Source: an uncultured Chloroflexia bacterium
GTDB taxonomy: Bacteria; Chloroflexota; Limnocylindria; Limnocylindrales; CSP1-4
DNA length: 64,000 nucleotides
NCBI GenBank assembly: GCA_963697415.1
Contig: CAVONW010000003.1
Span: forward strand, 2,106,706 to 2,170,705
Direction of reading: 5' to 3'
Shown: positions 1 through 64,000 of the stretch, in pieces
Position numbering within the stretch: position 1 is the first letter of the stretch
How the letters are laid out: the number at the start of each line of letters is the position of its first letter
Notes under the pieces: generated by a model
Told to the model about the DNA's origin: nothing
Seen by the model: the letters and a program-made list of their open reading frames with translations, nothing else
The model's database searches: none
Translations under genes and position numbers: made by a program

Positions 1-560
1 GACTCCAGCTCGGTGATGAGGATCGCTTCCTGTGCGCCTTCGAAGATCGCGGCGTAGCGGAGCTCGGACGCGACGACCGCTTCCTGCGTCCGTTTCTGAT
101 CCGTGATGTCCGCGATCGTGCCGAGCATCCGCACCGGTCGTCCGGACCTGTCGAACTCCAGCGCGCCGCGCCCGTGGACCCAGCGCTCCTCGCCGGTGTC
201 CGCGCGGAGGATCCGATACTGCTTGTCGAACGGCCGACCCTGGCCGAGCACCTCGTCAGTGAGGTAGGCGACCATCATGTCGCGGTCAGCCGGATGCACG
301 AGCGAGACCCAGCCATCTACCGACCGCTCGAACAAGGCACCGATGCCGAAGATCGCGTCCAGGCCGTTCGAGCTTACCCAACGGCCCGCGACGAGGTCGG
401 TTGAGTACGAACCGATCTGGGCGACCGACTCCACCTCGTCGAGTGGGCTGTCCCCGAACGGCGCGCTGTCACGCGGCACCCTCGCGGAGGCCGAGGTTGC
501 CGGGTGTGCCCGGCGCGTGCGTTTGCTGCTGTCGGTGGTGTCGATCTTGACTCGTGTCAT
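1..560 (-). CDS. PAS-domain sensor protein (partial; C-terminal part runs off the window start)
   Basis: Manual minus-strand translation from ATG at 560: MTRVKIDTTD...GSYSTDLVAGRWVSSNGLDAIFGI...VHPADRDMMVAY...GRPFDKQYRILRADTGEERWVHGRG..DRSGRPVRMLGTIADITDQKRTQEA, a classic PAS_3/PAS_9 signature. No stop occurs before position 1, which is why it is absent from the ORF track. Confidence 0.6.
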   Translation of the reverse strand, partial: MTRVKIDTTDSSKRTRRAHPATSASARVPRDSAPFGDSPLDEVESVAQIGSYSTDLVAGRWVSSNGLDAIFGIGALFERSVDGWVSLVHPADRDMMVAYLTDEVLGQGRPFDKQYRILRADTGEERWVHGRGALEFDRSGRPVRMLGTIADITDQKRTQEAVVASELRYAAIFEGAQEAILITELE

Positions 561-904
561 CTCGGTCGTCGGCTTCGTCCATGCTCGGCCTGGCGACTGC
601 ACGCACAGCTGCGGGGTGCATATCCCGTTCCGCAGATGCCCAGCGTCAGGCTCTGCCCACCGAGACCCATGCTCCGGGTGGCGATGAATCCGCTCAGGAT
701 CAGCGTCACCCCGAGCGGGTCACCCTGCCGGCTGAGGATGTCGCCCCTGTGAAAGGGCTGCACGATCGCCTGTGCAACGAGACGATCGCGAGTGTCCTGG
801 TGCACGTCGGGGAGGAAGCGCGTGAGCTCCGCGTGGAGCGTAGCGCCCAGCTCATGCACGAGGGGCCCCATCGCGACCGTGTGGCCAAGCGGCGACGATT
901 TCAT
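557..904 (-). CDS. small protein with cyclic-nucleotide-binding-like (Crp-type beta-roll) motif; ATGA-coupled to the downstream PAS gene
   Basis: 115-aa ORF. The segment FHRGDILSRQGDPLGVTLILSGFIATRSMGLGGQSLTLGICGTGY resembles the cNMP-binding fold pattern (G-D/E...G..hhhhsG.h.h.....G.e..l..h..Gd.fGe). Its stop overlaps the PAS start codon (ATGA at 557-560). High GC makes spurious ORFs common, so confidence is low. Confidence 0.3.
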   Translation of the reverse strand: MKSSPLGHTVAMGPLVHELGATLHAELTRFLPDVHQDTRDRLVAQAIVQPFHRGDILSRQGDPLGVTLILSGFIATRSMGLGGQSLTLGICGTGYAPRSCACSRQAEHGRSRRPR

Positions 905-953
905 CGCGACGGAGCCGGGTAACGCGACGCCCTCGCGGGGGCTGAGGCCCCAT

Positions 954-977
954 GGGCTGCCCCCTGGGCTGCCCCCT
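954..977. repeat. perfect 12-bp tandem duplication (GGGCTGCCCCCT)x2 about 240 nt upstream of dnaE
   Basis: Read directly at 954-977. Confidence 0.5.
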
Positions 978-1212
978 GGATTCGCTGATCCTTGGCGGTT
1001 CGATCCGGTCTCGTGTCATCGCGGTCGTGGAGCCTCGTCAGGTCCCGGCAAAGACGCGCGAGACCGAGCGGTGCTTTCTCGCACCAACCCGATCTTCGAG
1101 CCAACCTCGGCCTCGACACAATGGGACGGACGGGTCGGTCGCAGCCGCCGATGGTCCCGGTCCCGCCGCCCGTCCGGCCGGGCACCGCTGCCCGGGCTAC
1201 CATTGCCCTCCC

Positions 1213-4200
1213 GTGAGCATCGCTTCGAACGACTTCGTCCACCTCCACACTCACTCGGAGTTCAGCCTGCTCGACGGGCTCGGGCGGATCCCGGATCTCG
1301 TCGACGAGGCCGGCGTGCAGGGGTTCGACAGCCTCGCGATCACCGATCACGGCGCGCTCCACGGCGCCGTTGCGTTCTACCAGGCCGCGAAGGCGAAGGA
1401 CCTCAAGCCGATCATCGGCGTCGAGACGTATGTCGCCCGCCGGTCGATGACGGACAAGGAAGGCAAGGCGGACGCCCAGCCCTTCCACCTGATCCTCCTG
1501 GCCTCGAACGAGGTTGGCTACGGGAACCTGTGCCGGCTTGTGACCGACGCACACCTGGATGGCTACTACTACAAGCCCAGGATCGATCGAGAGCATCTCG
1601 CGAAATACAGCGAGGGCCTCGTCGGCCTGTCCGCATGCCTGAACGGCGAGGTGGCGCGCGCCCTCGAAGTCGAGGACTGGGACCTCGCGCGGACGCTGGC
1701 CGGCGAATACGGGGACATCTTCGGCAAGGACCGGTTCTTCCTCGAGCTCCAGGACCACGGCCTGGCGGAGCAGCGCCGGCTCAACGAACAGCTCCTACGC
1801 CTGGCGCCCGAGGTGGGCCTGCCGCTCGTGGTGACCAACGATCTCCACTACGTCTACCGGAAGCAGGCGGCCGCTCACGACGTCCTGCTGTGCGTTGGAA
1901 CCGGCAACAACCTCGACACGCCGGGCCGGATGAAGTTCGAGTCGGACGGGTTCTACCTGAAGTCCGCGGCCGAGATGGAGGCGCTCTTCCCGGATCAGCG
2001 CGAGGCACTCCTGAACACCCGCCGGATCGCCGAGATGTGCGACCTGACGCTGCCGCTCGGGCAGCTCCGGATCCCGCACTTCCCGGTGCCCGACGGGGAG
2101 ACCGTGGAGTCCTGGCTCCGCAAGGAGTGCGAGCGCGGATTGACCTGGCGTTATGGGACCGTGACCCCGGAGCTGCAGACCCGTCTGGACTACGAGCTCG
2201 GGGTCATCCTCTCGATGGGCTACGCCGGCTACTTCCTCATCGTTGCGGACTTCATCCGGTTCGCCCGGGAGCAGGGCATCCAGACCACCTGCCGCGGGAG
2301 TGCGCCGGGCTCCATCGTGACCTACACGCTCGGGATCACCCCGGTCGATCCCATCGCCTACGGCCTGCCCTTCGAGCGGTTCCTCAACCCCGATCGCGTC
2401 ACGATGCCGGACATCGATGTCGACTTCCAGGATGACCGGCGCGACGAGGTCATCGCCTACGTCTCCCGGAAGTACGGCCAGGACCACGTGGCCCAGATCA
2501 TCACCTTCGGAACGATGCTCGCGCGGGCCGCGATCCGCGACGTCGGTCGCGTCCTGGGGCACTCCTACGGCGACGTTGACCGCATCGCCAAGGCCGTCCC
2601 GAACCAGCTCGGTATCCGCCTGGACGAGGCACTCCAGATCAGCCCGGCGCTGCGCGAGCAGGTGGAGGCGGACGAGGGCGTCAAGAAGGTCATTGAATTC
2701 GCGCGCCAGCTCGAGGGCGTCGCCCGCAATGCGTCGACACACGCGGCCGGCGTCGTCATCAGCCGCGAGCCCTTGACCGAACTCATGCCGCTCCAGCGGG
2801 CGACGAACTCTGAAGGCCTGATGACGCAGTACGAGATGCACGCCATCGAGGCGCTCGGCCTGCTCAAGTTCGATTTCCTGGGCCTGTCCAACCTGACGAT
2901 CCTCAAGAACGCCGTGGACATGATCCGAGCGTTGCGGGGTGTTGAGATCGACCTGGACACGATTCCGCTCGATGACGCCACCACGTTCGAGCTCCTGGCG
3001 TCGGGCGAGACCACCGGCATCTTCCAGCTGGAGTCGGCGGGCATGCGCCGGTATGTTCGCGAGCTCCGTCCGACATCGGTCTTCGACCTCGCGGCGATGG
3101 TCGCGCTGTATCGCCCCGGCCCGATGGACAACATCCCGGCCTACATCCGGCGCAAGCACGGCCAGGAGCCGGTCACGTACCTCCATCCGCTGCTCGAGCC
3201 GTTCCTCGAGCGGACGTATGGGATCTTCGTCTACCAGGAGGACATCATGGCCGCCGCGATCGCGCTGGGCGGCTTCACCGGACCCGAGGCGGACACCCTG
3301 GGCTACGCGATCCGCAAGAAGAAGTCGTCCGTCCTGCGCGCCCAGAAGGAGAAGTTCGTCACCCAGGCCGCGGAACGCGGCGTCCCGCCCCAGACGATCG
3401 ATGCGGTGTTCAAGGCATTCGAGCCGTTCGAACGGTATGGCTTCAACAAGGCCCATGCCACGTGCTACGGACTGATCGCCTATCAGACCGCGTACCTCAA
3501 GGCCAACTACACCGTCGAGTACATGACGAGCGTTCTGTCGGCCTTCCGGAGCTCCGAGGAGAAGGTCGCGGCGGCCGTCGCGGAGTGCCGTCGCCTGGGC
3601 ATCGAGGTGCGGCCGCCCGACATCCATCGGAGCCAGCTCGAGTTCACCGTCGAGGGCGACGCGATCCGGTTCGGCCTGCTGGCCGTCAAGAACGTCGGCC
3701 AGGGCGCCATCGAGTCGATCATCGCCGCGCGCGATGCCGACGGCCCGTTCCGGTCGCTGACCGACTTCTGCACCCGGATCGACCTGCGCCTGAGCAATCG
3801 CAAGGTGCTCGAATCGCTGGCGAAGGTCGGCGCCATCAATGCGTTCGGGCATCCCGCCCAGATCCTCGCCGGCCTCGATGACGCCACGGCCGCCGCGCAA
3901 GCCACGCAACGGGACCAGATCTCCGGCCAGACCTCGCTGTTCGACATGGGCGCCACCGACGCAGCTGTGCTGGAACGCCCGCTCGCATCGACGCCGGAGG
4001 CCCCGGTCCGCGAGCGCCTCCGATGGGAGAAGGAGCTCCTTGGGCTGTACCTCTCGGAGCACCCGATGGGCGAGGTCGCGGATCAGGTGGGCAACTTCGT
4101 GACGGCCTACTCCGGCGACCTCAAGGACGAATCACTGGATGGGCAGCGTCTCGTCCTCGGGGGGATCGTCGTCGCCTCGCGATCCGTCGTGACCCGGGCG

Positions 4201-5103
4201 CGGGCAACCATGGCGGTCGTGACCCTCGAGGATCTGCAAGGCTCGATCGAGGTCGTGGTGTTCCCCAGGCTCTACGAACAGACCGGTCCGATCTGGGCCG
4301 AAGGCTCGATCCTCCTCGTCGCCGGCCGGGTGGACCATCGGGGCGAGGACGCGTCGCTCCTGGCCGATGTCGTGGTCCCCTGGGACGAGGCAGTCACGAA
4401 GGGCGCGGAGGCGTTTGCGCGTGAGGTTGCCGCCGGTGACCGAGGCTCGTCAAGGCGACGCCAGGGCGCGCCGGCCGCGGAGGGGAGCGGCAACGGCTAC
4501 CGAAGTGGCAATGGGAACGGGAACGCGAATGGAAACGGGAACGGCGCAACGGCCCCGCGGCCTGCGAGTGGTGTGCCCGCGGCCGAGGTGATGGCACGAA
4601 GCACGACGAGTCCGGACCGTCCGTCGCCGGGTCGTCGTCCGGATGTTCCCTACGTGTCACCGCTTCGCGCCGACGCGGCCGCCGTGACCGCTCTCCCGCC
4701 GATCGCCCCGGCGGAACCCATCCCGACCTATCCGCCAACGCTCGAGACCAACGGAGACCCGCGAGATCGGGACGACGAGCCGGCGCTTCCCGATGAGGCG
4801 CGGACGCGGGCCGTGGCTGCGGCGACAGCCGAGACGGTGCCCGTGGAGAACGCGGGCCCCGACCGCATACTTCACGTCCGGTTCGGCGGTGCGCCAGCGG
4901 AGGAGCTGGTCCGCGCGATGAAGACGTTCCGCCAGCTCGTTCGCGAGCGACCGGGCGAGACCCGGGTCATCGTCCACATCCCGGCACCGGGTGGAACGGC
5001 ACTCCCGATGGAGCTGGCACAGACCGTGGCCTACGACGCCGAGCTGTCGGCGGAAGTCACGCGCCAACTTGGCGAAGGAGCCGTGGACCTGCGCCTCGTC
5101 TGA
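1213..5103 (+). CDS. dnaE: DNA polymerase III alpha subunit DnaE (with about 230-aa low-complexity C-terminal extension)
   Basis: The PHP domain begins DFVHLHTHSEFSLLDG, followed by the pol III alpha core, HhH and OB regions; about 1297 aa. Start was moved to GTG 1213, in frame with ORF 952..5103, because the ORF-track N-terminus is non-conserved and proline/arginine-rich. Confidence 0.93.
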   Translation: MSIASNDFVHLHTHSEFSLLDGLGRIPDLVDEAGVQGFDSLAITDHGALHGAVAFYQAAKAKDLKPIIGVETYVARRSMTDKEGKADAQPFHLILLASNEVGYGNLCRLVTDAHLDGYYYKPRIDREHLAKYSEGLVGLSACLNGEVARALEVEDWDLARTLAGEYGDIFGKDRFFLELQDHGLAEQRRLNEQLLRLAPEVGLPLVVTNDLHYVYRKQAAAHDVLLCVGTGNNLDTPGRMKFESDGFYLKSAAEMEALFPDQREALLNTRRIAEMCDLTLPLGQLRIPHFPVPDGETVESWLRKECERGLTWRYGTVTPELQTRLDYELGVILSMGYAGYFLIVADFIRFAREQGIQTTCRGSAPGSIVTYTLGITPVDPIAYGLPFERFLNPDRVTMPDIDVDFQDDRRDEVIAYVSRKYGQDHVAQIITFGTMLARAAIRDVGRVLGHSYGDVDRIAKAVPNQLGIRLDEALQISPALREQVEADEGVKKVIEFARQLEGVARNASTHAAGVVISREPLTELMPLQRATNSEGLMTQYEMHAIEALGLLKFDFLGLSNLTILKNAVDMIRALRGVEIDLDTIPLDDATTFELLASGETTGIFQLESAGMRRYVRELRPTSVFDLAAMVALYRPGPMDNIPAYIRRKHGQEPVTYLHPLLEPFLERTYGIFVYQEDIMAAAIALGGFTGPEADTLGYAIRKKKSSVLRAQKEKFVTQAAERGVPPQTIDAVFKAFEPFERYGFNKAHATCYGLIAYQTAYLKANYTVEYMTSVLSAFRSSEEKVAAAVAECRRLGIEVRPPDIHRSQLEFTVEGDAIRFGLLAVKNVGQGAIESIIAARDADGPFRSLTDFCTRIDLRLSNRKVLESLAKVGAINAFGHPAQILAGLDDATAAAQATQRDQISGQTSLFDMGATDAAVLERPLASTPEAPVRERLRWEKELLGLYLSEHPMGEVADQVGNFVTAYSGDLKDESLDGQRLVLGGIVVASRSVVTRARATMAVVTLEDLQGSIEVVVFPRLYEQTGPIWAEGSILLVAGRVDHRGEDASLLADVVVPWDEAVTKGAEAFAREVAAGDRGSSRRRQGAPAAEGSGNGYRSGNGNGNANGNGNGATAPRPASGVPAAEVMARSTTSPDRPSPGRRPDVPYVSPLRADAAAVTALPPIAPAEPIPTYPPTLETNGDPRDRDDEPALPDEARTRAVAAATAETVPVENAGPDRILHVRFGGAPAEELVRAMKTFRQLVRERPGETRVIVHIPAPGGTALPMELAQTVAYDAELSAEVTRQLGEGAVDLRLV
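4489..4551 (+). repeat. tandem hexanucleotide (aacggg/aatggg) repeat encoding GNGYRSGNGNGNANGNGNGA within the dnaE C-terminal tail
   Basis: Direct reading of 4489-4551: ggcaacggctaccgaagtggcaatgggaacgggaacgcgaatggaaacgggaacggcgcaacg. Confidence 0.5.
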
Positions 5104-5123
5104 GGCGCGCCGCGCTGCCCGGG

Positions 5124-5687
5124 CTAATCCCGCGCGAGTCGTCGGGCAGCGCGAATCAGCGCGAACTGGTCGACATACGCCTCGCGGATGGTGTTGAGCG
5201 TCGGACGATCGACGCCGAGCTCCTTGGCGATCCCGTTGATAACCTGGGCCTCGTCGCTCGAGATCTCGTCGTCCGCAGCGCCGACCGCGAAGCAAGCGCG
5301 CAGGACGGCCAGCTTCTGGGCGTCCGACGCGAACCCTGCGAACTCGCGCGTCACGAGGTAGTCCTCCGTCCCGAACTTCGCCCGCGCCTGGAGCTTGGCC
5401 ATCTGGACCACGAGAACGGCCTGGGCCTCGTCAAGCTCACCGAGCTCGTGGACCGCCGACTCCATCACGGTAGTCTCGTCGTCGCCGATGTCGAGGTCGG
5501 CGTGAGCCGCGCGCGCCAGGATGTAGGCGAACCCGGCCAGGAACCGCGCCCGTTCGACCGGAAGGGAGTCGAGGCGCGCGACGATCCGACGAACGGTCTC
5601 GGTCTCGCCCGCGGCGGAACTAGCCGCAGATCCTTCCGCCACTGGATCGGAGGCGGGCGCCCTGATCAGACGATCGAGGAAGGACAT
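5124..5687 (-). CDS. TerB-family (tellurite-resistance TerB / DjlA N-terminal-like) protein
   Basis: The protein starting MSFLDRLIR... has two TerB-like halves (..ARFLAGFAYILARAAHADLDIGDDE.. and ..LAVLRACFAVGAADDEISSDEAQVINGIAKELG..). The ORF-track 5' extension to 5867 would overlap a tRNA, so the gene was truncated to ATG 5687. Confidence 0.6.
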   Translation of the reverse strand: MSFLDRLIRAPASDPVAEGSAASSAAGETETVRRIVARLDSLPVERARFLAGFAYILARAAHADLDIGDDETTVMESAVHELGELDEAQAVLVVQMAKLQARAKFGTEDYLVTREFAGFASDAQKLAVLRACFAVGAADDEISSDEAQVINGIAKELGVDRPTLNTIREAYVDQFALIRAARRLARD

Positions 5688-5739
5688 GCGCGTCACTTTA
5701 CGAGATCGTCGAGGTCTCGGCCGGAGGGCCGAGGAGCAT

Positions 5740-5826
5740 TGGTGCCGGAGCCGGGACTTGAACCCGGATGAGGTTGCCCTCAACGGTGTTTGAGACCGTC
5801 GCGTCTGCCGATTCCGCCACTCCGGC
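5740..5826 (-). tRNA. tRNA-Leu(CAA), type II with long variable arm, CCA encoded
   Basis: Reverse complement: GCCGGAGTGGCGGAATCGGCAGACGCGACGGTCTCAAACACCGTTGAGGGCAACCTCATCCGGGTTCAAGTCCCGGCTCCGGCACCA. Anticodon stem ACGGT/ACCGT, loop CUCAAAC. Confidence 0.9.
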
Positions 5827-5872
5827 CGGGGTGGTGCGCACCAGATCGTAGTCGCTGGGAACAACATCCGGA

Positions 5873-6556
5873 ATGACCGCGTCCTCCCGGCGACCGATGC
5901 TAGACTCGCGCCGCTTCAGTATCGCCGTCCGGAGGACCCCCCTGGCCGTGGAGGATCGTCGCTCGAGCACGGCGTCCGATGATCCCGCCCAGCGGCGCGA
6001 CCTCGTACTCATCGCGCAGGCACGCGGCGGGGACCTGAACGCGTTCAACGACCTCGTCCTCTGCTACCAGGACCTGCTCTACGCACTGGTCGTCCGGATG
6101 GTCCCGGACCGGGACCAGGCAGCCGACGCGGTTCAGGAGGCGTTCTTCTCCGCGTATCGAAACTTGCACGCCTTCCGCGGCGGCTCCTTCCGGTCGTGGA
6201 TCAGCCGGATCGCGATCAATGCCGCAATGGATGCTCAGCGCCTGAAGAAGCGGCGGCCCGCGGATCCGTATCCGGAGTTCGAGGACGACAGCTGGCAGCC
6301 GCCGGCGACGGAGGCAGACGATCCGGTCACCACGACGCTCCAGGCGGAGCGGCATCGGGCCCTCAACGGCGCGCTGGCCCGGATCACGGATGACCAGCGG
6401 ACCGCGATCGTCCTGTTCGATGTCGAGGGCTATGACTACGCCGAGATCGCCGGGCTGATGGGCGTCTCCCTGGGCACCATCAAGTCGCGTATCCACCGGG
6501 GTCGGCTCGCGCTCCGCGATCTCCTCGCCGACCGGATGGACCTGTTCCGTGCCTGA
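5873..6556 (+). CDS. ECF (sigma-70 family, group 4) RNA polymerase sigma factor
   Basis: Region 2 (LVLIAQARGGDLNAFNDLVLCYQDLLYALVVRMVPDRDQAADAVQEAFFSAYRNLHAF) and region 4 (LARITDDQRTAIVLFDVEGYDYAEIAGLMGVSLGTIKSRIHRGR) are both present. The true start is uncertain; alternatives are ATG 5897 and GTG 5948, and the gene lies only 46 nt from the tRNA. Confidence 0.8.
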   Translation: MTASSRRPMLDSRRFSIAVRRTPLAVEDRRSSTASDDPAQRRDLVLIAQARGGDLNAFNDLVLCYQDLLYALVVRMVPDRDQAADAVQEAFFSAYRNLHAFRGGSFRSWISRIAINAAMDAQRLKKRRPADPYPEFEDDSWQPPATEADDPVTTTLQAERHRALNGALARITDDQRTAIVLFDVEGYDYAEIAGLMGVSLGTIKSRIHRGRLALRDLLADRMDLFRA

Positions 6557-7217
6557 TCCGATCGGCATGGCCGGGGCGCACGCCACGCACGATCTCGAGC
6601 TGATCGCGCGCGCCGCCTCAGGCGAGCTGGCCTCGGGTGAGGCGACGTCTGCCCGCAAGCTGCTCGCCTCGTGCCCTGCCTGCTCTGCAGTGGCCGGGGA
6701 CCTTCTGGCGATCGCAGCCGCGACCCGCCAGCTGCGGAACGTCGCCGGCCAGGTCGCCGCGGCCCCGGCGTCGCGAGACTTCCGTCTGACCGAGACCGAT
6801 GCCGCACGCGTGCGACGCCGGCGCTGGTTCGGGCTCGGCAGCCTGTCCGATGCCGGCCGCGCCCGCGGCCTCGGTGCTGCCCTGACCACGATGGGCCTGG
6901 TGGGCCTCCTTGTATCCACCGCATCGCCGGCCTTCTTCGGTGCGGCGGGCAGTGCAGAGACCGTCCTCGAAATGGTGGGGGCCGCCGCCGGAGCGCCAGA
7001 GCAGGCGCCAACGCTGGGCCCGCTCGAGGCCCCGCCGGCGGCCGATGGGTCGGCCACCAAGTCGACCGCTGATCCGCTCCGGTCGGAGATCGACAGTGTC
7101 GATGCCGGCGCGCCGCTGGACGGCCGGATCATCCTCGCCGCCGGGTCGGCGTTCGTCCTGGTCGCGGGAGTCGTCCTGCTGCTTTGGGCGCGCCGCAGGA
7201 AGAGCGCCGGTCCCTGA
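6549..7217 (+). CDS. zinc-finger (zf-HC2-type) membrane anti-sigma factor
   Basis: GTG start overlaps the sigma factor stop (GTGCCTGA). The N-terminus HATHDLE...LASCPACS is an H-x3-C-x2-C anti-sigma motif. A central TM segment (LTTMGLVGLLV) and a C-terminal TM (ILAAGSAFVLVAGVVLLLW) are present. Confidence 0.6.
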   Translation: MPDPIGMAGAHATHDLELIARAASGELASGEATSARKLLASCPACSAVAGDLLAIAAATRQLRNVAGQVAAAPASRDFRLTETDAARVRRRRWFGLGSLSDAGRARGLGAALTTMGLVGLLVSTASPAFFGAAGSAETVLEMVGAAAGAPEQAPTLGPLEAPPAADGSATKSTADPLRSEIDSVDAGAPLDGRIILAAGSAFVLVAGVVLLLWARRRKSAGP

Positions 7218-7255
7218 GGGAACCGGGTGGGTCGATACCCCGTCCAACCGGCGAG

Positions 7256-7984
7256 ATGATGCCCCAGACTCCACGTCCGGACGCGGTCTCGCATGCTACC
7301 CACGATCGCCTCGCGGTTGCGGCCCTGGCAGCGGGCGACCTGTCCGGAGCGGACCAGATCCACGCGAGCACCCTGGTCGAGACTTGCGAGGCCTGCGAGA
7401 TCCTCGTGTCGGAGCTTCACGTACTTGCCGAGGCAACACGCGGCCTCCCGCCTCCGGTTCGAGGGGTGGCCCGTGACTTCCGGATCTCACCCGAGCGGGC
7501 GGTATCGCTGGCTCGTGGCGGTCATTGGCGACGGTTCCTCCGGCCGTTCGGGCGGCCGGGTAACGCCACGATCCGTCCGCTCGCGGCGATGTTCTCCACC
7601 CTCGGAGTTGCCGGCCTGCTGCTCGCCGCGCTGCCGCTCTTGCCGCTCGCCGGTGGAAGCGCGTCCATGGGCACGGCAGACGGTGCCGCGGACGTCCGCG
7701 AGGCTCCCGCGGCGGCGAGTCCGGACCCCGGGACGAAGCTGCTCCTCAGCCCAAGCGTCGGTCCGCCGAACGACGAGCTCGTGGGCGATGCGGAGGCCGG
7801 AGCGGTCAGCGAGCCGACGCACATTGATGCGGGGGGCCCGATGCAGGCCCCCGAAACGACTGAGACGCCCGTGGCAGAGGAGCGCCCGGACCTCCCGACG
7901 CTGCTCGTCCCCGTAAGCCTCGCGTTCCTGGGGGCCGGGCTCGGGTTGTTCATCCTGCGGCGGGCTGCCACGCGACTTCGCTGA
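7256..7984 (+). CDS. second zf-HC2-type membrane anti-sigma factor (paralog of 6549..7217)
   Basis: The same HATHDRL...ETCEACE motif, followed by a TM segment (FSTLGVAGLLLAALPLLPLAGG) and a C-terminal TM (LLVPVSLAFLGAGLGLFIL). Start was placed at ATG 7256 (MMPQTPRP). Confidence 0.55.
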   Translation: MMPQTPRPDAVSHATHDRLAVAALAAGDLSGADQIHASTLVETCEACEILVSELHVLAEATRGLPPPVRGVARDFRISPERAVSLARGGHWRRFLRPFGRPGNATIRPLAAMFSTLGVAGLLLAALPLLPLAGGSASMGTADGAADVREAPAAASPDPGTKLLLSPSVGPPNDELVGDAEAGAVSEPTHIDAGGPMQAPETTETPVAEERPDLPTLLVPVSLAFLGAGLGLFILRRAATRLR

Positions 7985-8062
7985 GACCCGGGCGCCGGGC
8001 ACTGCGCCGGTACACTTGACGCCACGTCCCGCACCCCGCGGACATCCCATTGAGGCTCGCCG

Positions 8063-10984
8063 ATGGAACGCCTGATGCTGCTCGACGGCAACGGGCTCAT
8101 CTACCGCGGCTACTTCGCGCTCCCGCCCCTGTCGACCTCGAAGGGCGAGCTCGTGAATGCGGTATTCGGGTTCTGCAGCATCGTCCTGCGCGGGATCCAG
8201 GACATCAGGCCGGACTACGTGGCCGTTGCCTTCGATCTGCCCGGCCCGACGTTCCGACACGAGCGCTACGCGGACTACAAGGCCACGAGGACGCGCATGC
8301 CGGACGACCTCCGGGACCAGTTCCCGAAGGTGCGCGAGGTCGTGAAGGCCCTCCGCCTCCCGGTCTTTGAACTCGCCGGATTCGAGGCAGACGATGTCAT
8401 CGGAACGCTCACCGTCGAGGCGGAGGCGAAGGGGCTCGACACGACGATCGTGACCGGCGACCTGGACATGCTCCAGATCGTGAGCGATCGAACGCGCCTG
8501 ATGACGACGCGATCGGGGGTTGAGAACACGATCCTGTACGACCCGCCGAGGATCGACGAGCGCTACGGCCTGCGGCCGTCGCAGATGATCGACTACAAGG
8601 CCCTGAAGGGTGACGTGACCGACAACATCCCGGGCGTCCCGGGTGTAGGCGAAAAGACCGCAGCCAAGCTCATTCGCGAGTTCGGGGACCTCGACAGCGT
8701 GTACGCGCGGCTCGACGAGGTGAAGCCCGACAAGTTGCGCGAGAAGCTGACGGAGCACCGTGACCAGGTGTTCCTCGGGCGCGAGCTTTCGACGATCGTC
8801 CGGGATCTGCCCGTCCACCTGGATCTCGAAGCAGCCCGCCTGCACGACTACGATCGCGATGAGGTCATCCGGCTGTTTCGCGAGTTCGAGTTCCGGTCCT
8901 TGCTGGACCGGCTCCCTCCGCTCCGTGGTGAATCCGCAACCGACGCGGTCGAGGCGATGCGGGCGGCGACCCCCACGGTTCCGGCGGCTCGCGTGGGCAC
9001 GGACCGACCGAGCGGGTGGGGGAGCGGCCGCCCGATCCGAACAGGCTCCTCGCCAACCGCACCGCCCACCCCGGCGTCAGCGGCGGGCCTCCAGCTTTCG
9101 CTCGACTTCGATGCCGTTGGGGGAGGCGCCGGGTCCGGCGCCGGTCCTCGGGCAGCCCGCGCCCCGGCGCACTTCGAGGACCTGCCGACCGCCCTGGCCG
9201 CCACGATCGAGGATCCAGGACGGATCGAGATCCTCGGGGGCGATGACCTGGATGACCTGAGCGATTGGATTGCGGCCCAGCAGGAGCTTGGTGCCGCCCT
9301 CGTACTGGACGATCCGCGGCCTCGGATGGGCTCAGCCCTCGCATTGGCGATCGCGGGCACGGACGGCCGGGTCGTCGCGGCGGAAGGCGCCGACGCCGTC
9401 CGGCTCCGGCACATCGTTGAGGCCATTGGCGTTCCGATCGTCGCGCACGAGGCGAAGCCGCTCCTCGTCGCCCGGTTCGCCGAGGACTCGGAGGGTCCGG
9501 CGACGAGCGTTGCGTTCGACACCCAGATCGCGGCCTATCTGCTCAATGCCGCCCTGCGCTCGCAGTCGATTGCCGATGTCGTCGCCGAGCGCCTCGATCT
9601 CGTGCTCCCGCCCGCGAAGGAGCTCAGTGCGGTGGACCGCGCCGGGCTGGAGGCCCTGGGCGCCATCGCGTCGCGCGAACCACTCACCGTCGCGCTTGAG
9701 GCGGAGGGTCTCGATCGGCTCTTCGCGGAACTCGAGATGCCGTTGATCCCGGTCCTGGCGCGGATGGAGGCCGTGGGTGTCGCCGTCGATCTCGACGCGC
9801 TGGCCGTTCTCGATCTCGAGTTCAGGGCGGAGATCGCGAGGCTGGAGCAGGCGATCTACGACGCCGTCGGCCACGAGTTCACGATCGGCTCGCCCAAACA
9901 ACTCGGCGAGGTGCTGTTCGGTGAGCTCCAGCTCCCGAAGGGCCGCAAGACGAAGACCGGCTACTCGACAGACGCCACCGTCCTGGAGGAGCTGGTGGAC
10001 GTCCATCCGGTCGTTCAGCCCGTCCTCGACTGGCGGATCTACACGAAGCTCCGCTCGACGTATGTCGAGGCCCTGCCGGCCCTCATCGCGGACGACGGTC
10101 GCCTCCACACGACCTTCCACCAGGCCGTCGCGGCCACCGGACGGCTGTCCTCGTCCGACCCCAACCTGCAGAACATCCCGATCAGGACGCCGCTCGGGCG
10201 ACGCATCCGGCGCGCCTTCGTGGCCGGCTCGCCGGATCACGTGCTGGTCGCCGGCGACTACTCGCAGATCGAGTTGCGGATCATCGCCCACGTCTCGGGC
10301 GATGAACACCTTCGCGAGGCCTTTGCGCGCGGGGCAGACATCCACCGTGAAACCGCGGGCCGAGTCCTCCACAAGGCACCCGAGGAGGTGACCTCGGACG
10401 AGCGATCGATGGCCAAGATGGTCAACTTCGGGCTGGCCTACGGCATGAGTGACTTCGGGCTCTCGAGCCGGGCCGGGATCAGCCGCCAGGAGGCGCAGGA
10501 GTTCATCAACTCGTACTTCGCGGCCTACTCGGGGATCAGCTACTACATGCTCCACATCAAGGAGACGGCGCGCCGGGACGGGTTCGTCTCGACGCTTCTC
10601 GGGCGCAAGCGCCAGATCCCGGAGCTCAGGGCCGCCAACCCGTCCCTGCGCGGAGCGGGTGAGCGGATGGCGATCAACATGCCGATCCAGGGCACGGCCG
10701 CGGACATCGTGAAGATCGCGATGATCCGGCTCAACGAGCGCCTCGCTGACGACGGATTCCGGGCACGGCCGCTCCTCCAGGTCCACGACGAGCTCCTCCT
10801 CGAGGTTCCGAGAGACGAGGTCGATCGCCTCGTACCAGTCCTGCGCGAGGTGATGGAAGGGGCGCTCACGCTCGACGTCGCGCTGACCGTCGATATCAAG
10901 GCTGGGGACGACTGGGAATCCATGAACCCCGTCTCACGCCGGGATGCCGCGCTCGCTGAGGCCGGCGAGTTGCCGGTAGCCTGA
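8063..10984 (+). CDS. polA: DNA polymerase I (5'-3' exonuclease + degenerate 3'-5' exo-like region + polymerase domain)
   Basis: N-terminal 5'-3' exonuclease/FEN (LLDGNGLIYRGYFA.., HhH KALKGDVTDNIPGVPGVGEKTA). Polymerase motifs A/B/C are present (RRAFVAG..DYSQIELRI; KMVNFGLAYGMS; LLQVHDELLLE). Confidence 0.93.
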   Translation: MERLMLLDGNGLIYRGYFALPPLSTSKGELVNAVFGFCSIVLRGIQDIRPDYVAVAFDLPGPTFRHERYADYKATRTRMPDDLRDQFPKVREVVKALRLPVFELAGFEADDVIGTLTVEAEAKGLDTTIVTGDLDMLQIVSDRTRLMTTRSGVENTILYDPPRIDERYGLRPSQMIDYKALKGDVTDNIPGVPGVGEKTAAKLIREFGDLDSVYARLDEVKPDKLREKLTEHRDQVFLGRELSTIVRDLPVHLDLEAARLHDYDRDEVIRLFREFEFRSLLDRLPPLRGESATDAVEAMRAATPTVPAARVGTDRPSGWGSGRPIRTGSSPTAPPTPASAAGLQLSLDFDAVGGGAGSGAGPRAARAPAHFEDLPTALAATIEDPGRIEILGGDDLDDLSDWIAAQQELGAALVLDDPRPRMGSALALAIAGTDGRVVAAEGADAVRLRHIVEAIGVPIVAHEAKPLLVARFAEDSEGPATSVAFDTQIAAYLLNAALRSQSIADVVAERLDLVLPPAKELSAVDRAGLEALGAIASREPLTVALEAEGLDRLFAELEMPLIPVLARMEAVGVAVDLDALAVLDLEFRAEIARLEQAIYDAVGHEFTIGSPKQLGEVLFGELQLPKGRKTKTGYSTDATVLEELVDVHPVVQPVLDWRIYTKLRSTYVEALPALIADDGRLHTTFHQAVAATGRLSSSDPNLQNIPIRTPLGRRIRRAFVAGSPDHVLVAGDYSQIELRIIAHVSGDEHLREAFARGADIHRETAGRVLHKAPEEVTSDERSMAKMVNFGLAYGMSDFGLSSRAGISRQEAQEFINSYFAAYSGISYYMLHIKETARRDGFVSTLLGRKRQIPELRAANPSLRGAGERMAINMPIQGTAADIVKIAMIRLNERLADDGFRARPLLQVHDELLLEVPRDEVDRLVPVLREVMEGALTLDVALTVDIKAGDDWESMNPVSRRDAALAEAGELPVA

Positions 10985-10985
10985 G

Positions 10986-11984
10986 GTGCCCGAGCTCCCC
11001 GAGGTCGAGACGATCGCGCGGGATCTTCGGGGCCTCGTGGTTGGCGCCGAGATCACGCGCGCAACGTGTCACTGGGCCCGGACGCTCCGGACGCATGCGC
11101 CCGAGACCATCGGTCCGGCGCTGGCTAGCCGGCGGATCCTGGCCGTGGGTCGGCGCGGCAAGCAACTCGTCCTTGAGCTGTCCGGGGGCGTCGTCCTGAC
11201 TGTCCATCTCAAGATGACCGGGCAGTTGTTTGTCGTGCCCGCGGAGGCCCCGAGTGATCCGTATGTTCGCCTCGAGGTCACCTTCGCGGATGGGCGCGCG
11301 CTGCGCTTTCGCGACATCCGGAAGTTCGGGAAGATCGGGCTCTACCAGCTGGATCCCGCGACCGGCGAGGCCGTCCACGAGGCAGGCGGGGCCGCCGTCT
11401 TCGCGGGCACGGGGCCCGAGCCACTCGACGACGCGTTCACGCTGCGGGCCTTCCGTCACCGGCTTCGTGCACGTCACGGTCGGCTGAAGCCGCTCCTGCT
11501 GGACCAGTCGTTCGTGGCCGGGATCGGGAACATCTACGCGGACGAGGCACTCTGGGCGTCGCGCCTCCACCCGCTCCGCTCGGCTTCGACGCTCCGGCCC
11601 GCCGACGAGCGGCACCTGTACGAGGCGATCCGGAGGATCCTGGCCGAGGCAATCGTCCGTCGCGGAAGCTCGATCGATGACTACACGGCGCCCGAAGGCG
11701 ATGGCTCGATGCAGGAGCACCTGCTTGTCTACCAGCGAGCCGGCCAAGCCTGTCTGCGCTGCGGTCGGCCGATCCGGCGGATCGTGGTCGGCGCACGAGC
11801 GACCCACTTCTGCTCGTGGTGTCAACGACTTCCGGCAGCGGACCGGAAGGCCGCGGCCGCGATCCTCCGCGGCATGACGTCGGGCGATGCCGGATCGGTA
11901 CGCGCTCGTGACCGAGCGGATCGCACTCGGAAAGCCGCGGCCGGCCGACGGGCAGCCGCCCGGGCCTCCGCGGGCAGGCCCTGA
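10986..11984 (+). CDS. mutM: formamidopyrimidine-DNA glycosylase (Fpg/MutM) with basic C-terminal tail
   Basis: GTG start gives PELPEVE, the catalytic N-terminal Pro after Met removal. H2TH region is present, and the zinc finger CLRCGRPIRRIVVGARATHFCSWCQ is followed by an Ala/Arg-rich tail of about 50 aa. Confidence 0.9.
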   Translation: MPELPEVETIARDLRGLVVGAEITRATCHWARTLRTHAPETIGPALASRRILAVGRRGKQLVLELSGGVVLTVHLKMTGQLFVVPAEAPSDPYVRLEVTFADGRALRFRDIRKFGKIGLYQLDPATGEAVHEAGGAAVFAGTGPEPLDDAFTLRAFRHRLRARHGRLKPLLLDQSFVAGIGNIYADEALWASRLHPLRSASTLRPADERHLYEAIRRILAEAIVRRGSSIDDYTAPEGDGSMQEHLLVYQRAGQACLRCGRPIRRIVVGARATHFCSWCQRLPAADRKAAAAILRGMTSGDAGSVRARDRADRTRKAAAGRRAAARASAGRP

Positions 11985-14035
11985 TGTCCATCCTTCGGCT
12001 GGCCGGTGTCGCCCGTGAGGTCGGTGCGTTCGTCATCCTCGACGGGATCGAGGTCGCGATGGCGCTCGGTGATCGGATCGGTCTGGTTGGCCCGAACGGG
12101 GCCGGAAAGACGACGCTGCTCCGGATCGCGGCCGGTATCGACGAGCCGGACCGTGGCGTGGTCCACCGGAAGCGGGGCCTGACGCTCGGGCTGCTCGCCC
12201 AGGAGGCGCACCTGGACGAGACGTTCATGGCGGCGCCCAGCGTCCGGACTGCCGTGCGGCACGGGGCGGCTCACCTTGAGCGGATGGGGGACGAGCTGGC
12301 CGCCCTCGAGCGAGATGGGCGCGTGGCCGAGCCGGCCTACGCCGACCTGCAGCATCGGTTCGACGTGCTCGGTGGCTACACGCTCGACCAACGCGTGGAC
12401 GCCGCGCTGTCGGGCCTCGGGTTCACCGCCGAGGAAGTTGCCCGGGCACCAACGGGACTGTCCGGCGGCGAGCAGACCCGCGCTGCGCTGGCTCGCCTGG
12501 TCATCGCCGACCCGGACCTGCTCCTTCTCGATGAGCCCACGAACCACCTGGATCTCGGAGCCCTTGAGTGGCTGGAGGAGCACCTCCGGCGCCGGGCTGG
12601 ATCGCTCCTGGTCGCGTCGCACGACCGAGCGTTTCTCGACGCGACGGTGACCCGGATCTGGGAGATGCGGGACCGTCGGATCACCGTCTTCCGCGGCAAC
12701 TACTACGCGTACCACCGCCAGCGCGAGGAGCGGGATGCGCGCGCCGCGAAGGATGCCGAATCGCAGGGGGCCGCGATCGCGCGCGAAAAGGAGCTCGTGC
12801 AGCGCTATCGAAGCCACCGGAAGTACGCCAAGATGCACGAGCATGAGGCCCGGCTGGAGCGCCTCCAGGGCGCCGAGCTGGACGCTCCGAAGCCTTCCCG
12901 TCGACTACGTCTGCCGCAGGCCGCGCTCCTCGGCGGCGGGCCGACCCGGTCTGGTGAGATCGTGGCTCGGGCGGATGACCTTGTCATCGGTTACCTCCCA
13001 CCCCTTGGTTCGGGTGGTGTCCCCACGAGGGTCGCGACGGCCCCGTTCCTGGCCGCGCGGCGGGGCGATCGGATCGGGATCGTGGGGCCAAACGGGGCGG
13101 GCAAGACGACACTGCTTCGGACGATCGCCGGTGAGCTACCGGCACTCGATGGATCGCTGACGTTCGGCAGCGGCGTCCAGCTCGGGTATCTCGCTCAGCT
13201 GCGGGCCGCGGCGATCCCCGGCACCACGGTCCTCGATGCGATCCTGGAAGCGGCGCCCGTCACGCCCGGCGAAGGTCGCGGGTACCTGGCCCGGTTCCTG
13301 TTTCGGGGCGATGACGCCTTCAAGGAGGTCCGCCTCCTGTCGGGCGGCGAGCGCAGCCGGCTCGAGCTCGCGCTCCTGGGTGTCACGCCGGCGAACCTGC
13401 TCCTCCTCGACGAGCCCACGAATCACCTCGACATCGTGGCCCGTGAGGCCATCGAGGCCTTCCTCCGGGATGTGCCCGCGACGCTCCTCGTGGTGTCGCA
13501 TGATCGGCGCTTCCTCGAGACGATCTGCGAGCGTCTCTGGGTGGTGGACGGCGGGCTTGTCGCCACGTTCGAGGGCGGCTACCGGGTCTGGCGCGACGCC
13601 GTTGCCGACGGCTGGACGGTAGCCGCCACGATCGAGCTGGAGCGCCGGCGGCTTCATCCCGCGGCGCGCAGGACGAACGGCCAGCGGGCCCAGGAGCCAG
13701 CCGAGCTCGCGAAGGCCGGCGCCGGGCAAGGTGGACCCGATCTCGCAACGGGCATGGCGGCCGGAAATGCTCGCGCGGCGCGCGCCGCGGCCTCCGTGTC
13801 AACCCGGGGAGCCAGGTTGTCCAAGGATGCGTACCGGCGCCAGCGCGAGACGCTCGATGCCGAACTGACGCGTCTCAACCTGCGCAAGAACCATCTGGAG
13901 CTGGCTACCGGGGACCCTGCCGTGCAATCCAACTTCGTCGAGATGCGTCGGATTACGAGCGAGCTGGCCGATGTAGCATTGGCCCTGGCAGTCGCAGAGG
14001 ACGCGTGGCTGGCCCTCGAGGAGCGTGCCCCGTGA
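11984..14035 (+). CDS. ABC-F family ATPase (two nucleotide-binding domains, Uup/EttA-like, C-terminal coiled coil)
   Basis: Two Walker A motifs (GLVGPNGAGKTTLL and GIVGPNGAGKTTLL), two LSGGE signature motifs, and no TM domain. ATG overlaps the mutM stop (TGATG). Confidence 0.85.
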   Translation: MSILRLAGVAREVGAFVILDGIEVAMALGDRIGLVGPNGAGKTTLLRIAAGIDEPDRGVVHRKRGLTLGLLAQEAHLDETFMAAPSVRTAVRHGAAHLERMGDELAALERDGRVAEPAYADLQHRFDVLGGYTLDQRVDAALSGLGFTAEEVARAPTGLSGGEQTRAALARLVIADPDLLLLDEPTNHLDLGALEWLEEHLRRRAGSLLVASHDRAFLDATVTRIWEMRDRRITVFRGNYYAYHRQREERDARAAKDAESQGAAIAREKELVQRYRSHRKYAKMHEHEARLERLQGAELDAPKPSRRLRLPQAALLGGGPTRSGEIVARADDLVIGYLPPLGSGGVPTRVATAPFLAARRGDRIGIVGPNGAGKTTLLRTIAGELPALDGSLTFGSGVQLGYLAQLRAAAIPGTTVLDAILEAAPVTPGEGRGYLARFLFRGDDAFKEVRLLSGGERSRLELALLGVTPANLLLLDEPTNHLDIVAREAIEAFLRDVPATLLVVSHDRRFLETICERLWVVDGGLVATFEGGYRVWRDAVADGWTVAATIELERRRLHPAARRTNGQRAQEPAELAKAGAGQGGPDLATGMAAGNARAARAAASVSTRGARLSKDAYRRQRETLDAELTRLNLRKNHLELATGDPAVQSNFVEMRRITSELADVALALAVAEDAWLALEERAP

Positions 14036-14655
14036 CGGTTCGAATCGGGATCACCGGCCCCACCGGCTGCGGCAAGTCCACCGCGGCGGGTTGGCTGCGC
14101 GACCTGGGCGCCGTGATCGTGGACGCCGACCAGGTGGCGAGGGCCGTGGTTGAGCCCGGCGAGCCGGCGCTCGAGGCAGTCTTCGCCGCGTTCGGGGACG
14201 AGGTCCGTGCCGCCGACGGGCATCTTGATCGGGCGGCCCTCGGGCGCATCGTGTTCGCCGATCCGGCCGGGCTCAGCCGCCTGGAGGCAATCGTGCATCC
14301 GGCCGTGCGCCCGCGTATCCGCTCGGCTGTGGCCGCGGCAGAGGCGGCATCCGCGCCGGCCGTGGTCGTCGAGGCGATCAAGCTCTTCGAGAGCGGCCTC
14401 GTCGACGAATGCGACGAGAGCTGGCTGTTCGAGTGTGCGTCGGCTGAGCAGTGGGCGCGACTGGTGGCCCGCGGAGTCCCCCAGGCGGCCGCAGCGGCTC
14501 GAATCGCGGCGCAGGGCGCGATGGTGGATCGGCTCCGACCGCGCGCATCGCGCGTCATCGACACGTCCGGTTCAATCGAGGGCGCGCGCGCCCGGGTGAC
14601 TGCCGCATACGAGACCGCGCTGGCCGCCCCCCGCACTGCCGGTCCGCGGGCCTGA
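14032..14655 (+). CDS. coaE: dephospho-CoA kinase
   Basis: VTVRIGITGPTGCGKST P-loop and ..VIVDADQVAR... are present. GTG overlaps the ABC-F stop (GTGA). The gene lies in the conserved coaE-uvrB position. Confidence 0.8.
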   Translation: MTVRIGITGPTGCGKSTAAGWLRDLGAVIVDADQVARAVVEPGEPALEAVFAAFGDEVRAADGHLDRAALGRIVFADPAGLSRLEAIVHPAVRPRIRSAVAAAEAASAPAVVVEAIKLFESGLVDECDESWLFECASAEQWARLVARGVPQAAAAARIAAQGAMVDRLRPRASRVIDTSGSIEGARARVTAAYETALAAPRTAGPRA

Positions 14656-14668
14656 GGCGTCAGACACC

Positions 14669-14684
14669 TCGAACAGGTGTTCGA
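14669..14684. promoter_or_regulatory. LexA/SOS (Cheo) box TCGAACAGGTGTTCGA, about 30 nt upstream of uvrB
   Basis: Perfect match to the actinobacterial/Gram-positive LexA operator TCGAAC-N4-GTTCGA. A TAGACT -10-like hexamer sits at 14697-14702. Confidence 0.6.
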
Positions 14685-14713
14685 AAGCGAGTTTCGGCTG
14701 ATAGACTTGGCCA

Positions 14714-17029
14714 GTGCCAGATTTCAAGCTCGTCGCCCCGTTCGAGCCGACCGGTGACCAACCCCAGGCCATCGCGCGCCTGACTGCGGGTCTCGAGAAG
14801 GGGCTCCGTCACCAGACGCTGCTGGGAGCGACGGGCACGGGCAAGACGGCCACGATTGCCTGGACCATCCAGGCCGCAAACCGCCCGACCCTCGTGCTCG
14901 CCCACAACAAGACCCTGGCCGCCCAGCTCTATGCCGAGCTCCGCGAGTTCTTCCCCGAGAACGCGGTCGAGTACTTCGTGAGCTACTTCGACTACTACCA
15001 ACCCGAGGCGTACCTGCCCCGGTCGGACACCTACATCGAGAAGGACTCGAGCCGGAACGACGAGATCGACCGGCTTCGCCATGCAGCGACGCACGCCCTG
15101 TTCGAGCGGCGAGACGTGATCGTCGTGGCGTCGGTCAGCTGCATCTACGGCATCGGGGCGCCGGTCGACTACGGCGCTACGGTCCTTCGCCTCCGCGTCG
15201 GCGGGCAGTACCGGCGGGACGCCGTGCTCCGGCACCTGGTGGACCTCCAGTACCAGCGCAACGACCAGGCCCTGACGCGGGCGCGCTTCCGGGTCCGGGG
15301 GGACACGCTCGAGTTCCAGCCGGCATCCGAGGACCGGCTCGTCCGGGTCGAGTTCTTCGGCGATGAGATCGAGCGGATCACCGAGCTGGATCCCCTGACC
15401 GGCGAGCTCCTCATGGAGCGCCGTGACATCAACGTCTACCCAGCAACGCACTACGTGACGCCGACGGACAAGCTCCAGGCCGCGGTCGTGGACATCGAGG
15501 CCGAGATGGAGGAGCGGGTCGGCCAGCTGGAGGCCGAGGGTCGCGCACTCGAAGGTGCACGTCTCCGCCAGAGGACCACGTTCGACATGGAGATGCTCCG
15601 CGAGCTCGGCTACTGCTCCGGTGTCGAGAACTACTCGCGCCACCTGTCCCGCCGGGACGCGGGCAGCCGCCCGTGGACGCTCCTCGACTACTTTCCGCCC
15701 GACTGGCTGCTCGTCGCCGACGAGTCGCACATGACGATTCCGCAGGTCGTGGGCATGTACAAGAACGATCGAACGCGGAAGGAGATCCTCGTCGACTTCG
15801 GGTTCCGGCTGCCGTCCGCCCTGGACAACCGGCCACTCACCTTCGAGGAGTTCGAGGCAACCGTCCACCAGGCGATCTACATGTCCGCGACGCCCGGTCC
15901 CTACGAGCTGGAGCGGAGCGAGCAGATCGCCGAGCAGCTCATCCGCCCGACCGGCATCGTCGATCCGATCATCCACGTCCGTCCGACCGAGGGTCAGATC
16001 GACGACCTCCTCGAGGAGATTCGACGGCGCGTGGAGCGCGGCGAGCGGGCGATCGTCACGACGCTCACCAAGCGCATGGCCGAAGACCTCACCGACTACC
16101 TGCGCGAGCTCGGTGTCAAGGTCCAGTACCTCCACGCCGAGGTGGACACGCTGGAACGCGTCGCGATCCTGCGCGATCTCCGGCTCGGGATCTATGACGT
16201 CATCGTCGGGATCAACCTCCTCCGCGAAGGGATCGACCTGCCCGAAGTCACCCTGGTCGCCATCCTCGATGCCGACAAGGAGGGCTTCCTGCGCAGCGCC
16301 TGGTCGCTCATCCAGATGACGGGCCGGGCGGCCCGGAACATCGGCGGCGAGGTCGTCATGTACGCCGATCGGATCACCGATTCGATGCGCGCGGCGATCG
16401 ACGAGACGAATCGCCGGCGGGCGCTCCAGGAGCGCTACAACCAGGAGCACGGGATCGAGCCGCGGACGATCATCAAGGGCATCCGCGATCTCAACGACCA
16501 GCTTCGCGCGGTCGCGGAGTCCACGGTCGTGTACGCATCCGAGCGCGAAGCGCGGGACGCGCGGCTGGTTGAACTGGACGCGAAGAAGGTCGAAGAGCTC
16601 GTTGCCCGCATGGAGGCCGAGATGCGCTCTGCCGCGAAGCAGCTTGAGTTCGAGCGTGCGGCCGCACTCCGGGACGAGATCCAACAGGTCCGATTCCGCG
16701 TCCTCCAGGAAGACCAGTCGGTGATCGTCGGCCGGGCGGCGGAGATTGCGGCGAAGGCACGGCCGGCGGCGCGCCAGGACCGATGGACGTCCCCGGAACC
16801 CGAGGCCCCCGCCCTCGAGGTCACATCGGTGACGGTGCTGCCGGCGAGCGAGGAGCCGAGCGACGCCGAGGGTTCTGGTACGGCCTCGGACTGGCTGCCC
16901 GGCATCCGCGACGAGCACGAGGACGAGGCCGGCTGGCAGGCCCGCTGGCTGGACCGGCCCACGTGGGACCGGACCGTCACCCCGAACATCCGGAAGCGGA
17001 CCGGATCGCGGCCGGCTCGGCGACGCTGA
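14714..17029 (+). CDS. uvrB: excinuclease ABC subunit B (UvrB) with about 100-aa C-terminal extension
   Basis: GTG start gives [19 protein letters not shown].., with helicase motifs, beta-hairpin and UVR domain (..[17 protein letters not shown]). An acidic, Trp-containing extension follows the UVR domain. Confidence 0.95.
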
Positions 17030-17030
17030 C

Positions 17031-17867
17031 ATGCGCTTCGCGATCGACATCGCGCCGCTCGGCGACCTGGCGGATCCAGTGGCGATCGTGCGTCTGGCCC
17101 GGGCCGCCGAGGCGTCCGGATGGGATGGCCTGAGCATCTGGGATTCGCTCGGCGTGTCGATAGGGACGGTCGCCGCGGACCCCTTCGTTGCCCTGACAGC
17201 GGTCGCCGCCGCGACCCAACGGCTCCGCCTCATCATCTCTGTCGCGGTGCTTCCGAGGCGCCGAGCGCAACTCGTCGTTCAATCGGCCGGCACTCTTGAT
17301 CGGATCAGCGGCGGGCGGTTGATCCTGGGTGTGGGGGCAGGGGGCGATCCAGGCGACTTCGAGGCGTTCGGTGAGGGAGCCCCACTGGCCGATCGTGTGG
17401 CCCGGATGGATGCCGCGCTCGCGGTCATCGACCCGTGGCTGCGAGGCGAGGCAGCGCACCTGGAAGGTCCGGGCGCCGTGGACGTGATCGTCGGACCGCG
17501 ACCGATCCAAGCCCCGCGGCCACCAATCTGGCTCGGCGGGATGCGCCCGGGTGCGCTTCGTCGCGCGGCTCGGTGGGATGGCTGGATCGCGATTGCCGTC
17601 TCGGATGATGGGTCGTCGATGGTGCTGGCTCCCGACACGCTCGCGACGATGATCGGCAACGTGCATGCCGAGCGCGCCGCCATGGGGCGTTCAGCGGACC
17701 CGTTCGACATCGCGGTGTTCGCCTTCAGTGAACCGGACAAGCCGGAGATCGCGCAGGCCTATGCAGATGTCGGCGCCACCTGGTGGCTCGAAAGCCTGTC
17801 CCCGATGAGAGGCTCAATGGAGGCGCTGCTCGCGGTCGTCGAGGCGGGCCCGCCCCGGCTGACCTGA
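17031..17867 (+). CDS. luciferase-like monooxygenase (LLM) class flavin/F420-dependent oxidoreductase
   Basis: MRFAIDIAP...[17 protein letters not shown]... TIM-barrel LLM signature. Start is 1 nt after the uvrB stop. Confidence 0.7.
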
Positions 17868-17887
17868 CAAGGGGACGCTTCCAGCGC

Positions 17888-17903
17888 ACGAACACTTGTT
17901 CGA
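17888..17903. promoter_or_regulatory. LexA/SOS (Cheo) box ACGAACACTTGTTCGA, about 30 nt upstream of uvrA
   Basis: 15/16 match to TCGAAC-N4-GTTCGA; the GAAC-N4-GTTC core is perfect. Confidence 0.55.
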
Positions 17904-17931
17904 TTTGGTGCCGTTCCGCTACACTGACGTC

Positions 17932-20900
17932 GTGCCCCAAGATCGGATCGTGGTTCGCGGCGCGCGCGAGCACAACCTCAAGAACATCACCCTCGAGTTC
18001 CCGCGTGACCGGCTGGTCGTGATCACCGGCCTGTCCGGGAGCGGCAAGTCGAGCCTTGCCTTCGACACCATCTACGCGGAAGGGCAGCGCCGCTACGTCG
18101 AGAGCCTGTCGGCCTACGCGCGGCAGTTCCTCGGCCAGATGGAGAAGCCGGATGTCGACCAGATCGACGGGCTATCGCCGGCGATCTCGATCGACCAGAA
18201 GGGTTCCAGCCGCAACCCCCGGTCGACCGTCGGGACCGTGACCGAGATCTACGACCACCTGCGGCTGCTGTTCGCCCGGATCGGGCACCCGCACTGCCCC
18301 GCCTGCGGGCGCGAGATCGAGCGCCAGACGGTGCAGCAGATCGTGGACCAGGTCCTGGCAATGCCCGAAGGGACGCGCCTCCTGGTGCTCGGGCCGCTCA
18401 TCAAGGACCGCAAGACCGAGGGGGACCGGGTCTTCGAAGCGGCCCGGAAGCAGGGGTTTGTCCGTGTCCGCGTCGACGGGCAGACGTACGACCTGGCCGA
18501 TGCCCCGACGCTCGACAAGTACAAGCGCCACTCGATCGAGGTCGTCGTGGATCGCTTTGTCGTGCGCCGCGCGGATGCTCCCGCGGAGTGGGCACGCGAC
18601 GCGTTCGGCCACCCGATCGATCCCTCGACCGGTGAGGCGATTCCGGACTCCGATGCGCCTCGGCTCGCGGATTCCATCGAGACCGCGCTGCGACTCGGCG
18701 AAGGAGTCGTGCTCGTCGCGCCCGCGTCACGCGAGGACGCGCCCCCGGACTTTGAGGAGCGCCGCTACTCCGAGCGGTACTCGTGCCCGTATGACGGGAC
18801 GACGATCGACGAGCTCGAACCGCGGAGCTTCTCGTTCAACTCGCCCCACGGCGCATGCGCCACCTGCACCGGTCTCGGCGTCCGCCTGGAGATTGATCCG
18901 GACCTCGTCATCCCGGATCGCTCGAAGAGCGTCCTCCAGGGTGCGGTCGTGCCCTGGTCTCGCATGCCCACCGATGCCTCCTGGCGAATGAAGATCACCG
19001 AGGCCGTGTTCGGGGCCCACGGCTGGGACGCGGCCGCACCCGTGCGTGACCTGCCGCCCGACGCGGTCGCGCACCTCCTGCGGGCCGCCAAGGACGAGAA
19101 GGTCGTCATCCGCTACCAGCACGCACGGGGCGAGAACACGTACATGGCGGCCTTCGAGGGCGTCGTGACCAACCTCGAGCGTCGCTACCGGGAGACGGAC
19201 TCCGAGTACATCAAGACCGAACTCGAGAAGTACATGGTCGAGCGGCCCTGCCCGAAGTGCAACGGCAAGCGGCTACGGCCTGAAGCGCTTGCGGTGACCG
19301 TCGACGGACGGGACATCTCGACGGTCTCGGACCTGTCGATCACGGACGCGTTCGCCTGGGCCGAGGACCTCGCCGACCGCGTGACCGAGCGCGAGCGGAC
19401 GATCGCCTACCAGGTGCTCAAGGAGATCCGGGCCCGGCTCGGGTTCCTCGTCGATGTCGGGCTCGACTACCTGACCATCAACCGCACAAGCCAGACCCTG
19501 TCCGGCGGCGAGGCCCAGCGGATCCGCCTCGCGACCCAGATCGGGACGACGCTGATGGGCGTCCTGTACATCCTCGACGAACCGTCCATCGGCCTTCACC
19601 AGCGTGACAACGCCAAGCTCATCGCGACGCTGACGCGGCTGCGCGACCTCGGCAACACCGTGCTCGTGGTCGAACACGACGAGGAGACGATCCGGACGGC
19701 CGACTGGGTCATCGACATCGGACCCGGGGCGGGGGAGCACGGCGGCGAGATCATCGCCAACGGGCCGCTCGAGGTCGTTCTCGCCGAACCACGCTCGGTC
19801 ACGGGCGCCTACCTCCGCGGGGAGCAGATGGTGCCCGTGCCGACCCACCGTCGCGAGGGTAACGGACGGCGCCTCACCATCCGCGGCGCGCGGGCTCACA
19901 ACCTGCGCAGCGTCGACCTCTCGGTCCGGCTCGGCACGTTCACGGCGGTCACGGGGGTTTCCGGCAGCGGGAAGTCCACGCTCGTGACCGAGGTCCTCTA
20001 TCGGGCTCTCGCGCGCGAGCTACATGGGGCTCGCGCCACGCCCGGGGCGCACGAGGCGCTCGAGGGTGCCGAGCACGTGGACAAGATCATCGAGATCGAC
20101 CAGAGCCCCATCGGCCGCACGCCGCGCTCGAATCCGGCGACATACACGGGCCTGTTCGGCACGATCCGGGAGCTTTTTGCCGCGACACCCGAAGCTCGTG
20201 TCCGCGGCTACCTGCCCGGCCGCTTCTCATTCAATGTGAAGGGTGGCCGCTGCGAGAACTGCAAGGGTGACGGGATCATCAAGATCGAGATGCAGTTCCT
20301 GCCGGATGTCTACGTGCCGTGCGAGGTCTGCAAGAGCAAGCGCTACAACCGCGAAGCGCTCGAGATCCACTACAAGGGGCGCTCGATCGCCGATGTCCTC
20401 GAGATGACGGTGGCCGAGGCCGTCGAGTTCTTCGGGGCCGTGCCGGCCATCGCGAACAAGCTCCGGACGCTCAACGACGTCGGGCTCGGCTACATCCACC
20501 TTGGCCAGCCGGCGACGACGCTGTCGGGCGGCGAGGCACAGCGGGTGAAGCTGTCGACCGAGCTGTCAAAACGGGCCACGGGCAAGACGCTGTACGTCCT
20601 CGACGAACCGACGACCGGACTCCACTTCGCCGACGTCGAGAAGCTCCTCCAGGTTCTGCATCGGCTCGTGGACGCGGGCAATACGGTCCTCGTCATCGAG
20701 CACAACCTGGACGTCATCAAGACCGCCGACTGGATCGTGGATCTCGGGCCCGAAGGTGGGGCGCGCGGCGGCCAGATCATCGCCGAGGGTCCGCCCGAAG
20801 TCGTCGCCGCGATCGACGAATCGGCGACCGGCGAGTACCTCGCGCGCGTGCTCCGCGGCGAACCCGTCGTGCCGCTCTCGCATGTCCCGTTCGCGGAGGA

Positions 20901-20997
20901 GGCCGGTCGGCGGCGGAAGGCAGCGGCCGGCAAGAGCGCCAGGTCGAGTGATCCCTCGGCGCGCGAGGAGGCGATCGCCGCGCGCGGCCGTGGCTGA
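17932..20997 (+). CDS. uvrA: excinuclease ABC subunit A (UvrA)
   Basis: Start at GTG 17932 gives [18 protein letters not shown]. Two ABC ATPase modules and zinc-finger cysteines ([24 protein letters not shown]) are present. Confidence 0.95.
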
Positions 20998-21011
20998 ACC
21001 CTCGGCACGTC

Positions 21012-21344
21012 GTGGCTGAGCGCGATAGCCTGCCTGCGCGGCACGAGACGCCGGAGATCGACGCCGCGGCCCTGGCAGTGGCTCGGGCGGCGGATATCCT
21101 GCTCGCGGCGGCGGTCGAAGTTGGCTCGGAGCGCTGGGCGCGCTATCTGGCCACCATGCCGGACCGCTTCCGTGACGACCCGATCCCGTCGTTGCGAGCC
21201 GCCGCCCGTGCCGGTCGTTCCGCCTTCGGGCCGAAGGACTCCATTCGGGACACGCTGCCCGAGTCGGCCACGGAGCCGTTCCTTGCCGCCGTCGACCGGC
21301 TCCTCAAGTTGATCGCTCGCTGGGAGGTCCACCGAGGCGCCTGA
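21012..21344 (+). CDS. hypothetical protein
   Basis: 110-aa ORF with GTG start and no recognisable motif. It converges on the ICMT-like gene. Confidence 0.3.
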   Translation: MAERDSLPARHETPEIDAAALAVARAADILLAAAVEVGSERWARYLATMPDRFRDDPIPSLRAAARAGRSAFGPKDSIRDTLPESATEPFLAAVDRLLKLIARWEVHRGA

Positions 21345-21360
21345 AGCGCTGCGCTGCGAC

Positions 21361-21849
21361 CTACCAGATCCACGGGATCAGGCTGCGCGTGCGGGCGCGG
21401 TAGGCCTCGTAGTCGGGGAAACGGGCGGCGAGCCAGGCCTCCTCGCGGCGGCGCTTGAGATCGAAGAACACGAGAAGGATGGCGGCGCCGGCAAGCGTGG
21501 CGACGGATCCGCGCAGTAGCCCCCAGCCGATGGCGCCAAGCACGATCGCGCCGTAGATCGGATGGCGCACGAGCCGGTATGCACCGGCCTCCACGAGACG
21601 CGCCCCGTCGCGCGGATGTGGAACCGCCGTCAGGGCGTCACCGGCCTGTAACCCGGCGAGTCCGGCCACTCCGAGGGCGGCGGCTGCCACGATGACCAGG
21701 CCGCCGGCCCCCGCGCCGAGCATCGCGCCCGGGCCCGTCCATCCGCCGGGGAGGGTGATCCCCGCGATGGCGATCACCGCGAACAGCACGATCTGGATGG
21801 CGACCCAGCCCTCGCCACGAGGGCCCAGCGCCGGCAGGCGAGAAGACAC
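21361..21849 (-). CDS. isoprenylcysteine carboxyl methyltransferase (ICMT)/phospholipid methyltransferase-family membrane protein
   Basis: C-terminal ..GAYRLVRHPIYGAIVLGAIGW...FFDLKRRREEAWLAARFPDYEAYRARTRSLIPWIW matches the ICMT/PEMT family consensus. Several TM helices are present. Confidence 0.6.
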   Translation of the reverse strand: MSSRLPALGPRGEGWVAIQIVLFAVIAIAGITLPGGWTGPGAMLGAGAGGLVIVAAAALGVAGLAGLQAGDALTAVPHPRDGARLVEAGAYRLVRHPIYGAIVLGAIGWGLLRGSVATLAGAAILLVFFDLKRRREEAWLAARFPDYEAYRARTRSLIPWIW

Positions 21850-21858
21850 CCGGAGATC

Positions 21859-23469
21859 CTACGCCGCGGGCCCGAGCTCCCATGGATCGAAGGCCTCGTG
21901 GAGGAACTGGGACGGCGCGTCCGGGTCGTAGACCAGCGTCAGCGAACGTCGTGCGCGTGTCCACGCAACGTAGGCGAGTCGGCGCTCCTCCTCGAGCGCG
22001 CGCTCCGGATCCTCGGCGTCTGCGATGGAGCGGGCGCTCGGAAAGCGTCCCGCATCAAGTCCGATGACGGCGACGTGATCGAACTCGAGGCCCTTTGTCC
22101 CGTGCGCGGTGGCGAGGGTCAGCGCCGCTTCGTCACGACGGAGCCGAGCCAGGCGGCCGCGCACCTCCTCGATCGCGGCGCTGAGCGCCGGGAGGTCACG
22201 CTGGGCCGGGGCCCAGGCGAGCAACGCCTCGGCCGCCTCGCTGCGCTCGTCGTTCGCCTGCGTGCCTGCTTCCGCGCGAACTTGCGCCAGCCGGACGAGC
22301 AGCGGAGCATCGCCCGGGATAGCACGAGCCCGCTGGAGCAACTGATCGACCTGCGGTGACTCAACGATGAGCTGGAGATCCCCGGCACGGAACGGGACGT
22401 CCAGGGCGAGGCACGCGACGATCGCCGGCAACAGCTCACGGTTCGTGCGGGCGAGGATCGCGCGCGCGCCGTCGTCCTCGGGCCACGACTGAAGGACGGC
22501 AGCGCATCCGGCGCCGGCGTCTGCCCTTGACGGTGCGAGGATCAACGGTCCGGGCGCCTCGGGCCGTGCCCGGATCACCTTCACGAATCGCTCTCGGTTG
22601 TGCTCAATGAGGCGAACTGCTCGGCCGATGACCGTCGCCGGGCATCGGTAGTTCGTCACGAGATCCACCCGCCAGAGTCCCGGCAGGGCGGTCTCGGCCA
22701 GGCCGAGCAGGCGCCGAACGTCGGCGAGGCGCCAGCCGTAGATCGACTGATCGTCGTCGCCCACGAGGAAGATCTGGTTGGCCGGTGCCGCCAGCAGGAG
22801 CGCCATCCGGAGCTGCATCCGATCCAGATCCTGGGCTTCGTCCACCAGGAGGTGGACGCATCGGGCGCGCCACCGCGCGAGGATGTCTGGGCGCTGTTCG
22901 AGCAGACGCACGCCCCGGACGACGAGGTCGTCGAAGTCGAGTCCGCCTGCGGCGGCGATCGCTCGCTCGTACGCCACGAACGCCCGGGCGATCGGCCCGG
23001 CCTGCGGGTCGGCCGCGACCTCCTCTACGTCCACCGCCAGGTCCAGCTTGAACCGCGAGATCACGTTGTCGAGGCGCCGGAGCTCGGCGAGCTCAGCGGT
23101 CGGGAGCACGGATCGGAGGACTGTCTCGCGGTCCATAAGCGGAGCGACCGGTCCGCCGGCGTCACGCAGCATCTCGAGACCGAGCGCGTGGAAAGTCCGG
23201 ACGCGGACGGGATCCGCGCTCACGGGCATGGCTCCCGCGAGCCGCTCGGTCAATTCCTCGGCCGCGCGGCGGTTGAACGTGACCGCGGTGATCGTCGCCG
23301 CATCGGCGCCGCCATCCACCAGCCACGCGATCCGCGCCACGAGCGTCGTCGTCTTCCCGCTCCCAGCCGGCGCCACACACAGCACCGGACCGGGTGGGGC
23401 CGTCGCGGCCGCGCGCTGGTCCGGGGCAAGCCGGTCGAGCCGCTGTTGAACCGATGCGCCGTGGGCCAC
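21859..23469 (-). CDS. UvrD/Rep/PcrA-family (superfamily 1) DNA helicase, compact 536-aa form
   Basis: PVLCVAPAGSGKTTTLVARIAWLV (Walker A), ...LLVDEAQDLD (motif II), and C-terminal ..TLATAHGTKGLEFDHVAVIGL...RRLAYVAWTRARRSL (motifs V/VI). Confidence 0.8.
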   Translation of the reverse strand: MAHGASVQQRLDRLAPDQRAAATAPPGPVLCVAPAGSGKTTTLVARIAWLVDGGADAATITAVTFNRRAAEELTERLAGAMPVSADPVRVRTFHALGLEMLRDAGGPVAPLMDRETVLRSVLPTAELAELRRLDNVISRFKLDLAVDVEEVAADPQAGPIARAFVAYERAIAAAGGLDFDDLVVRGVRLLEQRPDILARWRARCVHLLVDEAQDLDRMQLRMALLLAAPANQIFLVGDDDQSIYGWRLADVRRLLGLAETALPGLWRVDLVTNYRCPATVIGRAVRLIEHNRERFVKVIRARPEAPGPLILAPSRADAGAGCAAVLQSWPEDDGARAILARTNRELLPAIVACLALDVPFRAGDLQLIVESPQVDQLLQRARAIPGDAPLLVRLAQVRAEAGTQANDERSEAAEALLAWAPAQRDLPALSAAIEEVRGRLARLRRDEAALTLATAHGTKGLEFDHVAVIGLDAGRFPSARSIADAEDPERALEEERRLAYVAWTRARRSLTLVYDPDAPSQFLHEAFDPWELGPAA

Positions 23470-23609
23470 GCTTGAATCTCTCAGAAGGCGCTTGTCACCT
23501 GCTCACTGCTCGATCATCTGCGAAACACCTGATTTTCACCGCGCGATTGCCATGCCCGCGTGTCACCATGCGGCTCGACGGGCGCGAACGGTTCGGGTAG
23601 GAGAACTGA

Positions 23610-25607
23610 ATGGCGACGCCGGCCATCCTCGAAGTAGCGGCTCACAGTCTCGCCGCGGTCCTGGGGATCTGGTTGGGTCTGACCGTCGTGACCCGCGCGG
23701 CATCTACCGCCTCGCGGGTCTTCGCGCTGCTCTCACTGTCGGTCGCGACGTGGAGCAGCAGCGTTATCGTGCAGCGCCTCTCGATATCGGCAGCCGCCGG
23801 CACGGCCGGCCACTTCATCGAAGAGCTCATGGCGGCCCTCGCGATTGCAGCCACGGCCCATTTCTCTCTGGCGATTGCGTCCGAGGGGTTCCCGACGACT
23901 GGTCGGCGCCGGGTGATCCTGGGCATCTACCTTGCGAACCTCGTGTTCGCTGCGCCGACGATCCTCAAGACGGTCACGGAGCCGCCCCAGCTGACATCCG
24001 AACCGCTGGTGGGGTCACTGTTCTTCTGGGGCTGGGTCGCCGTCCGGCTTGGTGCGCTCGCCACCGGAGCATTCTGGCTGGGACAGGCCTTGCGGGTGGC
24101 GTCGGCCGGCAGCCTGCGGAGTCGTCAACTCCGGGCCGCGCTTGCCACGGTCGCGACCGGGGGTGTCGGCGGAGCAATGCGGTTCATTCCGGTCATCGGC
24201 GACCTTGACGCCTGGATCGGAGTCTCACTCGTGGCCCTTGGCGTGGTGTTCGCGGCGTATGCGGTCTTCTCGGCGGGCATCTTCTTTGGGCCGGCGGTGG
24301 CGGGACGGGCATTCCGGTCGTCACTGGTCGGCGGGTTCGGCCTCTTCCTGGTGCTCGCCATGGTCCTCGGGGTTGAGACGGCGAGCCGCAATGCCACCGG
24401 CCTCGATCTGCCGGTCTTCACGGCGATGGCCCTGATCATGGCGGTCACGCTGCGTGACCCGGTATCCCGGCGACTCCGAGAGCGGCTGAGTGGCGATGGA
24501 CCGCGATCGGCCGCGCGCCGCCGTCTGCTCCTGGCGCTCGGCCAGCCGGGCTTGACCGCACATCCGGCCGAAGCCAGCGTCCTGCCTGCCCTTGACCGGC
24601 TCGCGCGAGCCCTCGATGTTGTCGGTCTCACGGTGGTCCGATCTGATGGCTCGATCGTCGCCACGGAGGGGCTGGGTGGGCGGCTCGGCGGGATCGAGCC
24701 GATTCCGCTCGTGTCGAACGGCGAGCTTCTCGGAGAGCTGAGAATCGGCGATACGGTCACCGGCGCTGCCCTCAGTGCCCACGACGAGGACCTGCTACGA
24801 ATGTCCGCCGCCTACGTCGCCGCTGCTCTCCGAACCGGTCGCCGTGAGGACGAGCAGATGGAACGGCTGGCCACCCTGGCCGCCGAGCGCGCCGCCGTCC
24901 AGTCCCAGGCTGAGACGCTCCACGCCGCCCTCCTCCAGCACGCCGATGCCCCGGCCGGGCTCCGCATCCATGCCCTCGGGCCGCTGCATGTCGAGCGCCT
25001 GGGTCAGTCGATCGAGCGCTGGGGTGGGGACAAGGCAGGCACGCGCCAGGCCCAGGGCCTGTTCGCCTTCCTGTTCGATCGGGGCGAGCGAGGCGTGACC
25101 AAGGACGAAGCGCTCGAGCTGATCTGGCCCGACACGGACATCGAGCGAGCTGACCTGGCCTTCCACCGGACCATGGTCGGCCTCCGCCAGACGCTGGATG
25201 CGCGCCGCGGCGGACGCACAAGCGGGACAATCCGCTTCCACAACGACCGGTATCGGCTGGACCCGGAGATCGTCGAGTGGTCGGATGTGCGGACGTTCCT
25301 GGCCCGGCTGGATGCCGCCAAGGCCGCGCCGGACGCGTCGGAGCGCCTCGCGCTCCTCGAGGAGGCGCGAGAGCTCTACCGCGGCGACTACATGGACGAC
25401 TGCCCGTTCTACGGCGACAGCGTCGAGGTCGAGGAACAGCGCGCGCATCTGCGAGCACGGGCCACGGACCTCCGCGTCGCGATCGGTGAGGCCTACGAGG
25501 CGTCGGGAGATCGGTTGTCCGCTGCCGCGGCCTTCCGGGAGGCGATTCGCGGCAACCCCGACGGATGCCCTCCGGCCGAGGCCGGCCTGGTTCGACTGGG
25601 GCTCTGA
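23610..25607 (+). CDS. membrane-anchored SARP-family regulator: N-terminal polytopic (about 7 TM) domain + central region + OmpR/PhoB-type winged helix + BTAD (bacterial transcriptional activation) domain
   Basis: About 250 aa of hydrophobic helices come first. Then ..LRIHALGPLHVERLGQSIERWGGDKAGTRQAQGLFAFLFDRGERGVTKDEALELIWPD.. is a SARP wHTH. Then ..WSDVRTFLARLDAAKA...LLEEARELYRGDYMDDCPFYGDSVEVEEQRAHLRARATDLRVAIGEAYEASGDRLSAAAAFREAI is the BTAD/TPR-like domain. Confidence 0.7.
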   Translation: MATPAILEVAAHSLAAVLGIWLGLTVVTRAASTASRVFALLSLSVATWSSSVIVQRLSISAAAGTAGHFIEELMAALAIAATAHFSLAIASEGFPTTGRRRVILGIYLANLVFAAPTILKTVTEPPQLTSEPLVGSLFFWGWVAVRLGALATGAFWLGQALRVASAGSLRSRQLRAALATVATGGVGGAMRFIPVIGDLDAWIGVSLVALGVVFAAYAVFSAGIFFGPAVAGRAFRSSLVGGFGLFLVLAMVLGVETASRNATGLDLPVFTAMALIMAVTLRDPVSRRLRERLSGDGPRSAARRRLLLALGQPGLTAHPAEASVLPALDRLARALDVVGLTVVRSDGSIVATEGLGGRLGGIEPIPLVSNGELLGELRIGDTVTGAALSAHDEDLLRMSAAYVAAALRTGRREDEQMERLATLAAERAAVQSQAETLHAALLQHADAPAGLRIHALGPLHVERLGQSIERWGGDKAGTRQAQGLFAFLFDRGERGVTKDEALELIWPDTDIERADLAFHRTMVGLRQTLDARRGGRTSGTIRFHNDRYRLDPEIVEWSDVRTFLARLDAAKAAPDASERLALLEEARELYRGDYMDDCPFYGDSVEVEEQRAHLRARATDLRVAIGEAYEASGDRLSAAAAFREAIRGNPDGCPPAEAGLVRLGL

Positions 25608-25618
25608 GCGGCCCGAGC

Positions 25619-25653
25619 GGCGCCGCAGTGGCGCCGCAGTGGCGCCGCAGTGG
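25619..25653. repeat. three perfect tandem 11-bp direct repeats (GGCGCCGCAGT)x3 + GG, upstream of the ECF sigma gene
   Basis: Read directly: gagcGGCGCCGCAGTGGCGCCGCAGTGGCGCCGCAGTGGtcg. A candidate -10 (CAGATT, 25662-25667) lies about 8-10 bp downstream, and the ECF start is at 25702. Confidence 0.7.
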
Positions 25654-25701
25654 TCGTCTGCCAGATTGCGGGCGTCCATCTCCCGCTCCCGGAGACGATC
25701 G

Positions 25702-26244
25702 ATGTTCAGCAGCGTGATCCAGTACCCGGCACGAGCGCCGCGCTCATCTGCCGCGCAGTTCGTCGATGACGCCCATCGCCAGCACTCGGCGATGACCTAC
25801 GCGGTTGCCATGCGCGCCACGCGGGATCCGGAGGTCGCCGCGGATGTGACGCAGGAGGCGTTCCTCCGGCTGCTCAGCGAGGCGGGCCAGGGTCGCCGTC
25901 CAGACAACGTCGGAGCCTGGCTCTGCCGTGCCGCCATGAACGTCGTGATCAGTCGAGCGCGCCGAGCGACGGTCGCCCGCAGGTACGCGCCCCGACTCCT
26001 CGACCACTCCACGCCCGAGCAGCCCGACACGATCGCCGTGGTCCGAGAGAGCCGCAGTGAACTGGTCGCTGCCCTGGCCGTACTCCGGCCGGCAGAGCGC
26101 ACGGCACTGATCCTCGCGGCGCAGGGTGTCACCGGGCCCGAGATCGCCCGTCACCTCGGACGGACGCACGGCGCCACGCGCGCGCTCATGTGTCGAGCCC
26201 GCACCCGACTCCGTGCCTCGGTCGCTGGAGGTTGCGCGGCCTGA
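25702..26244 (+). CDS. ECF (sigma-70 family) RNA polymerase sigma factor
   Basis: MFSSVIQ..., region 2 (RDPEVAADVTQEAFLRLL) and region 4 (LRPAERTALILAAQGVTGPEIARHLGRTHGATRALMCRARTRLR). GGAG RBS at 25691. The ORF-track entry 25198..26244 is the 5'-extended form overlapping the SARP gene. Confidence 0.75.
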   Translation: MFSSVIQYPARAPRSSAAQFVDDAHRQHSAMTYAVAMRATRDPEVAADVTQEAFLRLLSEAGQGRRPDNVGAWLCRAAMNVVISRARRATVARRYAPRLLDHSTPEQPDTIAVVRESRSELVAALAVLRPAERTALILAAQGVTGPEIARHLGRTHGATRALMCRARTRLRASVAGGCAA

Positions 26245-26472
26245 GGCGGTCCGGCGTTCGCCAAGACGACCAGCGTGCCTCTGGGTTCAGAAGGCAGATG
26301 GCCCGGACAACCTCGCCCCGTTCGGCACGCCCGACTGGACCTGGAAGCGCGAGGGCGGTCAGCTCCAACTGTTCATGGATGAAGCACCTCGCCTCCTGGG
26401 CCTGGAGACGACGTCGCCGCGATTGCGACAGCGTCACGCCTGACTCGTCACTCCCCGCCGTAGGATTGCGGC

Positions 26473-28374
26473 GTGCCCCAGACCCTCCCCACGGCCCTCG
26501 CTGCGACCCTCAAGAACCTGCCCGATCGGCCGGGCGTGTACCTGATGAAGGACGCGCGCGGGAACGTGATCTACGTCGGCAAGGCCCAGAGCTTGCGGAG
26601 CCGTGTTCGGAGCTACTGGCAGAAGGAGGCGCCCGGGGGCGAGATCCACCGGATCCGGAGCGTCATCGACAAGGTCGCCGACCTCGAATACACCCTGACC
26701 GACTCGATCTCCGAGGCTCTCCTCCTCGAGGGCAACCTCATCAAACGGTTCCAACCGTCGTTCAACGTGCGCCTCAAGGACGACAAGTCCTACCCGTACA
26801 TCAAGGTCACACTGGCCGACGACTTCCCACGCATCGAGCGCACCCGCAAGCTGCCGCAGGACGGCAGCCGCTACTTCGGGCCGTACGCGTCGGCGTCCAG
26901 TGTGGACGAGGCGATGAACCTGGTCCGCCGGCTCTTCCCGTTCCGGACCTGCGCCATCGACATCAAGGATGGCGAGCGGGCCCTCCAGCGTCCGTGCCTC
27001 CTGTATCACATCAAGCGCTGCCAGGGCCCGTGCATCGAGGCCGTGACGAAGGACACCTACCGCGCCGACATCGCGCAGGTGGAACTCTTTCTGGAGGGCC
27101 GCCAGGAGTCCGTCGCGGACGCGCTGCGCCACGAGATGTCCCAAGCCTCCGAACGGATGGACTACGAGCGTGCCGCGGCCATTAGGGACAAGGTCCGGGC
27201 CATCGAACGGACGATGGAGAGCCAGAAGATGGCCGCCTTCGCCCGGACGGATCTCGATCTCGTCGGTCTCGCCCGGCAGGACAATCAGGCGGCGGTACAG
27301 CTGTTCGTCATCCGCGACGGCAAGGCCGTCGGGCGCGACGTCTTCATGCTGGCGTCCCCGCGCGACACGACGGATGAGGAAGTCCTTTCCGGCTTTCTGC
27401 TCCAGTACTACGCCCGTGCGACGAACGTTCCGCGCGAGGTTGCGGTCCCGCGTCAGCTCCAAGACGCCGAGGATCTGGAGCGCTTCCTGACGGACCGCCG
27501 GGCCGCGATCGCAACCACCACGGGCGGCGGCGCCCGAAAGACCGCCGCGGTCCGCCTCCACGCCCCCCGGCGGGGCGAGCGGCGGGCGCTCATGACCCTC
27601 GCGACCCGCAACGCAGCCGAGATGCTCGCGCGCGAGCAGGTTCGGTGGCTCGCCGACCAGGGCAAGACGCTCGGCGCACTGGAGGAGCTCGCCGCGGCCC
27701 TCGAGCTGCCGGTCCTGCCGGAACGGATCGAGTGCTACGACATCTCGACATTCCAGGGCACGAACAGCGTGGGCAGCATGGTCGTGTTCGAGGACGGCCG
27801 GCCGCGGACGGGCGAGTACCGTCGTTTCGAGATCAAGACCGTCCAGGGCCAGAGCGACGTGGCGAGCCACCAGGAGGTCCTCCGGCGCCGGTTCAGGAAC
27901 GCCAAGCTGGGCGAGGAGGGGAGTGCCGAGGAACGGCGCTGGGCGATGCCCGATTTGGTGATCGTCGACGGCGGCCGGGCCCAGGTCGGCGCGGCGAAGA
28001 TCGTCCTCGACGAGCTCGGCCTGCACGATCTTCCCTTGGCCGGACTGGCCAAGGAGCGCGAGGAGCTGGTCCTGTCGGGCCGCGCGGAGCCGGTCCTGCT
28101 GCCCACCACATCACAGGCGCTGTACCTGGTCCAGAGGCTTCGGGACGAGGCCCACCGCTTCGCGATCACCTACCACCGCAAGCTGCGGGCACGGGCGTCC
28201 GTGCGCTCGGCCTTCGACGACCTGCCCGGTATCGGGCCGCGGCGGCGCGCCGTCCTGCTCCGGACCTTCGGTTCGGTGAAGCGGATTCGCGAAGCTCCGC
28301 TTGAGCAGATTGCTGCGCTGCCGGGCATCGGACCGGCGCTTGCGGCGCGGATCAAGGACGGCCTGGAAGCCTGA
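26473..28374 (+). CDS. uvrC: excinuclease ABC subunit C (UvrC)
   Basis: GIY-YIG (PGVYLMKDARGNVIYVGKAQSLRSRVRSY), UVR domain, RNaseH-like endonuclease domain and C-terminal HhH. Confidence 0.93.
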   Translation: MPQTLPTALAATLKNLPDRPGVYLMKDARGNVIYVGKAQSLRSRVRSYWQKEAPGGEIHRIRSVIDKVADLEYTLTDSISEALLLEGNLIKRFQPSFNVRLKDDKSYPYIKVTLADDFPRIERTRKLPQDGSRYFGPYASASSVDEAMNLVRRLFPFRTCAIDIKDGERALQRPCLLYHIKRCQGPCIEAVTKDTYRADIAQVELFLEGRQESVADALRHEMSQASERMDYERAAAIRDKVRAIERTMESQKMAAFARTDLDLVGLARQDNQAAVQLFVIRDGKAVGRDVFMLASPRDTTDEEVLSGFLLQYYARATNVPREVAVPRQLQDAEDLERFLTDRRAAIATTTGGGARKTAAVRLHAPRRGERRALMTLATRNAAEMLAREQVRWLADQGKTLGALEELAAALELPVLPERIECYDISTFQGTNSVGSMVVFEDGRPRTGEYRRFEIKTVQGQSDVASHQEVLRRRFRNAKLGEEGSAEERRWAMPDLVIVDGGRAQVGAAKIVLDELGLHDLPLAGLAKEREELVLSGRAEPVLLPTTSQALYLVQRLRDEAHRFAITYHRKLRARASVRSAFDDLPGIGPRRRAVLLRTFGSVKRIREAPLEQIAALPGIGPALAARIKDGLEA

Positions 28375-28423
28375 CGGACGACTGCGGGCAGGGCGCGGCT
28401 CGCACCTGTATCATCCGCCGTCG

Positions 28424-29807
<1,384 letters not shown>

Positions 29808-29815
<8 letters not shown>

Positions 29816-30935
29816 TGTCATCGGGAAGAAGCGCTGGTTCTTCGCCTTCTCCCTGCTCATCACGATCCCCGGCCTGATCTTCATCCTCCTCACGCCGTTC
29901 AGCGGCGGACAGGCCGGACTGAAGTTCTCGATCGACTACACCGGCGGCACGACCTGGTCGATCCGGTTCGCCGACGAATCGGTGACCACCGGTCAGGTCC
30001 GGGCCGAGCTCGCCACGCTCGGTCAGGCCGACGCGACTGTCGCTCTCACGGGCAAGGGGTTCTTCGACATCCGGCTCTCCAAGCTCGACCTGCGACACGT
30101 CGAGCCGGCGCCCACGGCGGTGCCCACCCTCGCGCCGGCTCCGACGGCCGAGCCATCCTCGGCTGCCAGCGAGAGCCCCGCCCCGAGTGGCTCCGTCGAA
30201 CCATCCGCCTCCCCAGAGCCCTCCGGCTCGCCCGAGCCGACCGCCATTCCGGGTGCCATCACGCAGGTGCCCACCGAGGGCGAGATCGGCCGGATCGCGA
30301 CGGGCCTGCAGACCGCCCTTGGCCCGATCTCCGAGCAGGCTCAGCTCAGCTCCATCGGTGCGGTCGTGAGCTCCGACCTGATCAACCAGGCCATCATCCT
30401 CATCCTCGTCGGGAGCCTCGGGATCCTCGCCTGGATCACGCTCCGCTTCCGAGACGTGAAGATGGGCGTCACCGCGCTCGTCGCGCTGATCCACGATGTC
30501 ATCGTCGTCCTCGGGGTGTTCGCGATCCTGGGCACGGTGTTCGACGTCGAGATTGACGGCCTGTTCGTGACGGCCATGCTGACGGTCATCGGTTTCAGCG
30601 TCCATGACACGATCGTCGTGTTCGACCGGGTTCGCGAGAACCGGATTCGCCATGCGGGCGAGCCGTTCGCGGAGATCGTCAACCACTCGCTGCTCCAGAC
30701 CTTTGGCCGGTCCGTGACCACGAGCTTCACGGTGGTCCTGACCCTGACGGCGCTGCTCCTGTTCGGCGGCTCGGCAACCGAAGAGTTCGTGCTGGCCCTG
30801 CTCATTGGAATCGTCTCCGGGACGTATTCGTCGATCTTCAATGCGAGCCCTCTCCTCGTCGTGTGGCAGGAGTGGGAGGACCGCCGGCACGGCCGACGGA
30901 GCGGCTCGCCGACCGTCCGCCGAGCCTCCGCATAA
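29808..30935 (+). CDS. secF: protein translocase subunit SecF (with Pro/Ser/Glu-rich periplasmic insertion)
   Basis: GTG overlaps the secD stop. FDVIGKKRWFFAFSLLITIPGLIFIL..., and C-terminal TM bundle GIVSGTYSSIFNASPLLV. Confidence 0.88.
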
Positions 30936-30980
30936 GTCGCCGGAGAGCGGCCGCGCAGCCGGCCGTGGCATCCTGACCTG

Positions 30981-32804
30981 GTGCTCCTCCCGCGGGCCCG
31001 CTGGGTCTTTCCAGAACCGACCTCGCCGACTCCCGATCTCCTCGACGCCGTGGCCGCGCTCGGGCTGGGTCCATGGGCAGCCGCCATCCTGATGCGCCGT
31101 GGCGTGACGGACGTGGCGGACCTGGCGCGGCACTTCGGAGAGCCTCGTGACGGCCTGCATGATCCGGTCCTACTGCCGGACGCCGAGGTCTTCCTCGCCC
31201 GGATCCGGCGTGCCCGGGACGTCGGGGAGACCGTGCTCGTCTTCGGGGACTTCGATGCGGACGGGATCACCGGCCTCGCCATCCTGACCATCGCCCTGCG
31301 CGCCTGTGGCGTCACGGTGGTCCCGTACGTGCCGTCGCGCCTGGAGGAGGGCCACGGGCTCTCGCTCGCGGCGGTGGACACCGCTGCGCGGGACGGCGCC
31401 CGGGTCATCGTCACGGTGGACACCGGCACAACGAGCGTGGCGGAGGTCGCGGCCGCGCGAGCGCGGGGCATCGATGTCCTGATCACTGATCACCATCGCG
31501 TCCCGGCGGACCTGCCCGCCGCCGTTGCGATCGTCAACGCCCATCGGCCAGACAGCCGCTATCCGGACCGGCGCCTGTCCGGGGCGGGGATCGCCTTCGC
31601 CCTGGCGCGACTGCTGCTCGAGGACGCTCCCGAGGCCCTTGCGCTGGCTGACCTCGCCGCGATCGGGACGGTCGCCGATGTGGCGCCGATCCTCGGCGAG
31701 AACCGGGCGATCGTGAGACTCGGTCTGGCGGCCATCCAGGCCGGCGCTCGACCCGGTATCGCCGCACTCCTGGCACGCGCCAACGTCGTGCCTGCGGCGG
31801 TGGATGTCGAATCCCTGTCCTTCGCCATCGCACCGCGCCTGAACGCGGCCGGCAGGGTGGGGGAGGCGATGGACGCCGCTCGGCTGCTGCTGGCCGCAAG
31901 CGCGGAGGAGGCGGCATCGCTGGCGGCGACGCTCGAGTCGGCGAACCTGGAGCGTCGCGACCTGACGAAGCAGGCGGTCGCCGACGCCCGGGTTTCGCCG
32001 GACGCCGTGGATGGCGCCGCCGCGACGATTGTCCGGGGCCCGTGGCCGGTCGGGGTCGTGGGACTCGTTGCCGCCCGCCTGGCCGAGGAACGCGGCCGGC
32101 CCGCCATCGTGGGTGCTGACCTGGGCGCCGTCGTCCGGGCCTCCTGTCGCGGAGACGGGTCGCTGCATCTGGCGGATACCCTCGCCGCGTGTGATGACCT
32201 GCTGATCAGGCACGGCGGGCACGCCGGCGCTGCCGGGTTCGAGATTGCAGCGGACGATTGGCCGGCGTTCCGGGATCGGTTCCTTGGGCTGGCCGCGATC
32301 ACGGACCCGCGGGACGCCGAGCCCGTTCTCAAGATCGATCTCGCCCTTGCCGCCGCAGACATTGACTACCAGCTGCACCGGGACCTCGTGCGCCTTGGAC
32401 CCTGGGGCACCGGCAACCCGGAGCCGGTCGTCGCTGTGACGGGGCTGACCGTGACTCGTGCCCGTGAGGCAAGTGGCGGCCACACGCAACTGGTCCTGAA
32501 GCGTCGGCTCGATGTCCTCGACGGCATCGCGTTCGGGTGGCCCGAATTGGCGACGCAAGTTGCCGAGGGTGATCGCGTGGACGTCGCGGCGAGGCTTGTG
32601 AGTCGTCGATTCGGTGGCGTGGAGTCGCTCCAGCTCGATATCCGCGACGTTGCGCAATCCGGCCATTACTCCCCGACGGCGGCGATCCATCCGAGCGCGC
32701 CCGTGGCGGTGGGCCCCGGCCTGCCCACCGTGGACCCCGGCCTGTCGGCGGTGGGCCCCGGCCTGCCGGTCGTGGCGTCAATCCCCGGGGAATCAGAGCC
32801 GTGA
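30981..32804 (+). CDS. recJ: single-stranded-DNA-specific exonuclease RecJ
   Basis: DHH motifs (VLVFGDFDADGITG, VIVTVDTGT, DVLITDHHRV), DHHA1 (GGHAGAAG), and OB-like C-terminus. The C-terminal tail contains a GPGLP x3 repeat. Confidence 0.85.
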   Translation: MLLPRARWVFPEPTSPTPDLLDAVAALGLGPWAAAILMRRGVTDVADLARHFGEPRDGLHDPVLLPDAEVFLARIRRARDVGETVLVFGDFDADGITGLAILTIALRACGVTVVPYVPSRLEEGHGLSLAAVDTAARDGARVIVTVDTGTTSVAEVAAARARGIDVLITDHHRVPADLPAAVAIVNAHRPDSRYPDRRLSGAGIAFALARLLLEDAPEALALADLAAIGTVADVAPILGENRAIVRLGLAAIQAGARPGIAALLARANVVPAAVDVESLSFAIAPRLNAAGRVGEAMDAARLLLAASAEEAASLAATLESANLERRDLTKQAVADARVSPDAVDGAAATIVRGPWPVGVVGLVAARLAEERGRPAIVGADLGAVVRASCRGDGSLHLADTLAACDDLLIRHGGHAGAAGFEIAADDWPAFRDRFLGLAAITDPRDAEPVLKIDLALAAADIDYQLHRDLVRLGPWGTGNPEPVVAVTGLTVTRAREASGGHTQLVLKRRLDVLDGIAFGWPELATQVAEGDRVDVAARLVSRRFGGVESLQLDIRDVAQSGHYSPTAAIHPSAPVAVGPGLPTVDPGLSAVGPGLPVVASIPGESEP

Positions 32805-34045
32805 ACCCGCGTCGGGCAAGTGCAGGCGACGGACGCCGGAGCCTGTCCATCGCCGGGATTGCACCGGCGGACCTCCTTGCCGGGCTCGGCCTCATCGTGG
32901 TCGGCGCGCTGAGCCTGGCGCTCCTGACGGGTAACCTGCCGCTGGTCCCGGGCGATGGCGGCGGCGGTGGCGGGGACGGTGGTCCGGTCCGCACGCCGAC
33001 GCCGTCGAACGTGGTGATCGTTGATCCGCGGGCAGATGTTCCGGGCACGATCTTGTACGTGAAGGCCGGCAACATCTGGCTCCAGCGCGGACCCAAGGCC
33101 ACCGCCCTGACATCCGGCGGGCGGGACTCGATGCCGTCCTTCTCGGCCGACGGGCAGTGGATCTACTTCATTCGGACGACCGACGAGCCCGGCCGCTGGA
33201 GTATCAACAACCTCACTCGCCGCTTCCTCCTCGCCACACCTTCGCTCATGCGGATCCAGGTAGACGGCCTGGACGAACCAGAGTCGCTCCTGACCGGCAG
33301 GATCGAGACGGGCGCGTTCACCTGGTCCTACTTCATCCGCCAGCCGGTCGCCTCGCCCGACGGCGCCACGGTCGTCCTCGTCACGGACGGACCAAATCCG
33401 TCGAAGAGCGATGTCGTGCTCAAGGAACTCGATCTGGCGACGGGAAAGCTCAGATCCCTGGACGCTCCCGAAGTCGAGCCCCTTGGCCACCAGGATCCCG
33501 CATGGTCGCCGGACGGGCGGTACGTGCTGTTCGTGAAGAATGTCCGTGATGGCTCGCGCGGGGCGCCGGTGATCATGCGCTACGACATGACGACCGGGAA
33601 GTCCGCGACGCTCACCGGACCGGGCTACACGTCTCCGGCGTGGTCGCCCGACGGCCGCTACATCGCGGCGACCCGCACGACGTCCTTCGGGACGGATGTC
33701 GTCATCCTTGACGCGCAGCACGGTGCGGAGCTCCTCCGGGTGACCAAGGACGAACGGAGCTTCGCTCCCGTCTGGTCGCCCGCCGGCAACACGTTGGCCT
33801 ACTTGTCCATTGACGGCGGTGTCACCGATCTGTGGCTCGTGGGGATCAGCGCCACAGCAACGCCCAGTCTCGTTGGGGATCCGCTGGGGCTGACCCTGTC
33901 GGCCGGCCTCGACCCCGCGTCCCGCCCGGGCTGGTGGATTCCCGCGGACGAGCTTCCAACGCCAGCACCGACGACACCGACGACACTCGTGCCGACTCCG
34001 ACAGCCCCGGCCGGCCAGACACCGACGGGTTCGGTCGCGCCGTGA
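32801..34045 (+). CDS. TolB-like / PD40 WD40-like beta-propeller protein with N-terminal membrane anchor
   Basis: Repeated PAWSPDGRYVLFV / PAWSPDGRYIAAT / PVWSPAGNTLAYLS motifs. N-terminal TM helix LGLIVVGALSLALL. GTGA overlap with the recJ stop. Confidence 0.6.
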   Translation: MNPRRASAGDGRRSLSIAGIAPADLLAGLGLIVVGALSLALLTGNLPLVPGDGGGGGGDGGPVRTPTPSNVVIVDPRADVPGTILYVKAGNIWLQRGPKATALTSGGRDSMPSFSADGQWIYFIRTTDEPGRWSINNLTRRFLLATPSLMRIQVDGLDEPESLLTGRIETGAFTWSYFIRQPVASPDGATVVLVTDGPNPSKSDVVLKELDLATGKLRSLDAPEVEPLGHQDPAWSPDGRYVLFVKNVRDGSRGAPVIMRYDMTTGKSATLTGPGYTSPAWSPDGRYIAATRTTSFGTDVVILDAQHGAELLRVTKDERSFAPVWSPAGNTLAYLSIDGGVTDLWLVGISATATPSLVGDPLGLTLSAGLDPASRPGWWIPADELPTPAPTTPTTLVPTPTAPAGQTPTGSVAP

Positions 34046-34917
34046 CGCCCGTGCCCGGGTATCTCCAACGTCTCGCCGACCGGAGTGCGGCCTCGGGGAC
34101 AGTCCTGTGTCTGGGCGTCGATCCGGACATCGCGAACCTCCCACCGGGATTCTCGCGAGACCTTGCCGGCCTCGAGCAATTCGCCCGGCTGCTGGTGGAA
34201 GTGGCCGGCCCGTACGCTGCCGCCGTCAAGCCGAACCTCGCCTTCTTCGAGGCCCACGGCAGCGCGGGCCTCGCCGCGCTGGAGCGCATCAGGGCCACAG
34301 TCCCGGACGGAATCCCGGTTATCGCCGATGCGAAGCGTGGCGACATCGGGTCGACGGCCGCCCGCCAGGCGGTGGCGCTGTTCGATGCGCTGGGCGCGGA
34401 TGCGGTGACCGTGAATCCGTACCTCGGCGGGGACGCGATCGTGCCACTTCTGGAGCGGCTGGACCGGTTCGCGTACGTCCTGTGCCGGACGTCGAATCCG
34501 GGCGCGGGTGAGCTCCAGGACCTCGAGGTAGTCTCCGACGGCACAGCACCGGCAGAGCCGCTCTACGCCAGGGTGGCGCGGCGTGCGCTGAGTTGGGGGC
34601 CTGGTGACACCGTCGGCCTCGTGGTGGGCGCGACCGCCCCGGCCGAGATGGCAGGCATACGTGAGATCGCGCCCGGACTGGTGTTCCTCGTGCCCGGCGT
34701 GGGAGCCCAGGGCGGCGAGATCGTACCGGTCCTGCGCGACGGGCCGGCGATCCTTGGACCCGCCGCGCGGCATCCGGGCGGCGGACTGCTCGTCAACGTC
34801 TCGCGGGGGATCGCGGGAGCGGCGTCGGCACCTCCTGGGACCCAACCGGCCGATCCCGCGGAGCGGCTGGCAAAGGCCGCCGCGGACTGGGCCGGCCGAC
34901 TCCCTGTGCTAACCTAA
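34042..34917 (+). CDS. pyrF: orotidine 5'-phosphate decarboxylase (type 2)
   Basis: VLCLGVDPD...AAVKPNLAFFEAHG...IPVIADAKRGDIGSTA...VTVNPYLG. GTG 34042 overlaps the upstream stop (GTGA). Confidence 0.8.
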   Translation: MTPVPGYLQRLADRSAASGTVLCLGVDPDIANLPPGFSRDLAGLEQFARLLVEVAGPYAAAVKPNLAFFEAHGSAGLAALERIRATVPDGIPVIADAKRGDIGSTAARQAVALFDALGADAVTVNPYLGGDAIVPLLERLDRFAYVLCRTSNPGAGELQDLEVVSDGTAPAEPLYARVARRALSWGPGDTVGLVVGATAPAEMAGIREIAPGLVFLVPGVGAQGGEIVPVLRDGPAILGPAARHPGGGLLVNVSRGIAGAASAPPGTQPADPAERLAKAAADWAGRLPVLT

Positions 34918-34965
34918 CGTCCGTTTCGCGGCGTCCGTCCGCGACGCACTGAGAGCACATCACAG

Positions 34966-35265
34966 ATGCCGTTCAACCTCGGGCCCGGTGAGTTGGTCAT
35001 CATCCTCGTGATTGCCCTGCTCGTGCTCGGGCCGGGCAAGCTTCCCGAGGTGGGTTCGGCGCTCGGCAAGAGCATCCGCGAGTTCCGCAAGGCTGCGACC
35101 GAGGTCAAGGACGCTGCGTCGCTAGACGTCTCTACACCTCCCAAGCCAATCGAGCCGAACACGCTGGCGCCTCGGCCGGCGCCGCCGGCAGCCGAGCCCA
35201 CCGAGACCGCTGCCCCGACAGAGAGCGCCCCATCCGGCTCAGGGCCGGAGACGCCTGAAGCCTGA
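34966..35265 (+). CDS. tatA: twin-arginine translocase subunit TatA/E
   Basis: MPFNLGPGELVIILVIALLVLGPGKLPEVGSALGKSIREFRKA, followed by a Pro/Ala-rich tail. Confidence 0.8.
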   Translation: MPFNLGPGELVIILVIALLVLGPGKLPEVGSALGKSIREFRKAATEVKDAASLDVSTPPKPIEPNTLAPRPAPPAAEPTETAAPTESAPSGSGPETPEA

Positions 35266-35292
35266 CCGGGCGCCGGCCCGTCGACCCACTCC

Positions 35293-36144
35293 ATGACCAT
35301 TGACAAGGATCCGTCGGACCCTGCGCCGGGTGATCCGGACGAAGGCGTGAACGACGCGCCCGAGCCGACGGATTCTGCACCTCAGGATCGCGCCGTGGTG
35401 GCGACCCCAAACGATCGGCCCGCGGGCAACGAGGCGACGAGCGAGTCATCGGCCGCGATGTCCCTGGTGGGCCACCTGTCTGAGCTCCGGACCCGGATCG
35501 CGTGGTCCTTGCTCGCGATCGGGGCTGGCGCCGTCGTCGGCTTTGCGGCCGGCGAGCCGATCATCGCGTTCCTCCGCTCGCCGTTGCCCATCGACCAGGC
35601 GCTCGTCTACACGGGCATCGGCGATCCGTTTTCGATCCGCATCCGGATCGCGATCATCGCCGGGATCATCCTCGCGATGCCGGTGATCCTGTGGCACGTA
35701 TGGCGATTCATTGCCCCCGGGCTGACCGCGCCGGAACGCCGGGCGATCCTGCCCTGGGTCCCGGCGGCGCTCCTCTTCTTCGTGACCGGCGTCGGCATCG
35801 CCTACGTCATCCTGCCGTTCGCCGCCGCGTTTCTGCTGGCATTCCAGACACCAGACCTCCAACCCCTGCTGACCGCCCGCGAGTACTTCGACTTCGTGAG
35901 CACGCTGTTCCTCGCCTTCGGATTGCTGATGGAGTTCCCGATCCTCCTCGTCGGCCTGTCGAAGGTCGGGATCGTGACGTCCGAGCGTCTGCGCCGGTCC
36001 CGGCGCTTGATCGTGCTGGTGATCGCGGTCTTCTCTGCCGTGGCCACGCCGGGCGGCGACCTCGTCAGCCCGGCCGTCCTCGGGCTGACGCTGTACGTGC
36101 TCTTCGAGGGCACGATCGTCGTCATCCGGCGAAGCGGGCGCTGA
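35293..36144 (+). CDS. tatC: twin-arginine translocase subunit TatC
   Basis: ..LVGHLSELRTRIAWSLLAIG.. and six TM helices. The acidic N-terminal 55 aa may be non-translated; an alternative start is ATG 35458. Confidence 0.85.
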   Translation: MTIDKDPSDPAPGDPDEGVNDAPEPTDSAPQDRAVVATPNDRPAGNEATSESSAAMSLVGHLSELRTRIAWSLLAIGAGAVVGFAAGEPIIAFLRSPLPIDQALVYTGIGDPFSIRIRIAIIAGIILAMPVILWHVWRFIAPGLTAPERRAILPWVPAALLFFVTGVGIAYVILPFAAAFLLAFQTPDLQPLLTAREYFDFVSTLFLAFGLLMEFPILLVGLSKVGIVTSERLRRSRRLIVLVIAVFSAVATPGGDLVSPAVLGLTLYVLFEGTIVVIRRSGR

Positions 36145-36176
36145 GCCGCTCGCAGCCCCAGCGTAGACTGACCGGC

Positions 36177-37106
36177 ATGGCGAGCGAGGAACGCATCCCG
36201 CCCGACGGCGGCGAGCCGAACCCGGATCCCGAGACGGGCGCCGACCCTCCCCACGTCGTGATCCTGAGCGGGCTGTCCGGTGGCGGCAAGACCGCGGCCG
36301 CCAAGCTGTTTGAGGACCTCAACTACGTCGTCGTCGACAACCTGCCGGGCGAGCTCCTGGCGAACCTGGCTGATCTGGTCTCGGCAGACCGGACGCGCTA
36401 CGCCCGCGTAGCCATCGTGCTCGATGTGCGGGCCGGTGACGCGGAGACGGCGTACCGGGCGATGCGCGGCGCGCTCGAGGGGCGGGGGATCCGGCCGCAG
36501 GTCTTCTTCCTCGAGGCTCGGGATGATGTTCTGATCCGGCGCTTCTCCGAGACCCGCCATCGACACCCTCTTGGCGAAGGCCGTGGCGTCGCCGCCGCGA
36601 TCGCCGACGAACGAGTCCTCCTGGATCCGGTCCGGGCCGAGTCAGACGTCGTCCTCGATACGTCGGATCTCTCGCTCCGCGAGCTGCGTGAGCGCCTCTT
36701 CGTACGCGTCAGCGGTCTCGTGCCGGACACGATGGCGATCCAGCTGATCAGCTTCGGGTTCAAGTTCGGCGTGCCCCTCGAGGCGGATCTCGTGTTCGAT
36801 GCGCGGTTCCTCCGCAATCCGTACTACATCCCCGAGCTGCGCGACCACTCCGGGCTCACCGAGCCGGTCCGGGACTATGTCCTGGGCCAGCCGGCCACAA
36901 GTCGTTTCCTCGATCTCCTCAAGCCACTCCTCGCGTTCTCGATCCCGGCCTTCAAGGAAGAGGGCAAGAGCCGCCTGACCATCGCGATCGGCTGCACCGG
37001 CGGTCAGCACCGATCGATCGTGCTGGTCGAGGAGCTCGCGACCTGGCTTCGATCAGCAGGCCATGAACCGGTGGGCGTGTTCCACCGCGAGCTGGAGCGC
37101 CGATGA
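36177..37106 (+). CDS. rapZ: RNase adapter / nucleotide-binding protein RapZ (YvcJ)
   Basis: VVILSGLSGGGKTAAAKLFEDLNYVVVDNLP.., and C-terminal ..IAIGCTGGQHRSI. The ORF-track entry 35502..37106 is an artefactual 5' extension through tatC. Confidence 0.85.
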   Translation: MASEERIPPDGGEPNPDPETGADPPHVVILSGLSGGGKTAAAKLFEDLNYVVVDNLPGELLANLADLVSADRTRYARVAIVLDVRAGDAETAYRAMRGALEGRGIRPQVFFLEARDDVLIRRFSETRHRHPLGEGRGVAAAIADERVLLDPVRAESDVVLDTSDLSLRELRERLFVRVSGLVPDTMAIQLISFGFKFGVPLEADLVFDARFLRNPYYIPELRDHSGLTEPVRDYVLGQPATSRFLDLLKPLLAFSIPAFKEEGKSRLTIAIGCTGGQHRSIVLVEELATWLRSAGHEPVGVFHRELERR

Positions 37107-38449
37107 ACCTGCGCCGCTGGCTGACGCCCGGGATCGGGATCAAGCGGTGGCTCGGCGTCGTATTCCTGGGCCTGCTCCTCCTCGCCCTCGCCGTCGCGCA
37201 CGTCGTTCGACAGGTCAGCGCGGGGCTCCAGCCCGGTGGGCCGGTGGGCGCCGTCATCGATGCCGCGACCCTCCAGTTCCTGCCGTACGCCCTGCGCGGG
37301 CTCATCGTCGGGGTACTGGGTGCTGGCTTGGTGGTGATCGGTGGCGTGCGAGTGGTGCGGGCGGTCACGGAGCCGCTGCGCGCGGCGCACGAGGAGCAAC
37401 CCCTGGTCGAGGTCATCTACCAGAAGCGGTTCCTCGCGCGCGGTCCGCGGATCGTGGCCATCGGCGGCGGAACCGGGCTGTCGGCGTTCCTCCGGGGGAT
37501 GAAGGAACACACGAGCAACCTCACCGCCATCGTGACCGTCGCCGACGATGGCGGATCGTCGGGCGCTCTCCGGACGGACCTCGGCATTCCGCCGGTCGGC
37601 GACATCCGAAACTGCATCGCCGCCCTGGCCGACGCCGAACCACTCATGCGGGACCTCCTCGGCTACCGCTTCCCCGCCGGTCAGCCGGACGACCTGCCGC
37701 CGGCCGACACCGTACCCGGTGGCCTTGGTGGCCACGCGATCGGGAACCTGCTGATCGCCGCGCTGACGGCGGTCCAGGGCGGGGACTTCGAGGAGGGTGT
37801 CCGCCGGATGAACCGCGTGCTCGCGGTGCGCGGTCAGGTCCTCCCTGTCTCGCCGACGCCGATCACGCTCCACGCCCGGACCACGAATGGGGTGGTCGTG
37901 TCCGGCCAGTCCAACGTCATGCGCACCGCGGGGATCGAGCGCGTCTGGATCACTCCGGCAGACGTCGCGCCGGCCACTGACGCCCTCGCGGCGATCGCCG
38001 AAGCCGACGTCATCGTCCTGGGTCCGGGCAGCCTGTTCACGAGCCTGCTGCCGGCACTCCTGGTGCCGGGGATCGGCGCCGCAGTTGCCGCGGCGTCCGC
38101 TGTGCGGGTCTACATCTGCAATGTCGCGACGCAGGCCGGCGAGACCGCCGGATACGACCTGGCGGACCACGTGGATGCACTTGCCGCCCATACGAACCCC
38201 GGCCTCGTGGACGTCGTGCTGGCCAATGACCAATTCGATGCTCGCGTGCCCGAACAATGGGTGGCCGAATCGGTCCGGCTTCGGTGGCCCCCGGCGGGCT
38301 CTCGGGCCCCGATTCTCGTCACCGAGGACATCGTCGATCACGGGAATGCCCATCGTCACGATCCGGAACGCCTGGCCGGTGCGGTCCTCCGTATCGCGGA
38401 GCGCGAACTGGCGGCGCGGCGTCGGGCCGGCGCGTCCCGGACGGCCTGA
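37103..38449 (+). CDS. YvcK/CuvA-family (UPF0052, CofD-like) gluconeogenesis/cell-wall factor with N-terminal membrane-anchor extension
   Basis: ..RIVAIGGGTGLSAFLRGMKEHTSNLTAIVTVADDGGSSG.. The first 100 aa or so contain two hydrophobic helices (WLGVVFLGLLLLALAV; LIVGVLGAGLVVIGGV). ATGA overlap with rapZ. Confidence 0.8.
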   Translation: MNLRRWLTPGIGIKRWLGVVFLGLLLLALAVAHVVRQVSAGLQPGGPVGAVIDAATLQFLPYALRGLIVGVLGAGLVVIGGVRVVRAVTEPLRAAHEEQPLVEVIYQKRFLARGPRIVAIGGGTGLSAFLRGMKEHTSNLTAIVTVADDGGSSGALRTDLGIPPVGDIRNCIAALADAEPLMRDLLGYRFPAGQPDDLPPADTVPGGLGGHAIGNLLIAALTAVQGGDFEEGVRRMNRVLAVRGQVLPVSPTPITLHARTTNGVVVSGQSNVMRTAGIERVWITPADVAPATDALAAIAEADVIVLGPGSLFTSLLPALLVPGIGAAVAAASAVRVYICNVATQAGETAGYDLADHVDALAAHTNPGLVDVVLANDQFDARVPEQWVAESVRLRWPPAGSRAPILVTEDIVDHGNAHRHDPERLAGAVLRIAERELAARRRAGASRTA

Positions 38450-38466
38450 AGGGCGACTGGGGCTCG

Positions 38467-39261
38467 GTGAGCACCGCCGACCGGGATCTCGTGGCTGCGA
38501 TGAGGGCAGAGCTTGCCTCGATCGACCCGGCCCGGGCCTGTGACCTCGCCGCGGAGTTGGCCGGCCTCGGGTCGACGCACCGCGCCGCCGACTCCGCGCG
38601 GGACCCCGTCCTGGCCCGCCTCGCGGTTCGACTCGCGCGGCGCGGATCGGCCACGGCCAACGGCTCGTTCGATTGGACGGGCTCGCCGGATCATTGTCGA
38701 ATGGCCTACCTCCGCGGGCTGTTCCTGGCTCGCGGGTCGCTCAGCGTCGCCGGAGCCCGCACCCACCTGGAGTTCGTGGTTGAGGTGGACGAAGCCCCGG
38801 TGCTCGCGGCGTGGCTGGCTAGCGCGGACATGCCCGGCTCGTGGCGCGTCCGGAGAGGTCGTGGCGTCGTGACCTGGAAGAGCGGCGAGACCGTTGGCTA
38901 CTTTCTCCGACGGATCGGGGCCGGAGCGGCGTTGCTGGAACTCGAGGCGCGCCAGGTGTCTCGGACGCTGCGCGGTGAGCTGAACAGGATCCTGAATGCC
39001 GAGTCGTCCAACCTCCAGCGGTCCGTGGCAGCGGCCGGCCGTCAGCTCGCGGCCATCGATCAGCTGCTGGAGGACGGGCGCATGGCAGAGCAGCCGTACG
39101 TGGTTCGGGTCGTGGCGGACGCCCGCCTCGAGACACCGGAAGCGACGCTTGCCGAGTTGGCCGAGCGCCTCGGGTATCACCGGTCTGGTGTGCAGCGCGC
39201 GCTGGAGCGCGTCGAGCGGCTGGCCCTGCACGGCGAGGCCAAGCCCCGGCGTCTGGCATGA
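38467..39261 (+). CDS. whiA: WhiA-like sporulation/cell-division transcription factor (short, 264 aa)
   Basis: Sits in the conserved position after rapZ-yvcK. The C-terminal HTH (..LAELAERLGYHRSGVQRALERVERLA) and a LAGLIDADG-like core are present. N-terminal length is uncertain. Confidence 0.7.
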   Translation: MSTADRDLVAAMRAELASIDPARACDLAAELAGLGSTHRAADSARDPVLARLAVRLARRGSATANGSFDWTGSPDHCRMAYLRGLFLARGSLSVAGARTHLEFVVEVDEAPVLAAWLASADMPGSWRVRRGRGVVTWKSGETVGYFLRRIGAGAALLELEARQVSRTLRGELNRILNAESSNLQRSVAAAGRQLAAIDQLLEDGRMAEQPYVVRVVADARLETPEATLAELAERLGYHRSGVQRALERVERLALHGEAKPRRLA

Positions 39262-39268
39262 TTCGATC

Positions 39269-40114
39269 ATGCGCCGCGTGATCGTTGCCGGGAATTGGAA
39301 GATGCACTCCACGCCTGCCGAGGCGGGTGAGCTTGCCCGGACGATCGCCGCACGAACGCGCGTGGACGGCGTGATCAGGATCCTGTGCCCGCCGTTCGTG
39401 TCCCTGGGCGCTGTTCGTGATGGGGTCACGGACCCGAAGCTCGACGCCCCCGACGGCAGCGGGGTATGGGTCGGAGCGCAGAACATCCACCACGAGCGGG
39501 CCGGTGCCCACACCGGGGAGATCTCGGCGCCGATGCTCGCCGGCCTCGCGAGCTGGGTGATCGTGGGCCACTCGGAGCGCCGGAGAGACGCGGGCGAGAC
39601 GGACGCGCAGATCGCCGCCAAGCTCGCCGAAGCGTGGTCGGCCGGCCTCCGCCCGATCCTGTGCGTGGGCGAGGTCCTCGCGGATCGAGACGCGGGTCGA
39701 GCGGAAGCAATCGTCGAGGCGCAGCTCCGCGGTGCCCTGACGGGAGCCGTGGTTCCTGCCCGGGACGCGGCCGGCCCGAACCTGCCGTGGCTGACCGTCG
39801 CATACGAGCCGGTCTGGGCGATCGGGACCGGCCGGAACGCGCGCGGATCGGATGCAGCCGCGATGGCGGGCGCCATCCGCCGGACACTCGACGGTCTCGG
39901 CCTCGCCGGTGACGCGATCCCGATCCTGTACGGCGGCTCGGTCACCTCGGCGAACATCGACGAGTTCCTCGCCGAACCGCAACTGGACGGCGCGCTCGTC
40001 GGCGGGGCGTCGCTCAAGGCCGACGAGATGGCGGGGATCGTCGCTCGAGCCGGGATCACCGCGGCCGCACGAGGTGCCGCCTTGCGCCCGGGCTCCCGCC
40101 GCGACGCCCGGTGA
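39269..40114 (+). CDS. tpiA: triosephosphate isomerase
   Basis: MRRVIVAGNWKMH.., ..IVGHSERR.., ..AYEPVWAIGTG.., and ..ILYGGSV. Confidence 0.9.
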   Translation: MRRVIVAGNWKMHSTPAEAGELARTIAARTRVDGVIRILCPPFVSLGAVRDGVTDPKLDAPDGSGVWVGAQNIHHERAGAHTGEISAPMLAGLASWVIVGHSERRRDAGETDAQIAAKLAEAWSAGLRPILCVGEVLADRDAGRAEAIVEAQLRGALTGAVVPARDAAGPNLPWLTVAYEPVWAIGTGRNARGSDAAAMAGAIRRTLDGLGLAGDAIPILYGGSVTSANIDEFLAEPQLDGALVGGASLKADEMAGIVARAGITAAARGAALRPGSRRDAR

Positions 40115-41691
40115 GCCGGACGCTCGATCGCCCGCGCCCCATCGTCCTCGTCATCCTCGACGGCTTCGGGCTGGGACGTGATCCTGCGGCAGACGCCATC
40201 CTCGCGGCGCAAATGCCCGCCTGGCGGGCCCTGGTCGCGCGCTGGCCGCACTGCGTCCTGGAGGCATCCGGGACGGCGGTCGGCCTGCCGGCCGGGCAGA
40301 TGGGAAACTCGGAGGTCGGCCACCTGAACCTTGGAGCAGGCCGGCCGGTGCTCCAGGATCTGCCCCGCATTGATGCCGCGATCGAGGACGGCTCCTTCTT
40401 CGAGCGACCTGCCCTGATCGCCGCGTGTGACCGCGCCCGGGAAGCCGGCGGCCGGTTGTCGATCGTAGGGCTCATCGGACCGGGCGGCGTCCACGCCAAT
40501 GACCGGCACCTCGTCGCGCTGGCATCACTGGCCGCACGCCGCGGGGTCCCCGCGGTCCGGGTCCACGCCCTCCTGGACGGCCGCGATACCCCGCCTCGGT
40601 CGGCGCTCGGCTTCGTGGCCGATCTCGAGACGCGTCTCGCTGGAGCGCATCCGGACGCCAGGATCGCCTCCGTCGGCGGTCGCTACTACGCGATGGACCG
40701 GGACAAGCGCTGGGAACGGATCGAGATCGGGTACGACGCGATCGTCCATGGAGTGGGGGAGGCCGCACCGACCGCCGGGGAGGCGATCGCGCGGGCCTAC
40801 GAACGCGGCGAGTCGGACGAGTTCGTGCGGCCGGCGGTGATCGACGGTGCCGGAGGCCGGCTTCACGACGGTGAGCCGGTCGTTCACCTGAACTTCCGGG
40901 CCGACCGCGCCCGGCAGTTGACGCACGCGCTCGCGGATCGCGAGTTCCGGGAGTTCGACCGAGCAGCGCCGGACGGCTCGCCCGCCCCACGGGATCTGGC
41001 GGTCACGACGATGACCGCGTACGAGACGGGCCTGCCGGTGGGAATCGCCTTTCCTCCCGAGGAAGCTCGTTCCCTCGCGGACGCATGGTCGGACGCCGGG
41101 TGGCGCCAGCTTCACGTTGCGGAAACCGAGAAGTACGCCCACGTCACGTACTTCTTCAACGGCGGCCGAGAGGCGCCCCATGTCGGCGAGGACCGGATCC
41201 TCGTTCCGAGCCTCAAGGTTGCGACCTACGATCTCCAGCCCGCGATGAGCGCGGTCGGGGTGACCGACGCGCTGGTCGGCGCGATCGAGGCAGGCACGTA
41301 CGACGTGATCGTGGCCAACTACGCCAACGCGGACATGGTCGGCCACACGGGCGACTGGAGTGCCACCCTCCGGGCGCTCGAGACCATCGACGACTGCCTG
41401 GACCGGGTGGCGCGTGCCGTCGCGCTGGCCGAGGCGGCAGATCCGGTGGGCCCCGGATCGATCCTGGCCATCACCGCGGACCACGGCAACGCCGACCAGA
41501 TGCGTGATGTGGCCGGCGATCCGATGACGGCTCACTCCCTGAACCCGGTGCCGTTCCTGCTGGCCGGCCGCGCCGTCGACGGCCGGCAGCTCGCCGACGG
41601 CGTCCTCGCCGATGTCGCGCCGACGCTCCTGGAGCTTGGCGGGTTGCCGTCCTGGCCAGAGATCACGGGGCGTTCCCGCCTGCGGCCCTGA
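40111..41691 (+). CDS. gpmI: 2,3-bisphosphoglycerate-independent phosphoglycerate mutase
   Basis: PIVLVILDGFGLG..., ..NSEVGHLNLGAGR.., and ..TADHGNAD. GTGA overlap with tpiA. Confidence 0.9.
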   Translation: MSRTLDRPRPIVLVILDGFGLGRDPAADAILAAQMPAWRALVARWPHCVLEASGTAVGLPAGQMGNSEVGHLNLGAGRPVLQDLPRIDAAIEDGSFFERPALIAACDRAREAGGRLSIVGLIGPGGVHANDRHLVALASLAARRGVPAVRVHALLDGRDTPPRSALGFVADLETRLAGAHPDARIASVGGRYYAMDRDKRWERIEIGYDAIVHGVGEAAPTAGEAIARAYERGESDEFVRPAVIDGAGGRLHDGEPVVHLNFRADRARQLTHALADREFREFDRAAPDGSPAPRDLAVTTMTAYETGLPVGIAFPPEEARSLADAWSDAGWRQLHVAETEKYAHVTYFFNGGREAPHVGEDRILVPSLKVATYDLQPAMSAVGVTDALVGAIEAGTYDVIVANYANADMVGHTGDWSATLRALETIDDCLDRVARAVALAEAADPVGPGSILAITADHGNADQMRDVAGDPMTAHSLNPVPFLLAGRAVDGRQLADGVLADVAPTLLELGGLPSWPEITGRSRLRP

Positions 41692-41791
41692 GGCGGGAGG
41701 TCGCGACGCGCGTCGGGCCCTGGCCTCGTCGGGTCACCGCGCGCCGACCCTGTGCTAGGATCCGTCGTCGTTACGCAGGAGGTCTCGCCCC

Positions 41792-42022
41792 GTGAATCCC
41801 GCTCTGGCCGTGGGCCAGCTCATCGTCTCGGCCGCTCTTGTCCTGTCGGTCCTGCTTCAGGCTCGCGGGTCCGGCCTGTCCGGGGCCTTTGGCGGTGATT
41901 CGTCGGTCTACCGGAGCCGCCGGGGGATCGAGCGACGGCTGTGGCAGTTCACGATCGCCCTGCTGGTACTGTTCGTGCTGTTCTCGATGGCGTCGTTCCT
42001 CATCGACAAGACCGGGGCGTAG
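41792..42022 (+). CDS. secG: preprotein translocase subunit SecG
   Basis: 76 aa with two TM helices; a small membrane protein downstream of tpiA/gpmI, the conserved secG position in actinobacterial genomes. Confidence 0.75.
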   Translation: MNPALAVGQLIVSAALVLSVLLQARGSGLSGAFGGDSSVYRSRRGIERRLWQFTIALLVLFVLFSMASFLIDKTGA

Positions 42023-42058
42023 CCGGCCGCCAAGGCGGCCGTTCGAGGGCCGTTCGCG

Positions 42059-43795
42059 ATGCACCTTCGCGACCGTGCAGTCATCGGTCTTCTCTCGCTG
42101 GTCCTCATTGGACTGGCCGGCGCGGTGGTCGCCCCATCTCTGGGCCCCCGCGGGCCGGGCGACACCCCCGCTCCGAGCCTCCTCGTCCAGCACCCGTACG
42201 TAGAGGGCATCGTCGGGTCCGCGGTCTCCGTGAGCCCCTTCAGCGCCCAGTCGATCGCCGAGCGGCAGATCTCGGCGCTCCTTTTCAAGGGCCTCGTCCG
42301 CCTCGGGGCAGATGACCAGGTCATCGGCGACCTGGCCGAGCGCTGGGAGGTCGATGCCGACGGTCGTGCCTGGACATTCCACCTCCGGCCCGACCTTGTC
42401 TGGCAGGACGGGGAGCCTCTTACCGCACAGGACGTCCTGTTCACCGTGGGTGCCCTCAGCGACCCGTCATACGGGGGACCCGGAGCCGCCTCGTGGCGAG
42501 AGGTCAGCGCGACGTCTTCCGATCCGCTGACGGTCACCCTGACGCTCGCGACGCCGCTGGGAGGTTTCCTCGAGGCCGCGACACAGCCGATTGCGCCGGC
42601 GCACCTGCTGGCCGGCATTGCGCCCGCAGACCTGCCCGGTGATCAGTTCGGACGCCACCCGGTAGGATCGGGGTCGTTTCGCCTGGCCGTGCTAGACGAC
42701 GCCCATGCGCTCCTGGTGCCACACGTCGCCGAGCCCACGCCAGCCGGACCCGAAGGCCCACTGCCATCCGCTCCCGCGCCGACGGACTCCCTCGCCACCG
42801 CAGCGCCAAGCGCGCGCGCCGGCGGGCCCTTCCCGTACCTGGATGGGATCGAATTCCGGTTCTTCAGCGACACGGGGGAGCTGATGTCCGCCTGGAACGT
42901 CGGCCAGCTCGATGGCGTCGCAGGCCTCTCGGCAGACGAGGCGTCGGCCCTCGTGAGTGGAGGCAGTGCCCGGATCCTGCGGTACCCATCGACCACGCTG
43001 TTCGAGGTCCTGCTCAACCTGCGGCCGAGCCACCCGGAATTCCAGGACGCCACAGTCCGAAAGGCCCTCCTGCAGGCGATCGATCGCGACACGATCGTAC
43101 GGGTCCTCCTTGGTGGGCTTGCCACCCGCGCCGACTCGCTGATCCCGCCGACGAGCTGGGCGTTTGACCCGGCCACGAGCGTCCCGGTCAGCTTTGATCC
43201 AGAGGCCGCGAGAGCGGCGCTCCTGGAGGCCGGCTGGAAGGTCGACGACGCCGGTGAGTGGATCGTCAAGGGCGCCAAGGTGTCCTTCGCGATGGAGATC
43301 CTGAGTCCACAGGCCGAGTCCAATCCGACGGCGTTCGCGATCGCCGCCGCGGTAGCGGCCGATTGGCGTGCGATCGGCCTCGGCGCGTCCCACGTCGCCC
43401 TGCCGGGGGCGGAGTTCGTCGGTCAGCGGCTCCAGGCCGGGGACTACGACGCGGCCGTGACCGGGACGACAATCGGACTCGATCCGGACCTGTACCCGAT
43501 CCTCGCGTCGACCCAGGCGACCTCGAGCGGGTCGAACTTCAGTGGCCTCCAGGATCCGGTGCTCGACAAGCTCCTCATCAAGGCCCGTGCGCCCGGCACG
43601 AGTGAGGTTCGCGCGGCCGCCTACGTTGCTCTGCAGGCACGCCTTGTGGAGAGCTCGTACATCCTGCCGGTGGCCTTCCGCGATCTCATCGTGGTGGTCC
43701 GAAATACGCTCACCGGACCTCGTCCACGGCCCATTGGGGGCCCCGGGGATCGGTTTTGGGATGTGCTAACATGGCGCCTCGCCGACGGCCGTTGA
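42059..43795 (+). CDS. ABC transporter substrate-binding protein, family 5 (peptide/nickel type), membrane-anchored
   Basis: N-terminal TM anchor and SBP_bac_5-like length and motifs (..LVRLGADDQVIGDLAERWEVDADGRAWTFHLRPDLVWQDGEPLTAQDV..). No cognate permease or ATPase genes are adjacent. Confidence 0.8.
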   Translation: MHLRDRAVIGLLSLVLIGLAGAVVAPSLGPRGPGDTPAPSLLVQHPYVEGIVGSAVSVSPFSAQSIAERQISALLFKGLVRLGADDQVIGDLAERWEVDADGRAWTFHLRPDLVWQDGEPLTAQDVLFTVGALSDPSYGGPGAASWREVSATSSDPLTVTLTLATPLGGFLEAATQPIAPAHLLAGIAPADLPGDQFGRHPVGSGSFRLAVLDDAHALLVPHVAEPTPAGPEGPLPSAPAPTDSLATAAPSARAGGPFPYLDGIEFRFFSDTGELMSAWNVGQLDGVAGLSADEASALVSGGSARILRYPSTTLFEVLLNLRPSHPEFQDATVRKALLQAIDRDTIVRVLLGGLATRADSLIPPTSWAFDPATSVPVSFDPEAARAALLEAGWKVDDAGEWIVKGAKVSFAMEILSPQAESNPTAFAIAAAVAADWRAIGLGASHVALPGAEFVGQRLQAGDYDAAVTGTTIGLDPDLYPILASTQATSSGSNFSGLQDPVLDKLLIKARAPGTSEVRAAAYVALQARLVESSYILPVAFRDLIVVVRNTLTGPRPRPIGGPGDRFWDVLTWRLADGR

Positions 43796-43822
43796 GCACT
43801 GCAAACCGGCTCGAAGATCCAA

Positions 43823-43909
43823 GCCGAGGTGGCGAAATTGGCAGACGCGCTAGCTTCAGGAGCTAGTGCCCGCAAGGGCGTATGGGTTCAAGTCCCTTCC
43901 TCGGTACCA
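43823..43909 (+). tRNA. tRNA-Leu(CAG), type II, CCA encoded
   Basis: GCCGAGGTGGCGAAATTGGCAGACGCGCTAGCTTCAGGAGCTAG...GGTACCA. Anticodon stem CTAGC/GCTAG, loop TTCAGGA. Confidence 0.9.
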
Positions 43910-43961
43910 CCTCCTCGGAACGCCCTCTCGGATCCTTCGACCACTCGGCGAAACACCTGAT

Positions 43962-44046
43962 GCCCAGGTGGCGGAATTGGTATACGCGTACGTTTGAGGG
44001 GCGTATGAGGCAACTCATCCGGGTTCAAGTCCCGGCCTGGGCACCA
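43962..44046 (+). tRNA. tRNA-Leu(GAG), type II, CCA encoded
   Basis: GCCCAGGTGGCGGAATTGGTATACGCGTACGTTTGAGGGGCGTA...CCTGGGCACCA. Anticodon loop TTGAGGG. Confidence 0.88.
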
Positions 44047-44110
44047 CTACCTTCTCCCTGATTGGCTCCTGGCTGTGCCGCGCCCAGATACGTCCGGTAG
44101 GCTGTGCCGC

Positions 44111-44187
44111 GGGCGGTTAGCTCAGCTGGTTAGAGCGCCTCGCTTACACCGAGGAAGTCACTGGTTCGAGTCCAGTACCGCCCACCA
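44111..44187 (+). tRNA. tRNA-Val(TAC), CCA encoded
   Basis: GGGCGGTTAGCTCAGCTGGTTAGAGCGCCTCGCTTACACCGAGG...TACCGCCCACCA. Confidence 0.9.
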
Positions 44188-44321
44188 CACCGCGATCGGT
44201 CGCGCATCCATGCCACCGCCGCTGCACAGGCGCGGCGAGAGTGCCCTGCTAGACTGGGCGAACCAGTCCAGGTCGCCGGGCCGGCTGCCCGACTCGTCAA
44301 GTAGTCGCTGGAGAGAAGTCG

Positions 44322-44885
44322 ATGGAACTAGTCGTCATCGTCATTGTCCTCGTGGTCCTGGCCGTGTTCGTCATCGGGATCTACAACGGTCTCGTTGGAC
44401 GACGAAACCGGGTTGACGAGGCCCTCGCCCAGATCGAGGTGCAGCTCAAGCGGCGCCATGACCTGATCCCGAACCTCGTGAACGCCGTCAAGGGCTACAT
44501 GGGGTTCGAGCAGAAGGTCCTGACCGACGTGACCCAGGCCCGGGCGAACGCCGTGGCCGCCGGCGCCCAGGGCGTCACGGCCCAGGCGCAGGCGGAGAAC
44601 GCGCTCACCGGAACGCTGCGATCCCTGTTCGCGGTCGTGGAGAACTACCCGGAGCTCAAGGCCAACCAGAACGTCCTGGAACTCCAGGAATCGCTCACGA
44701 CAACGGAGAACCAGATCTCGTTCAGCCGCCAGCACTACAACGCGACCGTGCTGGAGTACAACAACGGGATCCAGACCTTCCCGAACTTGGTGTTCGCCGG
44801 GATGTTCGGGTTCCTGAAGCGCGACTTCTTCGACGCCGAGCCCGAGGCCGCCAACGTCCCGAACGTCGACCTCAGCCTGAGCTGA
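44322..44885 (+). CDS. lemA: LemA-family membrane protein
   Basis: N-terminal TM, then ...GLVGRRNRVDEALAQIEVQLKRRHDLIPNLV...ENYPELKANQNVLELQESLTTTENQISFSRQHYNATVLEYNNGIQTFPNLVFAGMFGF, a LemA signature. Confidence 0.85.
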   Translation: MELVVIVIVLVVLAVFVIGIYNGLVGRRNRVDEALAQIEVQLKRRHDLIPNLVNAVKGYMGFEQKVLTDVTQARANAVAAGAQGVTAQAQAENALTGTLRSLFAVVENYPELKANQNVLELQESLTTTENQISFSRQHYNATVLEYNNGIQTFPNLVFAGMFGFLKRDFFDAEPEAANVPNVDLSLS

Positions 44886-44931
44886 GCGCGGGGCCCGAGC
44901 CCCGCCGCGGCACGACGCCCGAGGCACCAGC

Positions 44932-45909
44932 ATGGCCGCAACCTTCTACGCGCAACAGTCCGCGAACCGACGCAACTCGGTCATCCTCGCGCTGGCCGTC
45001 GTGGCCCTCCTCGGAGTCTTGGGATTCGCGATCGGCTACGCGCTGACGGGTGACCCGGTCGGCGCGGTCGGGACGACGGTCGTGGCTGTCGTGATCGGGT
45101 TCCTCGCCTCGGTCGGGAGCTACTTCGCGGGCGACAAGCTCGTCCTTGCGGCATCGGGAGCGAAGCCCGTGGACGAAACCTCGGCACCGCAGCTCATGAA
45201 CGTCGTCCGCGAGATGACGATCGCGGCCAACGTGCCGATGCCCAAGGTCTATCTCATCGACGACAGCGCTCCCAATGCGTTCGCCACCGGGCGGGATCCG
45301 AAGCACGCGTCCGTGGCGATCACCACGGGGCTCCTCCAGAAGCTGGACCGGGAAGAGCTCCAGGGTGTCATCGGCCATGAGCTGGCGCATGTGCGGAATC
45401 TGGACATCCGGTTCGCGCTGCTGGTCGGGGTCATGGTCGGCTCCATCGCGCTGCTCGCCGACTTCTTCCTTCGTTTCACCTTCTGGGGTGGGGGAGGGCG
45501 CCGCTCACGCGACCGCGACTCGGGCGGCGGAGGGCTCCAGGCCGTGCTCTTCGTGGTGGCCATCGTCCTCGCGATCGTCGCGCCGATCGCAGCCCGCCTC
45601 GTCCAGCTCGCGGTGAGCCGCCAGCGCGAGTACCTCGCCGATGCGTCATCGGTGGAGCTGACCCGGAACCCGGCCGGCCTCGAGCGCGCCCTGGCCAAGA
45701 TCGCCACGGACAAGGAGGTCCTGGAAGTGGCGAATCGGGCGACGCAGCACCTGTACTTCACGAACCCGATCAAGAAGTTCGAGGAGCGCTCGAACTCGAT
45801 GTTCGCGACCCATCCGGCCATCGTCGACCGGATCAATCGCCTTCGCGAGTTGACCGGAGAACGACCGCTCGATCCGGCGGATGTGACCGCGCTCACGGGG
45901 CTGACCTGA
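44932..45909 (+). CDS. htpX: M48-family zinc metalloprotease (HtpX-like)
   Basis: HEXXH motif VIGHELAHVRNLD, a downstream E (..EYLADASS..), and four TM helices. Forms the typical LemA-HtpX pair. Confidence 0.85.
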   Translation: MAATFYAQQSANRRNSVILALAVVALLGVLGFAIGYALTGDPVGAVGTTVVAVVIGFLASVGSYFAGDKLVLAASGAKPVDETSAPQLMNVVREMTIAANVPMPKVYLIDDSAPNAFATGRDPKHASVAITTGLLQKLDREELQGVIGHELAHVRNLDIRFALLVGVMVGSIALLADFFLRFTFWGGGGRRSRDRDSGGGGLQAVLFVVAIVLAIVAPIAARLVQLAVSRQREYLADASSVELTRNPAGLERALAKIATDKEVLEVANRATQHLYFTNPIKKFEERSNSMFATHPAIVDRINRLRELTGERPLDPADVTALTGLT

Positions 45910-46006
45910 CGAGCCGACTTGGCGGCCAAGCGGCGTCTGTGGCGTTTGCCGCCCTCGAAAGGCCCGTGCTAACCTTCGGCACGCCGTCGGGCCGATGGGT
46001 CCGCAA

Positions 46007-46082
46007 GGTCCACCGGGCCGAGATAGCTCAGTTGGTAGAGCACGCGACTGAAAATCGCGGTGTCGCCAGTTCGATTCTGGCT
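46007..46082 (+). tRNA. tRNA-Phe(GAA), CCA encoded
   Basis: GCCGAGATAGCTCAGTTGGTAGAGCACGCGACTGAAAATCGCG...CTCGGCACCA. Confidence 0.9.
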
Positions 46083-46118
46083 CTCGGCACCAAGAACCGG
46101 TGTGCGCAGCAGCACCGA

Positions 46119-46194
46119 GCGGAAGTGGCTCAGTTGGTAGAGCATCACCTTGCCAAGGTGAGGGTCGCGGGTTCGAGTCCCGTCTTCCGCTCCA
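46119..46194 (+). tRNA. tRNA-Gly(GCC), CCA encoded
   Basis: GCGGAAGTGGCTCAGTTGGTAGAGCATCACCTTGCCAAGGTGA...TCTTCCGCTCCA. Confidence 0.9.
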
Positions 46195-46243
46195 TTTCTT
46201 TGCCCGCGAACCCGGGCTGGCCCACCTGGTCCGTCCGATCGGC

Positions 46244-46317
46244 TGCCCCTTGGTCTAGTGGTAGGACAGCGGACTTTGGATCCGTTGGGCGAGGTTCGAA
46301 TCCTCGAGGGGCAACCA
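46244..46317 (+). tRNA. tRNA-Gln(TTG), CCA encoded
   Basis: TGCCCCTTGGTCTAGTGGTAGGACAGCGGACTTTGGATCCGT...GAGGGGCAACCA. Confidence 0.85.
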
Positions 46318-46374
46318 CCTCCCGCGCGGCCCATCCGCACTGCCTATGGCACAATCCGCGGGCTGCGATCCCGA

Positions 46375-46451
46375 GGCGACGTGGTGAAGTGGCTTAACAC
46401 GGAGGTCTGCAAAACCTCTATTCACCGGTTCGAATCCGGTCGTCGCCTCCA
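46375..46451 (+). tRNA. tRNA-Cys(GCA), CCA encoded
   Basis: GGCGACGTGGTGAAGTGGCTTAACACGGAGGTCTGCAAAACCTC...CGTCGCCTCCA. Confidence 0.88.
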
Positions 46452-46534
46452 CGCTTCCCGGTCAGGCCGAGAGTGTTCGCCGGCCAGCCAGCGCCCGCAT
46501 CCCGGCTTCCGCTACGCTGGGCGGGCCGGAGTGG

Positions 46535-46617
46535 CGGAACGGCAGACGCAGCCGACTTAAAATCGGCGGCCCGCAAGGGCTTGAGGGTTCGACTCCCTCC
46601 TCCGGTACAGGTCTGCG
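46535..46617 (+). tRNA. tRNA-Leu(TAA), type II; 3' CCA NOT encoded (followed by CAG)
   Basis: GCCGGAGTGGCGGAACGGCAGACGCAGCCGACTTAAAATCGGC...CTCCGGTA. Anticodon loop CTTAAAA. Confidence 0.85.
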
Positions 46618-46661
46618 ACCGTGCGGCCGCGCGGAGGCCAGAACGTCGGGTCGCCGGCGCG

Positions 46662-47885
46662 TCAGCTGCGCCCGAACAGTCCGCCCAGTCCCTTCGACTT
46701 GCGCTCGTTGGTCACGCTGCCATCGGGCAGGCCCGCGAGGCGTGCGGCGAGGCGTCGAAGCTGCTCCGCCGATGGTGAGCGGGGCGAGCCGTCAACGATC
46801 GGAACGCCTTCGTTGACGCTCTTGAGGAAGCCAAACGCGTCATACGGGATCGTGAGCGCGATGTGCCTCCCGAGCGCCTCTTCGATATCGCGCCGCCGGA
46901 GCAGTTCGCGGGCGAAGATCTCGTTCAGGACGTACGAGGTCTCGGCCGTGTGCGAGCTGCTGCCCTCGAGCATCTCACTGAGGGCATGGACAGCCTTGAG
47001 CGCCGGAAACTCGGGGGTCACGACGATGACGAGATCGGTTGCATGGGCGAGCGCCGCCTCGGCCCGAGAATCGAGCGCGGATCCGGCGTCGACGACGACG
47101 GTCTTGAACGCGGCCGAGGCCGTCGTCAGGAGCGTGACGATCGTCGCGTCGGAGACATAGCTCACGGCGTCCGGCGTGGCCGGCGCGCCGAGCACCATGA
47201 GTCCGGAGCCGTGGCGGTCCAGCGCTGACTGGAACAGCCCGGGATCCCGGAGTGTCACCTCGTCGCGGGCGAGTTGGGCCATGGTCGTCCGCGGCGTGAC
47301 GTTCAGGTGTGTTGCAACCTGGCCGAACTGGAAGTCCAGGTCCAGGATCGCGACCGAACCGGGCATCTGGCTGGCCAGCGAGGTCGCCACATTGACGGCA
47401 ACTGTTGTCGTGCCGACCCCACCCTTCGGCGAGAAGACCGTGATGATCTGGCGCAGGCTGCCATCCCGGATCGAAACGCCGGCATCGGCCGTCGATCCAT
47501 GGCCACGGCTGCGCTGGAGACGAAGCGCGAGCGCTTCCGCTCGGGCATCGAGTTCACGGGGATCAAACGGGCGAGCGACGACGTCATCGATTCCGGCCTC
47601 GAGGAGCTGGATCCGATCCTCGACGTCGTCCGTCTGGGTCACGCACAGGATCGGGAGATCCCTCAGGTGGTCCGAGGCGCGGATGGCATCGCCCGCGTCC
47701 ATGACGTCCTGGATCGGGCCGGCGAGATCGAGGATGACCACTTCGACGGTGCCGGGATCGGGACCAGCGGCGATCGCGGCGCTCACATCCGGTACGACGG
47801 TCGTCTCGAGGCCGGCTGCCTGGAGGGCCTCGGCGACAGTCAGGTCGCCGGTGTTGGAAATCAGGAGAAAGCGACTGCTGGGCAA
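46662..47885 (-). CDS. CpaE/TadZ/Ssd-like protein: N-terminal receiver(REC)-like domain + MinD/ParA-type ATPase with deviant Walker A (KGGVGTTT)
   Basis: N-terminal about 120 aa with a REC-like fold (..VVILDL..PILCVTQTDD..RIQLLEAGIDDVVARPFDPRELDARAEAL). Then IITVFSPKGGVGTTTVAVNVATSLA and ..LDLDFQFGQV.. typical of CpaE/TadZ. No other tad/cpa genes are nearby. Confidence 0.65.
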   Translation of the reverse strand: MPSSRFLLISNTGDLTVAEALQAAGLETTVVPDVSAAIAAGPDPGTVEVVILDLAGPIQDVMDAGDAIRASDHLRDLPILCVTQTDDVEDRIQLLEAGIDDVVARPFDPRELDARAEALALRLQRSRGHGSTADAGVSIRDGSLRQIITVFSPKGGVGTTTVAVNVATSLASQMPGSVAILDLDFQFGQVATHLNVTPRTTMAQLARDEVTLRDPGLFQSALDRHGSGLMVLGAPATPDAVSYVSDATIVTLLTTASAAFKTVVVDAGSALDSRAEAALAHATDLVIVVTPEFPALKAVHALSEMLEGSSSHTAETSYVLNEIFARELLRRRDIEEALGRHIALTIPYDAFGFLKSVNEGVPIVDGSPRSPSAEQLRRLAARLAGLPDGSVTNERKSKGLGGLFGRS

Positions 47886-48038
47886 GGGAGTTCCCTGTGG
47901 TCAAGGTCAGATCGAGGTCCACGCGCCTCGACGGCTGATGAGGATACATCGGGTACGCATGCTAGACTCCCGGTCGGCCTTTCGGTCCCGCGTCCGTTGA
48001 ACAGCGGGGCATACCCATTGGAAGGAGATTGACGGCCC

Positions 48039-48458
48039 ATGCGCCGATACGAACTCATGCTCGTGCTCCGTCCGGACGCGCCGGACGAGCGGATTGCCGC
48101 GATCGTGGATCGCACCACCCGCCAGATCACGGCGGACGGCGGCCACATCATCAAGGTCGCCCCGTGGGGGCGCCGCCGGCTCGCCTATCCCATCGATCGC
48201 CATCGGGAAGGCTCGTACCACATCGTGGTCTTCGAGGGAGCGGCAGGGACCATCGTCGAGCTGGAGCGCACCCTCCTCATCACCGAGGAAGTGCTCCGCC
48301 ACCTCGTGGTCCGCCAGGACAGGCCCACCAAGGCCACCCGGCCCGATGGTGCCGAGGATGACGACGATCTCCCGCCCGTCGAGGACGAGGACGACGATGA
48401 CGGGTCCGAACGGATCGATGAGTCCGAGAGCGATGCGGCCCCCGCCGCGATCGACTGA
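48039..48458 (+). CDS. rpsF: 30S ribosomal protein S6 (acidic C-terminal tail)
   Basis: MRRYELMLVLRPD...RLAYPI..G.YH. GGAAGGAG RBS. Confidence 0.92.
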   Translation: MRRYELMLVLRPDAPDERIAAIVDRTTRQITADGGHIIKVAPWGRRRLAYPIDRHREGSYHIVVFEGAAGTIVELERTLLITEEVLRHLVVRQDRPTKATRPDGAEDDDDLPPVEDEDDDDGSERIDESESDAAPAAID

Positions 48459-48470
48459 GAGGAGACCCCG

Positions 48471-48923
48471 ATGGCGCTTTGCAAGATCCAGATCATCGGC
48501 AACCTCGGTCGGGACCCCGAGCTTCGGTATACACCGAGCGGCCGTCCGGTTGCGACGTTCAGCGTCGCCGTCAACCAGGCCACGAAGAACCAGCAGACCA
48601 ATGAGTGGGTCGAGGCGACCGACTGGTTTCGGGTGAGCGTGTGGGGTGACCGCGCCGAGCGCGCCGCTGAGAGCCTGCGCAAGGGCAGCCGGGTCTTCGT
48701 CGACGGCCGGTTCCGGACCCGCGAGTACGAGACCAACGATGGCCGCAAGGGCATGTCCCTCGACGTCAGCGCGGATATGGTCATGGGCCTCGACAAGCGC
48801 GACCAGGAGGGCACCTTTGCCGGAGCTCCAGGTGGCGCGGCCGCACCCGGCGGCTCCCCGGGAGGTGCTCCCGGTGGTGGTGGCGGTTTTGACGACACCG
48901 AAATCGATGAACTCCCGTTCTGA
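48471..48923 (+). CDS. ssb: single-stranded DNA-binding protein
   Basis: OB fold (..IIGNLGRDPELRYTPSGRPVATFSVAVNQ..W..V..WG), Gly-rich linker, and acidic tip DDTEIDELPF. Confidence 0.92.
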   Translation: MALCKIQIIGNLGRDPELRYTPSGRPVATFSVAVNQATKNQQTNEWVEATDWFRVSVWGDRAERAAESLRKGSRVFVDGRFRTREYETNDGRKGMSLDVSADMVMGLDKRDQEGTFAGAPGGAAAPGGSPGGAPGGGGGFDDTEIDELPF

Positions 48924-48977
48924 TACCAACCTGACCATCCCGCGCCCAAATCGGGCGCCGCGAGGAGACTGAATTCC

Positions 48978-49244
48978 ATGCCCCCACCTCGTTCTCGCAA
49001 GCGCGACGACTCCTACCGTGACCGACGCCGACGCAAGGTCTGCTCGTTCTGTGCGGACAAGACCGTCCAGATCGACTACAAGGAGGTCAACCGCCTCCGG
49101 CGCTACCTCTCCGAGCGCGCGAAGATCGAACCGCGACGCAAGACAGGCACTTGCGCCGGGCACCAGCGCGAGTTGTCGGTCGCGCTCAAGCGCGCGCGCA
49201 TCGTCGCGCTCCTCCCGTACGCGCCGCAGCACCTGCGCCCCTGA
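48978..49244 (+). CDS. rpsR: 30S ribosomal protein S18
   Basis: ..[55 protein letters not shown]. Confidence 0.9.
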
Positions 49245-49296
49245 CCGGCGGTGATCCCGGCCGGCGCGCGGACCTGGCGTTTGACAGGCTGAAGGC

Positions 49297-50112
49297 GTGT
49301 CGATTGCCATCCTGATGCTCGTCGGTGGCGCCGCGGCGGGCCTGTTCGGGTCCCTGCTCGGCCTGGGCGGGGGTCTTCTCATCGTCCCGCTGCTCACGTT
49401 CGGATTCGGCCTTCCGCTGCGCGAGGCGATCGGCGTGTCGCTCGTGTGCGTCATCGTCACGAGTGGCGCGTCGGCGGCGGTGTTCCTCGAGCGGCGCGTC
49501 GCGAACCTGCGCCTGGGCATGGTTCTCGAGCTGTTCACAGCCATCGGGGCCCTCGTCGGGGGCCTCGTGGCGTTCCTCGTGGATGAGCGCGTGCTCGCGG
49601 GGCTGTTCGCGGTCCTGCTCGTGTACGTCGCCATCTCACTGATCCGGCCGCGTTCGGGCGCGCGGCCCTCTTTCGCCAGCGCCGCGGGTGACGCGGCGGG
49701 ATCGGGGTTCCTCGATCGACTCTCGGGACCGGACTACCGGATCCACCGCCTGGGGCCCGGCCTGGCCGGCAGCATCGTGGCCGGAATCGCCTCGGCGCTC
49801 CTCGGGATCGGCGGCGGGCTGGTCAAGGTTCCGGTCCTCCACCTCATCATGGGTGTGCCCCTGCGAGTCGCGACGGCCACGAGCAACCTGATGATCGGGA
49901 TCACGGCGTCCACGAGTGCCTGGATCTACCTCATACGCGGAGGGATCGATCCGTACGCCACCGGGCCGACAGCGGTCGGCGTCTTCGTCGGCGCCACGAT
50001 CGGCTCGCGGATTGCCCACCGGGTGGACCTGCGGGCACTGCGGCTGTTGTTCACCCTCGTCCTCCTGTACACCGCGATCCAGATGCTCCGACGCGCGCTG
50101 GGGGTCCAGTGA
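49297..50112 (+). CDS. TauE/SafE-family sulfite/anion exporter membrane protein
   Basis: Two internal repeats of ..GLGGGLLIVPLL.. / ..GIGGGLVKVPVL.. and 8 TM helices. Confidence 0.8.
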   Translation: MSIAILMLVGGAAAGLFGSLLGLGGGLLIVPLLTFGFGLPLREAIGVSLVCVIVTSGASAAVFLERRVANLRLGMVLELFTAIGALVGGLVAFLVDERVLAGLFAVLLVYVAISLIRPRSGARPSFASAAGDAAGSGFLDRLSGPDYRIHRLGPGLAGSIVAGIASALLGIGGGLVKVPVLHLIMGVPLRVATATSNLMIGITASTSAWIYLIRGGIDPYATGPTAVGVFVGATIGSRIAHRVDLRALRLLFTLVLLYTAIQMLRRALGVQ

Positions 50113-50489
50113 CGGGCCCGGCCCGGGTGGGCCAGACGACGAGGGCGGCGGGCCTTGAGGGTCGCGTGGCCGGCCTGCTCCGGCTCGGGACCTACGGGGC
50201 CGTTGGGCTCATCATGTGCGGGGTGATCCTCATGCTTGCGAGCGGCCGCTCACCGCTCGACCAGGCGTCGGCGTTCGACCCGGCGCACCTCGTCGACGAC
50301 CTCATCGCGCTTCGGCCAACCGGGTTCCTGTGGCTCGGACTCCTGGTCGTCCTGGCGACCCCCGCAGCCCGCGTCGCGGTGTCCGTCGCGGGCTTTGCCC
50401 GGGCAGCTGAACCGCGCATGGCCGGCGTGGCCGTCCTCGTCCTCGTCGTGATCGGGGCGGGCATCCTGTTCGGCACGGCGGGCGCCTGA
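50109..50489 (+). CDS. DUF1634-like small membrane protein (commonly paired with TauE)
   Basis: GTGA overlap with the TauE stop. Has 3 TM helices, and size and position are typical of this family. Confidence 0.6.
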   Translation: MTGPARVGQTTRAAGLEGRVAGLLRLGTYGAVGLIMCGVILMLASGRSPLDQASAFDPAHLVDDLIALRPTGFLWLGLLVVLATPAARVAVSVAGFARAAEPRMAGVAVLVLVVIGAGILFGTAGA

Positions 50490-50491
50490 TC

Positions 50492-51538
50492 GTGGAGCTG
50501 CTCGTGCTGGCGCTCTCGTTTGTGATCATCCTGGTCGGTGCCGAGCTGTTCACGAACGGGATCGAGTGGTTCGGGCGGAAGCTCGAGCTCGCCGAGGGAG
50601 CCGTCGGTTCGGTGCTCGCAGCCGTCGGCACCGCACTGCCGGAGACGATGATCCCGATCATCGCAATCGGCTTCGCCACCAGCGAGGCGTCCGACGCCAT
50701 CGGGGTGGGAGCGATCCTGGGCGCTCCGTTCATGCTCGCGACGCTCGCCATGTTCGTCACGGGCGTGGCGGTCCTGGTGCAGGCTCGGCGCCGGACCGGG
50801 GGCGACGTCATGCCGGTCGACACCGCCGTCCTCGGGACCGACATGAGGACGTTCGCCGTGGCCTACGCCCTCGCGATCGGAGCGGCCTTCCTGCCATCGG
50901 ATCCCACCTGGCCCAAGCTCGCGGTCGCGGCCCTCCTGCTCCTCATCTACGCGCGCTACGTAAAGCGGCACTTCGAAGCGGACCCGGATGTGGATGTCGA
51001 GGAACTGGCCCCACTCCGGTTTCGTCGCCTGGACCCCGCTCACCGCTGGGACCCGAACGTTCCCCGCCTCCGCGTGGTGAACCTGCAGGTCCTGGCTGCC
51101 CTGGGGTTCATCATCGTCGGGGCGATCGCGTTCGTGGGGTCGGTCGAGCAGATCGCCCACGCGATCGGGGTGGACGAGGTGCTCCTCGCGCTGGTCATCG
51201 CACCGATCGCGACCGAGTTGCCCGAGAAGTTCAACTCGGTCATCTGGGTCCGCCAGGGGAAGGACACCCTGGCCATGGGCAACATCACAGGGGCCATGGT
51301 GTTCCAAGCCAGCATTCCGACGGTCGTGGCGCTCGTCCTTGCTCCCACCAGCTGGGTCATCGCGCCCGGCTCCTACGTCGCGTTCGCATCGGCGGGCATC
51401 GCCTTCCTGTCGAGCGCGGCCATCTTCATCCCCATGCTTCGAACCGGCCGGCTCCGCGGGCGCGGCCTCCTCGTCGGCGGTGTCTTCTACATGGCCTACC
51501 TGGCCCTCGTCATCGTCGCGATCCTCCGCCCGAGCTAG
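50492..51538 (+). CDS. Na+/Ca2+ (CaCA-family) cation antiporter membrane protein
   Basis: Two alpha-repeat signatures (..GTALPETMIPII.. and ..IAPIATELPEKFNSV..GNITGA) and about 10 TM helices. Confidence 0.75.
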   Translation: MELLVLALSFVIILVGAELFTNGIEWFGRKLELAEGAVGSVLAAVGTALPETMIPIIAIGFATSEASDAIGVGAILGAPFMLATLAMFVTGVAVLVQARRRTGGDVMPVDTAVLGTDMRTFAVAYALAIGAAFLPSDPTWPKLAVAALLLLIYARYVKRHFEADPDVDVEELAPLRFRRLDPAHRWDPNVPRLRVVNLQVLAALGFIIVGAIAFVGSVEQIAHAIGVDEVLLALVIAPIATELPEKFNSVIWVRQGKDTLAMGNITGAMVFQASIPTVVALVLAPTSWVIAPGSYVAFASAGIAFLSSAAIFIPMLRTGRLRGRGLLVGGVFYMAYLALVIVAILRPS

Positions 51539-51643
51539 TTGCCGGTCGTGCTGGAAGAGACGCGTGGGCGCCGCGCTATACTCGGGCCCCAAGATCCGCC
51601 GACGTCACGCGGCCTGAGCCGCGATCATCAGGAGTCGCGTCGC

Positions 51644-52630
51644 ATGCTCACCCAGAACACCCCCGCCTCGGCGTCAGCGCCGGCCAGCCCGGCCGCGGCC
51701 CCCGCCCTCGATGACCTCATCTGCTACTTCGAGGGCCAGTTCGTCCAGCAGCGGGATGCGAAGGTCGGCGTAATGACCCATGCGTTCATGTATGGGACGG
51801 CGGTGTTCGAGGGCATCCGGGCGTACTGGAATGCCGAGCAGGGGACTCTCCATGGGTTGTTCCTGCGCGAGCACATGGAGCGCATCCGGCGCAATGCCGG
51901 AATGCTGTTCATGGAGGGCCTGCCGAGCACGGACGAGCTGGTCGCGCTTGTCGTGGAGACAGCCGCCCGCAACGGCTTCCGAGAGGACGCCTACATCCGG
52001 CCATGCTTCTACAAGTCGTCGCGGGCGATCGGTGTGCGTCTCCATCACCTGGAGCACCAGCTCGTGATCTTCGCCGTCCCATTCGGGAACTACATCGATG
52101 TCGACACGGGCGTCCGGCTCATGACCTCGTCCTGGCGGCGGAACGCCGACGATGCCCTGCCGGCGCGCGGCAAGATCGTCGGCGGCTACGTCAACATGGC
52201 CTTCCAGAAGTCCGAGGCGGAGCTCAACGGCTTCGATGAGGCGCTGGTCCTGACGTCAGACGGCCACGCGTCCGAGGCGTCTGCGGCGAACATGTTCGTG
52301 ATCCGGGACGGGATTCTCCTGACGCCGCCCGTCAGCGACGACATCCTCGAGGGTGTGACCCGCAAGGCAATCCTCGAGCTCGCAGCGAGCCAGGGCCTGA
52401 CCGTCGAGATCCGCTCGATCGACCGCTCCGAAATCTACGTCGCCGACGAGATGTTCCTGTGCGGCACGGGAGTCCAGGTCTCGCCGGTCATCGAACTTGA
52501 CCACCGCCCGGTGGGTTCCGGGGAGGCCGGTCCGATCACCCGCCGGATCCGGGAGGCCTATTTCGATGCCGTTCGCGGGCGCACGCCGGCCTTCTCGCAC
52601 TGGGTGACGCCGATCCCCATCGGTGGCTGA
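51644..52630 (+). CDS. ilvE: branched-chain amino acid aminotransferase (class IV PLP aminotransferase)
   Basis: ..HAFMYGTAVFEGIRAY.., ..EASAANMFVIRDGILLTPP...ILEGVTRKAILELA.., and ..EMFLCGTGVQVSPV. GGAG RBS at 51631. Confidence 0.8.
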   Translation: MLTQNTPASASAPASPAAAPALDDLICYFEGQFVQQRDAKVGVMTHAFMYGTAVFEGIRAYWNAEQGTLHGLFLREHMERIRRNAGMLFMEGLPSTDELVALVVETAARNGFREDAYIRPCFYKSSRAIGVRLHHLEHQLVIFAVPFGNYIDVDTGVRLMTSSWRRNADDALPARGKIVGGYVNMAFQKSEAELNGFDEALVLTSDGHASEASAANMFVIRDGILLTPPVSDDILEGVTRKAILELAASQGLTVEIRSIDRSEIYVADEMFLCGTGVQVSPVIELDHRPVGSGEAGPITRRIREAYFDAVRGRTPAFSHWVTPIPIGG

Positions 52631-54362
52631 CACCGCCGAGACCTCTGATCCGGAGGCCGTTCGGGTTCCGCCGGATTCATCACGTGCCAGCGCTCCGGCG
52701 GTCGACAGCACGCCGATTCGCGCGCGGCCGTTCCAGCGCCTGTTGGAGGTCGTGCCCGGCACGGTCACCTGGGGCCTGATCGTCGCCTCGGTCGCCCTGT
52801 CATTCCGATGGCCCCAGATCGTCGCCTGGTTCGTGCTGACGTTTGACGTCTACTGGCTGTACAAGGCGGTGATGCTGACCAGCAGTGTCGTGGCGGCATT
52901 CACGATGATCCGCCGAAACATGGACGCAGACTGGCGGACACGCACCTTCGCGCTGCGTGACGTATCGGGCCGGATCGCCACCCTTGAAGCGCGCATCCCG
53001 GCGATCGAGCGTCGTGTCGAGGAACTCGCCAGCGCCGGTCAGGTGTCCGCAGCGAAAGGCGGCCGGCGTGAACTCGCCCGACTACGCGATGAGCGCAAGG
53101 ACCTCCTCCGGCTGCTTGCCCGGCGTGGCGAGGCGATCCCGAATCCAGACCGGCTGTGGCACGTCGCGCTCGTCCCCACGTACACCGAGCCGTACGAGAA
53201 GCTGTACGAGACGGTCCGCGCGCTCGCCGAGTCAGACTGGCCGTCGGATCGCTTGATGGTTGCGATCATCACCCGCGAGACCGACCAGGCCGGCCGCGCA
53301 AACGTGGCCAGGCTCCAGACGGTCTTCGCCGACCGCTTCCTCCACTTCTTCCATATCCTCGACCCACTGGAACCAGGGGTCGTGGTGGGCAAGAGCAGCG
53401 CCATGGCCTATGGCGGGCGGTGGTTGTATCGCGAGATGGTTCGCCTCGGCTTCAATCCGCGCGAGGTGATCGTCACAGACCTGGACTCGGACTACCGGGT
53501 CCATCGGCGCTACTTCGGCTACGTCAGCTGGGCGTTCCTCACGAATCCGGATCGCTTTCGCCGGCTGTACCAGCCGGTCCCGATGTTCCACAACAACCTG
53601 TGGGAGACGCCGCTGCCGGTGCGCCTCGTGGCGATCGGGGCTACCCACGTCCAGATGTGGCGGTCGCTCACACCGGAGAAGCTGGTCAGCTTCTCGTCCT
53701 ACTCAGTCAGCCTGCAGACCGTCCACGAGGTCGACTACTGGGCCACTGACGCGATCGCGGAGGACAGCCGCTTCTACTGGAAGTCGTTCTTCCGCTACAG
53801 CGGCGAGTTCCACTCGATCCCGCTGTTCATGCCGATCTACGGCGACGCGGTCCGGGCGCGCTCCTATCCCCGGTCTCTCATCCAGCAGTACACCCAGATC
53901 AGGCGCTGGGCCTGGGGTGTGACGGACATTCCGTACTACATCCGGAATGCCTTTGCGCACTCGGAGATCCCGCGGATGATCCGGATTCGCCGCCTGCTCG
54001 ATCTATGGCTGGATCACCTCAACTGGGCGATCGCGCCATTCGTGATCATCTTCGGGTCCAATCTGCCGCTCATCATCAATCCGGCTTTCGCCGAAACCAC
54101 GCTCGGACAGAACCTGCCGCTGTATGCGTCCTGGCTGCTGACGGGCGCATTCGCCTGCCTGGTGGTGCTCATGTACGTGGAGGAACGCCTGGCGCCCCCA
54201 CGGCCGGTCAGCTGGGGCCTCATGCACAACGTCGTCAGCCGTATTCAGTGGCTGCTGCTGCCGGTCGTGGGTCTCCTGTTCTCGAACCTGCCGGCGCTCG
54301 ACGCCCAGACTCGCCTGATGGCCGGCAAGTACCTGGAGTACCGGGTCACCGAGAAGGCCTGA
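52623..54362 (+). CDS. GT2-family processive glycosyltransferase-like membrane protein (cellulose-synthase-like; D,D,ED,QxxRW motifs)
   Basis: ..TDLDSDY.., ..AEDSRF.., and QQYTQIRRWAWG (QxxRW). N-terminal TM plus coiled-coil segment and C-terminal TM helices. Confidence 0.7.
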   Translation: MADTAETSDPEAVRVPPDSSRASAPAVDSTPIRARPFQRLLEVVPGTVTWGLIVASVALSFRWPQIVAWFVLTFDVYWLYKAVMLTSSVVAAFTMIRRNMDADWRTRTFALRDVSGRIATLEARIPAIERRVEELASAGQVSAAKGGRRELARLRDERKDLLRLLARRGEAIPNPDRLWHVALVPTYTEPYEKLYETVRALAESDWPSDRLMVAIITRETDQAGRANVARLQTVFADRFLHFFHILDPLEPGVVVGKSSAMAYGGRWLYREMVRLGFNPREVIVTDLDSDYRVHRRYFGYVSWAFLTNPDRFRRLYQPVPMFHNNLWETPLPVRLVAIGATHVQMWRSLTPEKLVSFSSYSVSLQTVHEVDYWATDAIAEDSRFYWKSFFRYSGEFHSIPLFMPIYGDAVRARSYPRSLIQQYTQIRRWAWGVTDIPYYIRNAFAHSEIPRMIRIRRLLDLWLDHLNWAIAPFVIIFGSNLPLIINPAFAETTLGQNLPLYASWLLTGAFACLVVLMYVEERLAPPRPVSWGLMHNVVSRIQWLLLPVVGLLFSNLPALDAQTRLMAGKYLEYRVTEKA

Positions 54363-54421
54363 TCGAGCCGGCGGCCGCCGATGCGCCAGTGGCCAGGTGC
54401 CGGCGGCCTGGCTGTCCTGGG

Positions 54422-56233
54422 CTACGGGATCGGCGGTGCGGTGACGGCCGGTGTTGCGGCTCCCGTGATGATCACGATGTCCGCCGTGGCCGACGGATCG
54501 CTGACGAGATCCGCAGTCACGCCGAACACGCCTTCGAGCGTGGCCACGGTGAGCGACATGGAAGCCTCAGCGCCGTTGTAGACCCGGATCGTCGTGTCCG
54601 CGAGCCCCTTGACATCGGGCTTCAGGCCCGGCGCTGACGCGGCGATCCCGAGGTACTCGAGGTAGTCCGCAATCCGGGTCGCCTCGCCCGTCCTGCTTGT
54701 GCCGTTCAGCACGTACACCGAGGCGCCTTCGGTGGCGAGCTGGTCCCGTCGATCTGCCACGGCCGGATCGGCGGAGAACGCGTCGCGAATCCCGGCCCGG
54801 ATCCGATCGAGGTTGGGAACGATGATGTAGCCGCGAGGGCTGTCCAGATACTCCGTCTGGTAGTAGGGCGGCGTGAAGATGAAGGAACTCACGCTCCGGG
54901 ACGAGATGGCCCCGGCCAGGCCGAGGAGGCGCGGGAAGATCTCGCGCGGAATGTCCGTCCGGATGGACGAGGAGAGTGCCCCGGCCAGCGCATCCACATG
55001 TGGCAGGACTCGGGCGACATCCAGCTGCTGCCGGAGCGAGACGAGCACCCGCTGCTGGCGCGCCCCCCGGTCGAAGTCACTCGATCCATGGCGCGAGCGG
55101 GCGTAGACGAGCGCATCGGCGCCCGTCATGTACTGCATCCCGGACGGGATGTAGACGCGCTGGAGGGCCCCGCCGCCGGCCGGATAGCGGTCATCGACCA
55201 CGGGAACCTGGACGTTGACCGTGACGCCGCCAAGGGCGTCCACGATCTTCTCGAAGCCTTCGAAATTGACCTCGACATAGTAGTTGATGTCGATGCCGTA
55301 GAGCTCACCGAGGATGGCCTTCAGGCCCGTGTAGCCGCGCGTCCGATCCGAGCCCGGAAACAGATCCGGTCGGTTCTGGATGGCCGCGAACCAGGCGTTG
55401 ATCTTGCCGGCGTACACGCGACCGAAGACCTTGCGTGCCGGACCGTCGGGGATCGGAACATCCACGGTATCGCGCGGCAGCTGGAACATGGCAACCTGGT
55501 TCGTGGCCGGGTCGATCGACACGGTGATCATCGTGTCCGTGTTGTGGCCGCCGCCCTGCTCGTCGGCACCGATCAGGAGGATGTTCAGGCGTTCGGTCCC
55601 GCTCCAGACGGGGATGCTGGCGGATGGGACCGGCTGTCCCACCGCGCCCGGCTCAAGCGTCGGAGCGCCGTCCGTCGGTTCTCCAGACGGGTTCGCCGAT
55701 GCCGCCGGTCCGGAGGTGCAGTCGGTCGCCTCGGGATCGAAGATGCAGGCCGTGGTCGTGGCGAGGAGCACGTCGTAGCGAGCGACCGCGACGTGGATGG
55801 TGGCCATGACCAGCAGGACTGCAACGAGACCGGCGACCGAGGTGACACGCCAGGTCGCGGCGCCGGGTCGCCCAGCCGGTCTGCCGTCCGCCACGCCGAA
55901 CCGCCTGCCGGTCATCTCCGTCTCCTGAAGCCAGCCGGCGATACGCCAGGCGTCCACGATCGCGGCGGCTCGATAGGCGAGGGCGATGAGGTTCACCACG
56001 AAGACGCCGGCGATGAACCACTCCTGGATCGCGACACCGGCGAGCGCGAACAGGTCCAGCCGGATGGCGATCCCGGCGATGAGGGCCCCGATGAGGATCG
56101 GCGGTGCCGCGAACCCGAGCGCCCGCCGCGAGGCACCCAGGTAGGCGTGGCCGAGGCCGGGGAAAAGGAGCGAGAGGAATGCCGCGACGAAGGCCGAGCG
56201 TCGGCGCGGACGCATCTCGTGCGCGGACTGCAT
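54422..56233 (-). CDS. LytR-CpsA-Psr (LCP) family cell-wall glycopolymer ligase, membrane-anchored
   Basis: The LCP catalytic domain (..LNILLIGADEQGGGHNTDTMITVSID...FQLPRDT...YVEVNFEGFEKIVDALGGVTVNV...RSRHGSSDFDRGARQQRVL) is preceded by TM helices and followed by a C-terminal LytR_C-like region. Start was set to ATG 56233 (MQSAHE..), not the ORF-track 56485. Confidence 0.85.
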   Translation of the reverse strand: MQSAHEMRPRRRSAFVAAFLSLLFPGLGHAYLGASRRALGFAAPPILIGALIAGIAIRLDLFALAGVAIQEWFIAGVFVVNLIALAYRAAAIVDAWRIAGWLQETEMTGRRFGVADGRPAGRPGAATWRVTSVAGLVAVLLVMATIHVAVARYDVLLATTTACIFDPEATDCTSGPAASANPSGEPTDGAPTLEPGAVGQPVPSASIPVWSGTERLNILLIGADEQGGGHNTDTMITVSIDPATNQVAMFQLPRDTVDVPIPDGPARKVFGRVYAGKINAWFAAIQNRPDLFPGSDRTRGYTGLKAILGELYGIDINYYVEVNFEGFEKIVDALGGVTVNVQVPVVDDRYPAGGGALQRVYIPSGMQYMTGADALVYARSRHGSSDFDRGARQQRVLVSLRQQLDVARVLPHVDALAGALSSSIRTDIPREIFPRLLGLAGAISSRSVSSFIFTPPYYQTEYLDSPRGYIIVPNLDRIRAGIRDAFSADPAVADRRDQLATEGASVYVLNGTSRTGEATRIADYLEYLGIAASAPGLKPDVKGLADTTIRVYNGAEASMSLTVATLEGVFGVTADLVSDPSATADIVIITGAATPAVTAPPIP

Positions 56234-56369
56234 CGCGGGTAGGATACTCGGGCCCGACGTTGACCGTGCCCGGGTGGATCGGCGACCGTGCCGACACCAC
56301 GCGGTTCGCCCTACCACCTCGCGAGGCCCGATGTTCCGACCCGTTCCAGCACGCCCGGATCTCGTCACG

Positions 56370-59300
56370 ATGGAGCACGAGATCCTCGCTTTCTGGCGGG
56401 AGCGCGGTACGTTCGCCCAGTTGCGCGCACAGAACGCGGGCGGGCCGCACTGGAGCTTCCTCGACGGCCCGATCACGGCGAACAATCCGATGGGCGTCCA
56501 TCACGCCTGGGGCCGGGCCTACAAGGACGTGTTCCAGCGTTTCCACGCAATGCTCGGCGAGGCGGAGCGCTGGCAGAACGGCTTCGACTGTCAGGGCTTG
56601 TGGGTCGAGGTCAACGTGGAGCGCGACCTGGGGTTCACCTCCAAGCGTGACATCGAGGCGTACGGCATCGCGGAGTTCGTGAGCCTGTGCAAGCAACGGG
56701 TGCTGACCTTCGCCGCTCGCCAGACCGAGCAGTCGATCCGGCTCGGCTACTGGATGGACTGGAACGATCCCGACGAGCTCCGCCGGCTGCGAGACCTCCT
56801 GGCCGCCGATCCATCGCAGGCCGTGACCGTGGAGGGGCCTGGGGGACCCGTGACCGATACCGTCGAGATGATCGTCGGGCGGCTCGGGATGCCGGAGCTT
56901 GGTGGCAGCTACTTCACGTTCAGCAACGAGAACAACGACCTGATCTGGGGTTTCCTGGCCGAGTGCCATCGACGAGGCTGGGTCTACAAGGGCCACGACA
57001 CGATGCCCTGGTGCGCGCGCTGCGGGACGGGGCTATCGCAGACCGAGGTCAACGAGGGGTACCAGGACCGCGACGACCCTGGTCTGACGGTCCGGTTCCC
57101 GCTGCTCGATCGACCCGGGGAGTCCCTCCTCGTATGGACCACCACGCCGTGGACGCTGACGTCGAACGTCGCGGCTGCGGTCGGGACGGACCTGCTCTAC
57201 GTCCAGGTTCGACAGGGGAGCGACACGTTCTGGCTGGGCAAAGGCACGGTCAAGACCGCGCTCAAAGGTCCCTTCGAGGTCGTCGACGAGCGTCCAGGCA
57301 GCGACCTCGTCGGCTGGCGTTACGCTGGCCCGTTCGACGCACTGCCGGCGGTCCAGGCTGCGTTCGCCGAGGGATCGAAGCCGGAGTCGGGCACGCCCTA
57401 CGAGCACCGCGTGGTCGCCTGGTCAGAAGTCGGCGAGGAGGAGGGGACCGGGATCGTCCACGTCGCGCCGGGTTGCGGGGCCGAGGACCACGTCCTGGGC
57501 AAGTCCCTGGGGCTGCCGATCATCGCCCCCCTCGATGAGGCGGGCATCTTCCTGGAGGGATTCGGTTCACTGACCGGCCGCGACGTCCGGGACGTGACCG
57601 AGCCGATCATTGAGCATCTTCGGCGCGAGGGCCAATTCCAGCGCCTCGAAACCATCAACCATCGCTACCCGCACTGCTGGCGGTGCGGGACCGCGCTGGT
57701 GTTTCGCCTCGTCGACGAGTGGTACATCAGCATGGGCGAGGTCTATGACCAGCCTCGCGAGACGCTGACGAAGGAGCAGGTGGATCGCAGCCTGCGCTAC
57801 CAGATCATGGAGGTCGTCGACGGGATCCGGTGGATCCCGGGGTTCGGGTATGAGCGGGAGCTGGACTGGCTCCTGAACATGCATGACTGGATGATCAGCA
57901 AGAAGCGCTACTGGGGATTGGCCCTGCCGATCTACGAGTGCTCCTCGTGCAAGACCTTCGATGTCGTCGGTGGCCGGGCCGAGTTGCGGGACCGAGCGGT
58001 CGCGGGCTGGGAGCGCTTCGAGGGCCATACGCCGCACCGGCCCTTCGTCGACGAGGTGGCCATCGCCTGCTCGAGGTGTGGCGGCGAGATCCGTCGCATT
58101 CTCGACGTGGGCAACCCGTGGCTCGACGCAGGGATCGTGCCGTTCTCGACCCTGCACTTCCGGGAAGACCCCGACTACTGGGCCCAGTGGTTCCCGGCCG
58201 ACTTCATCACCGAGAGTTTCCCCGGCCAGTTCAGGAACTGGTTCTACGCGATGCTGGCGATGAGCACGGTCCTGCGACGCGAGGCCCCGTTCAAGACGAT
58301 CTTCGGCTACGCCACGTTGTTCGCCGAGGACGGGCGGGCCATGCACAAGTCGTGGGGCAACGCCATCGAGTTCGACGAGGCCGCCGAGCGCATGGGCGTC
58401 GATGTCATGCGCTGGCTGTACATGTCGTCGCGGCCGGACGACAACATCCTGTTCGGCTGGCACGCCGCCGATGAGGCCCGCCGGCGGCTCCTCATCCTGT
58501 GGAACGTCTACGCCTTCTTCGTGACCTACGCCCGGCTCTGCGGCTGGATGCCGGGACGGGACGATCCGCCACCCGCCGAGCGTTCGCCGATGGACCGCTG
58601 GATCCTGTCGCGAAGCGCGGGGCTCGCGGTTGCGGTCGAGGAGCGCCTGCGTGACTTCGACGCGCTGACCGCAACGCGGCTCATCGATACCTTCATTGAC
58701 GATCTCTCAACCTGGTACCTGCGACTCTCGAGGAAGCGGTTCTCGCGAGGAACCGGCTCCGATCGAGCGGCCGCGTTCGCTACCCTTCATACCGCGCTCC
58801 TGACGGTCGCCCGGGTCGCGGCGCCGATCCTCCCGTTCGTGGCCGAGGAGCTGTACGGCAACCTCGTCGGCGGGATCGACGCGAGCGCACCGCACTCGGT
58901 GCACCTGACCCGCTTCCCGAGCGCGGAGCTAGCCTCGCTCCGGTCCGAACGCCTCGAGTCGGCGATGACGATCGCGCGCCGGGCCGTGGACCTGGCGCGA
59001 ACGCTCCGGGGGAGCGCCAACCTCAAGGTCCGCCAGCCCCTGGCCCGGCTGTGGCTGGCCTTGCCGGGCGGCGACCTTCATGAGCTCGAGGCACTCGTCG
59101 CGCTCATTGCCGACGAGGTGAACGTGAAGCACGTCGAGTTGATCGGCGATGACTCCGGGCTGGTTGAACGACGGGTGAAGGTCCTCCTCCCGAAAGTCGG
59201 CAAGCGGCTCGGCCCGGCCATTCCGGCGGTCATGGTCGCGGCCCGGGACGGCACCGCCGAGATCCGGTCCGATGGGTCGGTTGCGCTCGCGGGTGTCGTC

Positions 59301-59675
59301 CTGGCGGCCGACGAAGTCGAGATCCTGGCCATGCCCCGGCCCGGGACGATCGTTGCCCACGATGAGGGGCTCCTCGTGGTGATCGACACCGAGCTGACGC
59401 CCGAGCTCCGGGCCGAGGGCGACGCAAGGGAGCTCCAGCGCGCGATCCAGGACCTTCGCAAGGAAGCTGGGCTGGAGCTTGACGACCGCGTCGATCTCCA
59501 CGTCGACGGCGTTGCCCCGGGAGTGGCCGTCCACGTGGCCGCGGTCGCTGCCGAGACCCTGTCCGATCTCGTGCCGTCCCCGCCGGCTGGCGCGGTCAGG
59601 GCGACCGTCGAGCTCGAGTCGGGGCCGGTCAGGATCGCCCTCCGTCGGCGGACCGGCGGGTCATCGCCTCCATGA
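56370..59675 (+). CDS. ileS: isoleucine--tRNA ligase (type 2, about 1100 aa)
   Basis: ..[20 protein letters not shown].. (HIGH-like), ..MHKSWGN.. (KMSKS-like), and zinc-binding cysteines. Conserved ileS-lspA-rluD order. An alternative start is ATG 56331. Confidence 0.88.
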   Translation: [1101 protein letters not shown]

Positions 59676-60226
59676 TCGACGCCGGGAAGCTCCGGCCGCT
59701 CTGGGGGCCGTTCCTGGGCCTGGTTGCCGCGATCGTCGTTGTCGATCAGGCGACCAAGGCCTGGATCACCGCCGAGCTTGGCGAGGGTCGCGTGCTCGAG
59801 TACCTCGGAGGGGCGATCCGGCTGATCTACTCGGAGAACAACGGAGCCCTGTTCGGGCTGTTCCGCGGCCAGGTTGGCCTGTTCGCATTGCTCAGCCTTG
59901 GCGTGATCGGCTTGATCGTCTGGTTCCATGCGCGCTCGGGCCGGAGCCGGTACATGACCCTGACCCTGGGGTTGCTCCTGGGCGGGGCGATCGGCAATGC
60001 CATCGATCGGTTCCGACTCGGCTACGTGATCGACTTCGTTGACGGGGGAGTCGGTTCCGTGCGCTTCTATACCTTCAATGTTGCCGACGCTTGCATTAGC
60101 GGATCGATCATCCTGCTCATCGCCATGGCGATCTGGCCGTCCCTGGCCGGCGGCGCGCAGGGGTCGGGCGCGGCGGAGACAGACCCTGCCGCCGCGCCGT
60201 CCGCTTCGGGGATCGGCGATGACTGA
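59672..60226 (+). CDS. lspA: lipoprotein signal peptidase (signal peptidase II)
   Basis: ..VVVDQATKAW..., ..NNGALFG.., ..IGNAIDR.., and ..FNVADACISGS. ATGA overlap with ileS. Confidence 0.85.
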   Translation: MIDAGKLRPLWGPFLGLVAAIVVVDQATKAWITAELGEGRVLEYLGGAIRLIYSENNGALFGLFRGQVGLFALLSLGVIGLIVWFHARSGRSRYMTLTLGLLLGGAIGNAIDRFRLGYVIDFVDGGVGSVRFYTFNVADACISGSIILLIAMAIWPSLAGGAQGSGAAETDPAAAPSASGIGDD

Positions 60227-61172
60227 GACCTCCGGGGCCCCCGGCGTTCACGTGCTCCTGGTGCCGCCGGATCAGGCCCCGACGCGGGTGGATCGGTTTG
60301 TCGCGGACCGAACCGGACTATCCCGGAGCCACGTGCAGAAGCTCATCACCGACGGGCGCCTGACGGCCGGAGACCGGACGCTCAAGGCGAACACGATCCT
60401 CGAGCCAGGCAGTCAGCTTCGCCTGGACGTCCCGGAGCCGGCGGCCGCGGAGCCCGTTGCGCAACCCGAGATCGAGGTCCCCGTCGTGTACGAGGATGAC
60501 GATCTCCTGATCGTCGACAAGCCGGCCGGCCTCGTCGTCCACCCGGCGCCCGGTCATGCCGACGGGACCCTCGTGAATGCCCTCCTCGGCAGGGCCGGGC
60601 CGGAGGGCTTCGGCGGGATTGCCGGCGTGCGCAGGCCGGGCATCGTCCACCGCCTGGATCGTGCGACGAGCGGGCTCCTCATGGTCGCCAAGACGGACCT
60701 CGCACAGCACGGGCTGATGGCGCAGCTGAAGGCGCGCCGGATCAAGAAGACGTACGTCGCACTGGTGCATGGGACCGTCGCGGCCGCTGTCGGACGGATC
60801 GAGGCGCCGATCGGACGCGAACCGCGCCATCGGACCAAGATGGGCGTCGTCGCCGACGGCCGACCGGCCACGACCGGCTACCGGGTCACGGAGCGGTTCG
60901 CCGAGTGGACGCTCCTCGAGCTCGATCTCGTGACCGGCAGGACGCATCAGATCCGGGTTCACCTGACGGCGATCGGGCATCCCGTGGCTGGTGACCGGGT
61001 CTATGGCACTGGAACGTCTGGTCGCGGTCCCGAGGGCCTCTCGCGCCTGTTCCTGCACGCCTGGCGCCTGGAGCTCACGTCCCCCTCGCGGGGCGATCTC
61101 ATTCGCGCGACGGCACCGCTCCCGCTGGAACTTGAGGATGTCCTTGCAAGCCTCCGGGTGCGTCCCGCATGA
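60219..61172 (+). CDS. rluD: RluA-family 23S rRNA pseudouridine synthase (RluD-like) with S4 domain
   Basis: S4 (..RVDRFVADRTGLSRSHVQKLI..), then ..LLIVDKPAGLVVHP.., and ..HRLDRATSGLLMVAK. Confidence 0.85.
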   Translation: MTETSGAPGVHVLLVPPDQAPTRVDRFVADRTGLSRSHVQKLITDGRLTAGDRTLKANTILEPGSQLRLDVPEPAAAEPVAQPEIEVPVVYEDDDLLIVDKPAGLVVHPAPGHADGTLVNALLGRAGPEGFGGIAGVRRPGIVHRLDRATSGLLMVAKTDLAQHGLMAQLKARRIKKTYVALVHGTVAAAVGRIEAPIGREPRHRTKMGVVADGRPATTGYRVTERFAEWTLLELDLVTGRTHQIRVHLTAIGHPVAGDRVYGTGTSGRGPEGLSRLFLHAWRLELTSPSRGDLIRATAPLPLELEDVLASLRVRPA

Positions 61173-61831
61173 CCGGCGCCGGCCGCGGGCCCGAAGCATC
61201 GGCGGAGGCCGCGGCCGCCACGGTCGCGGGCGCGCCGGGTGCTGTGCTCGTGATCGTGTCCGGCCCGTCCGGCGTCGGCAAGGACAGCGTGATTGAAGCG
61301 CTTCGCGCACAACCCCGGGACCCTGACTACCACTACGTCGTGACCTGCACGACGCGCCCGCGACGGCGCTACGAAGTCGATGGGGTCCACTACCGGTTCC
61401 TCAGCGCCGCGGCCTTCGCCAAGTTGCGCGAGGCCGGTGAACTGCTCGAGGCGAACGAAGTCCACGGGAACTGGTACGGGACGCCCCGGGCGGATGTCCG
61501 CGCTGCCCTGCAGGCCGGACACGACGTCATCCTGAAGATCGATGTGCAGGGTGCAGCCGTGGTCAAGGGCCGCGTGGCTGATGCGCTCCTGATCTTCCTC
61601 GTGCCGCCCTCACTCGAGGACCTGTTCCAGCGGCTCCAGTCGCGGGCAACCGAGACGGCCGACGAACTCGACATCCGGCAGCGGAACGCCGCCCTGGAGC
61701 TCGCCCGGCAGGATGACTATGACCACGTGGTGGTCAATGAGACGGGCCAGATCGCCCGGACCGCGGCCCGGATCCACGAGATCATCCTGCTCGAAAAGGC
61801 CGCGCACCCGACACGCCGGACCTGGCTCTAG
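61169..61831 (+). CDS. gmk: guanylate kinase
   Basis: ..LVIVSGPSGVGKDS.., ..TTRPRRRYEVDGVHYRF.., and ..E.NEVHGNWYGT. The ORF N-terminus may be over-extended. Confidence 0.85.
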   Translation: MTGAGRGPEASAEAAAATVAGAPGAVLVIVSGPSGVGKDSVIEALRAQPRDPDYHYVVTCTTRPRRRYEVDGVHYRFLSAAAFAKLREAGELLEANEVHGNWYGTPRADVRAALQAGHDVILKIDVQGAAVVKGRVADALLIFLVPPSLEDLFQRLQSRATETADELDIRQRNAALELARQDDYDHVVVNETGQIARTAARIHEIILLEKAAHPTRRTWL

Positions 61832-61869
61832 CGACCCCTCGGGACGTGGCGACCGGGCCGGACCAGGAG

Positions 61870-64000
61870 ATGCTCGGGCTCCCCGAGGCGGACGGGGAGC
61901 CAACCGACGCGGGTCAGGCAGTGGGAGAGGCGCTGGTCGCCGTCGCGATCGATGCCGCCGGGGCGGCCGGCAGCCATGCCTTCACGTATCGGGTACCGGC
62001 GCGCCTCGAACCGATCCTCGCGGGCGAGGCCGTGACGGTGGAGTTCGGCCATCGCCAGGCCCTCGGAATCGTGCTCGGGCCCGCGGGCGCTACCGTCGGC
62101 CTCGTCGCGAAGCCGATCCTGGATCGGGTCCGGGCGGACGGTCCGCTCCTGCCGCCCTCGTCCATGGCTCTCGCCGCGGACATTGCCTCGACGTATCTCG
62201 CCCCGCCGGCACTCGTCCTGCGAGCCATGCTCCCTCCCGGCATGCTCGAGCGTCTGGAGCTGGTCGCAGAGCGCCGCCCGGATGACCCGGCGATTCATCC
62301 GGGACGCGCACCCGGCGCGATCTCGGCCACAACCCCGGACGACGCCACGCTGCTGGAGCAACTCGCCGGCGGACCACGGGCGGTCAAGCGGCTGCGAGCA
62401 CCGGAAGGCCGGGCCGGCCTGCTGCGGCGATTGCGCGCGCTGGCAGCCGCCGGCAGGATCGATCTCGACTGGACGCTCCTGGACGCGGGTGCCGGCCCGC
62501 GCTATGTCCGGATTGTCCGGCTCGTTCCCACAGTCGCGGGCCAGACGGCGGGGCACGGCAGCTCCGGAACCCGGAGGCTTGGATCACGGCAGCTGGCCGC
62601 GCTCGATGAGCTGCGAGGGGCCGGGACGACCGGCGTTCCTGCGCCGGATCTCGCCGCAAGGCACGGCCTCTCCGTCGTGGCGGGTCTTGTACGACGCGGG
62701 CTCGTCACAGTAGAGAGTCAAGAGGCCCCTCGCCGACCGCTTGCCGCCCGCGCGCCCGGTCATCGAGGAGCTCGACCCAGCTCAGCGTCGCTCAGCGCGG
62801 AGCAGGCGCTGGCGGTGGCTGCCATCAGGAAGGCCATCGGCACGCGGGACCCAACGCCCATCCTGCTCGATGGTGTGACAGGTGGCGGCAAGACTGCCAT
62901 CTACACGGCAGCGATCGAGGAGTGCCTGCAGGTGGGCAGGCGCGCGCTCCTGCTGGTTCCGGAGATTGCGCTCGCCATCCCCCTGGTCGATCGCCTCCGG
63001 GCCGACCTCCACGCGGAGATCGGCCTGGTCCATTCCGGACTCTCCGATGGAGAGCGGGCCGACGAGTGGCGGCGCATCCGGGCCGGCGCCGTGGACGTGG
63101 TGGTCGGGACGCGGCTCGCGGTGCTCGCGCCGGTCGAGGACCTCGGACTCGTGGTCGTGGATGAGGAGCACGACCAGGCCTACAAGAGCGATCGCACTCC
63201 TCGACTCCAGGCGCGCGACACGGCGATCCGGCTGGGCAGTCTCTCTGGAGCGGCGGTCGTCCTCGGTTCCGCAACGCCCGCGGTGGAGACGGAAGGGCGG
63301 GCGCGCGACGGCGTCTATCGACGCTTCCGGCTCACCGATCGCTTGTCGGGGCGGCCGCCCACGATCCAGGTTGTCGATCTACGAGCGGAGCTCGCAGCCG
63401 GCCAGCGGGGGATGCTGTCGAGACCCCTCCTGGCGGCGCTCGCCGCGCTTGACACCTCAGCAGGAGACCAGGCGATCCTCGTCATCAACCGGCGGGGCTC
63501 GGCATCGGTGGTCCTGTGTCGGGACTGCGGCGCGGTCCAGGCCTGCCCGGAGTGCACTCGCCCGCTGGTCTATCACCAGGCCGGTATGACGCTGCGTTGT
63601 CATCACTGCGGTCGGGCCACGCCGCTGGCGAGCCGCTGTCCAGCCTGTGGATCCGCCCGGATCCGCTACCTCGGCGGCGGAACCGAACGCCTGGAACGCG
63701 AGGTTCGCGAAGCGTTCCCCGCCTATCGTCTGGCCCGGCTGGATCGGGACATTGCCGAGCGGCGGGGCGCGGCCACCAGGATCCTCGACGACCTCGCGGG
63801 CGGGCGGCTGGATGTGCTTGTCGGCACGAGCCTGGTCACCAAGGGCCTCGACGTTCCGAGCATCACCCTGGTCGGGATCGTGTCGTCCGATGTCGCGCTG
63901 AACCTGCCCGACGAACGGGCAGCCGAACGGACATATCAGCTCCTGGCGCAAGCCGTGGGTAGGGCCGGTCGAGGAGACCGGCCGGGGTACGCGATCCTCC
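61870..64000 (+). CDS. priA: primosomal protein N' (PriA), partial: 3' end beyond the window
   Basis: AGGAG RBS then ATG 61870. ..SHAFTYRVPARL.., Walker A LLDGVTGGGKTAIY, ..VVDEEHD.., and Cys-rich zinc-binding CRDCGAVQACPECTRPL...CHHCG...CPACGS. No in-frame stop occurs before the window end, so it is absent from the ORF track. Confidence 0.8.
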   Translation, partial: MLGLPEADGEPTDAGQAVGEALVAVAIDAAGAAGSHAFTYRVPARLEPILAGEAVTVEFGHRQALGIVLGPAGATVGLVAKPILDRVRADGPLLPPSSMALAADIASTYLAPPALVLRAMLPPGMLERLELVAERRPDDPAIHPGRAPGAISATTPDDATLLEQLAGGPRAVKRLRAPEGRAGLLRRLRALAAAGRIDLDWTLLDAGAGPRYVRIVRLVPTVAGQTAGHGSSGTRRLGSRQLAALDELRGAGTTGVPAPDLAARHGLSVVAGLVRRGLVTVESQEAPRRPLAARAPGHRGARPSSASLSAEQALAVAAIRKAIGTRDPTPILLDGVTGGGKTAIYTAAIEECLQVGRRALLLVPEIALAIPLVDRLRADLHAEIGLVHSGLSDGERADEWRRIRAGAVDVVVGTRLAVLAPVEDLGLVVVDEEHDQAYKSDRTPRLQARDTAIRLGSLSGAAVVLGSATPAVETEGRARDGVYRRFRLTDRLSGRPPTIQVVDLRAELAAGQRGMLSRPLLAALAALDTSAGDQAILVINRRGSASVVLCRDCGAVQACPECTRPLVYHQAGMTLRCHHCGRATPLASRCPACGSARIRYLGGGTERLEREVREAFPAYRLARLDRDIAERRGAATRILDDLAGGRLDVLVGTSLVTKGLDVPSITLVGIVSSDVALNLPDERAAERTYQLLAQAVGRAGRGDRPGYAIL

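Follow-up and report, generated by a model that had tools for sequence, protein, structure and literature searches.

The uvrB–uvrA locus

The stretch of DNA analysed here (64 kb in total, referred to below as the window) carries uvrB and uvrA on the same strand, with a gene for an LLM-class (luciferase-like) oxidoreductase between them and a short palindromic sequence ahead of each of the two uvr genes (Table 1). Both uvr genes are full-length matches to their NCBIfam models, well above the respective cutoffs. The GTG at 14714 is taken as the start of uvrB, as homologues align from residue 1, and the same holds for the GTG at 17932 in the case of uvrA, for which the upstream TTG at 17896 that was given in the mechanical list of open reading frames was therefore rejected. 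The last ~ 110 residues of UvrB (16694–17026), directly ahead of the TGA stop codon (17027–17029), form a C-terminal extension that is lineage-specific, is kept in the relatives and has no match in Pfam; an apparent likeness of this tail to an actinomycete locus was rejected as a low-complexity artefact. The ATG of the LLM gene (17031) follows the uvrB stop codon after a spacer of a single nucleotide.

Table 1. Position of genes, operators and promoter elements in the uvrB–uvrA region of the window
Feature	Position	Strand	Remarks
uvrB-promoter LexA-type operator (SOS box), putative	14669..14684	.	TCGAAC-AGGT-GTTCGA, TCGAACAGGTGTTCGA; overlaps the -35 region
-10-like hexamer TAGACT	14702..14707	+	6 nt ahead of uvrB GTG; putative leaderless-type promoter
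uvrB	14714..17029	+	771 aa; NCBIfam NF003673, 1036 bits (cutoff 743), full length
LLM-class (luciferase-like) flavin/F420-type oxidoreductase	17031..17867	+	278 aa; Pfam PF00296
uvrA-promoter LexA-type operator (SOS box), putative	17888..17903	.	ACGAAC-ACTT-GTTCGA, ACGAACACTTGTTCGA; overlaps the -35 region
-10-like hexamer TACACT	17920..17925	+	6 nt ahead of uvrA GTG; putative leaderless-type promoter
uvrA	17932..20997	+	1021 aa; NCBIfam NF001503, 1496 bits (cutoff 1147), full length

An earlier note on this DNA had reported the two 16-mers upstream of uvrB and uvrA, and re-reading the sequence finds both of them in place. The first, TCGAACAGGTGTTCGA, is a perfect palindrome around a central spacer of 4 nt and is separated from the start codon of uvrB by 29 nt, while in the second, ACGAACACTTGTTCGA, the palindrome takes in the inner 14 nt; this one lies 28 nt from the start codon of uvrA. 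These are the only two exact occurrences of CGAAC-N4-GTTCG in the window (14670–14683 and 17889–17902, against 0.16 expected), and both are intergenic. With the shorter core GAAC-N4-GTTC, three sites are observed versus 0.69 expected; the third (48909) was rejected as an operator because it falls within the 3′ end of the ssb coding sequence, as were the one-mismatch sites at 33751, 48050 and 54523, all three of which are located within coding sequence. Ahead of other repair genes in the window (dnaE, polA, fpg, uvrC, recJ, ssb and the gene of a UvrD-like helicase) the best site within 200 nt upstream has 2–4 mismatches in the 10 specified bases. The observation made previously that such a box is missing from the other repair genes thus holds for dnaE, polA, uvrC, recJ, ssb and the UvrD-like helicase, with at least two mismatches in each.

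Conservation of the palindromes in related loci

For comparison, ~ 90 related loci were used, in which only distinct upstream regions were counted. Among 43 distinct orthologous promoters of uvrB, 31 retain the complete GAAC-N4-GTTC core, at 30–37 nt from the start codon. Among 41 distinct uvrA promoters, 34 do so, 23 of them with a gap of 30 nt to the start, and the remaining seven have one mismatch each. Across the box-bearing promoters (31 distinct ones for uvrB and 35 for uvrA) the bases of GAAC and GTTC are invariant and the spacer and flanks vary, with CGAAC-ACCT-GTTCG as the resulting consensus. Over 629 kb of related sequence, 70 of the 76 core sites are found at the uvrB and uvrA promoters, and the six that are left correspond to the ~ 5 predicted by chance; the perfect 14-mer did not occur in any of 1,820 coding control windows. 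The lineage bearing these sites consists of soil and freshwater Chloroflexota.

Looking at the window by itself, it could be argued that both palindromes are chance occurrences, since there are two sites only and one out of 100 shuffled sequences reaches two CGAAC-N4-GTTCG sites as well. Against this, uvrB and uvrA are functionally paired and have their sites equally far away, and ~ 65 distinct orthologous promoters retain the motif. The comparative data effectively refute chance, the probability of which has become practically negligible.

The uvrB box is missing from one clade of the relatives, which means that control of uvrB through this site is not universal. A block upstream of uvrB that is conserved within this box-less clade gave no match to a tRNA or to Rfam. 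In two uvrB loci of Dehalococcoidia (L009 and L027), no box was found within 250 nt upstream of uvrB either.

Promoter layout

A hexamer of the form TAnnnT precedes the start codon by 6–9 nt in all 31 box-bearing uvrB promoters (16 of these have it at exactly 6 nt), and by exactly 6 nt in 27 of 35 uvrA promoters, mostly as TAGACT or TACACT. A scan with a strict sigma-70 consensus called zero promoters at uvrB and uvrA, which indicates that the -35 element is weak, so that the promoter is deduced here from the conserved -10 hexamer and its spacing. A -10 hexamer at 6 nt from the start codon implies a leaderless transcript, and judging from this layout the mRNAs of both uvrB and uvrA are probably leaderless. 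The position of the -10 hexamer also means that the box covers the -35 region of what would be a sigma-70-type promoter.

With this arrangement, the conserved sequence might be read as a mere promoter element (i.e. a -35 or UP-like element) rather than as the site of a repressor. In line with such a reading, the right arm of the palindrome (TTGTTC or TGTTCG) is situated where a -35 element is expected, at a fixed distance from the -10 hexamer. However, the left arm GAAC, which lies 5′ of any -35 hexamer, is equally invariant and completes a perfect dyad with the right one. Furthermore, uvrC and the open reading frame at 21849 in the window have leaderless-type promoters with the same -10 hexamer, but without any box-like sequence. 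A purely promoter-related role is therefore considered very improbable.

The invariant half-sites, the near-fixed distance over the -35 region (29–30 nt to the start codon) and the near-absence of the motif elsewhere in the 629 kb together lead to the reading of the boxes as operators. In sequence terms they behave as functional GAAC-N4-GTTC operators (known as the Cheo box or the actinobacterial SOS box), a conclusion that is supported by their conservation and specificity.

The protein that binds the boxes

Control of uvrA and uvrB by LexA is in itself familiar, as both belong to the core of the SOS response in many phyla. In E. coli, uvrA and uvrB are under the control of LexA, which recognizes the motif CTGT-N8-ACAG, and in B. 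subtilis a single LexA box serves the uvrBA operon (dinA). The same two damage-recognition genes of nucleotide excision repair (NER) would thus be under LexA-type control here, although through GAAC-N4-GTTC instead of the E. coli motif and, different from B. subtilis, with a separate box and promoter for each gene, which leaves room for accessory genes between the two.

The motif known for LexA of Firmicutes and Actinobacteria matches the consensus found here, and variants of it have been reported for Chloroflexi (PMC4951493). Compared with the Cheo box of B. subtilis (CGAAC-N4-GTTCG) and the mycobacterial SOS box (TCGAAC-N4-GTTCGA), the boxes agree in the dyad, in the 4-nt spacer and in the flanking C and G, and they share with the motif of PMC4951493 a preference for A/T beside the half-sites as well as a placing in promoters of DNA-repair genes. 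The differences from the Gram-positive and actinobacterial operator are that the host is a (Limnocylindria-like) member of the Chloroflexota, that the box is fixed on the -35 region of apparently leaderless promoters, and that the binding of LexA is predicted. Within the phylum, the LexA of Dehalococcoides ethenogenes is described as having a Gram-positive-type binding sequence in PMC4951493, which cites Fernandez de Henestrosa 2002; as described there it provides a precedent for the motif within the phylum, but for the class Dehalococcoidia, as opposed to Limnocylindria here. The assignment in the earlier note to the operator type used by LexA in Actinobacteria and Firmicutes is thereby supported (by motif identity, conservation and specificity), be it in a host that belongs to neither of these groups but to the Chloroflexota.

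We infer from the motif that the binding protein is LexA, and that uvrA and uvrB are damage-inducible. A LexA dimer bound to the box at -35 would block RNA polymerase; upon DNA damage, activated RecA would bring about the self-cleavage of LexA and with it the derepression of uvrB and uvrA, whereby the transcript of uvrB and the LLM gene would be induced jointly.

The palindromes could also be the operators of a different, lineage-specific regulator of NER genes. Over ~ 670 kb of related sequence, only uvrA and uvrB carry the motif, and no LexA of the lineage was found in the window or among ~ 160 loci (a uvrB-centred sample): a tblastn search of this DNA for lexA and recA, with LexA of E. coli and B. 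subtilis and RecA of E. coli as (approximate) probes, yielded neither. Both observations would fit a dedicated regulator, but the sampled DNA was picked around uvrB, so that other members of the regulon could not turn up in it. In addition, the motif, including its spacer preference, is the same as that of LexA in Firmicutes and Actinobacteria and has been reported for Chloroflexi, and the place of uvrA and uvrB among the core SOS genes also speaks for LexA. A dedicated NER regulator is hence regarded as decidedly unlikely.

All in all, the reading that is favoured, with a probability of roughly 85%, is that the palindromes are LexA operators at uvrB and uvrA, and that the LLM gene is co-transcribed with uvrB as an accessory gene in a variable slot. 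Regulation of these two genes as part of the SOS response is an ordinary arrangement of an already known type.

The oxidoreductase gene behind uvrB

A match to Pfam family Bac_luciferase (PF00296) is given for the LLM protein of the window and for all of the best 120 homologues listed. The best NCBIfam model is TIGR03619 (Rv2161c), an F420-dependent LLM family which the protein matches over nearly its full length, yet at a score below the curated cutoff (145.5 versus 166.9 bits), so that membership is not established; the next-best models are other F420-type LLM subfamilies. Its similarity to proteins of solved structure is remote, with E ~ 1e-12 for SsuD and Mer. The enzyme is, on these family matches, probably an F420- or flavin-dependent oxidoreductase. 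An open reading frame in the window labelled 'CofD' was rejected as a sign of F420 biosynthesis, being YvcK (TIGR01826). With dN/dS values of 0.16–0.31, the LLM gene is under purifying selection and counts as functional.

At least 14 related loci have the LLM gene directly after uvrB. In 11 loci, the two genes either overlap by 1 nt, are separated by 1–3 nt, or are 14–20 nt apart with a GGAGG-like site in between. When contexts are anchored on the LLM gene instead, uvrB is located immediately 5′ in four out of five. Loci bearing the LLM gene occupy at least four places on the UvrB tree, from which it follows that the junction of uvrB and the LLM gene has been retained for a long time. There is no SOS box upstream of the LLM gene; moreover, no terminator-like site was found between uvrB and uvrA, and no promoter-like site for the LLM gene. 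The lack of a promoter signal, box and terminator, combined with the 1-nt spacer, suggests that the LLM gene is transcribed together with uvrB and is probably translationally coupled to it. Co-transcription with uvrB is, with this gene arrangement, probable.

The gene is nevertheless missing from this position in many relatives. In the closest relative (L081, with 96% identity in UvrB and 98% in UvrA) uvrA comes directly after uvrB, without an LLM gene; in another locus (L001) the LLM gene is reduced to a deletion remnant, and in a third (L162) its orthologue is placed in a different operon. In other loci the gap between uvrB and uvrA is occupied by unrelated genes, such as those for pyruvate kinase, a GNAT protein, a methyltransferase or a two-component system. 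The LLM gene is therefore most likely an accessory gene, carried in the variable slot that separates uvrB from uvrA.

The same variability might be taken to mean that the LLM gene is driven by a separate promoter within the uvrB 3′ end, outside SOS control, and that its position is simply the neutral result of a slot that is filled by many unrelated genes. The loss, the degradation and the one relocation of the gene just described would all agree with this. What argues against a separate promoter is that the 1-nt spacer or overlap with the uvrB stop codon is repeated in diverged loci, that the junction has been kept long enough to appear at four or more places on the UvrB tree and in most of the LLM-anchored contexts, and that neither a promoter-like nor a terminator-like site was found. 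An independent promoter is consequently unlikely.

It had been claimed that the LLM gene is probably co-transcribed with uvrB and SOS-inducible, as an unusual member of the regulon. The co-transcription stands, given the tight and recurring junctions and the lack of a box or terminator between the genes. As for the regulon membership, since the gene is an accessory one in a variable slot and is missing in the closest relative, this amounts to passive co-expression until shown otherwise. Nothing ties the LLM enzyme to a repair step, and a literature search yielded no precedent of an LLM enzyme within a LexA regulon. The idea that it is a damage-inducible NER partner in Limnocylindria, long kept in translational coupling to uvrB because it acts on a genotoxin, a DNA lesion or a repair intermediate, is an unlikely one, but if true it would constitute a new enzymatic arm of the SOS regulon.

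Implications

The understanding of the SOS response as such is unchanged by these findings, and the operon of uvrB and the LLM gene is a minor novelty. Being recurrent, this operon does point to a non-canonical enzyme that may be induced by damage and can be put to the test, even though nothing to date marks the LLM gene as more than an accessory one. For the lineage itself, a leaderless promoter layout is documented for uvrA, uvrB and uvrC, and the Gram-positive-type LexA operator would be extended to Limnocylindria, an abundant uncultured class of the Chloroflexota. The combined layout (i.e. CGAAC-N4-GTTCG on the -35 region, followed by TAnnnT and a gap of 6 nt before the start codon) provides a clear motif, validated by comparison, with which genomes of Limnocylindria may be searched for their complete SOS regulon.

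Boxes upstream of uvrB and uvrA

Both palindromes that an earlier note had claimed upstream of uvrB and uvrA are present when the sequence is read directly (see table). The core GAAC-N4-GTTC occurs three times in the 64-kb window versus 0.69 expected, the third copy lying inside the 3' end of ssb, and the longer CGAAC-N4-GTTCG occurs exactly twice versus 0.16 expected. With one or two mismatches allowed, the motif is not enriched in the window (65 observed versus 54 expected), and the one-mismatch sites all fall within coding sequence. The other repair genes of the window have no box, which agrees with the same note, their best sites within 200 nt upstream having 2-4 mismatches.

Metagenome contigs were probed with the conserved C-terminal tail of UvrB, which is specific to the lineage. 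This gave 80 loci, to which 5 were added through look-ups anchored on the gene for a luciferase-like (LLM) oxidoreductase directly behind uvrB. This tail, an extension of ~110 aa beyond the UVR domain (16694-17026, residues about 661-771), is common to the related loci L001, L002 and L081-L160, with the last ~45 residues strongly conserved; it has no Pfam match and is missing from the fetched UvrB loci of other phyla. Among species-representative genomes, the nearest UvrB loci (78-85% identity) belong to MAGs labelled Chloroflexi or Candidatus Limnocylindrales, all remaining ones being at or below 63%.

Across the loci so collected the core is intact in 31 of 43 distinct uvrB upstream regions (one mismatch in 5) and in 34 of 41 distinct uvrA upstream regions (one mismatch in 7). 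All bases of the half-sites GAAC and GTTC are invariant in the distinct box-bearing promoters (31 uvrB, 35 uvrA), with variable spacer and flanks and with the consensus CGAAC-GCCC-GTTCG for uvrB and cGAAC-ACCT-GTTCg for uvrA. The end of the 14-mer and the start codon are 29 nt apart in the majority of uvrA loci; for uvrB with a box the distance is almost always 29-36 nt. None of 1,820 control windows, each 120 nt of coding sequence taken from these loci, contained a perfect 14-mer. Lineage DNA totalling 629 kb has 76 core sites, of which 70 stand at uvrA/uvrB promoters; the other 6 are in coding sequence, near the ~5 expected from base composition.

No uvrA box has been lost in any of the 41 distinct upstream regions. 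The uvrB box is missing in seven loci (L002, L109, L112, L116, L129, L147 and L151), which, except for L116, fall in one clade on an approximate UvrB tree. This clade shares another conserved block of ~45 nt upstream of uvrB, GACCCGCCCGGAG..TCGGTGGGGTACGAAGAGGCTA, followed by a -10-like hexamer (TACAGT in L112, L147 and L151, TAGATT-type in L109). The block, without tRNA or Rfam match, may be an alternative regulatory site.

Coordinates of the features discussed (window positions unless a related locus, L, is named)
Feature	Position	Remark
uvrB box TCGAACAGGTGTTCGA	14669-14684	direct reading of sequence
uvrA box ACGAACACTTGTTCGA	17888-17903	direct reading of sequence
TAGACT hexamer (uvrB)	14702-14707	-10-like
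TACACT hexamer (uvrA)	17920-17925	-10-like
TAnnnT 6 nt before start, no Shine-Dalgarno	uvrC 26455-26472; ORF 21849 (minus) 21850-21867; 14702-14713; 17920-17931	
coaE	14005-14655	NCBIfam
uvrB	GTG start 14714, TGA stop 17027-17029	NCBIfam 1036 bits vs cutoff 743
LLM oxidoreductase, 278 aa	ATG 17031	best NCBIfam model F420-type TIGR03619, 145.5 bits, below 166.9 cutoff
uvrA	GTG start 17932	NCBIfam 1496 bits vs cutoff 1147
uvrB-uvrA slot examples	L094:817-2256; L090:1321-1632; L139:737-1279; L116:3472-5037	
Block GACCCGCCCGGAG..TCGGTGGGGTACGAAGAGGCTA	L109 about 5190-5240; L112 about 6320-6370; L147 about 1920-1970; L151 about 1530-1580	

Promoter layout

Ahead of the start codon stands a TAnnnT hexamer, in most cases TAGACT or TACACT; the distance is exactly 6 nt in 27 of 35 uvrA and 16 of 31 uvrB promoters and 7-9 nt in the others. 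A strict sigma-70 consensus scan called no promoter at uvrB or uvrA, so that we infer the promoter from conservation only. There is no Shine-Dalgarno sequence before either gene, and transcription probably starts at or beside the start codon, giving a leaderless mRNA. The box would then lie at about -43 to -30, over the -35 region, and its right arm (TTGTTC or TGTTCG) would form a weak -35 element. The same -10 layout is found without a box at uvrC (26473) and ORF 21849(-), an argument for reading the dyad as an operator and not as a general promoter feature. The layout also points to leaderless transcripts being widespread in this organism; rpsF, ssb and others have GGAG-type ribosome-binding sites instead. 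The start TTG 17896, given for uvrA by a mechanical ORF list, falls within the box and was rejected, since with 17932 as start the alignment to homologues begins at residue 1.

The window further holds dnaE, polA, fpg, an ABC-F protein, a UvrD-like helicase, uvrC, secDF, recJ, tatC, yvcK, rpsF-ssb, ilvE, ileS, lspA and gmk. Four sizeable ORFs with coding-like GC3, 23610-25607, 21012-21344, 52623-54362 and 54422-56485 (minus strand), have no Pfam or NCBIfam match at the thresholds used; one of them (665 aa) separates uvrC from the UvrD-like helicase gene.

The LLM gene and the uvrB-uvrA interval

As the earlier note had it, the LLM gene starts after a 1-nt spacer. Elsewhere the junction is a 1-nt overlap (TGATG; L120, L128, L132, L145), a 2-3 nt spacer (L102, L140) or a 14-20 nt spacer with a GGAGG-like site (L127, L142, L149, L156). 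In none of the loci scanned is the LLM gene preceded by a box, and the uvrB-uvrA interval contains no terminator-like site. These tight or overlapping junctions and the uninterrupted interval support the proposed co-transcription, and co-expression with uvrB is very probable.

The dN/dS of the LLM gene is 0.16-0.31 against ten orthologues, and it is therefore a functional gene. Distant relatives with solved structures are SsuD and Mer (E about 1e-12) and F420-dependent oxidoreductases (E about 1e-6); among the matches listed, homologues bearing an organism name are mostly Candidatus Limnocylindrales. The Pfam 'CofD' ORF 37103-38449, considered as an F420 biosynthesis enzyme, is actually of the YvcK type (TIGR01826, 310 bits) and thus uninformative on F420 in this organism; it has an N-terminal extension of ~115 aa relative to that model.

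Four of the five LLM-anchored contexts have uvrB immediately upstream (L161, L163, L164, L165); in L162 the orthologue lies behind a dihydroorotate-dehydrogenase-family gene instead, without a box. The gene is present in only about 11 of ~70 uvrB-anchored loci with downstream sequence, many of them short. In the closest relative, L081 (UvrB 96%, UvrA 98%), uvrA follows uvrB after 58 nt, and the boundary between presence and absence is clean. Remnants directly after uvrB in L001 (12373-12441 and 12519-12590, where no more than the first ~23 and the last ~24 codons survive) and in L099 (1053-1250, a partial N-terminus) indicate loss through internal deletion. LLM-bearing loci occupy at least four places on the approximate UvrB tree, which fits a linkage of uvrB and LLM that is old and has been lost repeatedly.

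The length of the interval varies between 45 nt and 5.5 kb (L002, L081-L165); in other loci it holds pyruvate kinase, GNAT/DinB_2 proteins, an FkbM methyltransferase, a two-component system, a sigma factor and recurrent hypotheticals of 103 aa and ~190 aa without Pfam match. The LLM gene thus seems to be one among several accessory genes that occupy a variable slot. In L082, a relative at 94% identity, a RES-domain (toxin-like) gene (10830-11384) follows uvrB, with no uvrA within 10 kb downstream.

Regulator and significance

Every feature of an SOS box that can be tested by sequence was found, and by sequence the site at uvrB and uvrA is a Gram-positive-type SOS box. The consensus agrees with the LexA motif published for Firmicutes and Actinobacteria, variants of which are reported for Chloroflexi (PMC4951493), and LexA is the best-supported candidate regulator. 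Neither lexA nor recA was found in the window or in the related loci sampled around uvrB, and a literature search found no paper that ties LLM enzymes to a LexA regulon. Judged from sequence, this SOS arrangement is ordinary, and the Chloroflexota class in which it stands has been little studied. Its novelty is modest, and lies in the apparently fixed operator/-35/leaderless layout, in uvrB and uvrA each having a box of their own with a cargo slot in between, and in the recurrent, probable uvrB-LLM operon.

Follow-up and report, generated by a model that had tools for sequence, protein, structure and literature searches.

The window (the whole 64-kb stretch of DNA that was analysed) was found to carry, in close succession, a gene for a membrane SARP-type regulator, an array of heptameric direct repeats and a gene for an ECF sigma factor (Table 1). 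From comparison of sequences and predicted structures, it is probable that this membrane-anchored SARP-type activator drives the sigma gene from a sigmaA-type promoter that lacks a -35 element. This degree of confidence applies jointly to the explanation as a whole, inclusive of the regulator being a membrane-integral one-component transcription activator with its C-terminal module facing the cytoplasm. Support obtained in silico covers the domain content of the protein, the conservation and geometry of the array, and the linkage of regulator, array and sigma gene; it favours the interpretation given in the initial annotation of this DNA, namely that a membrane SARP controls an ECF sigma gene.

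Table 1. Features of the regulator, heptamer array and sigma gene, with positions numbered from the first letter of the window.
Feature	Position	Strand	Basis
Membrane SARP-type regulator gene (polytopic membrane, GAF-like, wHTH and BTAD; 665 aa)	23610..25607, stop included	+	ORF, homologues, domain content
Membrane sensor region, residues 1-285, 8-9 hydrophobic helices, HisKA_7TM-related	23610..24464	+	Hydropathy, AlphaFold, Pfam matches of the family
Small alpha/beta GAF-like domain, residues ~320-389	24567..24776	+	Weak GAF matches, AlphaFold model
Single long helix, residues 390-444, between sensor and DNA-binding module	24777..24941	+	AlphaFold helix H390-444
OmpR-type winged helix-turn-helix (wHTH), residues ~450-550	24957..25259	+	Profile alignment to AfsR, Foldseek
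BTAD (bacterial transcriptional activator domain), residues ~555-665	25272..25604	+	Pfam matches; shorter than the Pfam model
Degenerate heptamer CCCGAGC (repeat 0)	25612..25618	+	In phase with the perfect heptamers, 11 nt ahead of the first
Heptamer 1, CCGCAGT	25623..25629	+	Repeat search, ortholog comparison
Heptamer 2, CCGCAGT	25634..25640	+	Repeat search, ortholog comparison
Heptamer 3, CCGCAGT, promoter-proximal	25645..25651	+	Repeat search, ortholog comparison
-10-like hexamer CAGATT	25662..25667	+	10 nt past the last heptamer; NANNNT offset kept in 37/37 arrays
Predicted transcription start, within 1-2 nt	25674	+	Position of the -10 only (7 nt past the hexamer)
ECF sigma factor gene, 180 aa, no sigma3 region or extension	25702..26244	+	Sigma70_r2, Sigma70_r4_2, TIGR02937

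Domain content of the regulator

Full-length homologues of the regulator number more than 550, each being 660-690 aa in length, indicating that the protein is not a fusion artefact. Its AlphaFold model has a mean pLDDT of 71 and is weak at residues 445-480 and in the arrangement of the domains.

The N-terminus had initially been described as a polytopic membrane domain of about 250 aa with seven transmembrane segments. Hydropathy analysis and the AlphaFold model, in which the helices of this region span residues 3-293, suggested that it is not soluble and is indeed polytopic, but that it is larger than described, at approximately 285 aa with eight to nine segments. Loops rich in lysine and arginine were identified by hydropathy and charge analysis at residues 98-101, 156-176 and 286-305, and these place the C-terminal half of the protein in the cytoplasm. 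The HisKA_7TM domain (PF16927) was matched by 24 of 33 family members (best E 1.2e-9), with the Pfam scan giving no match to it at E<=0.1 for the window's own regulator, and Foldseek returned weak matches to 7TM (GPCR/rhodopsin) structures. Approximately 130 relatives of the sensor half were detectable at the 50%-cluster level, and all of those that are full-length share the same architecture. HisKA_7TM is known as a sensor module from histidine kinases (PMC5847659). Most family members resemble these kinases in having an N-terminal membrane domain that matches PF16927, but their output is a DNA-binding SARP module rather than a kinase core.

Behind the membrane region lies a small domain with resemblance to GAF. 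The Pfam GAF match in the window's regulator was below threshold (E 0.05), GAF_2, GAF_3 or GAF were weakly matched in nine of the 33 family members, and weak profile matches to GAF structures 2zmf and 2vzw were obtained. The AlphaFold model shows this unit of approximately 70 aa as a helix, four strands and a helix. The long helix that leads from here towards the DNA-binding module is likely, judging from the model, to be a dimerising signalling helix; residues 441-459 form a low-confidence linker.

The SARP module is situated at the C-terminus (residues ~450-665), behind the membrane and GAF-like domains. Its assignment to wHTH and BTAD in the initial annotation was not reproduced by Pfam when the whole protein was scanned, with both Trans_reg_C and BTAD falling below their thresholds, but it was upheld by other searches. 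When the C-terminal 215 aa were scanned alone, BTAD reached 22.3 bits, just above the cut-off (22.1), over positions 2-87 of the 146 in the profile. Among the 33 family members, BTAD was matched by 20 (best E 9.3e-11) and Trans_reg_C by only one. A profile search of the PDB with the C-terminal 220 aa placed AfsR first (E 4.5e-6), the alignment (AfsR residues 25-204) running through the wHTH and ending midway through the BTA domain; a weak profile match to the wHTH of ToxR was also obtained. Using the AlphaFold model, Foldseek ranked AfsR (8k60) and EmbR (2ff4, 2fez) as the top four among 350,542 chains, in alignments with a high rmsd (~13.5 A) and low TM-scores, which is due to the weak parts of the model mentioned above. 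With respect to its wHTH and BTAD, the regulator is, on sequence grounds, a divergent member of the SARP family. The putative recognition helix of the wHTH lies around residues 515-527 (DLAFHRTMVGLRQ), within which F518, H519, R520, T521, L525 and R526 are invariant in the 33 family members.

Heptamer array and its conservation in related loci

Three perfect 11-bp repeats had been reported between the regulator and sigma genes, and these were recovered using Tandem Repeats Finder at positions 25619-25653 (period 11, 3.2 copies, 100% identity), with a score of 70 that is the second-highest for a tandem repeat in the window. The array starts 15 nt past the regulator stop codon. A self-match with period 11 extends over 24 consecutive bases, for which the probability of chance occurrence in 64 kb is estimated at <1e-8. 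Only one array is visible within the window; a looser pattern of two heptamers with one mismatch allowed is not significant alone, being found twice against 1.95 occurrences expected.

Examination of approximately 110 related loci identified 40 distinct arrays, in agreement with the expectation that the repeats would be conserved in orthologous loci. The conserved unit of these arrays is the heptamer CCGCAG[T/G], while the 4-nt spacers vary even between the window and relatives that are approximately 86-88% identical, and the closest relatives do not have the perfect identity seen in the window's three 11-mers. By this comparison of sequences, the functional unit of the candidate operator is the 7-bp core and not the 11-mer. 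Most orthologs possess four repeats, with a period of 11 nt or sometimes 22 nt, and the heptamer core and 11-nt phase are kept in the 40 distinct loci down to approximately 44% regulator identity. All 37 arrays with at least three repeats have the pattern NANNNT exactly 10 nt past the last heptamer (background 2.7%), none has it at offsets 4-9 or 11-16, and none has a recognisable -35.

Three gene orders were observed in which an array immediately precedes the ECF sigma ortholog, these being tandem (the window, loci L001-5, L032-44 and others), divergent (L049, L052) and separated (L038, L055, L069, L103). Across these orders, the arrays are never more than a few kb away from the regulator gene. 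In locus L031, an insertion of approximately 270 nt lies between the regulator gene and the array, with the array still adjoining the sigma gene. An array is likewise present after the regulator gene in loci whose next gene does not encode a sigma factor, and of the exact CCGCAG-N5-CCGCAG pairs that occur in the 1.5 Mb of related loci, most lie inside such arrays. In the distant full-length homologues from Chloroflexales (30-34% identity), no exact 7-mer repeats at spacings of ~10-12 or 21-22 nt were found in the 260 nt past the gene. The occurrence of the cassette before other genes in relatives suggests that the regulator probably controls a small regulon that extends beyond the sigma gene alone.

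Neutral replication slippage (giving a micro-VNTR), with the sigma gene simply co-transcribed with the gene upstream, would be in keeping with the perfect identity of the window's three 11-mers, as this is typical of recent slippage or conversion, and with the lack of a terminator between the regulator and sigma genes. It does not account for the retention of core and phase in 40 loci whose spacers differ, for the fixed distance to the -10-like hexamer, or for the persistence of arrays in divergent and separated orders, where co-transcription is impossible. Slippage is effectively refuted by these comparative data and is considered extremely improbable.

Candidate promoter and control of the sigma gene

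The distance of 8-10 bp originally given between the repeats and the CAGATT hexamer was found to be correct, as the hexamer lies 10 nt past the last full heptamer and 8 nt past the point where the fourth, partial unit ends. Neither a sigma70-type -35/-10 pair nor a terminator was predicted in 25300-26500, and, with the array so close to the regulator stop codon, read-through co-transcription of the sigma gene is possible. The predicted start would leave a 28-nt leader containing GGAG (25691-25694) ahead of the ATG of the sigma gene. Upstream of the regulator gene, many orthologs carry a conventional promoter, TGGACG-N17/18-CAAGAT, and CAnnnT hexamers may thus plausibly serve as -10 elements in this lineage.

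The sigma protein was identified through Sigma70_r2 (E 3.1e-10), Sigma70_r4_2 (E 2.2e-7) and the ECF model TIGR02937 (57.1 against a cut-off of 42.9), with no r3 region, and the source annotation of the gene gives an identical 180-aa protein. It can be categorized as an ECF (group 4) factor as it possesses sigma2 and sigma4 without sigma3, at a length within the ~180-200 aa of that group. A co-encoded anti-sigma factor is usual for such factors, although not universal. The gene uvrC (26473-28374) is situated 228 nt past the sigma gene, with no conserved gene between the two. The statement in the initial annotation that no anti-sigma gene follows and that uvrC is next was found to hold, as no conserved anti-sigma gene was present after the sigma gene in the window or in orthologs (ORFs of at least 90 aa). 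Genes located after the sigma orthologs vary even in the closest relatives, examples being a toxin-antitoxin pair, S21 and a 5'-nucleotidase-like gene.

In the proposed mechanism, the polytopic sensor and GAF-like domain would be coupled via the long helix to the cytoplasmic wHTH and BTAD, with a membrane or envelope signal presumably controlling the regulator. Three to four protomers would bind the CCGCAG[T/G] heptamers head-to-tail, one helical turn apart, thereby covering the -35 and spacer positions of a promoter with a weak -10 and no -35. Once bound, the regulator would take the place of the -35 contact, in the manner of AfsR, and bring in the housekeeping holoenzyme of RNA polymerase, probably that with sigmaA, causing transcription to start near the predicted site and the ECF sigma factor to be made. 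Due to the lack of an adjacent anti-sigma partner, this sigma factor would be governed mainly by its amount. The same operator-promoter cassette would drive other genes in relatives. A point against this mechanism is that a regulator with eight to nine transmembrane helices would need either cleavage or some means of drawing its target DNA to the membrane. In AfsR complexes, the BTAD domain contacts sigma region 4; a more speculative possibility is that the BTAD here also works with the ECF holoenzyme, which would give positive feedback.

In PhoB-type pho boxes, 7-bp direct repeats with 4-bp spacers stand in for the -35 and lie 10 bp ahead of the -10, a geometry identical to that of the sigma promoter. 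Given this identity, and with binding by the SARP-like protein only predicted, the array could be the operator of another, unlinked OmpR/PhoB-family regulator (a response regulator, for example) that merely has the membrane SARP-like protein as its neighbour. However, arrays track the 7TM-SARP gene whatever gene lies downstream, and they track the sigma gene through three orders without leaving the vicinity of the regulator gene. The recognition helix is invariant, as is the heptamer, and no response-regulator gene is conserved in the neighbourhoods of the arrays and regulator genes, the neighbours in the window being a UvrD-like helicase, a methyltransferase and uvrC. Operation of the array by such an unlinked protein is thus judged unlikely. 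Unlike PhoB/OmpR response regulators, the protein encoded here has no receiver domain or partner kinase, and its signal input would be intramolecular.

The membrane protein could also act as a repressor or roadblock, keeping polymerase off the sigma promoter or halting transcription that runs on from its own gene, with a signal then lifting the block. The array does cover the region that RNA polymerase must occupy, and its location just past the stop codon without a predicted terminator means that there would be read-through to block. This role is thought improbable, as the combination of no -35 with a strictly phased -10 in all 37 arrays is a hallmark of activator-dependent promoters, as the regulator's own promoter in relatives does have a -35, and as the divergent gene orders offer no read-through to block. 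Furthermore, every SARP with a BTAD that has been described to date is an activator (PMC10972967, PMC10936776).

A TCAAC or TCAAG motif was found after the hexamer in 23 of the 37 arrays, mostly those before sigma genes. This raises autoregulation as an explanation, in which the heptamers or TCAAC would be ECF promoter elements, with the SARP-like protein assisting or being irrelevant. Many ECF sigma genes are autoregulated. However, three to four tandem copies are atypical of ECF promoters, the heptamers are unlike ECF -35 (AAC-type) elements, and TCAAC is situated downstream of the -10-like hexamer, at or past the predicted start. The same geometry of heptamers and -10 also occurs before non-sigma genes without TCAAC, which makes autoregulation a distinctly unlikely account of the arrays. 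Conserved upstream motifs have been used elsewhere to infer ECF autoregulation (PMC7826278).

Comparison with known systems

Activation by the membrane SARP-type regulator remains the preferred reading, and its closest counterparts are SARPs. Their binding sites are direct repeats with a spacing of 11 or 22 bp, near the -10 and overlapping the -35, with the afsS promoter having a poor -35 and CACTGT as its -10 (PMC10936776). The predicted operator shares with theirs the heptameric direct repeats, 11-bp period, three to four copies and overlap with the -35 region, and the sigma promoter shares the weak -10 and lack of a -35 (PMC10936776, PMC10972967). The likeness to SARP operators put forward initially is seen in the 11-nt period and the missing -35; the spacing to the -10 is 10 bp with the heptamer as delimited here, against 8 bp quoted for the 3' repeat in SARP targets. 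The heptamer itself, CCGCAGK, is also different. Regarding the protein, SARPs (AfsR, ActII-ORF4, DnrI, RedD and EmbR of M. tuberculosis) likewise consist of an OmpR-type wHTH followed by BTAD. Small and large SARPs begin with this module and carry any extra domains after it (PMC10936776), whereas in the regulator the polytopic membrane sensor and the GAF-like domain come first and the module lies at the C-terminus. Other differences are the low sequence similarity, with Trans_reg_C essentially undetected and BTAD partial; the phylum, which is Chloroflexota and not Actinobacteria; and the predicted targets, these being an ECF sigma gene and a few genes for envelope or secreted proteins instead of an antibiotic cluster.

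ToxR, TcpP and CadC resemble the regulator in combining, on one polypeptide, a membrane or extracytoplasmic sensor with an OmpR-type wHTH that acts at the membrane. In ToxR and CadC, the wHTH is N-terminal and cytoplasmic, and is followed by one transmembrane helix and a sensor domain in the periplasm. In comparison, the regulator has the reverse domain order, an anchor of eight to nine helices, and a BTAD; it is not a member of the ToxR/CadC type and may have a similar working mode.

ECF groups without canonical regulators, some of them linked to transcription factors, have been listed (PMC7826278). The sigma factor of the window resembles transcriptionally controlled ECF sigma factors in having no C-terminal extension, no adjacent anti-sigma gene and a conserved regulator beside it, and differs in that the linked regulator is of the membrane SARP type, with an identifiable putative operator. 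An ECF sigma factor paired with a membrane SARP-type activator was not found in PMC7826278 or in the other literature searched, which suggests a way of controlling ECF sigma factors that has not been described before.

SARPs are regarded as soluble switches of actinobacterial antibiotic clusters, and the locus would extend the replacement of the -35 by phased heptamers to another phylum, while giving the SARP mechanism a membrane-sensor architecture and another class of target. For ECF sigma factors that have no anti-sigma, control by a linked membrane one-component activator is a candidate answer. The 37 independent arrays give the putative operator, its phase and the -10 to the exact base, and the simple operator pattern is usable for genome-wide prediction of the regulon; the soluble C-terminal domain together with the operator is a potential orthogonal activator part. 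A more far-reaching proposal, less likely than not, concerns the Limnocylindrales-named clade of Chloroflexota and, if true, would amount to a new pairing of sensor with output and to an unprecedented mode of ECF control. Envelope-to-ECF signalling could proceed there without an anti-sigma, with a SARP that is still membrane-embedded activating a promoter devoid of a -35, so that transcription starts at the membrane from three to four phased sites and serves the sigma gene and a few envelope genes.

Domain organisation of the regulator and its gene neighbourhood

The initial annotation had placed a SARP module, i.e. a wHTH followed by a BTAD, in the C-terminus of the 665-residue membrane regulator (7TM-SARP; features in the table below). 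Searches of the whole protein against Pfam and NCBIfam returned no Trans_reg_C or BTAD match, the sole match being a sub-threshold GAF, a result that taken literally contradicts this assignment. Four independent lines of evidence show that this failure reflects limited search sensitivity. The C-terminal 215 residues alone attained the BTAD gathering score (22.3 bits vs 22.1), and BTAD was identified in 20 of 33 family members (55-87% identity; best E-value 9.3e-11), with HisKA_7TM matched in 24 of these members and GAF models in nine. A profile of the C-terminal domain gave AfsR as the top PDB sequence (E-value 4.5e-6), with AfsR residues 25-204 aligned from the wHTH through into the BTA domain; AfsR was detected in the PDB only with this profile, the full-length alignment yielding TPR designs and weak GAF matches only. 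Foldseek with the AlphaFold model of the regulator (mean pLDDT 71) placed AfsR (8k60) and EmbR (2ff4, 2fez) as the top four among 350,542 chains, followed by 7TM receptors matched on the N-terminal part; as rmsd values were high and TM-scores low, these matches support the fold class and not its detail.

Hydropathy and the model agreed on a polytopic N-terminus, although with eight to nine transmembrane helices in residues 1-285 rather than the approximately seven in 250 residues first proposed, and K/R-rich loops place the protein after residue 286 in the cytoplasm. The central region, suspected to be GAF/PAS-like, was found to contain a GAF-like unit in the model, while the GAF sequence match of this protein was the sub-threshold one.

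The expected recurrence of the fusion in related genomes was borne out by a full-length family of more than 550 members, those named being all from Chloroflexota or "Candidatus Limnocylindrales" metagenome-assembled genomes. For the sensor half, 1.84 billion cluster representatives yielded only approximately 130 relatives, the full-length ones all being of this same architecture, and no kinase-fused close relatives were found among these representatives. The label "SARP family transcriptional activator" is already given to family members by database annotators, so there is no novelty in the domain assignment as such.

The neighbouring sigma protein was matched by Sigma70_r2 and Sigma70_r4_2, passed the TIGR02937 cut-off and is identical to the source gene call. 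With uvrC next after it, as initially reported, and a UvrD/PcrA-like helicase upstream of the regulator (syntenic in related loci L001-L003), the regulator-sigma pair lies within a DNA-repair neighbourhood. No conserved gene was found downstream of the sigma gene, the next gene differing even between closest relatives; the absence of an adjacent anti-sigma gene, previously noted for this locus, is thus a group-wide trait (for ORFs of at least 90 aa). A 5’-nucleotidase/metallophosphoesterase-like gene lies between sigma and uvrC in several relatives (L001, 6776-8680; L003, 6952 onward; L032, 5686 onward) and is absent from window positions 26245-26472, while the place after the sigma gene is taken in L102 and L033 by a Phd/VapC-like toxin-antitoxin pair.

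Table. Features of the regulator-sigma locus (window positions) and of the regulator protein (residues)
Feature	Position	Strand	Description
PEMT/ICMT-like membrane methyltransferase gene	21361-21849	-	162 aa; upstream of regulator
UvrD/PcrA-like helicase gene	21859-23469	-	Short (536 aa); upstream of regulator
Regulator gene	23610-25607	+	ORF, 665 aa
Tandem repeat	25619-25653		In 94-nt intergenic spacer; period 11, 3.2 copies, 100% identity, score 70
Candidate -10 hexamer CAGATT	25662-25667	+	10 nt after last heptamer
ECF sigma gene	25702-26244	+	180 aa; ATG start; GGAG at 25691-25694
uvrC	26473-28374		Downstream of sigma gene
Small alpha/beta GAF-like unit	residues ~320-389		AlphaFold model
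Single long helix	residues 390-444		Model; followed by flexible linker
wHTH, then BTAD	C-terminal, after flexible linker
Recognition helix	residues ~515-527		F518, H519, R520, T521, L525, R526 invariant across family

A conserved heptamer array and candidate promoter

Tandem Repeats Finder confirmed the position and description of the three 11-bp repeats first noted between the regulator and sigma genes, which have the second-highest score within the window. The top-scoring repeat lies at 32705-32775 (period 21, 3.4 copies, 76% matches, score 93). No further arrays were found within the 64-kb window.

Among 110 related loci, CCGCAG[T/G] was found as a direct repeat, in two to four copies, beside the regulator gene in most of those with at least 55% regulator identity, and in some at approximately 44%, at a spacing of 11 nt or occasionally 22 nt. 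The 4-nt spacers between heptamers are variable even in relatives of approximately 86-88% identity (L032, L033 and L102), which possess TTGCG, TCGCG or TGGCG in place of the GGCG that occurs three times in the window. As the spacers vary freely, it is the heptamer rather than the 11-mer that is conserved as a unit; conservation of the repeats thus held for the heptamer at its 11-nt period, but the perfect 11-mers of the window are absent from its closest relatives. A slippage or VNTR origin was rejected on this conservation across loci, which effectively refutes a neutral origin of the repeats. Within 1.5 Mb of related loci, most exact CCGCAG-N5-CCGCAG pairs belonged to such arrays.

Anchored on the last heptamer, the consensus of the arrays is [CCGCAGT-N4]x3-4, N10, CAnGGT. 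Three or more repeats were present in 37 of 40 distinct arrays, and in all 37 an NANNNT hexamer (background frequency in these loci 2.7%) was situated exactly 10 nt past the last heptamer, with none at other offsets from 4 to 16 nt. These alignments provide unusually strong comparative support for the predicted operator and its geometry. Between 25300 and 26500, neither a sigma70-type -35/-10 pair nor an intrinsic terminator was predicted, and a terminator or attenuator reading was rejected as no inverted repeat or terminator-like site was found. That the regulator acts here as a repressor is unlikely, given that the -35 is wholly absent. A TCAAC motif follows 23 of the 37 hexamers, and autoregulation by the ECF sigma is possible for this motif but unlikely for the heptamers; its action through these elements is rated slightly below repression.

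A TGGACG-N17/18-(TG)CCAAGATGCC motif was found to be conserved approximately 60-150 nt before the regulator start in many orthologs (L041, L048, L049, L052, L055, L064, L069, L073 and others), and resembles a standard sigmaA promoter that includes a -35. Promoters of this TGGACG-N17/18-CAAGAT form illustrate the appearance of a non-activated promoter in the lineage, and from them CAnnnT could plausibly serve as a -10. The motif is not present in the same form at window positions 23470-23609; in the window, as in L031 and L032, its closest relatives, the region upstream of the regulator is different and AT-richer.

Genomic linkage between the array, the regulator and the sigma gene

A sigma ortholog (42-90% identity) was found directly behind the array in three gene orders, which upheld the expectation that such repeats precede ECF genes in related genomes. 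The order is regulator, array and sigma in the window and many other loci; sigma and regulator are divergent with the array between them in L049 and L052; and array and sigma together lie 1-2 kb from the regulator, on either strand, in L038, L055, L058, L069, L077 and L103. In L031, the closest metagenomic relative (89% identity), approximately 270 nt are inserted past the regulator stop codon (4998-5275), and the array nevertheless remains 62 nt from the sigma homology. Given the divergent and separated arrangements, the repeats cannot be a mere 3’-UTR feature, nor can the sigma gene be expressed by read-through only. Pho boxes have the same geometry of 7+4 repeats, 10 bp from the -10, so an unlinked PhoB/OmpR-type regulator might bind the array; the three-way linkage described above makes this improbable.

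Arrays were also identified behind the regulator where the next gene is not sigma, namely a small membrane protein, an alpha/beta hydrolase-like protein or secreted proteins preceding the sigma gene, and some lead into an ORF-less leader. In one subgroup (L045, 4150-4400; L051, 5075-5350; equivalent positions in L059, L060, L062, L070, L071 and L081), a conserved leader of approximately 250 nt with no convincing ORF follows the array promoter and contains GATCTGGGG..GGGATC and GGGTCGCGCGAC..GAGGGGAGTCGCGCGG. Rfam searches of the leaders of L045, L051, L059 and L060 returned no family, only an unrelated tRNA, and the leader may correspond to an unfamiliar RNA or to a very small ORF, controlled in a SARP-like manner.

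Full-length homologs from Chloroflexales metagenome-assembled genomes (L006-L023; 30-34% identity) retain the AFHRT recognition-helix motif, and no CCGCAG arrays were found downstream of their genes. In L020 and L023, an ECF sigma gene is situated immediately upstream of the homolog on the same strand.

Proposed mechanism and relation to known SARPs

SARPs recognise direct repeats with a separation of 11 or 22 bp near the -10. Their box overlaps the -35, and the dimer, once bound, takes the place of the -35 contact and brings in RNAP; at the afsS promoter, the -10 is CACTGT and the -35 is poor (PMC10936776; see also PMC10972967). The arrays described here would follow the same promoter logic, although the 8-bp rule for the distance to the -10 is kept only approximately, this distance being 10 bp here. 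The regulator itself possesses wHTH and BTAD, for which the profile and fold matches are better than the weak sequence matches, but its module is C-terminal rather than in the canonical N-terminal position, and its host and target class differ from those of described SARPs. Like ToxR and CadC, it would be a membrane-bound one-component regulator. In the searchable literature, the coverage of which is incomplete (absence of evidence only), neither a HisKA_7TM-SARP fusion nor an ECF sigma controlled by a SARP was found to be described, and the same literature on membrane-bound SARPs and on BTAD with ECF sigma factors was without this architecture or pairing. The ECF reclassification paper gives TetR, LysR and MerR as ECF neighbours, with no mention of BTAD found by term search (PMC7826278).

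On this logic, it is proposed that the cytoplasmic SARP module would bind the heptamers head-to-tail, with three to four protomers per array, and would activate a sigmaA-dependent promoter lacking a -35, transcription starting near 25674. The invariant recognition helix fits the invariant heptamer. Binding by the regulator, activation rather than repression, sigmaA use and the start site are what we infer, as are the nature of the signal and the choice between membrane-tethered action and action after cleavage.

Two arrays per locus were observed in L055, L058, L064, L066, L069 and L077, with L048 possessing two on the minus strand; in some of these loci one array precedes the sigma gene and the other a small polytopic membrane protein, while elsewhere signal-peptide proteins lie between array and sigma gene (L004, L035, L073 and L080 also being among the loci with one or other arrangement). 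Taken together, the paired arrays and intervening signal-peptide proteins suggest a small envelope-related regulon.

Follow-up and report, generated by a model that had tools for sequence, protein, structure and literature searches.

The question raised by this locus is what a protein resembling the CpaE/TadZ ATPases of tad pilus operons does when it is encoded away from any such operon. ParA/MinD-family ATPases organise many cargos, and most of the encoded copies are without a known cargo (PMC11407121). The gene in question occupies positions 46662..47885 on the minus strand of the 64-kb stretch of DNA that we analysed, hereafter the window. In the list of open reading frames it starts with TTG, ends with the stop codon at 46662-46664 and encodes 407 amino acids. 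Its GC3 of 0.82 is similar to that of the neighbouring genes, its end-to-end homologs are 405-407 amino acids long, and dN/dS between pairs of orthologs is 0.05-0.21. It is a real gene under purifying selection.

The sequence-only reading described the product as a receiver joined to a MinD/ParA-fold ATPase carrying KGGVGTTT, and both the translation and the Pfam matches bear this out. Response_reg matches residues 17-116 of the N-terminal half with 38.2 bits (cut-off 30.2), and AAA_31, ParA and CbiA match the ATPase half at residues 146-349. The receiver domain comprises residues 1-126 (47508..47885, minus strand, as for every part of the protein given below) and the MinD/ParA-fold ATPase domain of CpaE/TadZ type comprises residues 146-388 (46722..47450). 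The linker between them, residues 127-145 (47451..47507), is a variable block in sequence and length in the family alignment (alignment A1), and its residues 128-138 have pLDDT values below 50 in the AF2 model. [quoted passage not shown] Proteins of the CpaE/TadZ type (COG4963/K02282) are likewise about 400 amino acids long and combine a MinD/ParA-fold ATPase with an N-domain that resembles a receiver.

The kinship of the ATPase domain was assessed with a profile of the family and a comparison panel of tad-operon proteins, consisting of four plasmid proteins and the metagenomic protein P0181. The profile gave 149-152 bits with actinobacterial tad-operon CpaE, 111-119 bits with Burkholderia TadZ and 205 bits with P0181, which is the best match of the domain outside the family, as opposed to 65 bits with E. 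coli MinD and 12.5 bits with BcsQ. In a distance tree the family forms its own clade within the CpaE/TadZ radiation, separate from the tad-operon proteins. Profile scores and tree together place the ATPase domain in the CpaE/TadZ radiation, in agreement with the CpaE/TadZ-like ATPase that had been proposed. The other half of that proposal, a match to the mycobacterial septum-site protein Ssd (Rv3660c), did not survive: Ssd also has a CpaE-like ATPase domain, but TIGR03815 (CpaE_hom_Actino) scores 49 bits against its equivalog cut-off of 154.45. The septum-site role of Ssd is itself disputed (PMC10482377).

Other ATPases of the fold were considered and rejected. The MinD models TIGR01968 (69.2 bits, cut-off 212.9) and TIGR01969 (71.3 bits, cut-off 201.75) fall far short, and MinD differs in having a canonical KGGxGK[ST] motif and no receiver domain, where the window protein has a receiver and Thr159 in place of the second Lys. 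BcsQ, the cellulose-synthase localisation ATPase (PDB 6YBU/6YAR), lacks a receiver and has Arg as its signature Lys; TIGR03371 gives 44 bits (cut-off 158) and only the GGVGTTT segment aligns, at the 12.5 bits already mentioned. Because the similarity is confined to the P-loop, we reject kinship with BcsQ. Among solved structures, the Chlorobium tepidum ParA-family ATPase 3EA0, a structural-genomics entry, is a 245-residue chain that comprises the ATPase domain without a receiver and is 22-23% identical to the window protein. The Eubacterium rectale TadZ structure (PDB 3FKQ) is only 15% identical, ranks below the MinD, ParA, FleN and BcsQ structures and is absent from the 60 best sequence-profile matches.

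The ATP site is conserved in an unusual form. Residues K154, G155, G156, G158, T159, T161, D182, D184 and D266 are invariant in A1, and the invariant positions include the signature Lys, the Walker A' Asp pair and the Walker B Asp. The signature Lys154 is thus retained and Thr159 stands in the position of the P-loop Lys; among 75 orthologs with a readable motif this position is Thr in 73, Ala in two and Lys in none. The sequence-only reading had taken the GT variant to be as in the atypical TadZ ATPases, and this is correct for Burkholderia, whose tad-operon TadZ has the same Lys-to-Thr change in KGG[SA]GTS. It is not correct as a generality: since the actinobacterial and P0181-type tad-operon proteins retain KGGVGK[TS], and the unrelated BcsQ has GGVGTTT, the variant is not a hallmark of TadZ. 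According to the statement in PMC6668835 that cites Xu et al. 2012, TadZ is ATP-binding with low ATPase activity.

In the receiver, Asp53 (47727-47729) is at the position of CheY Asp57, and the N-domain thus keeps an Asp at the acceptor position; D57 is kept in 78 of 81 family members. The remainder of the pocket is eroded. At the CheY positions D12, D13, D57, T87 and K109 the window protein has S, N, D, T and R, the acidic pair being Ser10/Asn11 and the Lys109 position Arg105. Asp and Asn swap freely at position 13 across the family, Lys109 is kept by about half of it, and the canonical D/E-D-D-T/S-K quintet is found in none of the 81 members compared with 17 of 20 out-group proteins (described below). 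From these residues the receiver is atypical, with a degenerate catalytic pocket. The near invariance of Asp57 could mean that phosphorylation still matters. A block of invariant residues in A1, R91-R125, spans α4-β5-α5 in the AF2 model. In profile scores the domain matches the canonical receivers of PhoP (72 bits) and PleD (98 bits), the relative P0112 reaches 54.3 bits with Response_reg, and the scores with TadZ N-domains are no higher than 20 bits. The two-domain architecture claimed for the protein is correct, and both the Pfam match and the AF2 model give the N-domain a receiver fold, with the qualification that its sequence resembles canonical receivers far more than it does the N-domains of TadZ.

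The C-terminal tail is rich in Gly and disordered in the AF2 model, and its character is conserved in nearly all of 80 full-length orthologs. It aligns with the tails of Burkholderia TadZ and with the C-terminal end of E. coli MinD, the membrane-targeting sequence of that protein. The hydrophobic moment of the tail is unremarkable, and the targeting sequence of E. coli MinD does not stand out in this respect either. We regard the tail as a candidate membrane- or partner-binding peptide, with the membrane-binding role suggested by analogy.

The placement given for the gene, with a tRNA cluster on one side and the divergent rpsF-ssb-rpsR operon on the other, is correct. Five tRNA genes (Phe, Gly, Gln, Cys and Leu; 46017..46608, plus strand, identified with ARAGORN and Rfam) converge on its 3' end, and the rpsF-ssb-rpsR operon, recognised from its open reading frames and from the Pfam families found in relatives, is at 48039..49244 on the plus strand. 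The two flanks differ in their conservation. Downstream, the flank varies among relatives, the tRNA cluster is not conserved, and a search for a conserved gene or operon partner on that side found none. Upstream, rpsF-ssb-rpsR is divergent from the gene in every locus for which upstream DNA is available (about 78 genomes), and in 80 loci the gene and rpsF are 139-472 bp apart (median 194). The gene is monocistronic and fixed beside rpsF in this lineage. The synteny may simply reflect a stable block of genes, and a functional link to rpsF is putative.

The sequence-only reading also called the gene an orphan without flanking tad genes, and a wider search confirmed this. Pfam annotation of 41 further open reading frames of the window found housekeeping genes only, plus four frames without a Pfam match; there were no tad, cpa or flp genes in the 64 kb, and tblastn with Flp, CpaB, CpaF, TadB, TadC, TadE and TadG of a real tad operon gave no match in the window. 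With tad probes in the 10 kb on either side of 82 orthologous loci (1.36 Mb), none of the 82 gave a match. CpaE/TadZ proteins, by contrast, are typically encoded in the tad operon beside cpaF/tadA, and all five tad-operon comparators are directly upstream of cpaF. No gene for cell division, such as minC, minE or ftsZ, occurs among the Pfam-annotated frames of the window. Nor do these frames, or the 10 kb on either side of the gene at two orthologous loci (L001 and L002), contain a kinase or Hpt gene; the only PAS-domain frame of the window is 46 kb from the gene, at the window edge.

A search of genome contigs for the family gave 440 relatives of the window protein, of which the best 80 are all from metagenome-assembled genomes of Limnocylindrales type; going by these 80 of the 440, the subfamily is so far seen only in Limnocylindrales-type Chloroflexota. 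The next-best full-length matches are an out-group (P0171-P0204, 190-247 bits) from other Chloroflexota, such as Anaerolineales. These are canonical response-regulator/CpaE-type fusions of the same length and architecture, and many share the degenerate Walker A and the basic C-terminal tail. They differ in keeping the receiver quintet, where the pocket of the window family is degenerate, and in often being encoded as tandem pairs or beside a kinase or Hpt gene, where the window family is single-copy at its locus with no kinase near. Their relation to Tad is varied. P0181 is an out-group protein in a complete tad operon. None of P0191, P0180, P0171 and P0178 has a tad gene in the stretch of flank that was available; P0191, P0180 and P0178 adjoin a kinase or Hpt gene, which P0171 does not. 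The contig of P0172 carries a tad locus with its own receiver protein beside CpaF, and the orphan pair is apart from it.

The reading that we favour, though we would give it no better than an even chance, is that of a lineage-specific orphan ATPase of the CpaE/TadZ branch, fused to an atypical, degenerate receiver and working independently of a tad operon. The protein would bind ATP and form a nucleotide-sandwich dimer that hydrolyses slowly or not at all, like TadZ and BcsQ, and rather than oscillating fast this dimer would serve as a landmark or scaffold. The highly conserved α4-β5-α5 face of the receiver would be a dimerisation or partner-binding module, largely independent of phosphorylation, and the dimer would be anchored by its basic-hydrophobic tail, either at the membrane or on a partner. 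The protein would position or recruit a cargo encoded elsewhere, as a housekeeping function and not as part of a cis-encoded Tad pilus. A bolder elaboration, which we offer tentatively and which may well prove wrong, is that a TadZ-type scaffold ATPase became uncoupled from Tad pili and from an ancestral kinase and is now a housekeeping spatial organiser of Limnocylindrales-type Chloroflexota. It would be a pseudo-receiver-gated, membrane-tethered landmark for the machinery of cell division, polarity or the envelope, and would be expressed together with rpsF-ssb-rpsR, an operon linked to growth rate, from a divergent promoter region common to both.

An alternative that we consider unlikely is that the protein is a genuine TadZ/CpaE acting in trans, recruiting and localising Tad (Flp) machinery encoded elsewhere in the genome. 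The CpaE/TadZ-type ATPase domain would be expected of such a protein; involvement in the assembly of Tad at a distance is plausible because P0181, its best match outside the family, comes from a complete tad operon, and the Lys-to-Thr P-loop, the acceptor Asp and the LFGR-type tail are all common to the tad-operon TadZ of Burkholderia. In some bacteria, for example Bdellovibrio, tad genes are scattered across several loci (bioRxiv 10.64898/2026.07.08.737194). Against this, the complete absence of tad genes around the 82 orthologous loci is set against five of five tad-operon homologs upstream of cpaF, and the fixed position beside rpsF in every locus examined is unlike that of an accessory, often mobile tad module. 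Moreover, the tad locus on the P0172 contig already has a receiver protein of its own next to CpaF.

Replacement of MinD, with the protein acting as the ATPase that positions the division site or septum, is in our view improbable, even if a division-positioning role would be in keeping with the conserved housekeeping synteny. The score of 69 bits is far under the 213-bit MinD equivalog cut-off, the precedent of Ssd is weak, and no minC, minE, ftsZ or other division gene accompanies the gene among the annotated surrounding frames. The window protein also lacks the P-loop Lys, and MinD needs ATP hydrolysis in order to cycle. We give still less credence to a true two-component response regulator, in which an unlinked kinase would phosphorylate Asp53 and thereby shift the ATPase between monomer and dimer. 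In its favour are a Response_reg match above the Pfam cut-off, an Asp57 kept in nearly all members and a Lys109 kept in about half, and the nearest out-group proteins, which have the full quintet, are often beside histidine kinase or Hpt genes. It sits poorly with the lack of the canonical quintet in every family member, with the Ser-Asn that replaces the metal-binding acidic pair and the Arg that replaces Lys109 in the window protein, with the interchange of Asp and Asn at position 13, and with the absence of a kinase or Hpt gene from the annotated window frames and from the 10-kb flanks of L001 and L002.

The window protein represents a clade within the TadZ branch that is strongly conserved, has parted from the pilus operon and is so far seen only in the Limnocylindrales-type lineage, and its nearest relatives are a larger, unstudied Chloroflexota set of response-regulator/TadZ-type fusions wired to kinases. 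If the tad-independent orphan that we favour is indeed what it is, then TadZ-type scaffolds would be positioning modules of general use and not confined to pili, and the protein would offer a first way into the cell organisation of a soil and freshwater lineage that is abundant and uncultured. A search for publications about pili, Min or FtsZ in Limnocylindria/Ellin6529 returned nothing relevant. Members of the family carry the JGI label 'pilus assembly protein CpaE', and this automatic label is probably an over-annotation.

The region through which any co-expression with rpsF would act is the 153-bp divergent intergenic region at 47886..48038, shared between the gene and rpsF. A search around the gene for a sigma-70 consensus match and an intrinsic terminator found neither, and the intergenic region matches no Rfam family. 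The rpsF side holds the rpsF promoter and leader. On the side of the gene there are a TATCCTCA block, conserved in an alignment of 18 loci, and in the 5' UTR a weak GC hairpin of four pairs (-2.35 kcal/mol).

The open reading frame at 46662-47885 on the minus strand, which starts at a TTG codon and encodes 407 aa, is a real gene. Its GC3 of 0.82 is on par with that of neighbouring genes, homologs of 405-407 aa cover it from end to end, and dN/dS between pairs of orthologs is 0.05-0.21. Pfam places Response_reg at residues 17-116 (38.2 bits against a cut-off of 30.2) and AAA_31/ParA/CbiA at residues 146-349, and the P-loop reads SPKGGVGTTT. The receiver plus ATPase architecture with a deviant Walker A motif, as noticed in an earlier sequence-only reading, is therefore confirmed. 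The exact protein (P0001) is carried by a 2.57-Mb contig. Its 120 best matches are about 405 aa long and 45-100% identical, and the few with a named source derive from MAGs of Chloroflexota or Candidatus Limnocylindrales and bear the JGI label "pilus assembly protein CpaE". When one genome per species was scanned, 440 relatives came up; among the 80 highest-scoring, nearly all carry a Chloroflexota or Limnocylindrales label. Across 1.84 billion representatives, searched exhaustively, the scores show a step between the family proper, above approximately 285 bits, and a lower group of full-length proteins (about 400 aa) at 190-247 bits.

We class the protein as an orphan, lineage-specific variant of the CpaE/TadZ branch, rather than as TadZ proper. 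It passes no NCBIfam model. For the ATPase domain the CpaE/TadZ-like description holds, as judged with a profile built from that domain of the family and a panel of Arthrobacter, Pseudarthrobacter, Paraburkholderia and Burkholderia proteins, each encoded directly upstream of cpaF-tadB-tadC. The metagenomic tad-operon protein P0181 scored 205 bits, the Arthrobacter and Pseudarthrobacter CpaE proteins 149-152 bits and the Paraburkholderia and Burkholderia TadZ proteins 111-119 bits, versus 65 bits for E. coli MinD and 12.5 bits for BcsQ. The likeness to Ssd does not extend to membership (TIGR03815, 49 bits against a cut-off of 154), and BcsQ scored 44 bits against 158. Membership of MinD was also rejected (minD_arch, 71 bits against 202; minD_bact, 69 against 213). 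We do not file the protein as TadZ proper because the genomic hallmark of CpaE/TadZ, a place within a tad operon, was looked for and not found: with tblastn probes from a genuine tad operon, no Flp, CpaB, CpaF, TadB, TadC, TadE or TadG match was detected in the 64-kb window, in line with the sequence-only reading, and across 1.36 Mb of orthologous loci the sole match was the gene itself.

The gene lies between a five-gene tRNA cluster (Phe-Gly-Gln-Cys-Leu, 46017-46608, plus strand) at its 3' end and the rpsF-ssb-rpsR operon, which begins 153 bp upstream on the opposite strand. Divergent rpsF-ssb-rpsR is found in every orthologous locus with upstream sequence (approximately 78 of 82), across a spacer of 139-472 bp (median 194), and is followed in most loci by TauE, DUF1634, Na/Ca exchanger and class-IV aminotransferase genes. 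The other flank differs among loci. In 56 of 71 loci the downstream neighbour lies on the other strand, and most downstream genes are unrelated between loci; the gene is therefore monocistronic and marks the border of a synteny block. The remaining window genes are housekeeping genes (dnaE, polA, fpg, uvrABC, a uvrD-like helicase, secDF, recJ, tatAC, cofD/yvcK, whiA, pgm, a family-5 solute-binding protein, lemA, htpX, ileS, lspA, gmk and others).

A profile of the family N-domain recognizes the canonical receivers PleD (98 bits) and PhoP (72 bits), versus 20 bits or less for TadZ N-domains. Alignment to CheY and PhoB from an annotated E. coli genome shows that the window protein carries Ser and Asn at CheY positions D12/D13, Asp57, Thr87 and Arg in place of Lys109. 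The phospho-acceptor Asp57 is thus kept, as it is in 78 of 81 family members; position 109 is Arg in 42 and Lys in 38. The full receiver quintet is present in none of the 81, in contrast to 17 of the 20 nearest out-group proteins, which are receiver/CpaE-type ATPase fusions. The most conserved receiver surface is R91-R125, corresponding to alpha4-beta5-alpha5, the dimerisation face of OmpR/PhoB receivers. Conventional phospho-chemistry has probably been largely lost from a domain that would still act as an interaction or dimerisation module.

The named sources of the out-group are Chloroflexota or Anaerolineales. P0181, with a canonical Walker A, is encoded within a complete operon (flp, tadV, tadE, tad, rcpC, P0181, cpaF, tadB, tadC), and P0171 belongs to a tandem receiver-ATPase pair. 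A gene for a cNMP-binding histidine kinase comes after that for P0191, P0180 adjoins an Hpt plus PAS kinase, the tandem pair of P0178 is followed by an Hpt/HATPase protein, and the P0172 pair, with Hpt, points away from a tad locus in which CpaF is accompanied by a separate receiver protein. The radiation thus includes Tad-independent, kinase-linked members, and the family of the window protein looks like a derivative that has shed the kinase link and the catalytic pocket. Two tandem receiver plus CpaE-type ATPase genes, often accompanied by an Hpt or HATPase_c protein, recur in other Chloroflexota (loci L090, L097 and L098 and the P0172 contig); the module has the look of a so far undescribed pair of MinD-like ATPases coupled to a phosphorelay.

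Invariant in the family alignment are the signature Lys154, Gly155/156/158, Thr159/161, Asp182/184 (Walker A') and Asp266 (Walker B). Where MinD has its P-loop Lys, at position 159, 73 of the 75 orthologs with a readable motif have Thr and 2 have Ala; none has Lys. The parallel with atypical TadZ ATPases drawn earlier is valid but not diagnostic of TadZ, because Burkholderia tad-operon TadZ proteins share the Lys-to-Thr change (KGG[SA]GTS) but so does solved BcsQ, with an identical GGVGTTT core, whereas the actinobacterial tad-operon proteins and P0181 retain the Lys. The closest solved structure, PDB 3EA0 from Chlorobium tepidum, likewise lacks the P-loop Lys (KGGDGGS); it is an uncharacterised structural-genomics "ParA family ATPase". 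TadZ reportedly binds ATP but has low ATPase activity (PMC6668835, citing Xu et al. 2012), and a Lys elsewhere in a TadZ protein is said to compensate for the P-loop Lys (PMC11407121, PMC10482377). By analogy, the family protein would therefore undergo nucleotide-dependent dimerisation with slow or absent hydrolysis. The last 14 or so residues, ERKSKGLGGLFGRS, are predicted to be disordered, and orthologs keep their character (a basic cluster followed by Gly, by Phe or Leu and by further basic residues). The tail aligns with LFGR-type tails of Burkholderia TadZ and with the C-terminal end of E. coli MinD, its membrane-targeting sequence; many out-group proteins have basic amphipathic C-terminal stretches. 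The hydrophobic moment of the tail is unremarkable, and the E. coli MinD targeting sequence is not distinguished by this measure either. The tail may by analogy bind membrane or a partner.

As the most likely mechanism, held at about even odds, we propose a scaffold with an atypical receiver: the ATP-bound protein would dimerise and hydrolyse slowly, the tail would tether it, and it would act on cargo encoded away from the locus. The main alternative, a trans-acting TadZ serving a tad locus elsewhere in the genome, is possible but distinctly less probable. A division-site role, as the sequence-only reading had suggested, is unlikely, with scores far short of the MinD cut-offs. True phospho-regulation, with Asp57 retained and the quintet incomplete, is the least likely. 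Orphan ParA/MinD-type ATPases are common, and the interest of this one is modest; the conservation of its clade in every sampled genome, fixed synteny and descent from kinase-linked fusions nevertheless recommend it for study.

The rpsF 5' leader (47950-48041, plus strand) spans approximately 90 nt from a TAGACT box to the start codon. It is almost invariant in 18 Limnocylindrales-type loci although the proteins are only 55-100% identical. In its consensus fold a 5' CUCC pairs with the GGAG Shine-Dalgarno sequence, and an internal hairpin varies at the apex with self-complementarity kept (GTCC/GGAC, GTCGA/TCGAC, GCATG/CATGT). No Rfam family matched the leader even at E <= 10. The stretch is a candidate leader for autoregulation by ribosomal proteins (S6:S18?). 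In the region at about 47900-47935, read on the strand of the ATPase gene, a conserved TATCCTCA block is possibly that gene's -10 element, back-to-back with the rpsF promoter; a promoter scan of the region found no sigma-70 consensus. A short GC-rich CCGGC/GCCGG hairpin, weak at four pairs and -2.35 kcal/mol, follows at a fixed position in the presumed 5' UTR.

The Phe-Gly-Gln-Cys-Leu cluster and a Leu-Leu-Val cluster (43823-44187, plus strand) enclose lemA and htpX. This flank is rearranged in relatives, as in orthologous locus L002 with an inserted GGDEF gene and a WapI-domain gene, and the tRNA clusters may thus sit at a boundary prone to recombination. A cofD/yvcK-whiA cluster (37103-39261, plus strand) lies roughly 8 kb from the ATPase gene, and in orthologous locus L001 (18907-21242) it is preceded by a RapZ-like gene; in Firmicutes and Actinobacteria such genes have ties to the control of division and of the cell envelope. 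The only signalling-type gene among the annotated window ORFs, 46 kb away, is a PAS-domain ORF (3-719, minus strand) that runs off the left window edge and is possibly part of a sensor kinase. ORFs at 23610-25607 (665 aa) and 52623-54362 (579 aa), both on the plus strand with coding-type GC3, have no match in Pfam; many relatives keep the latter in the corresponding place, flanked by the aminotransferase gene and a LytR-family gene.
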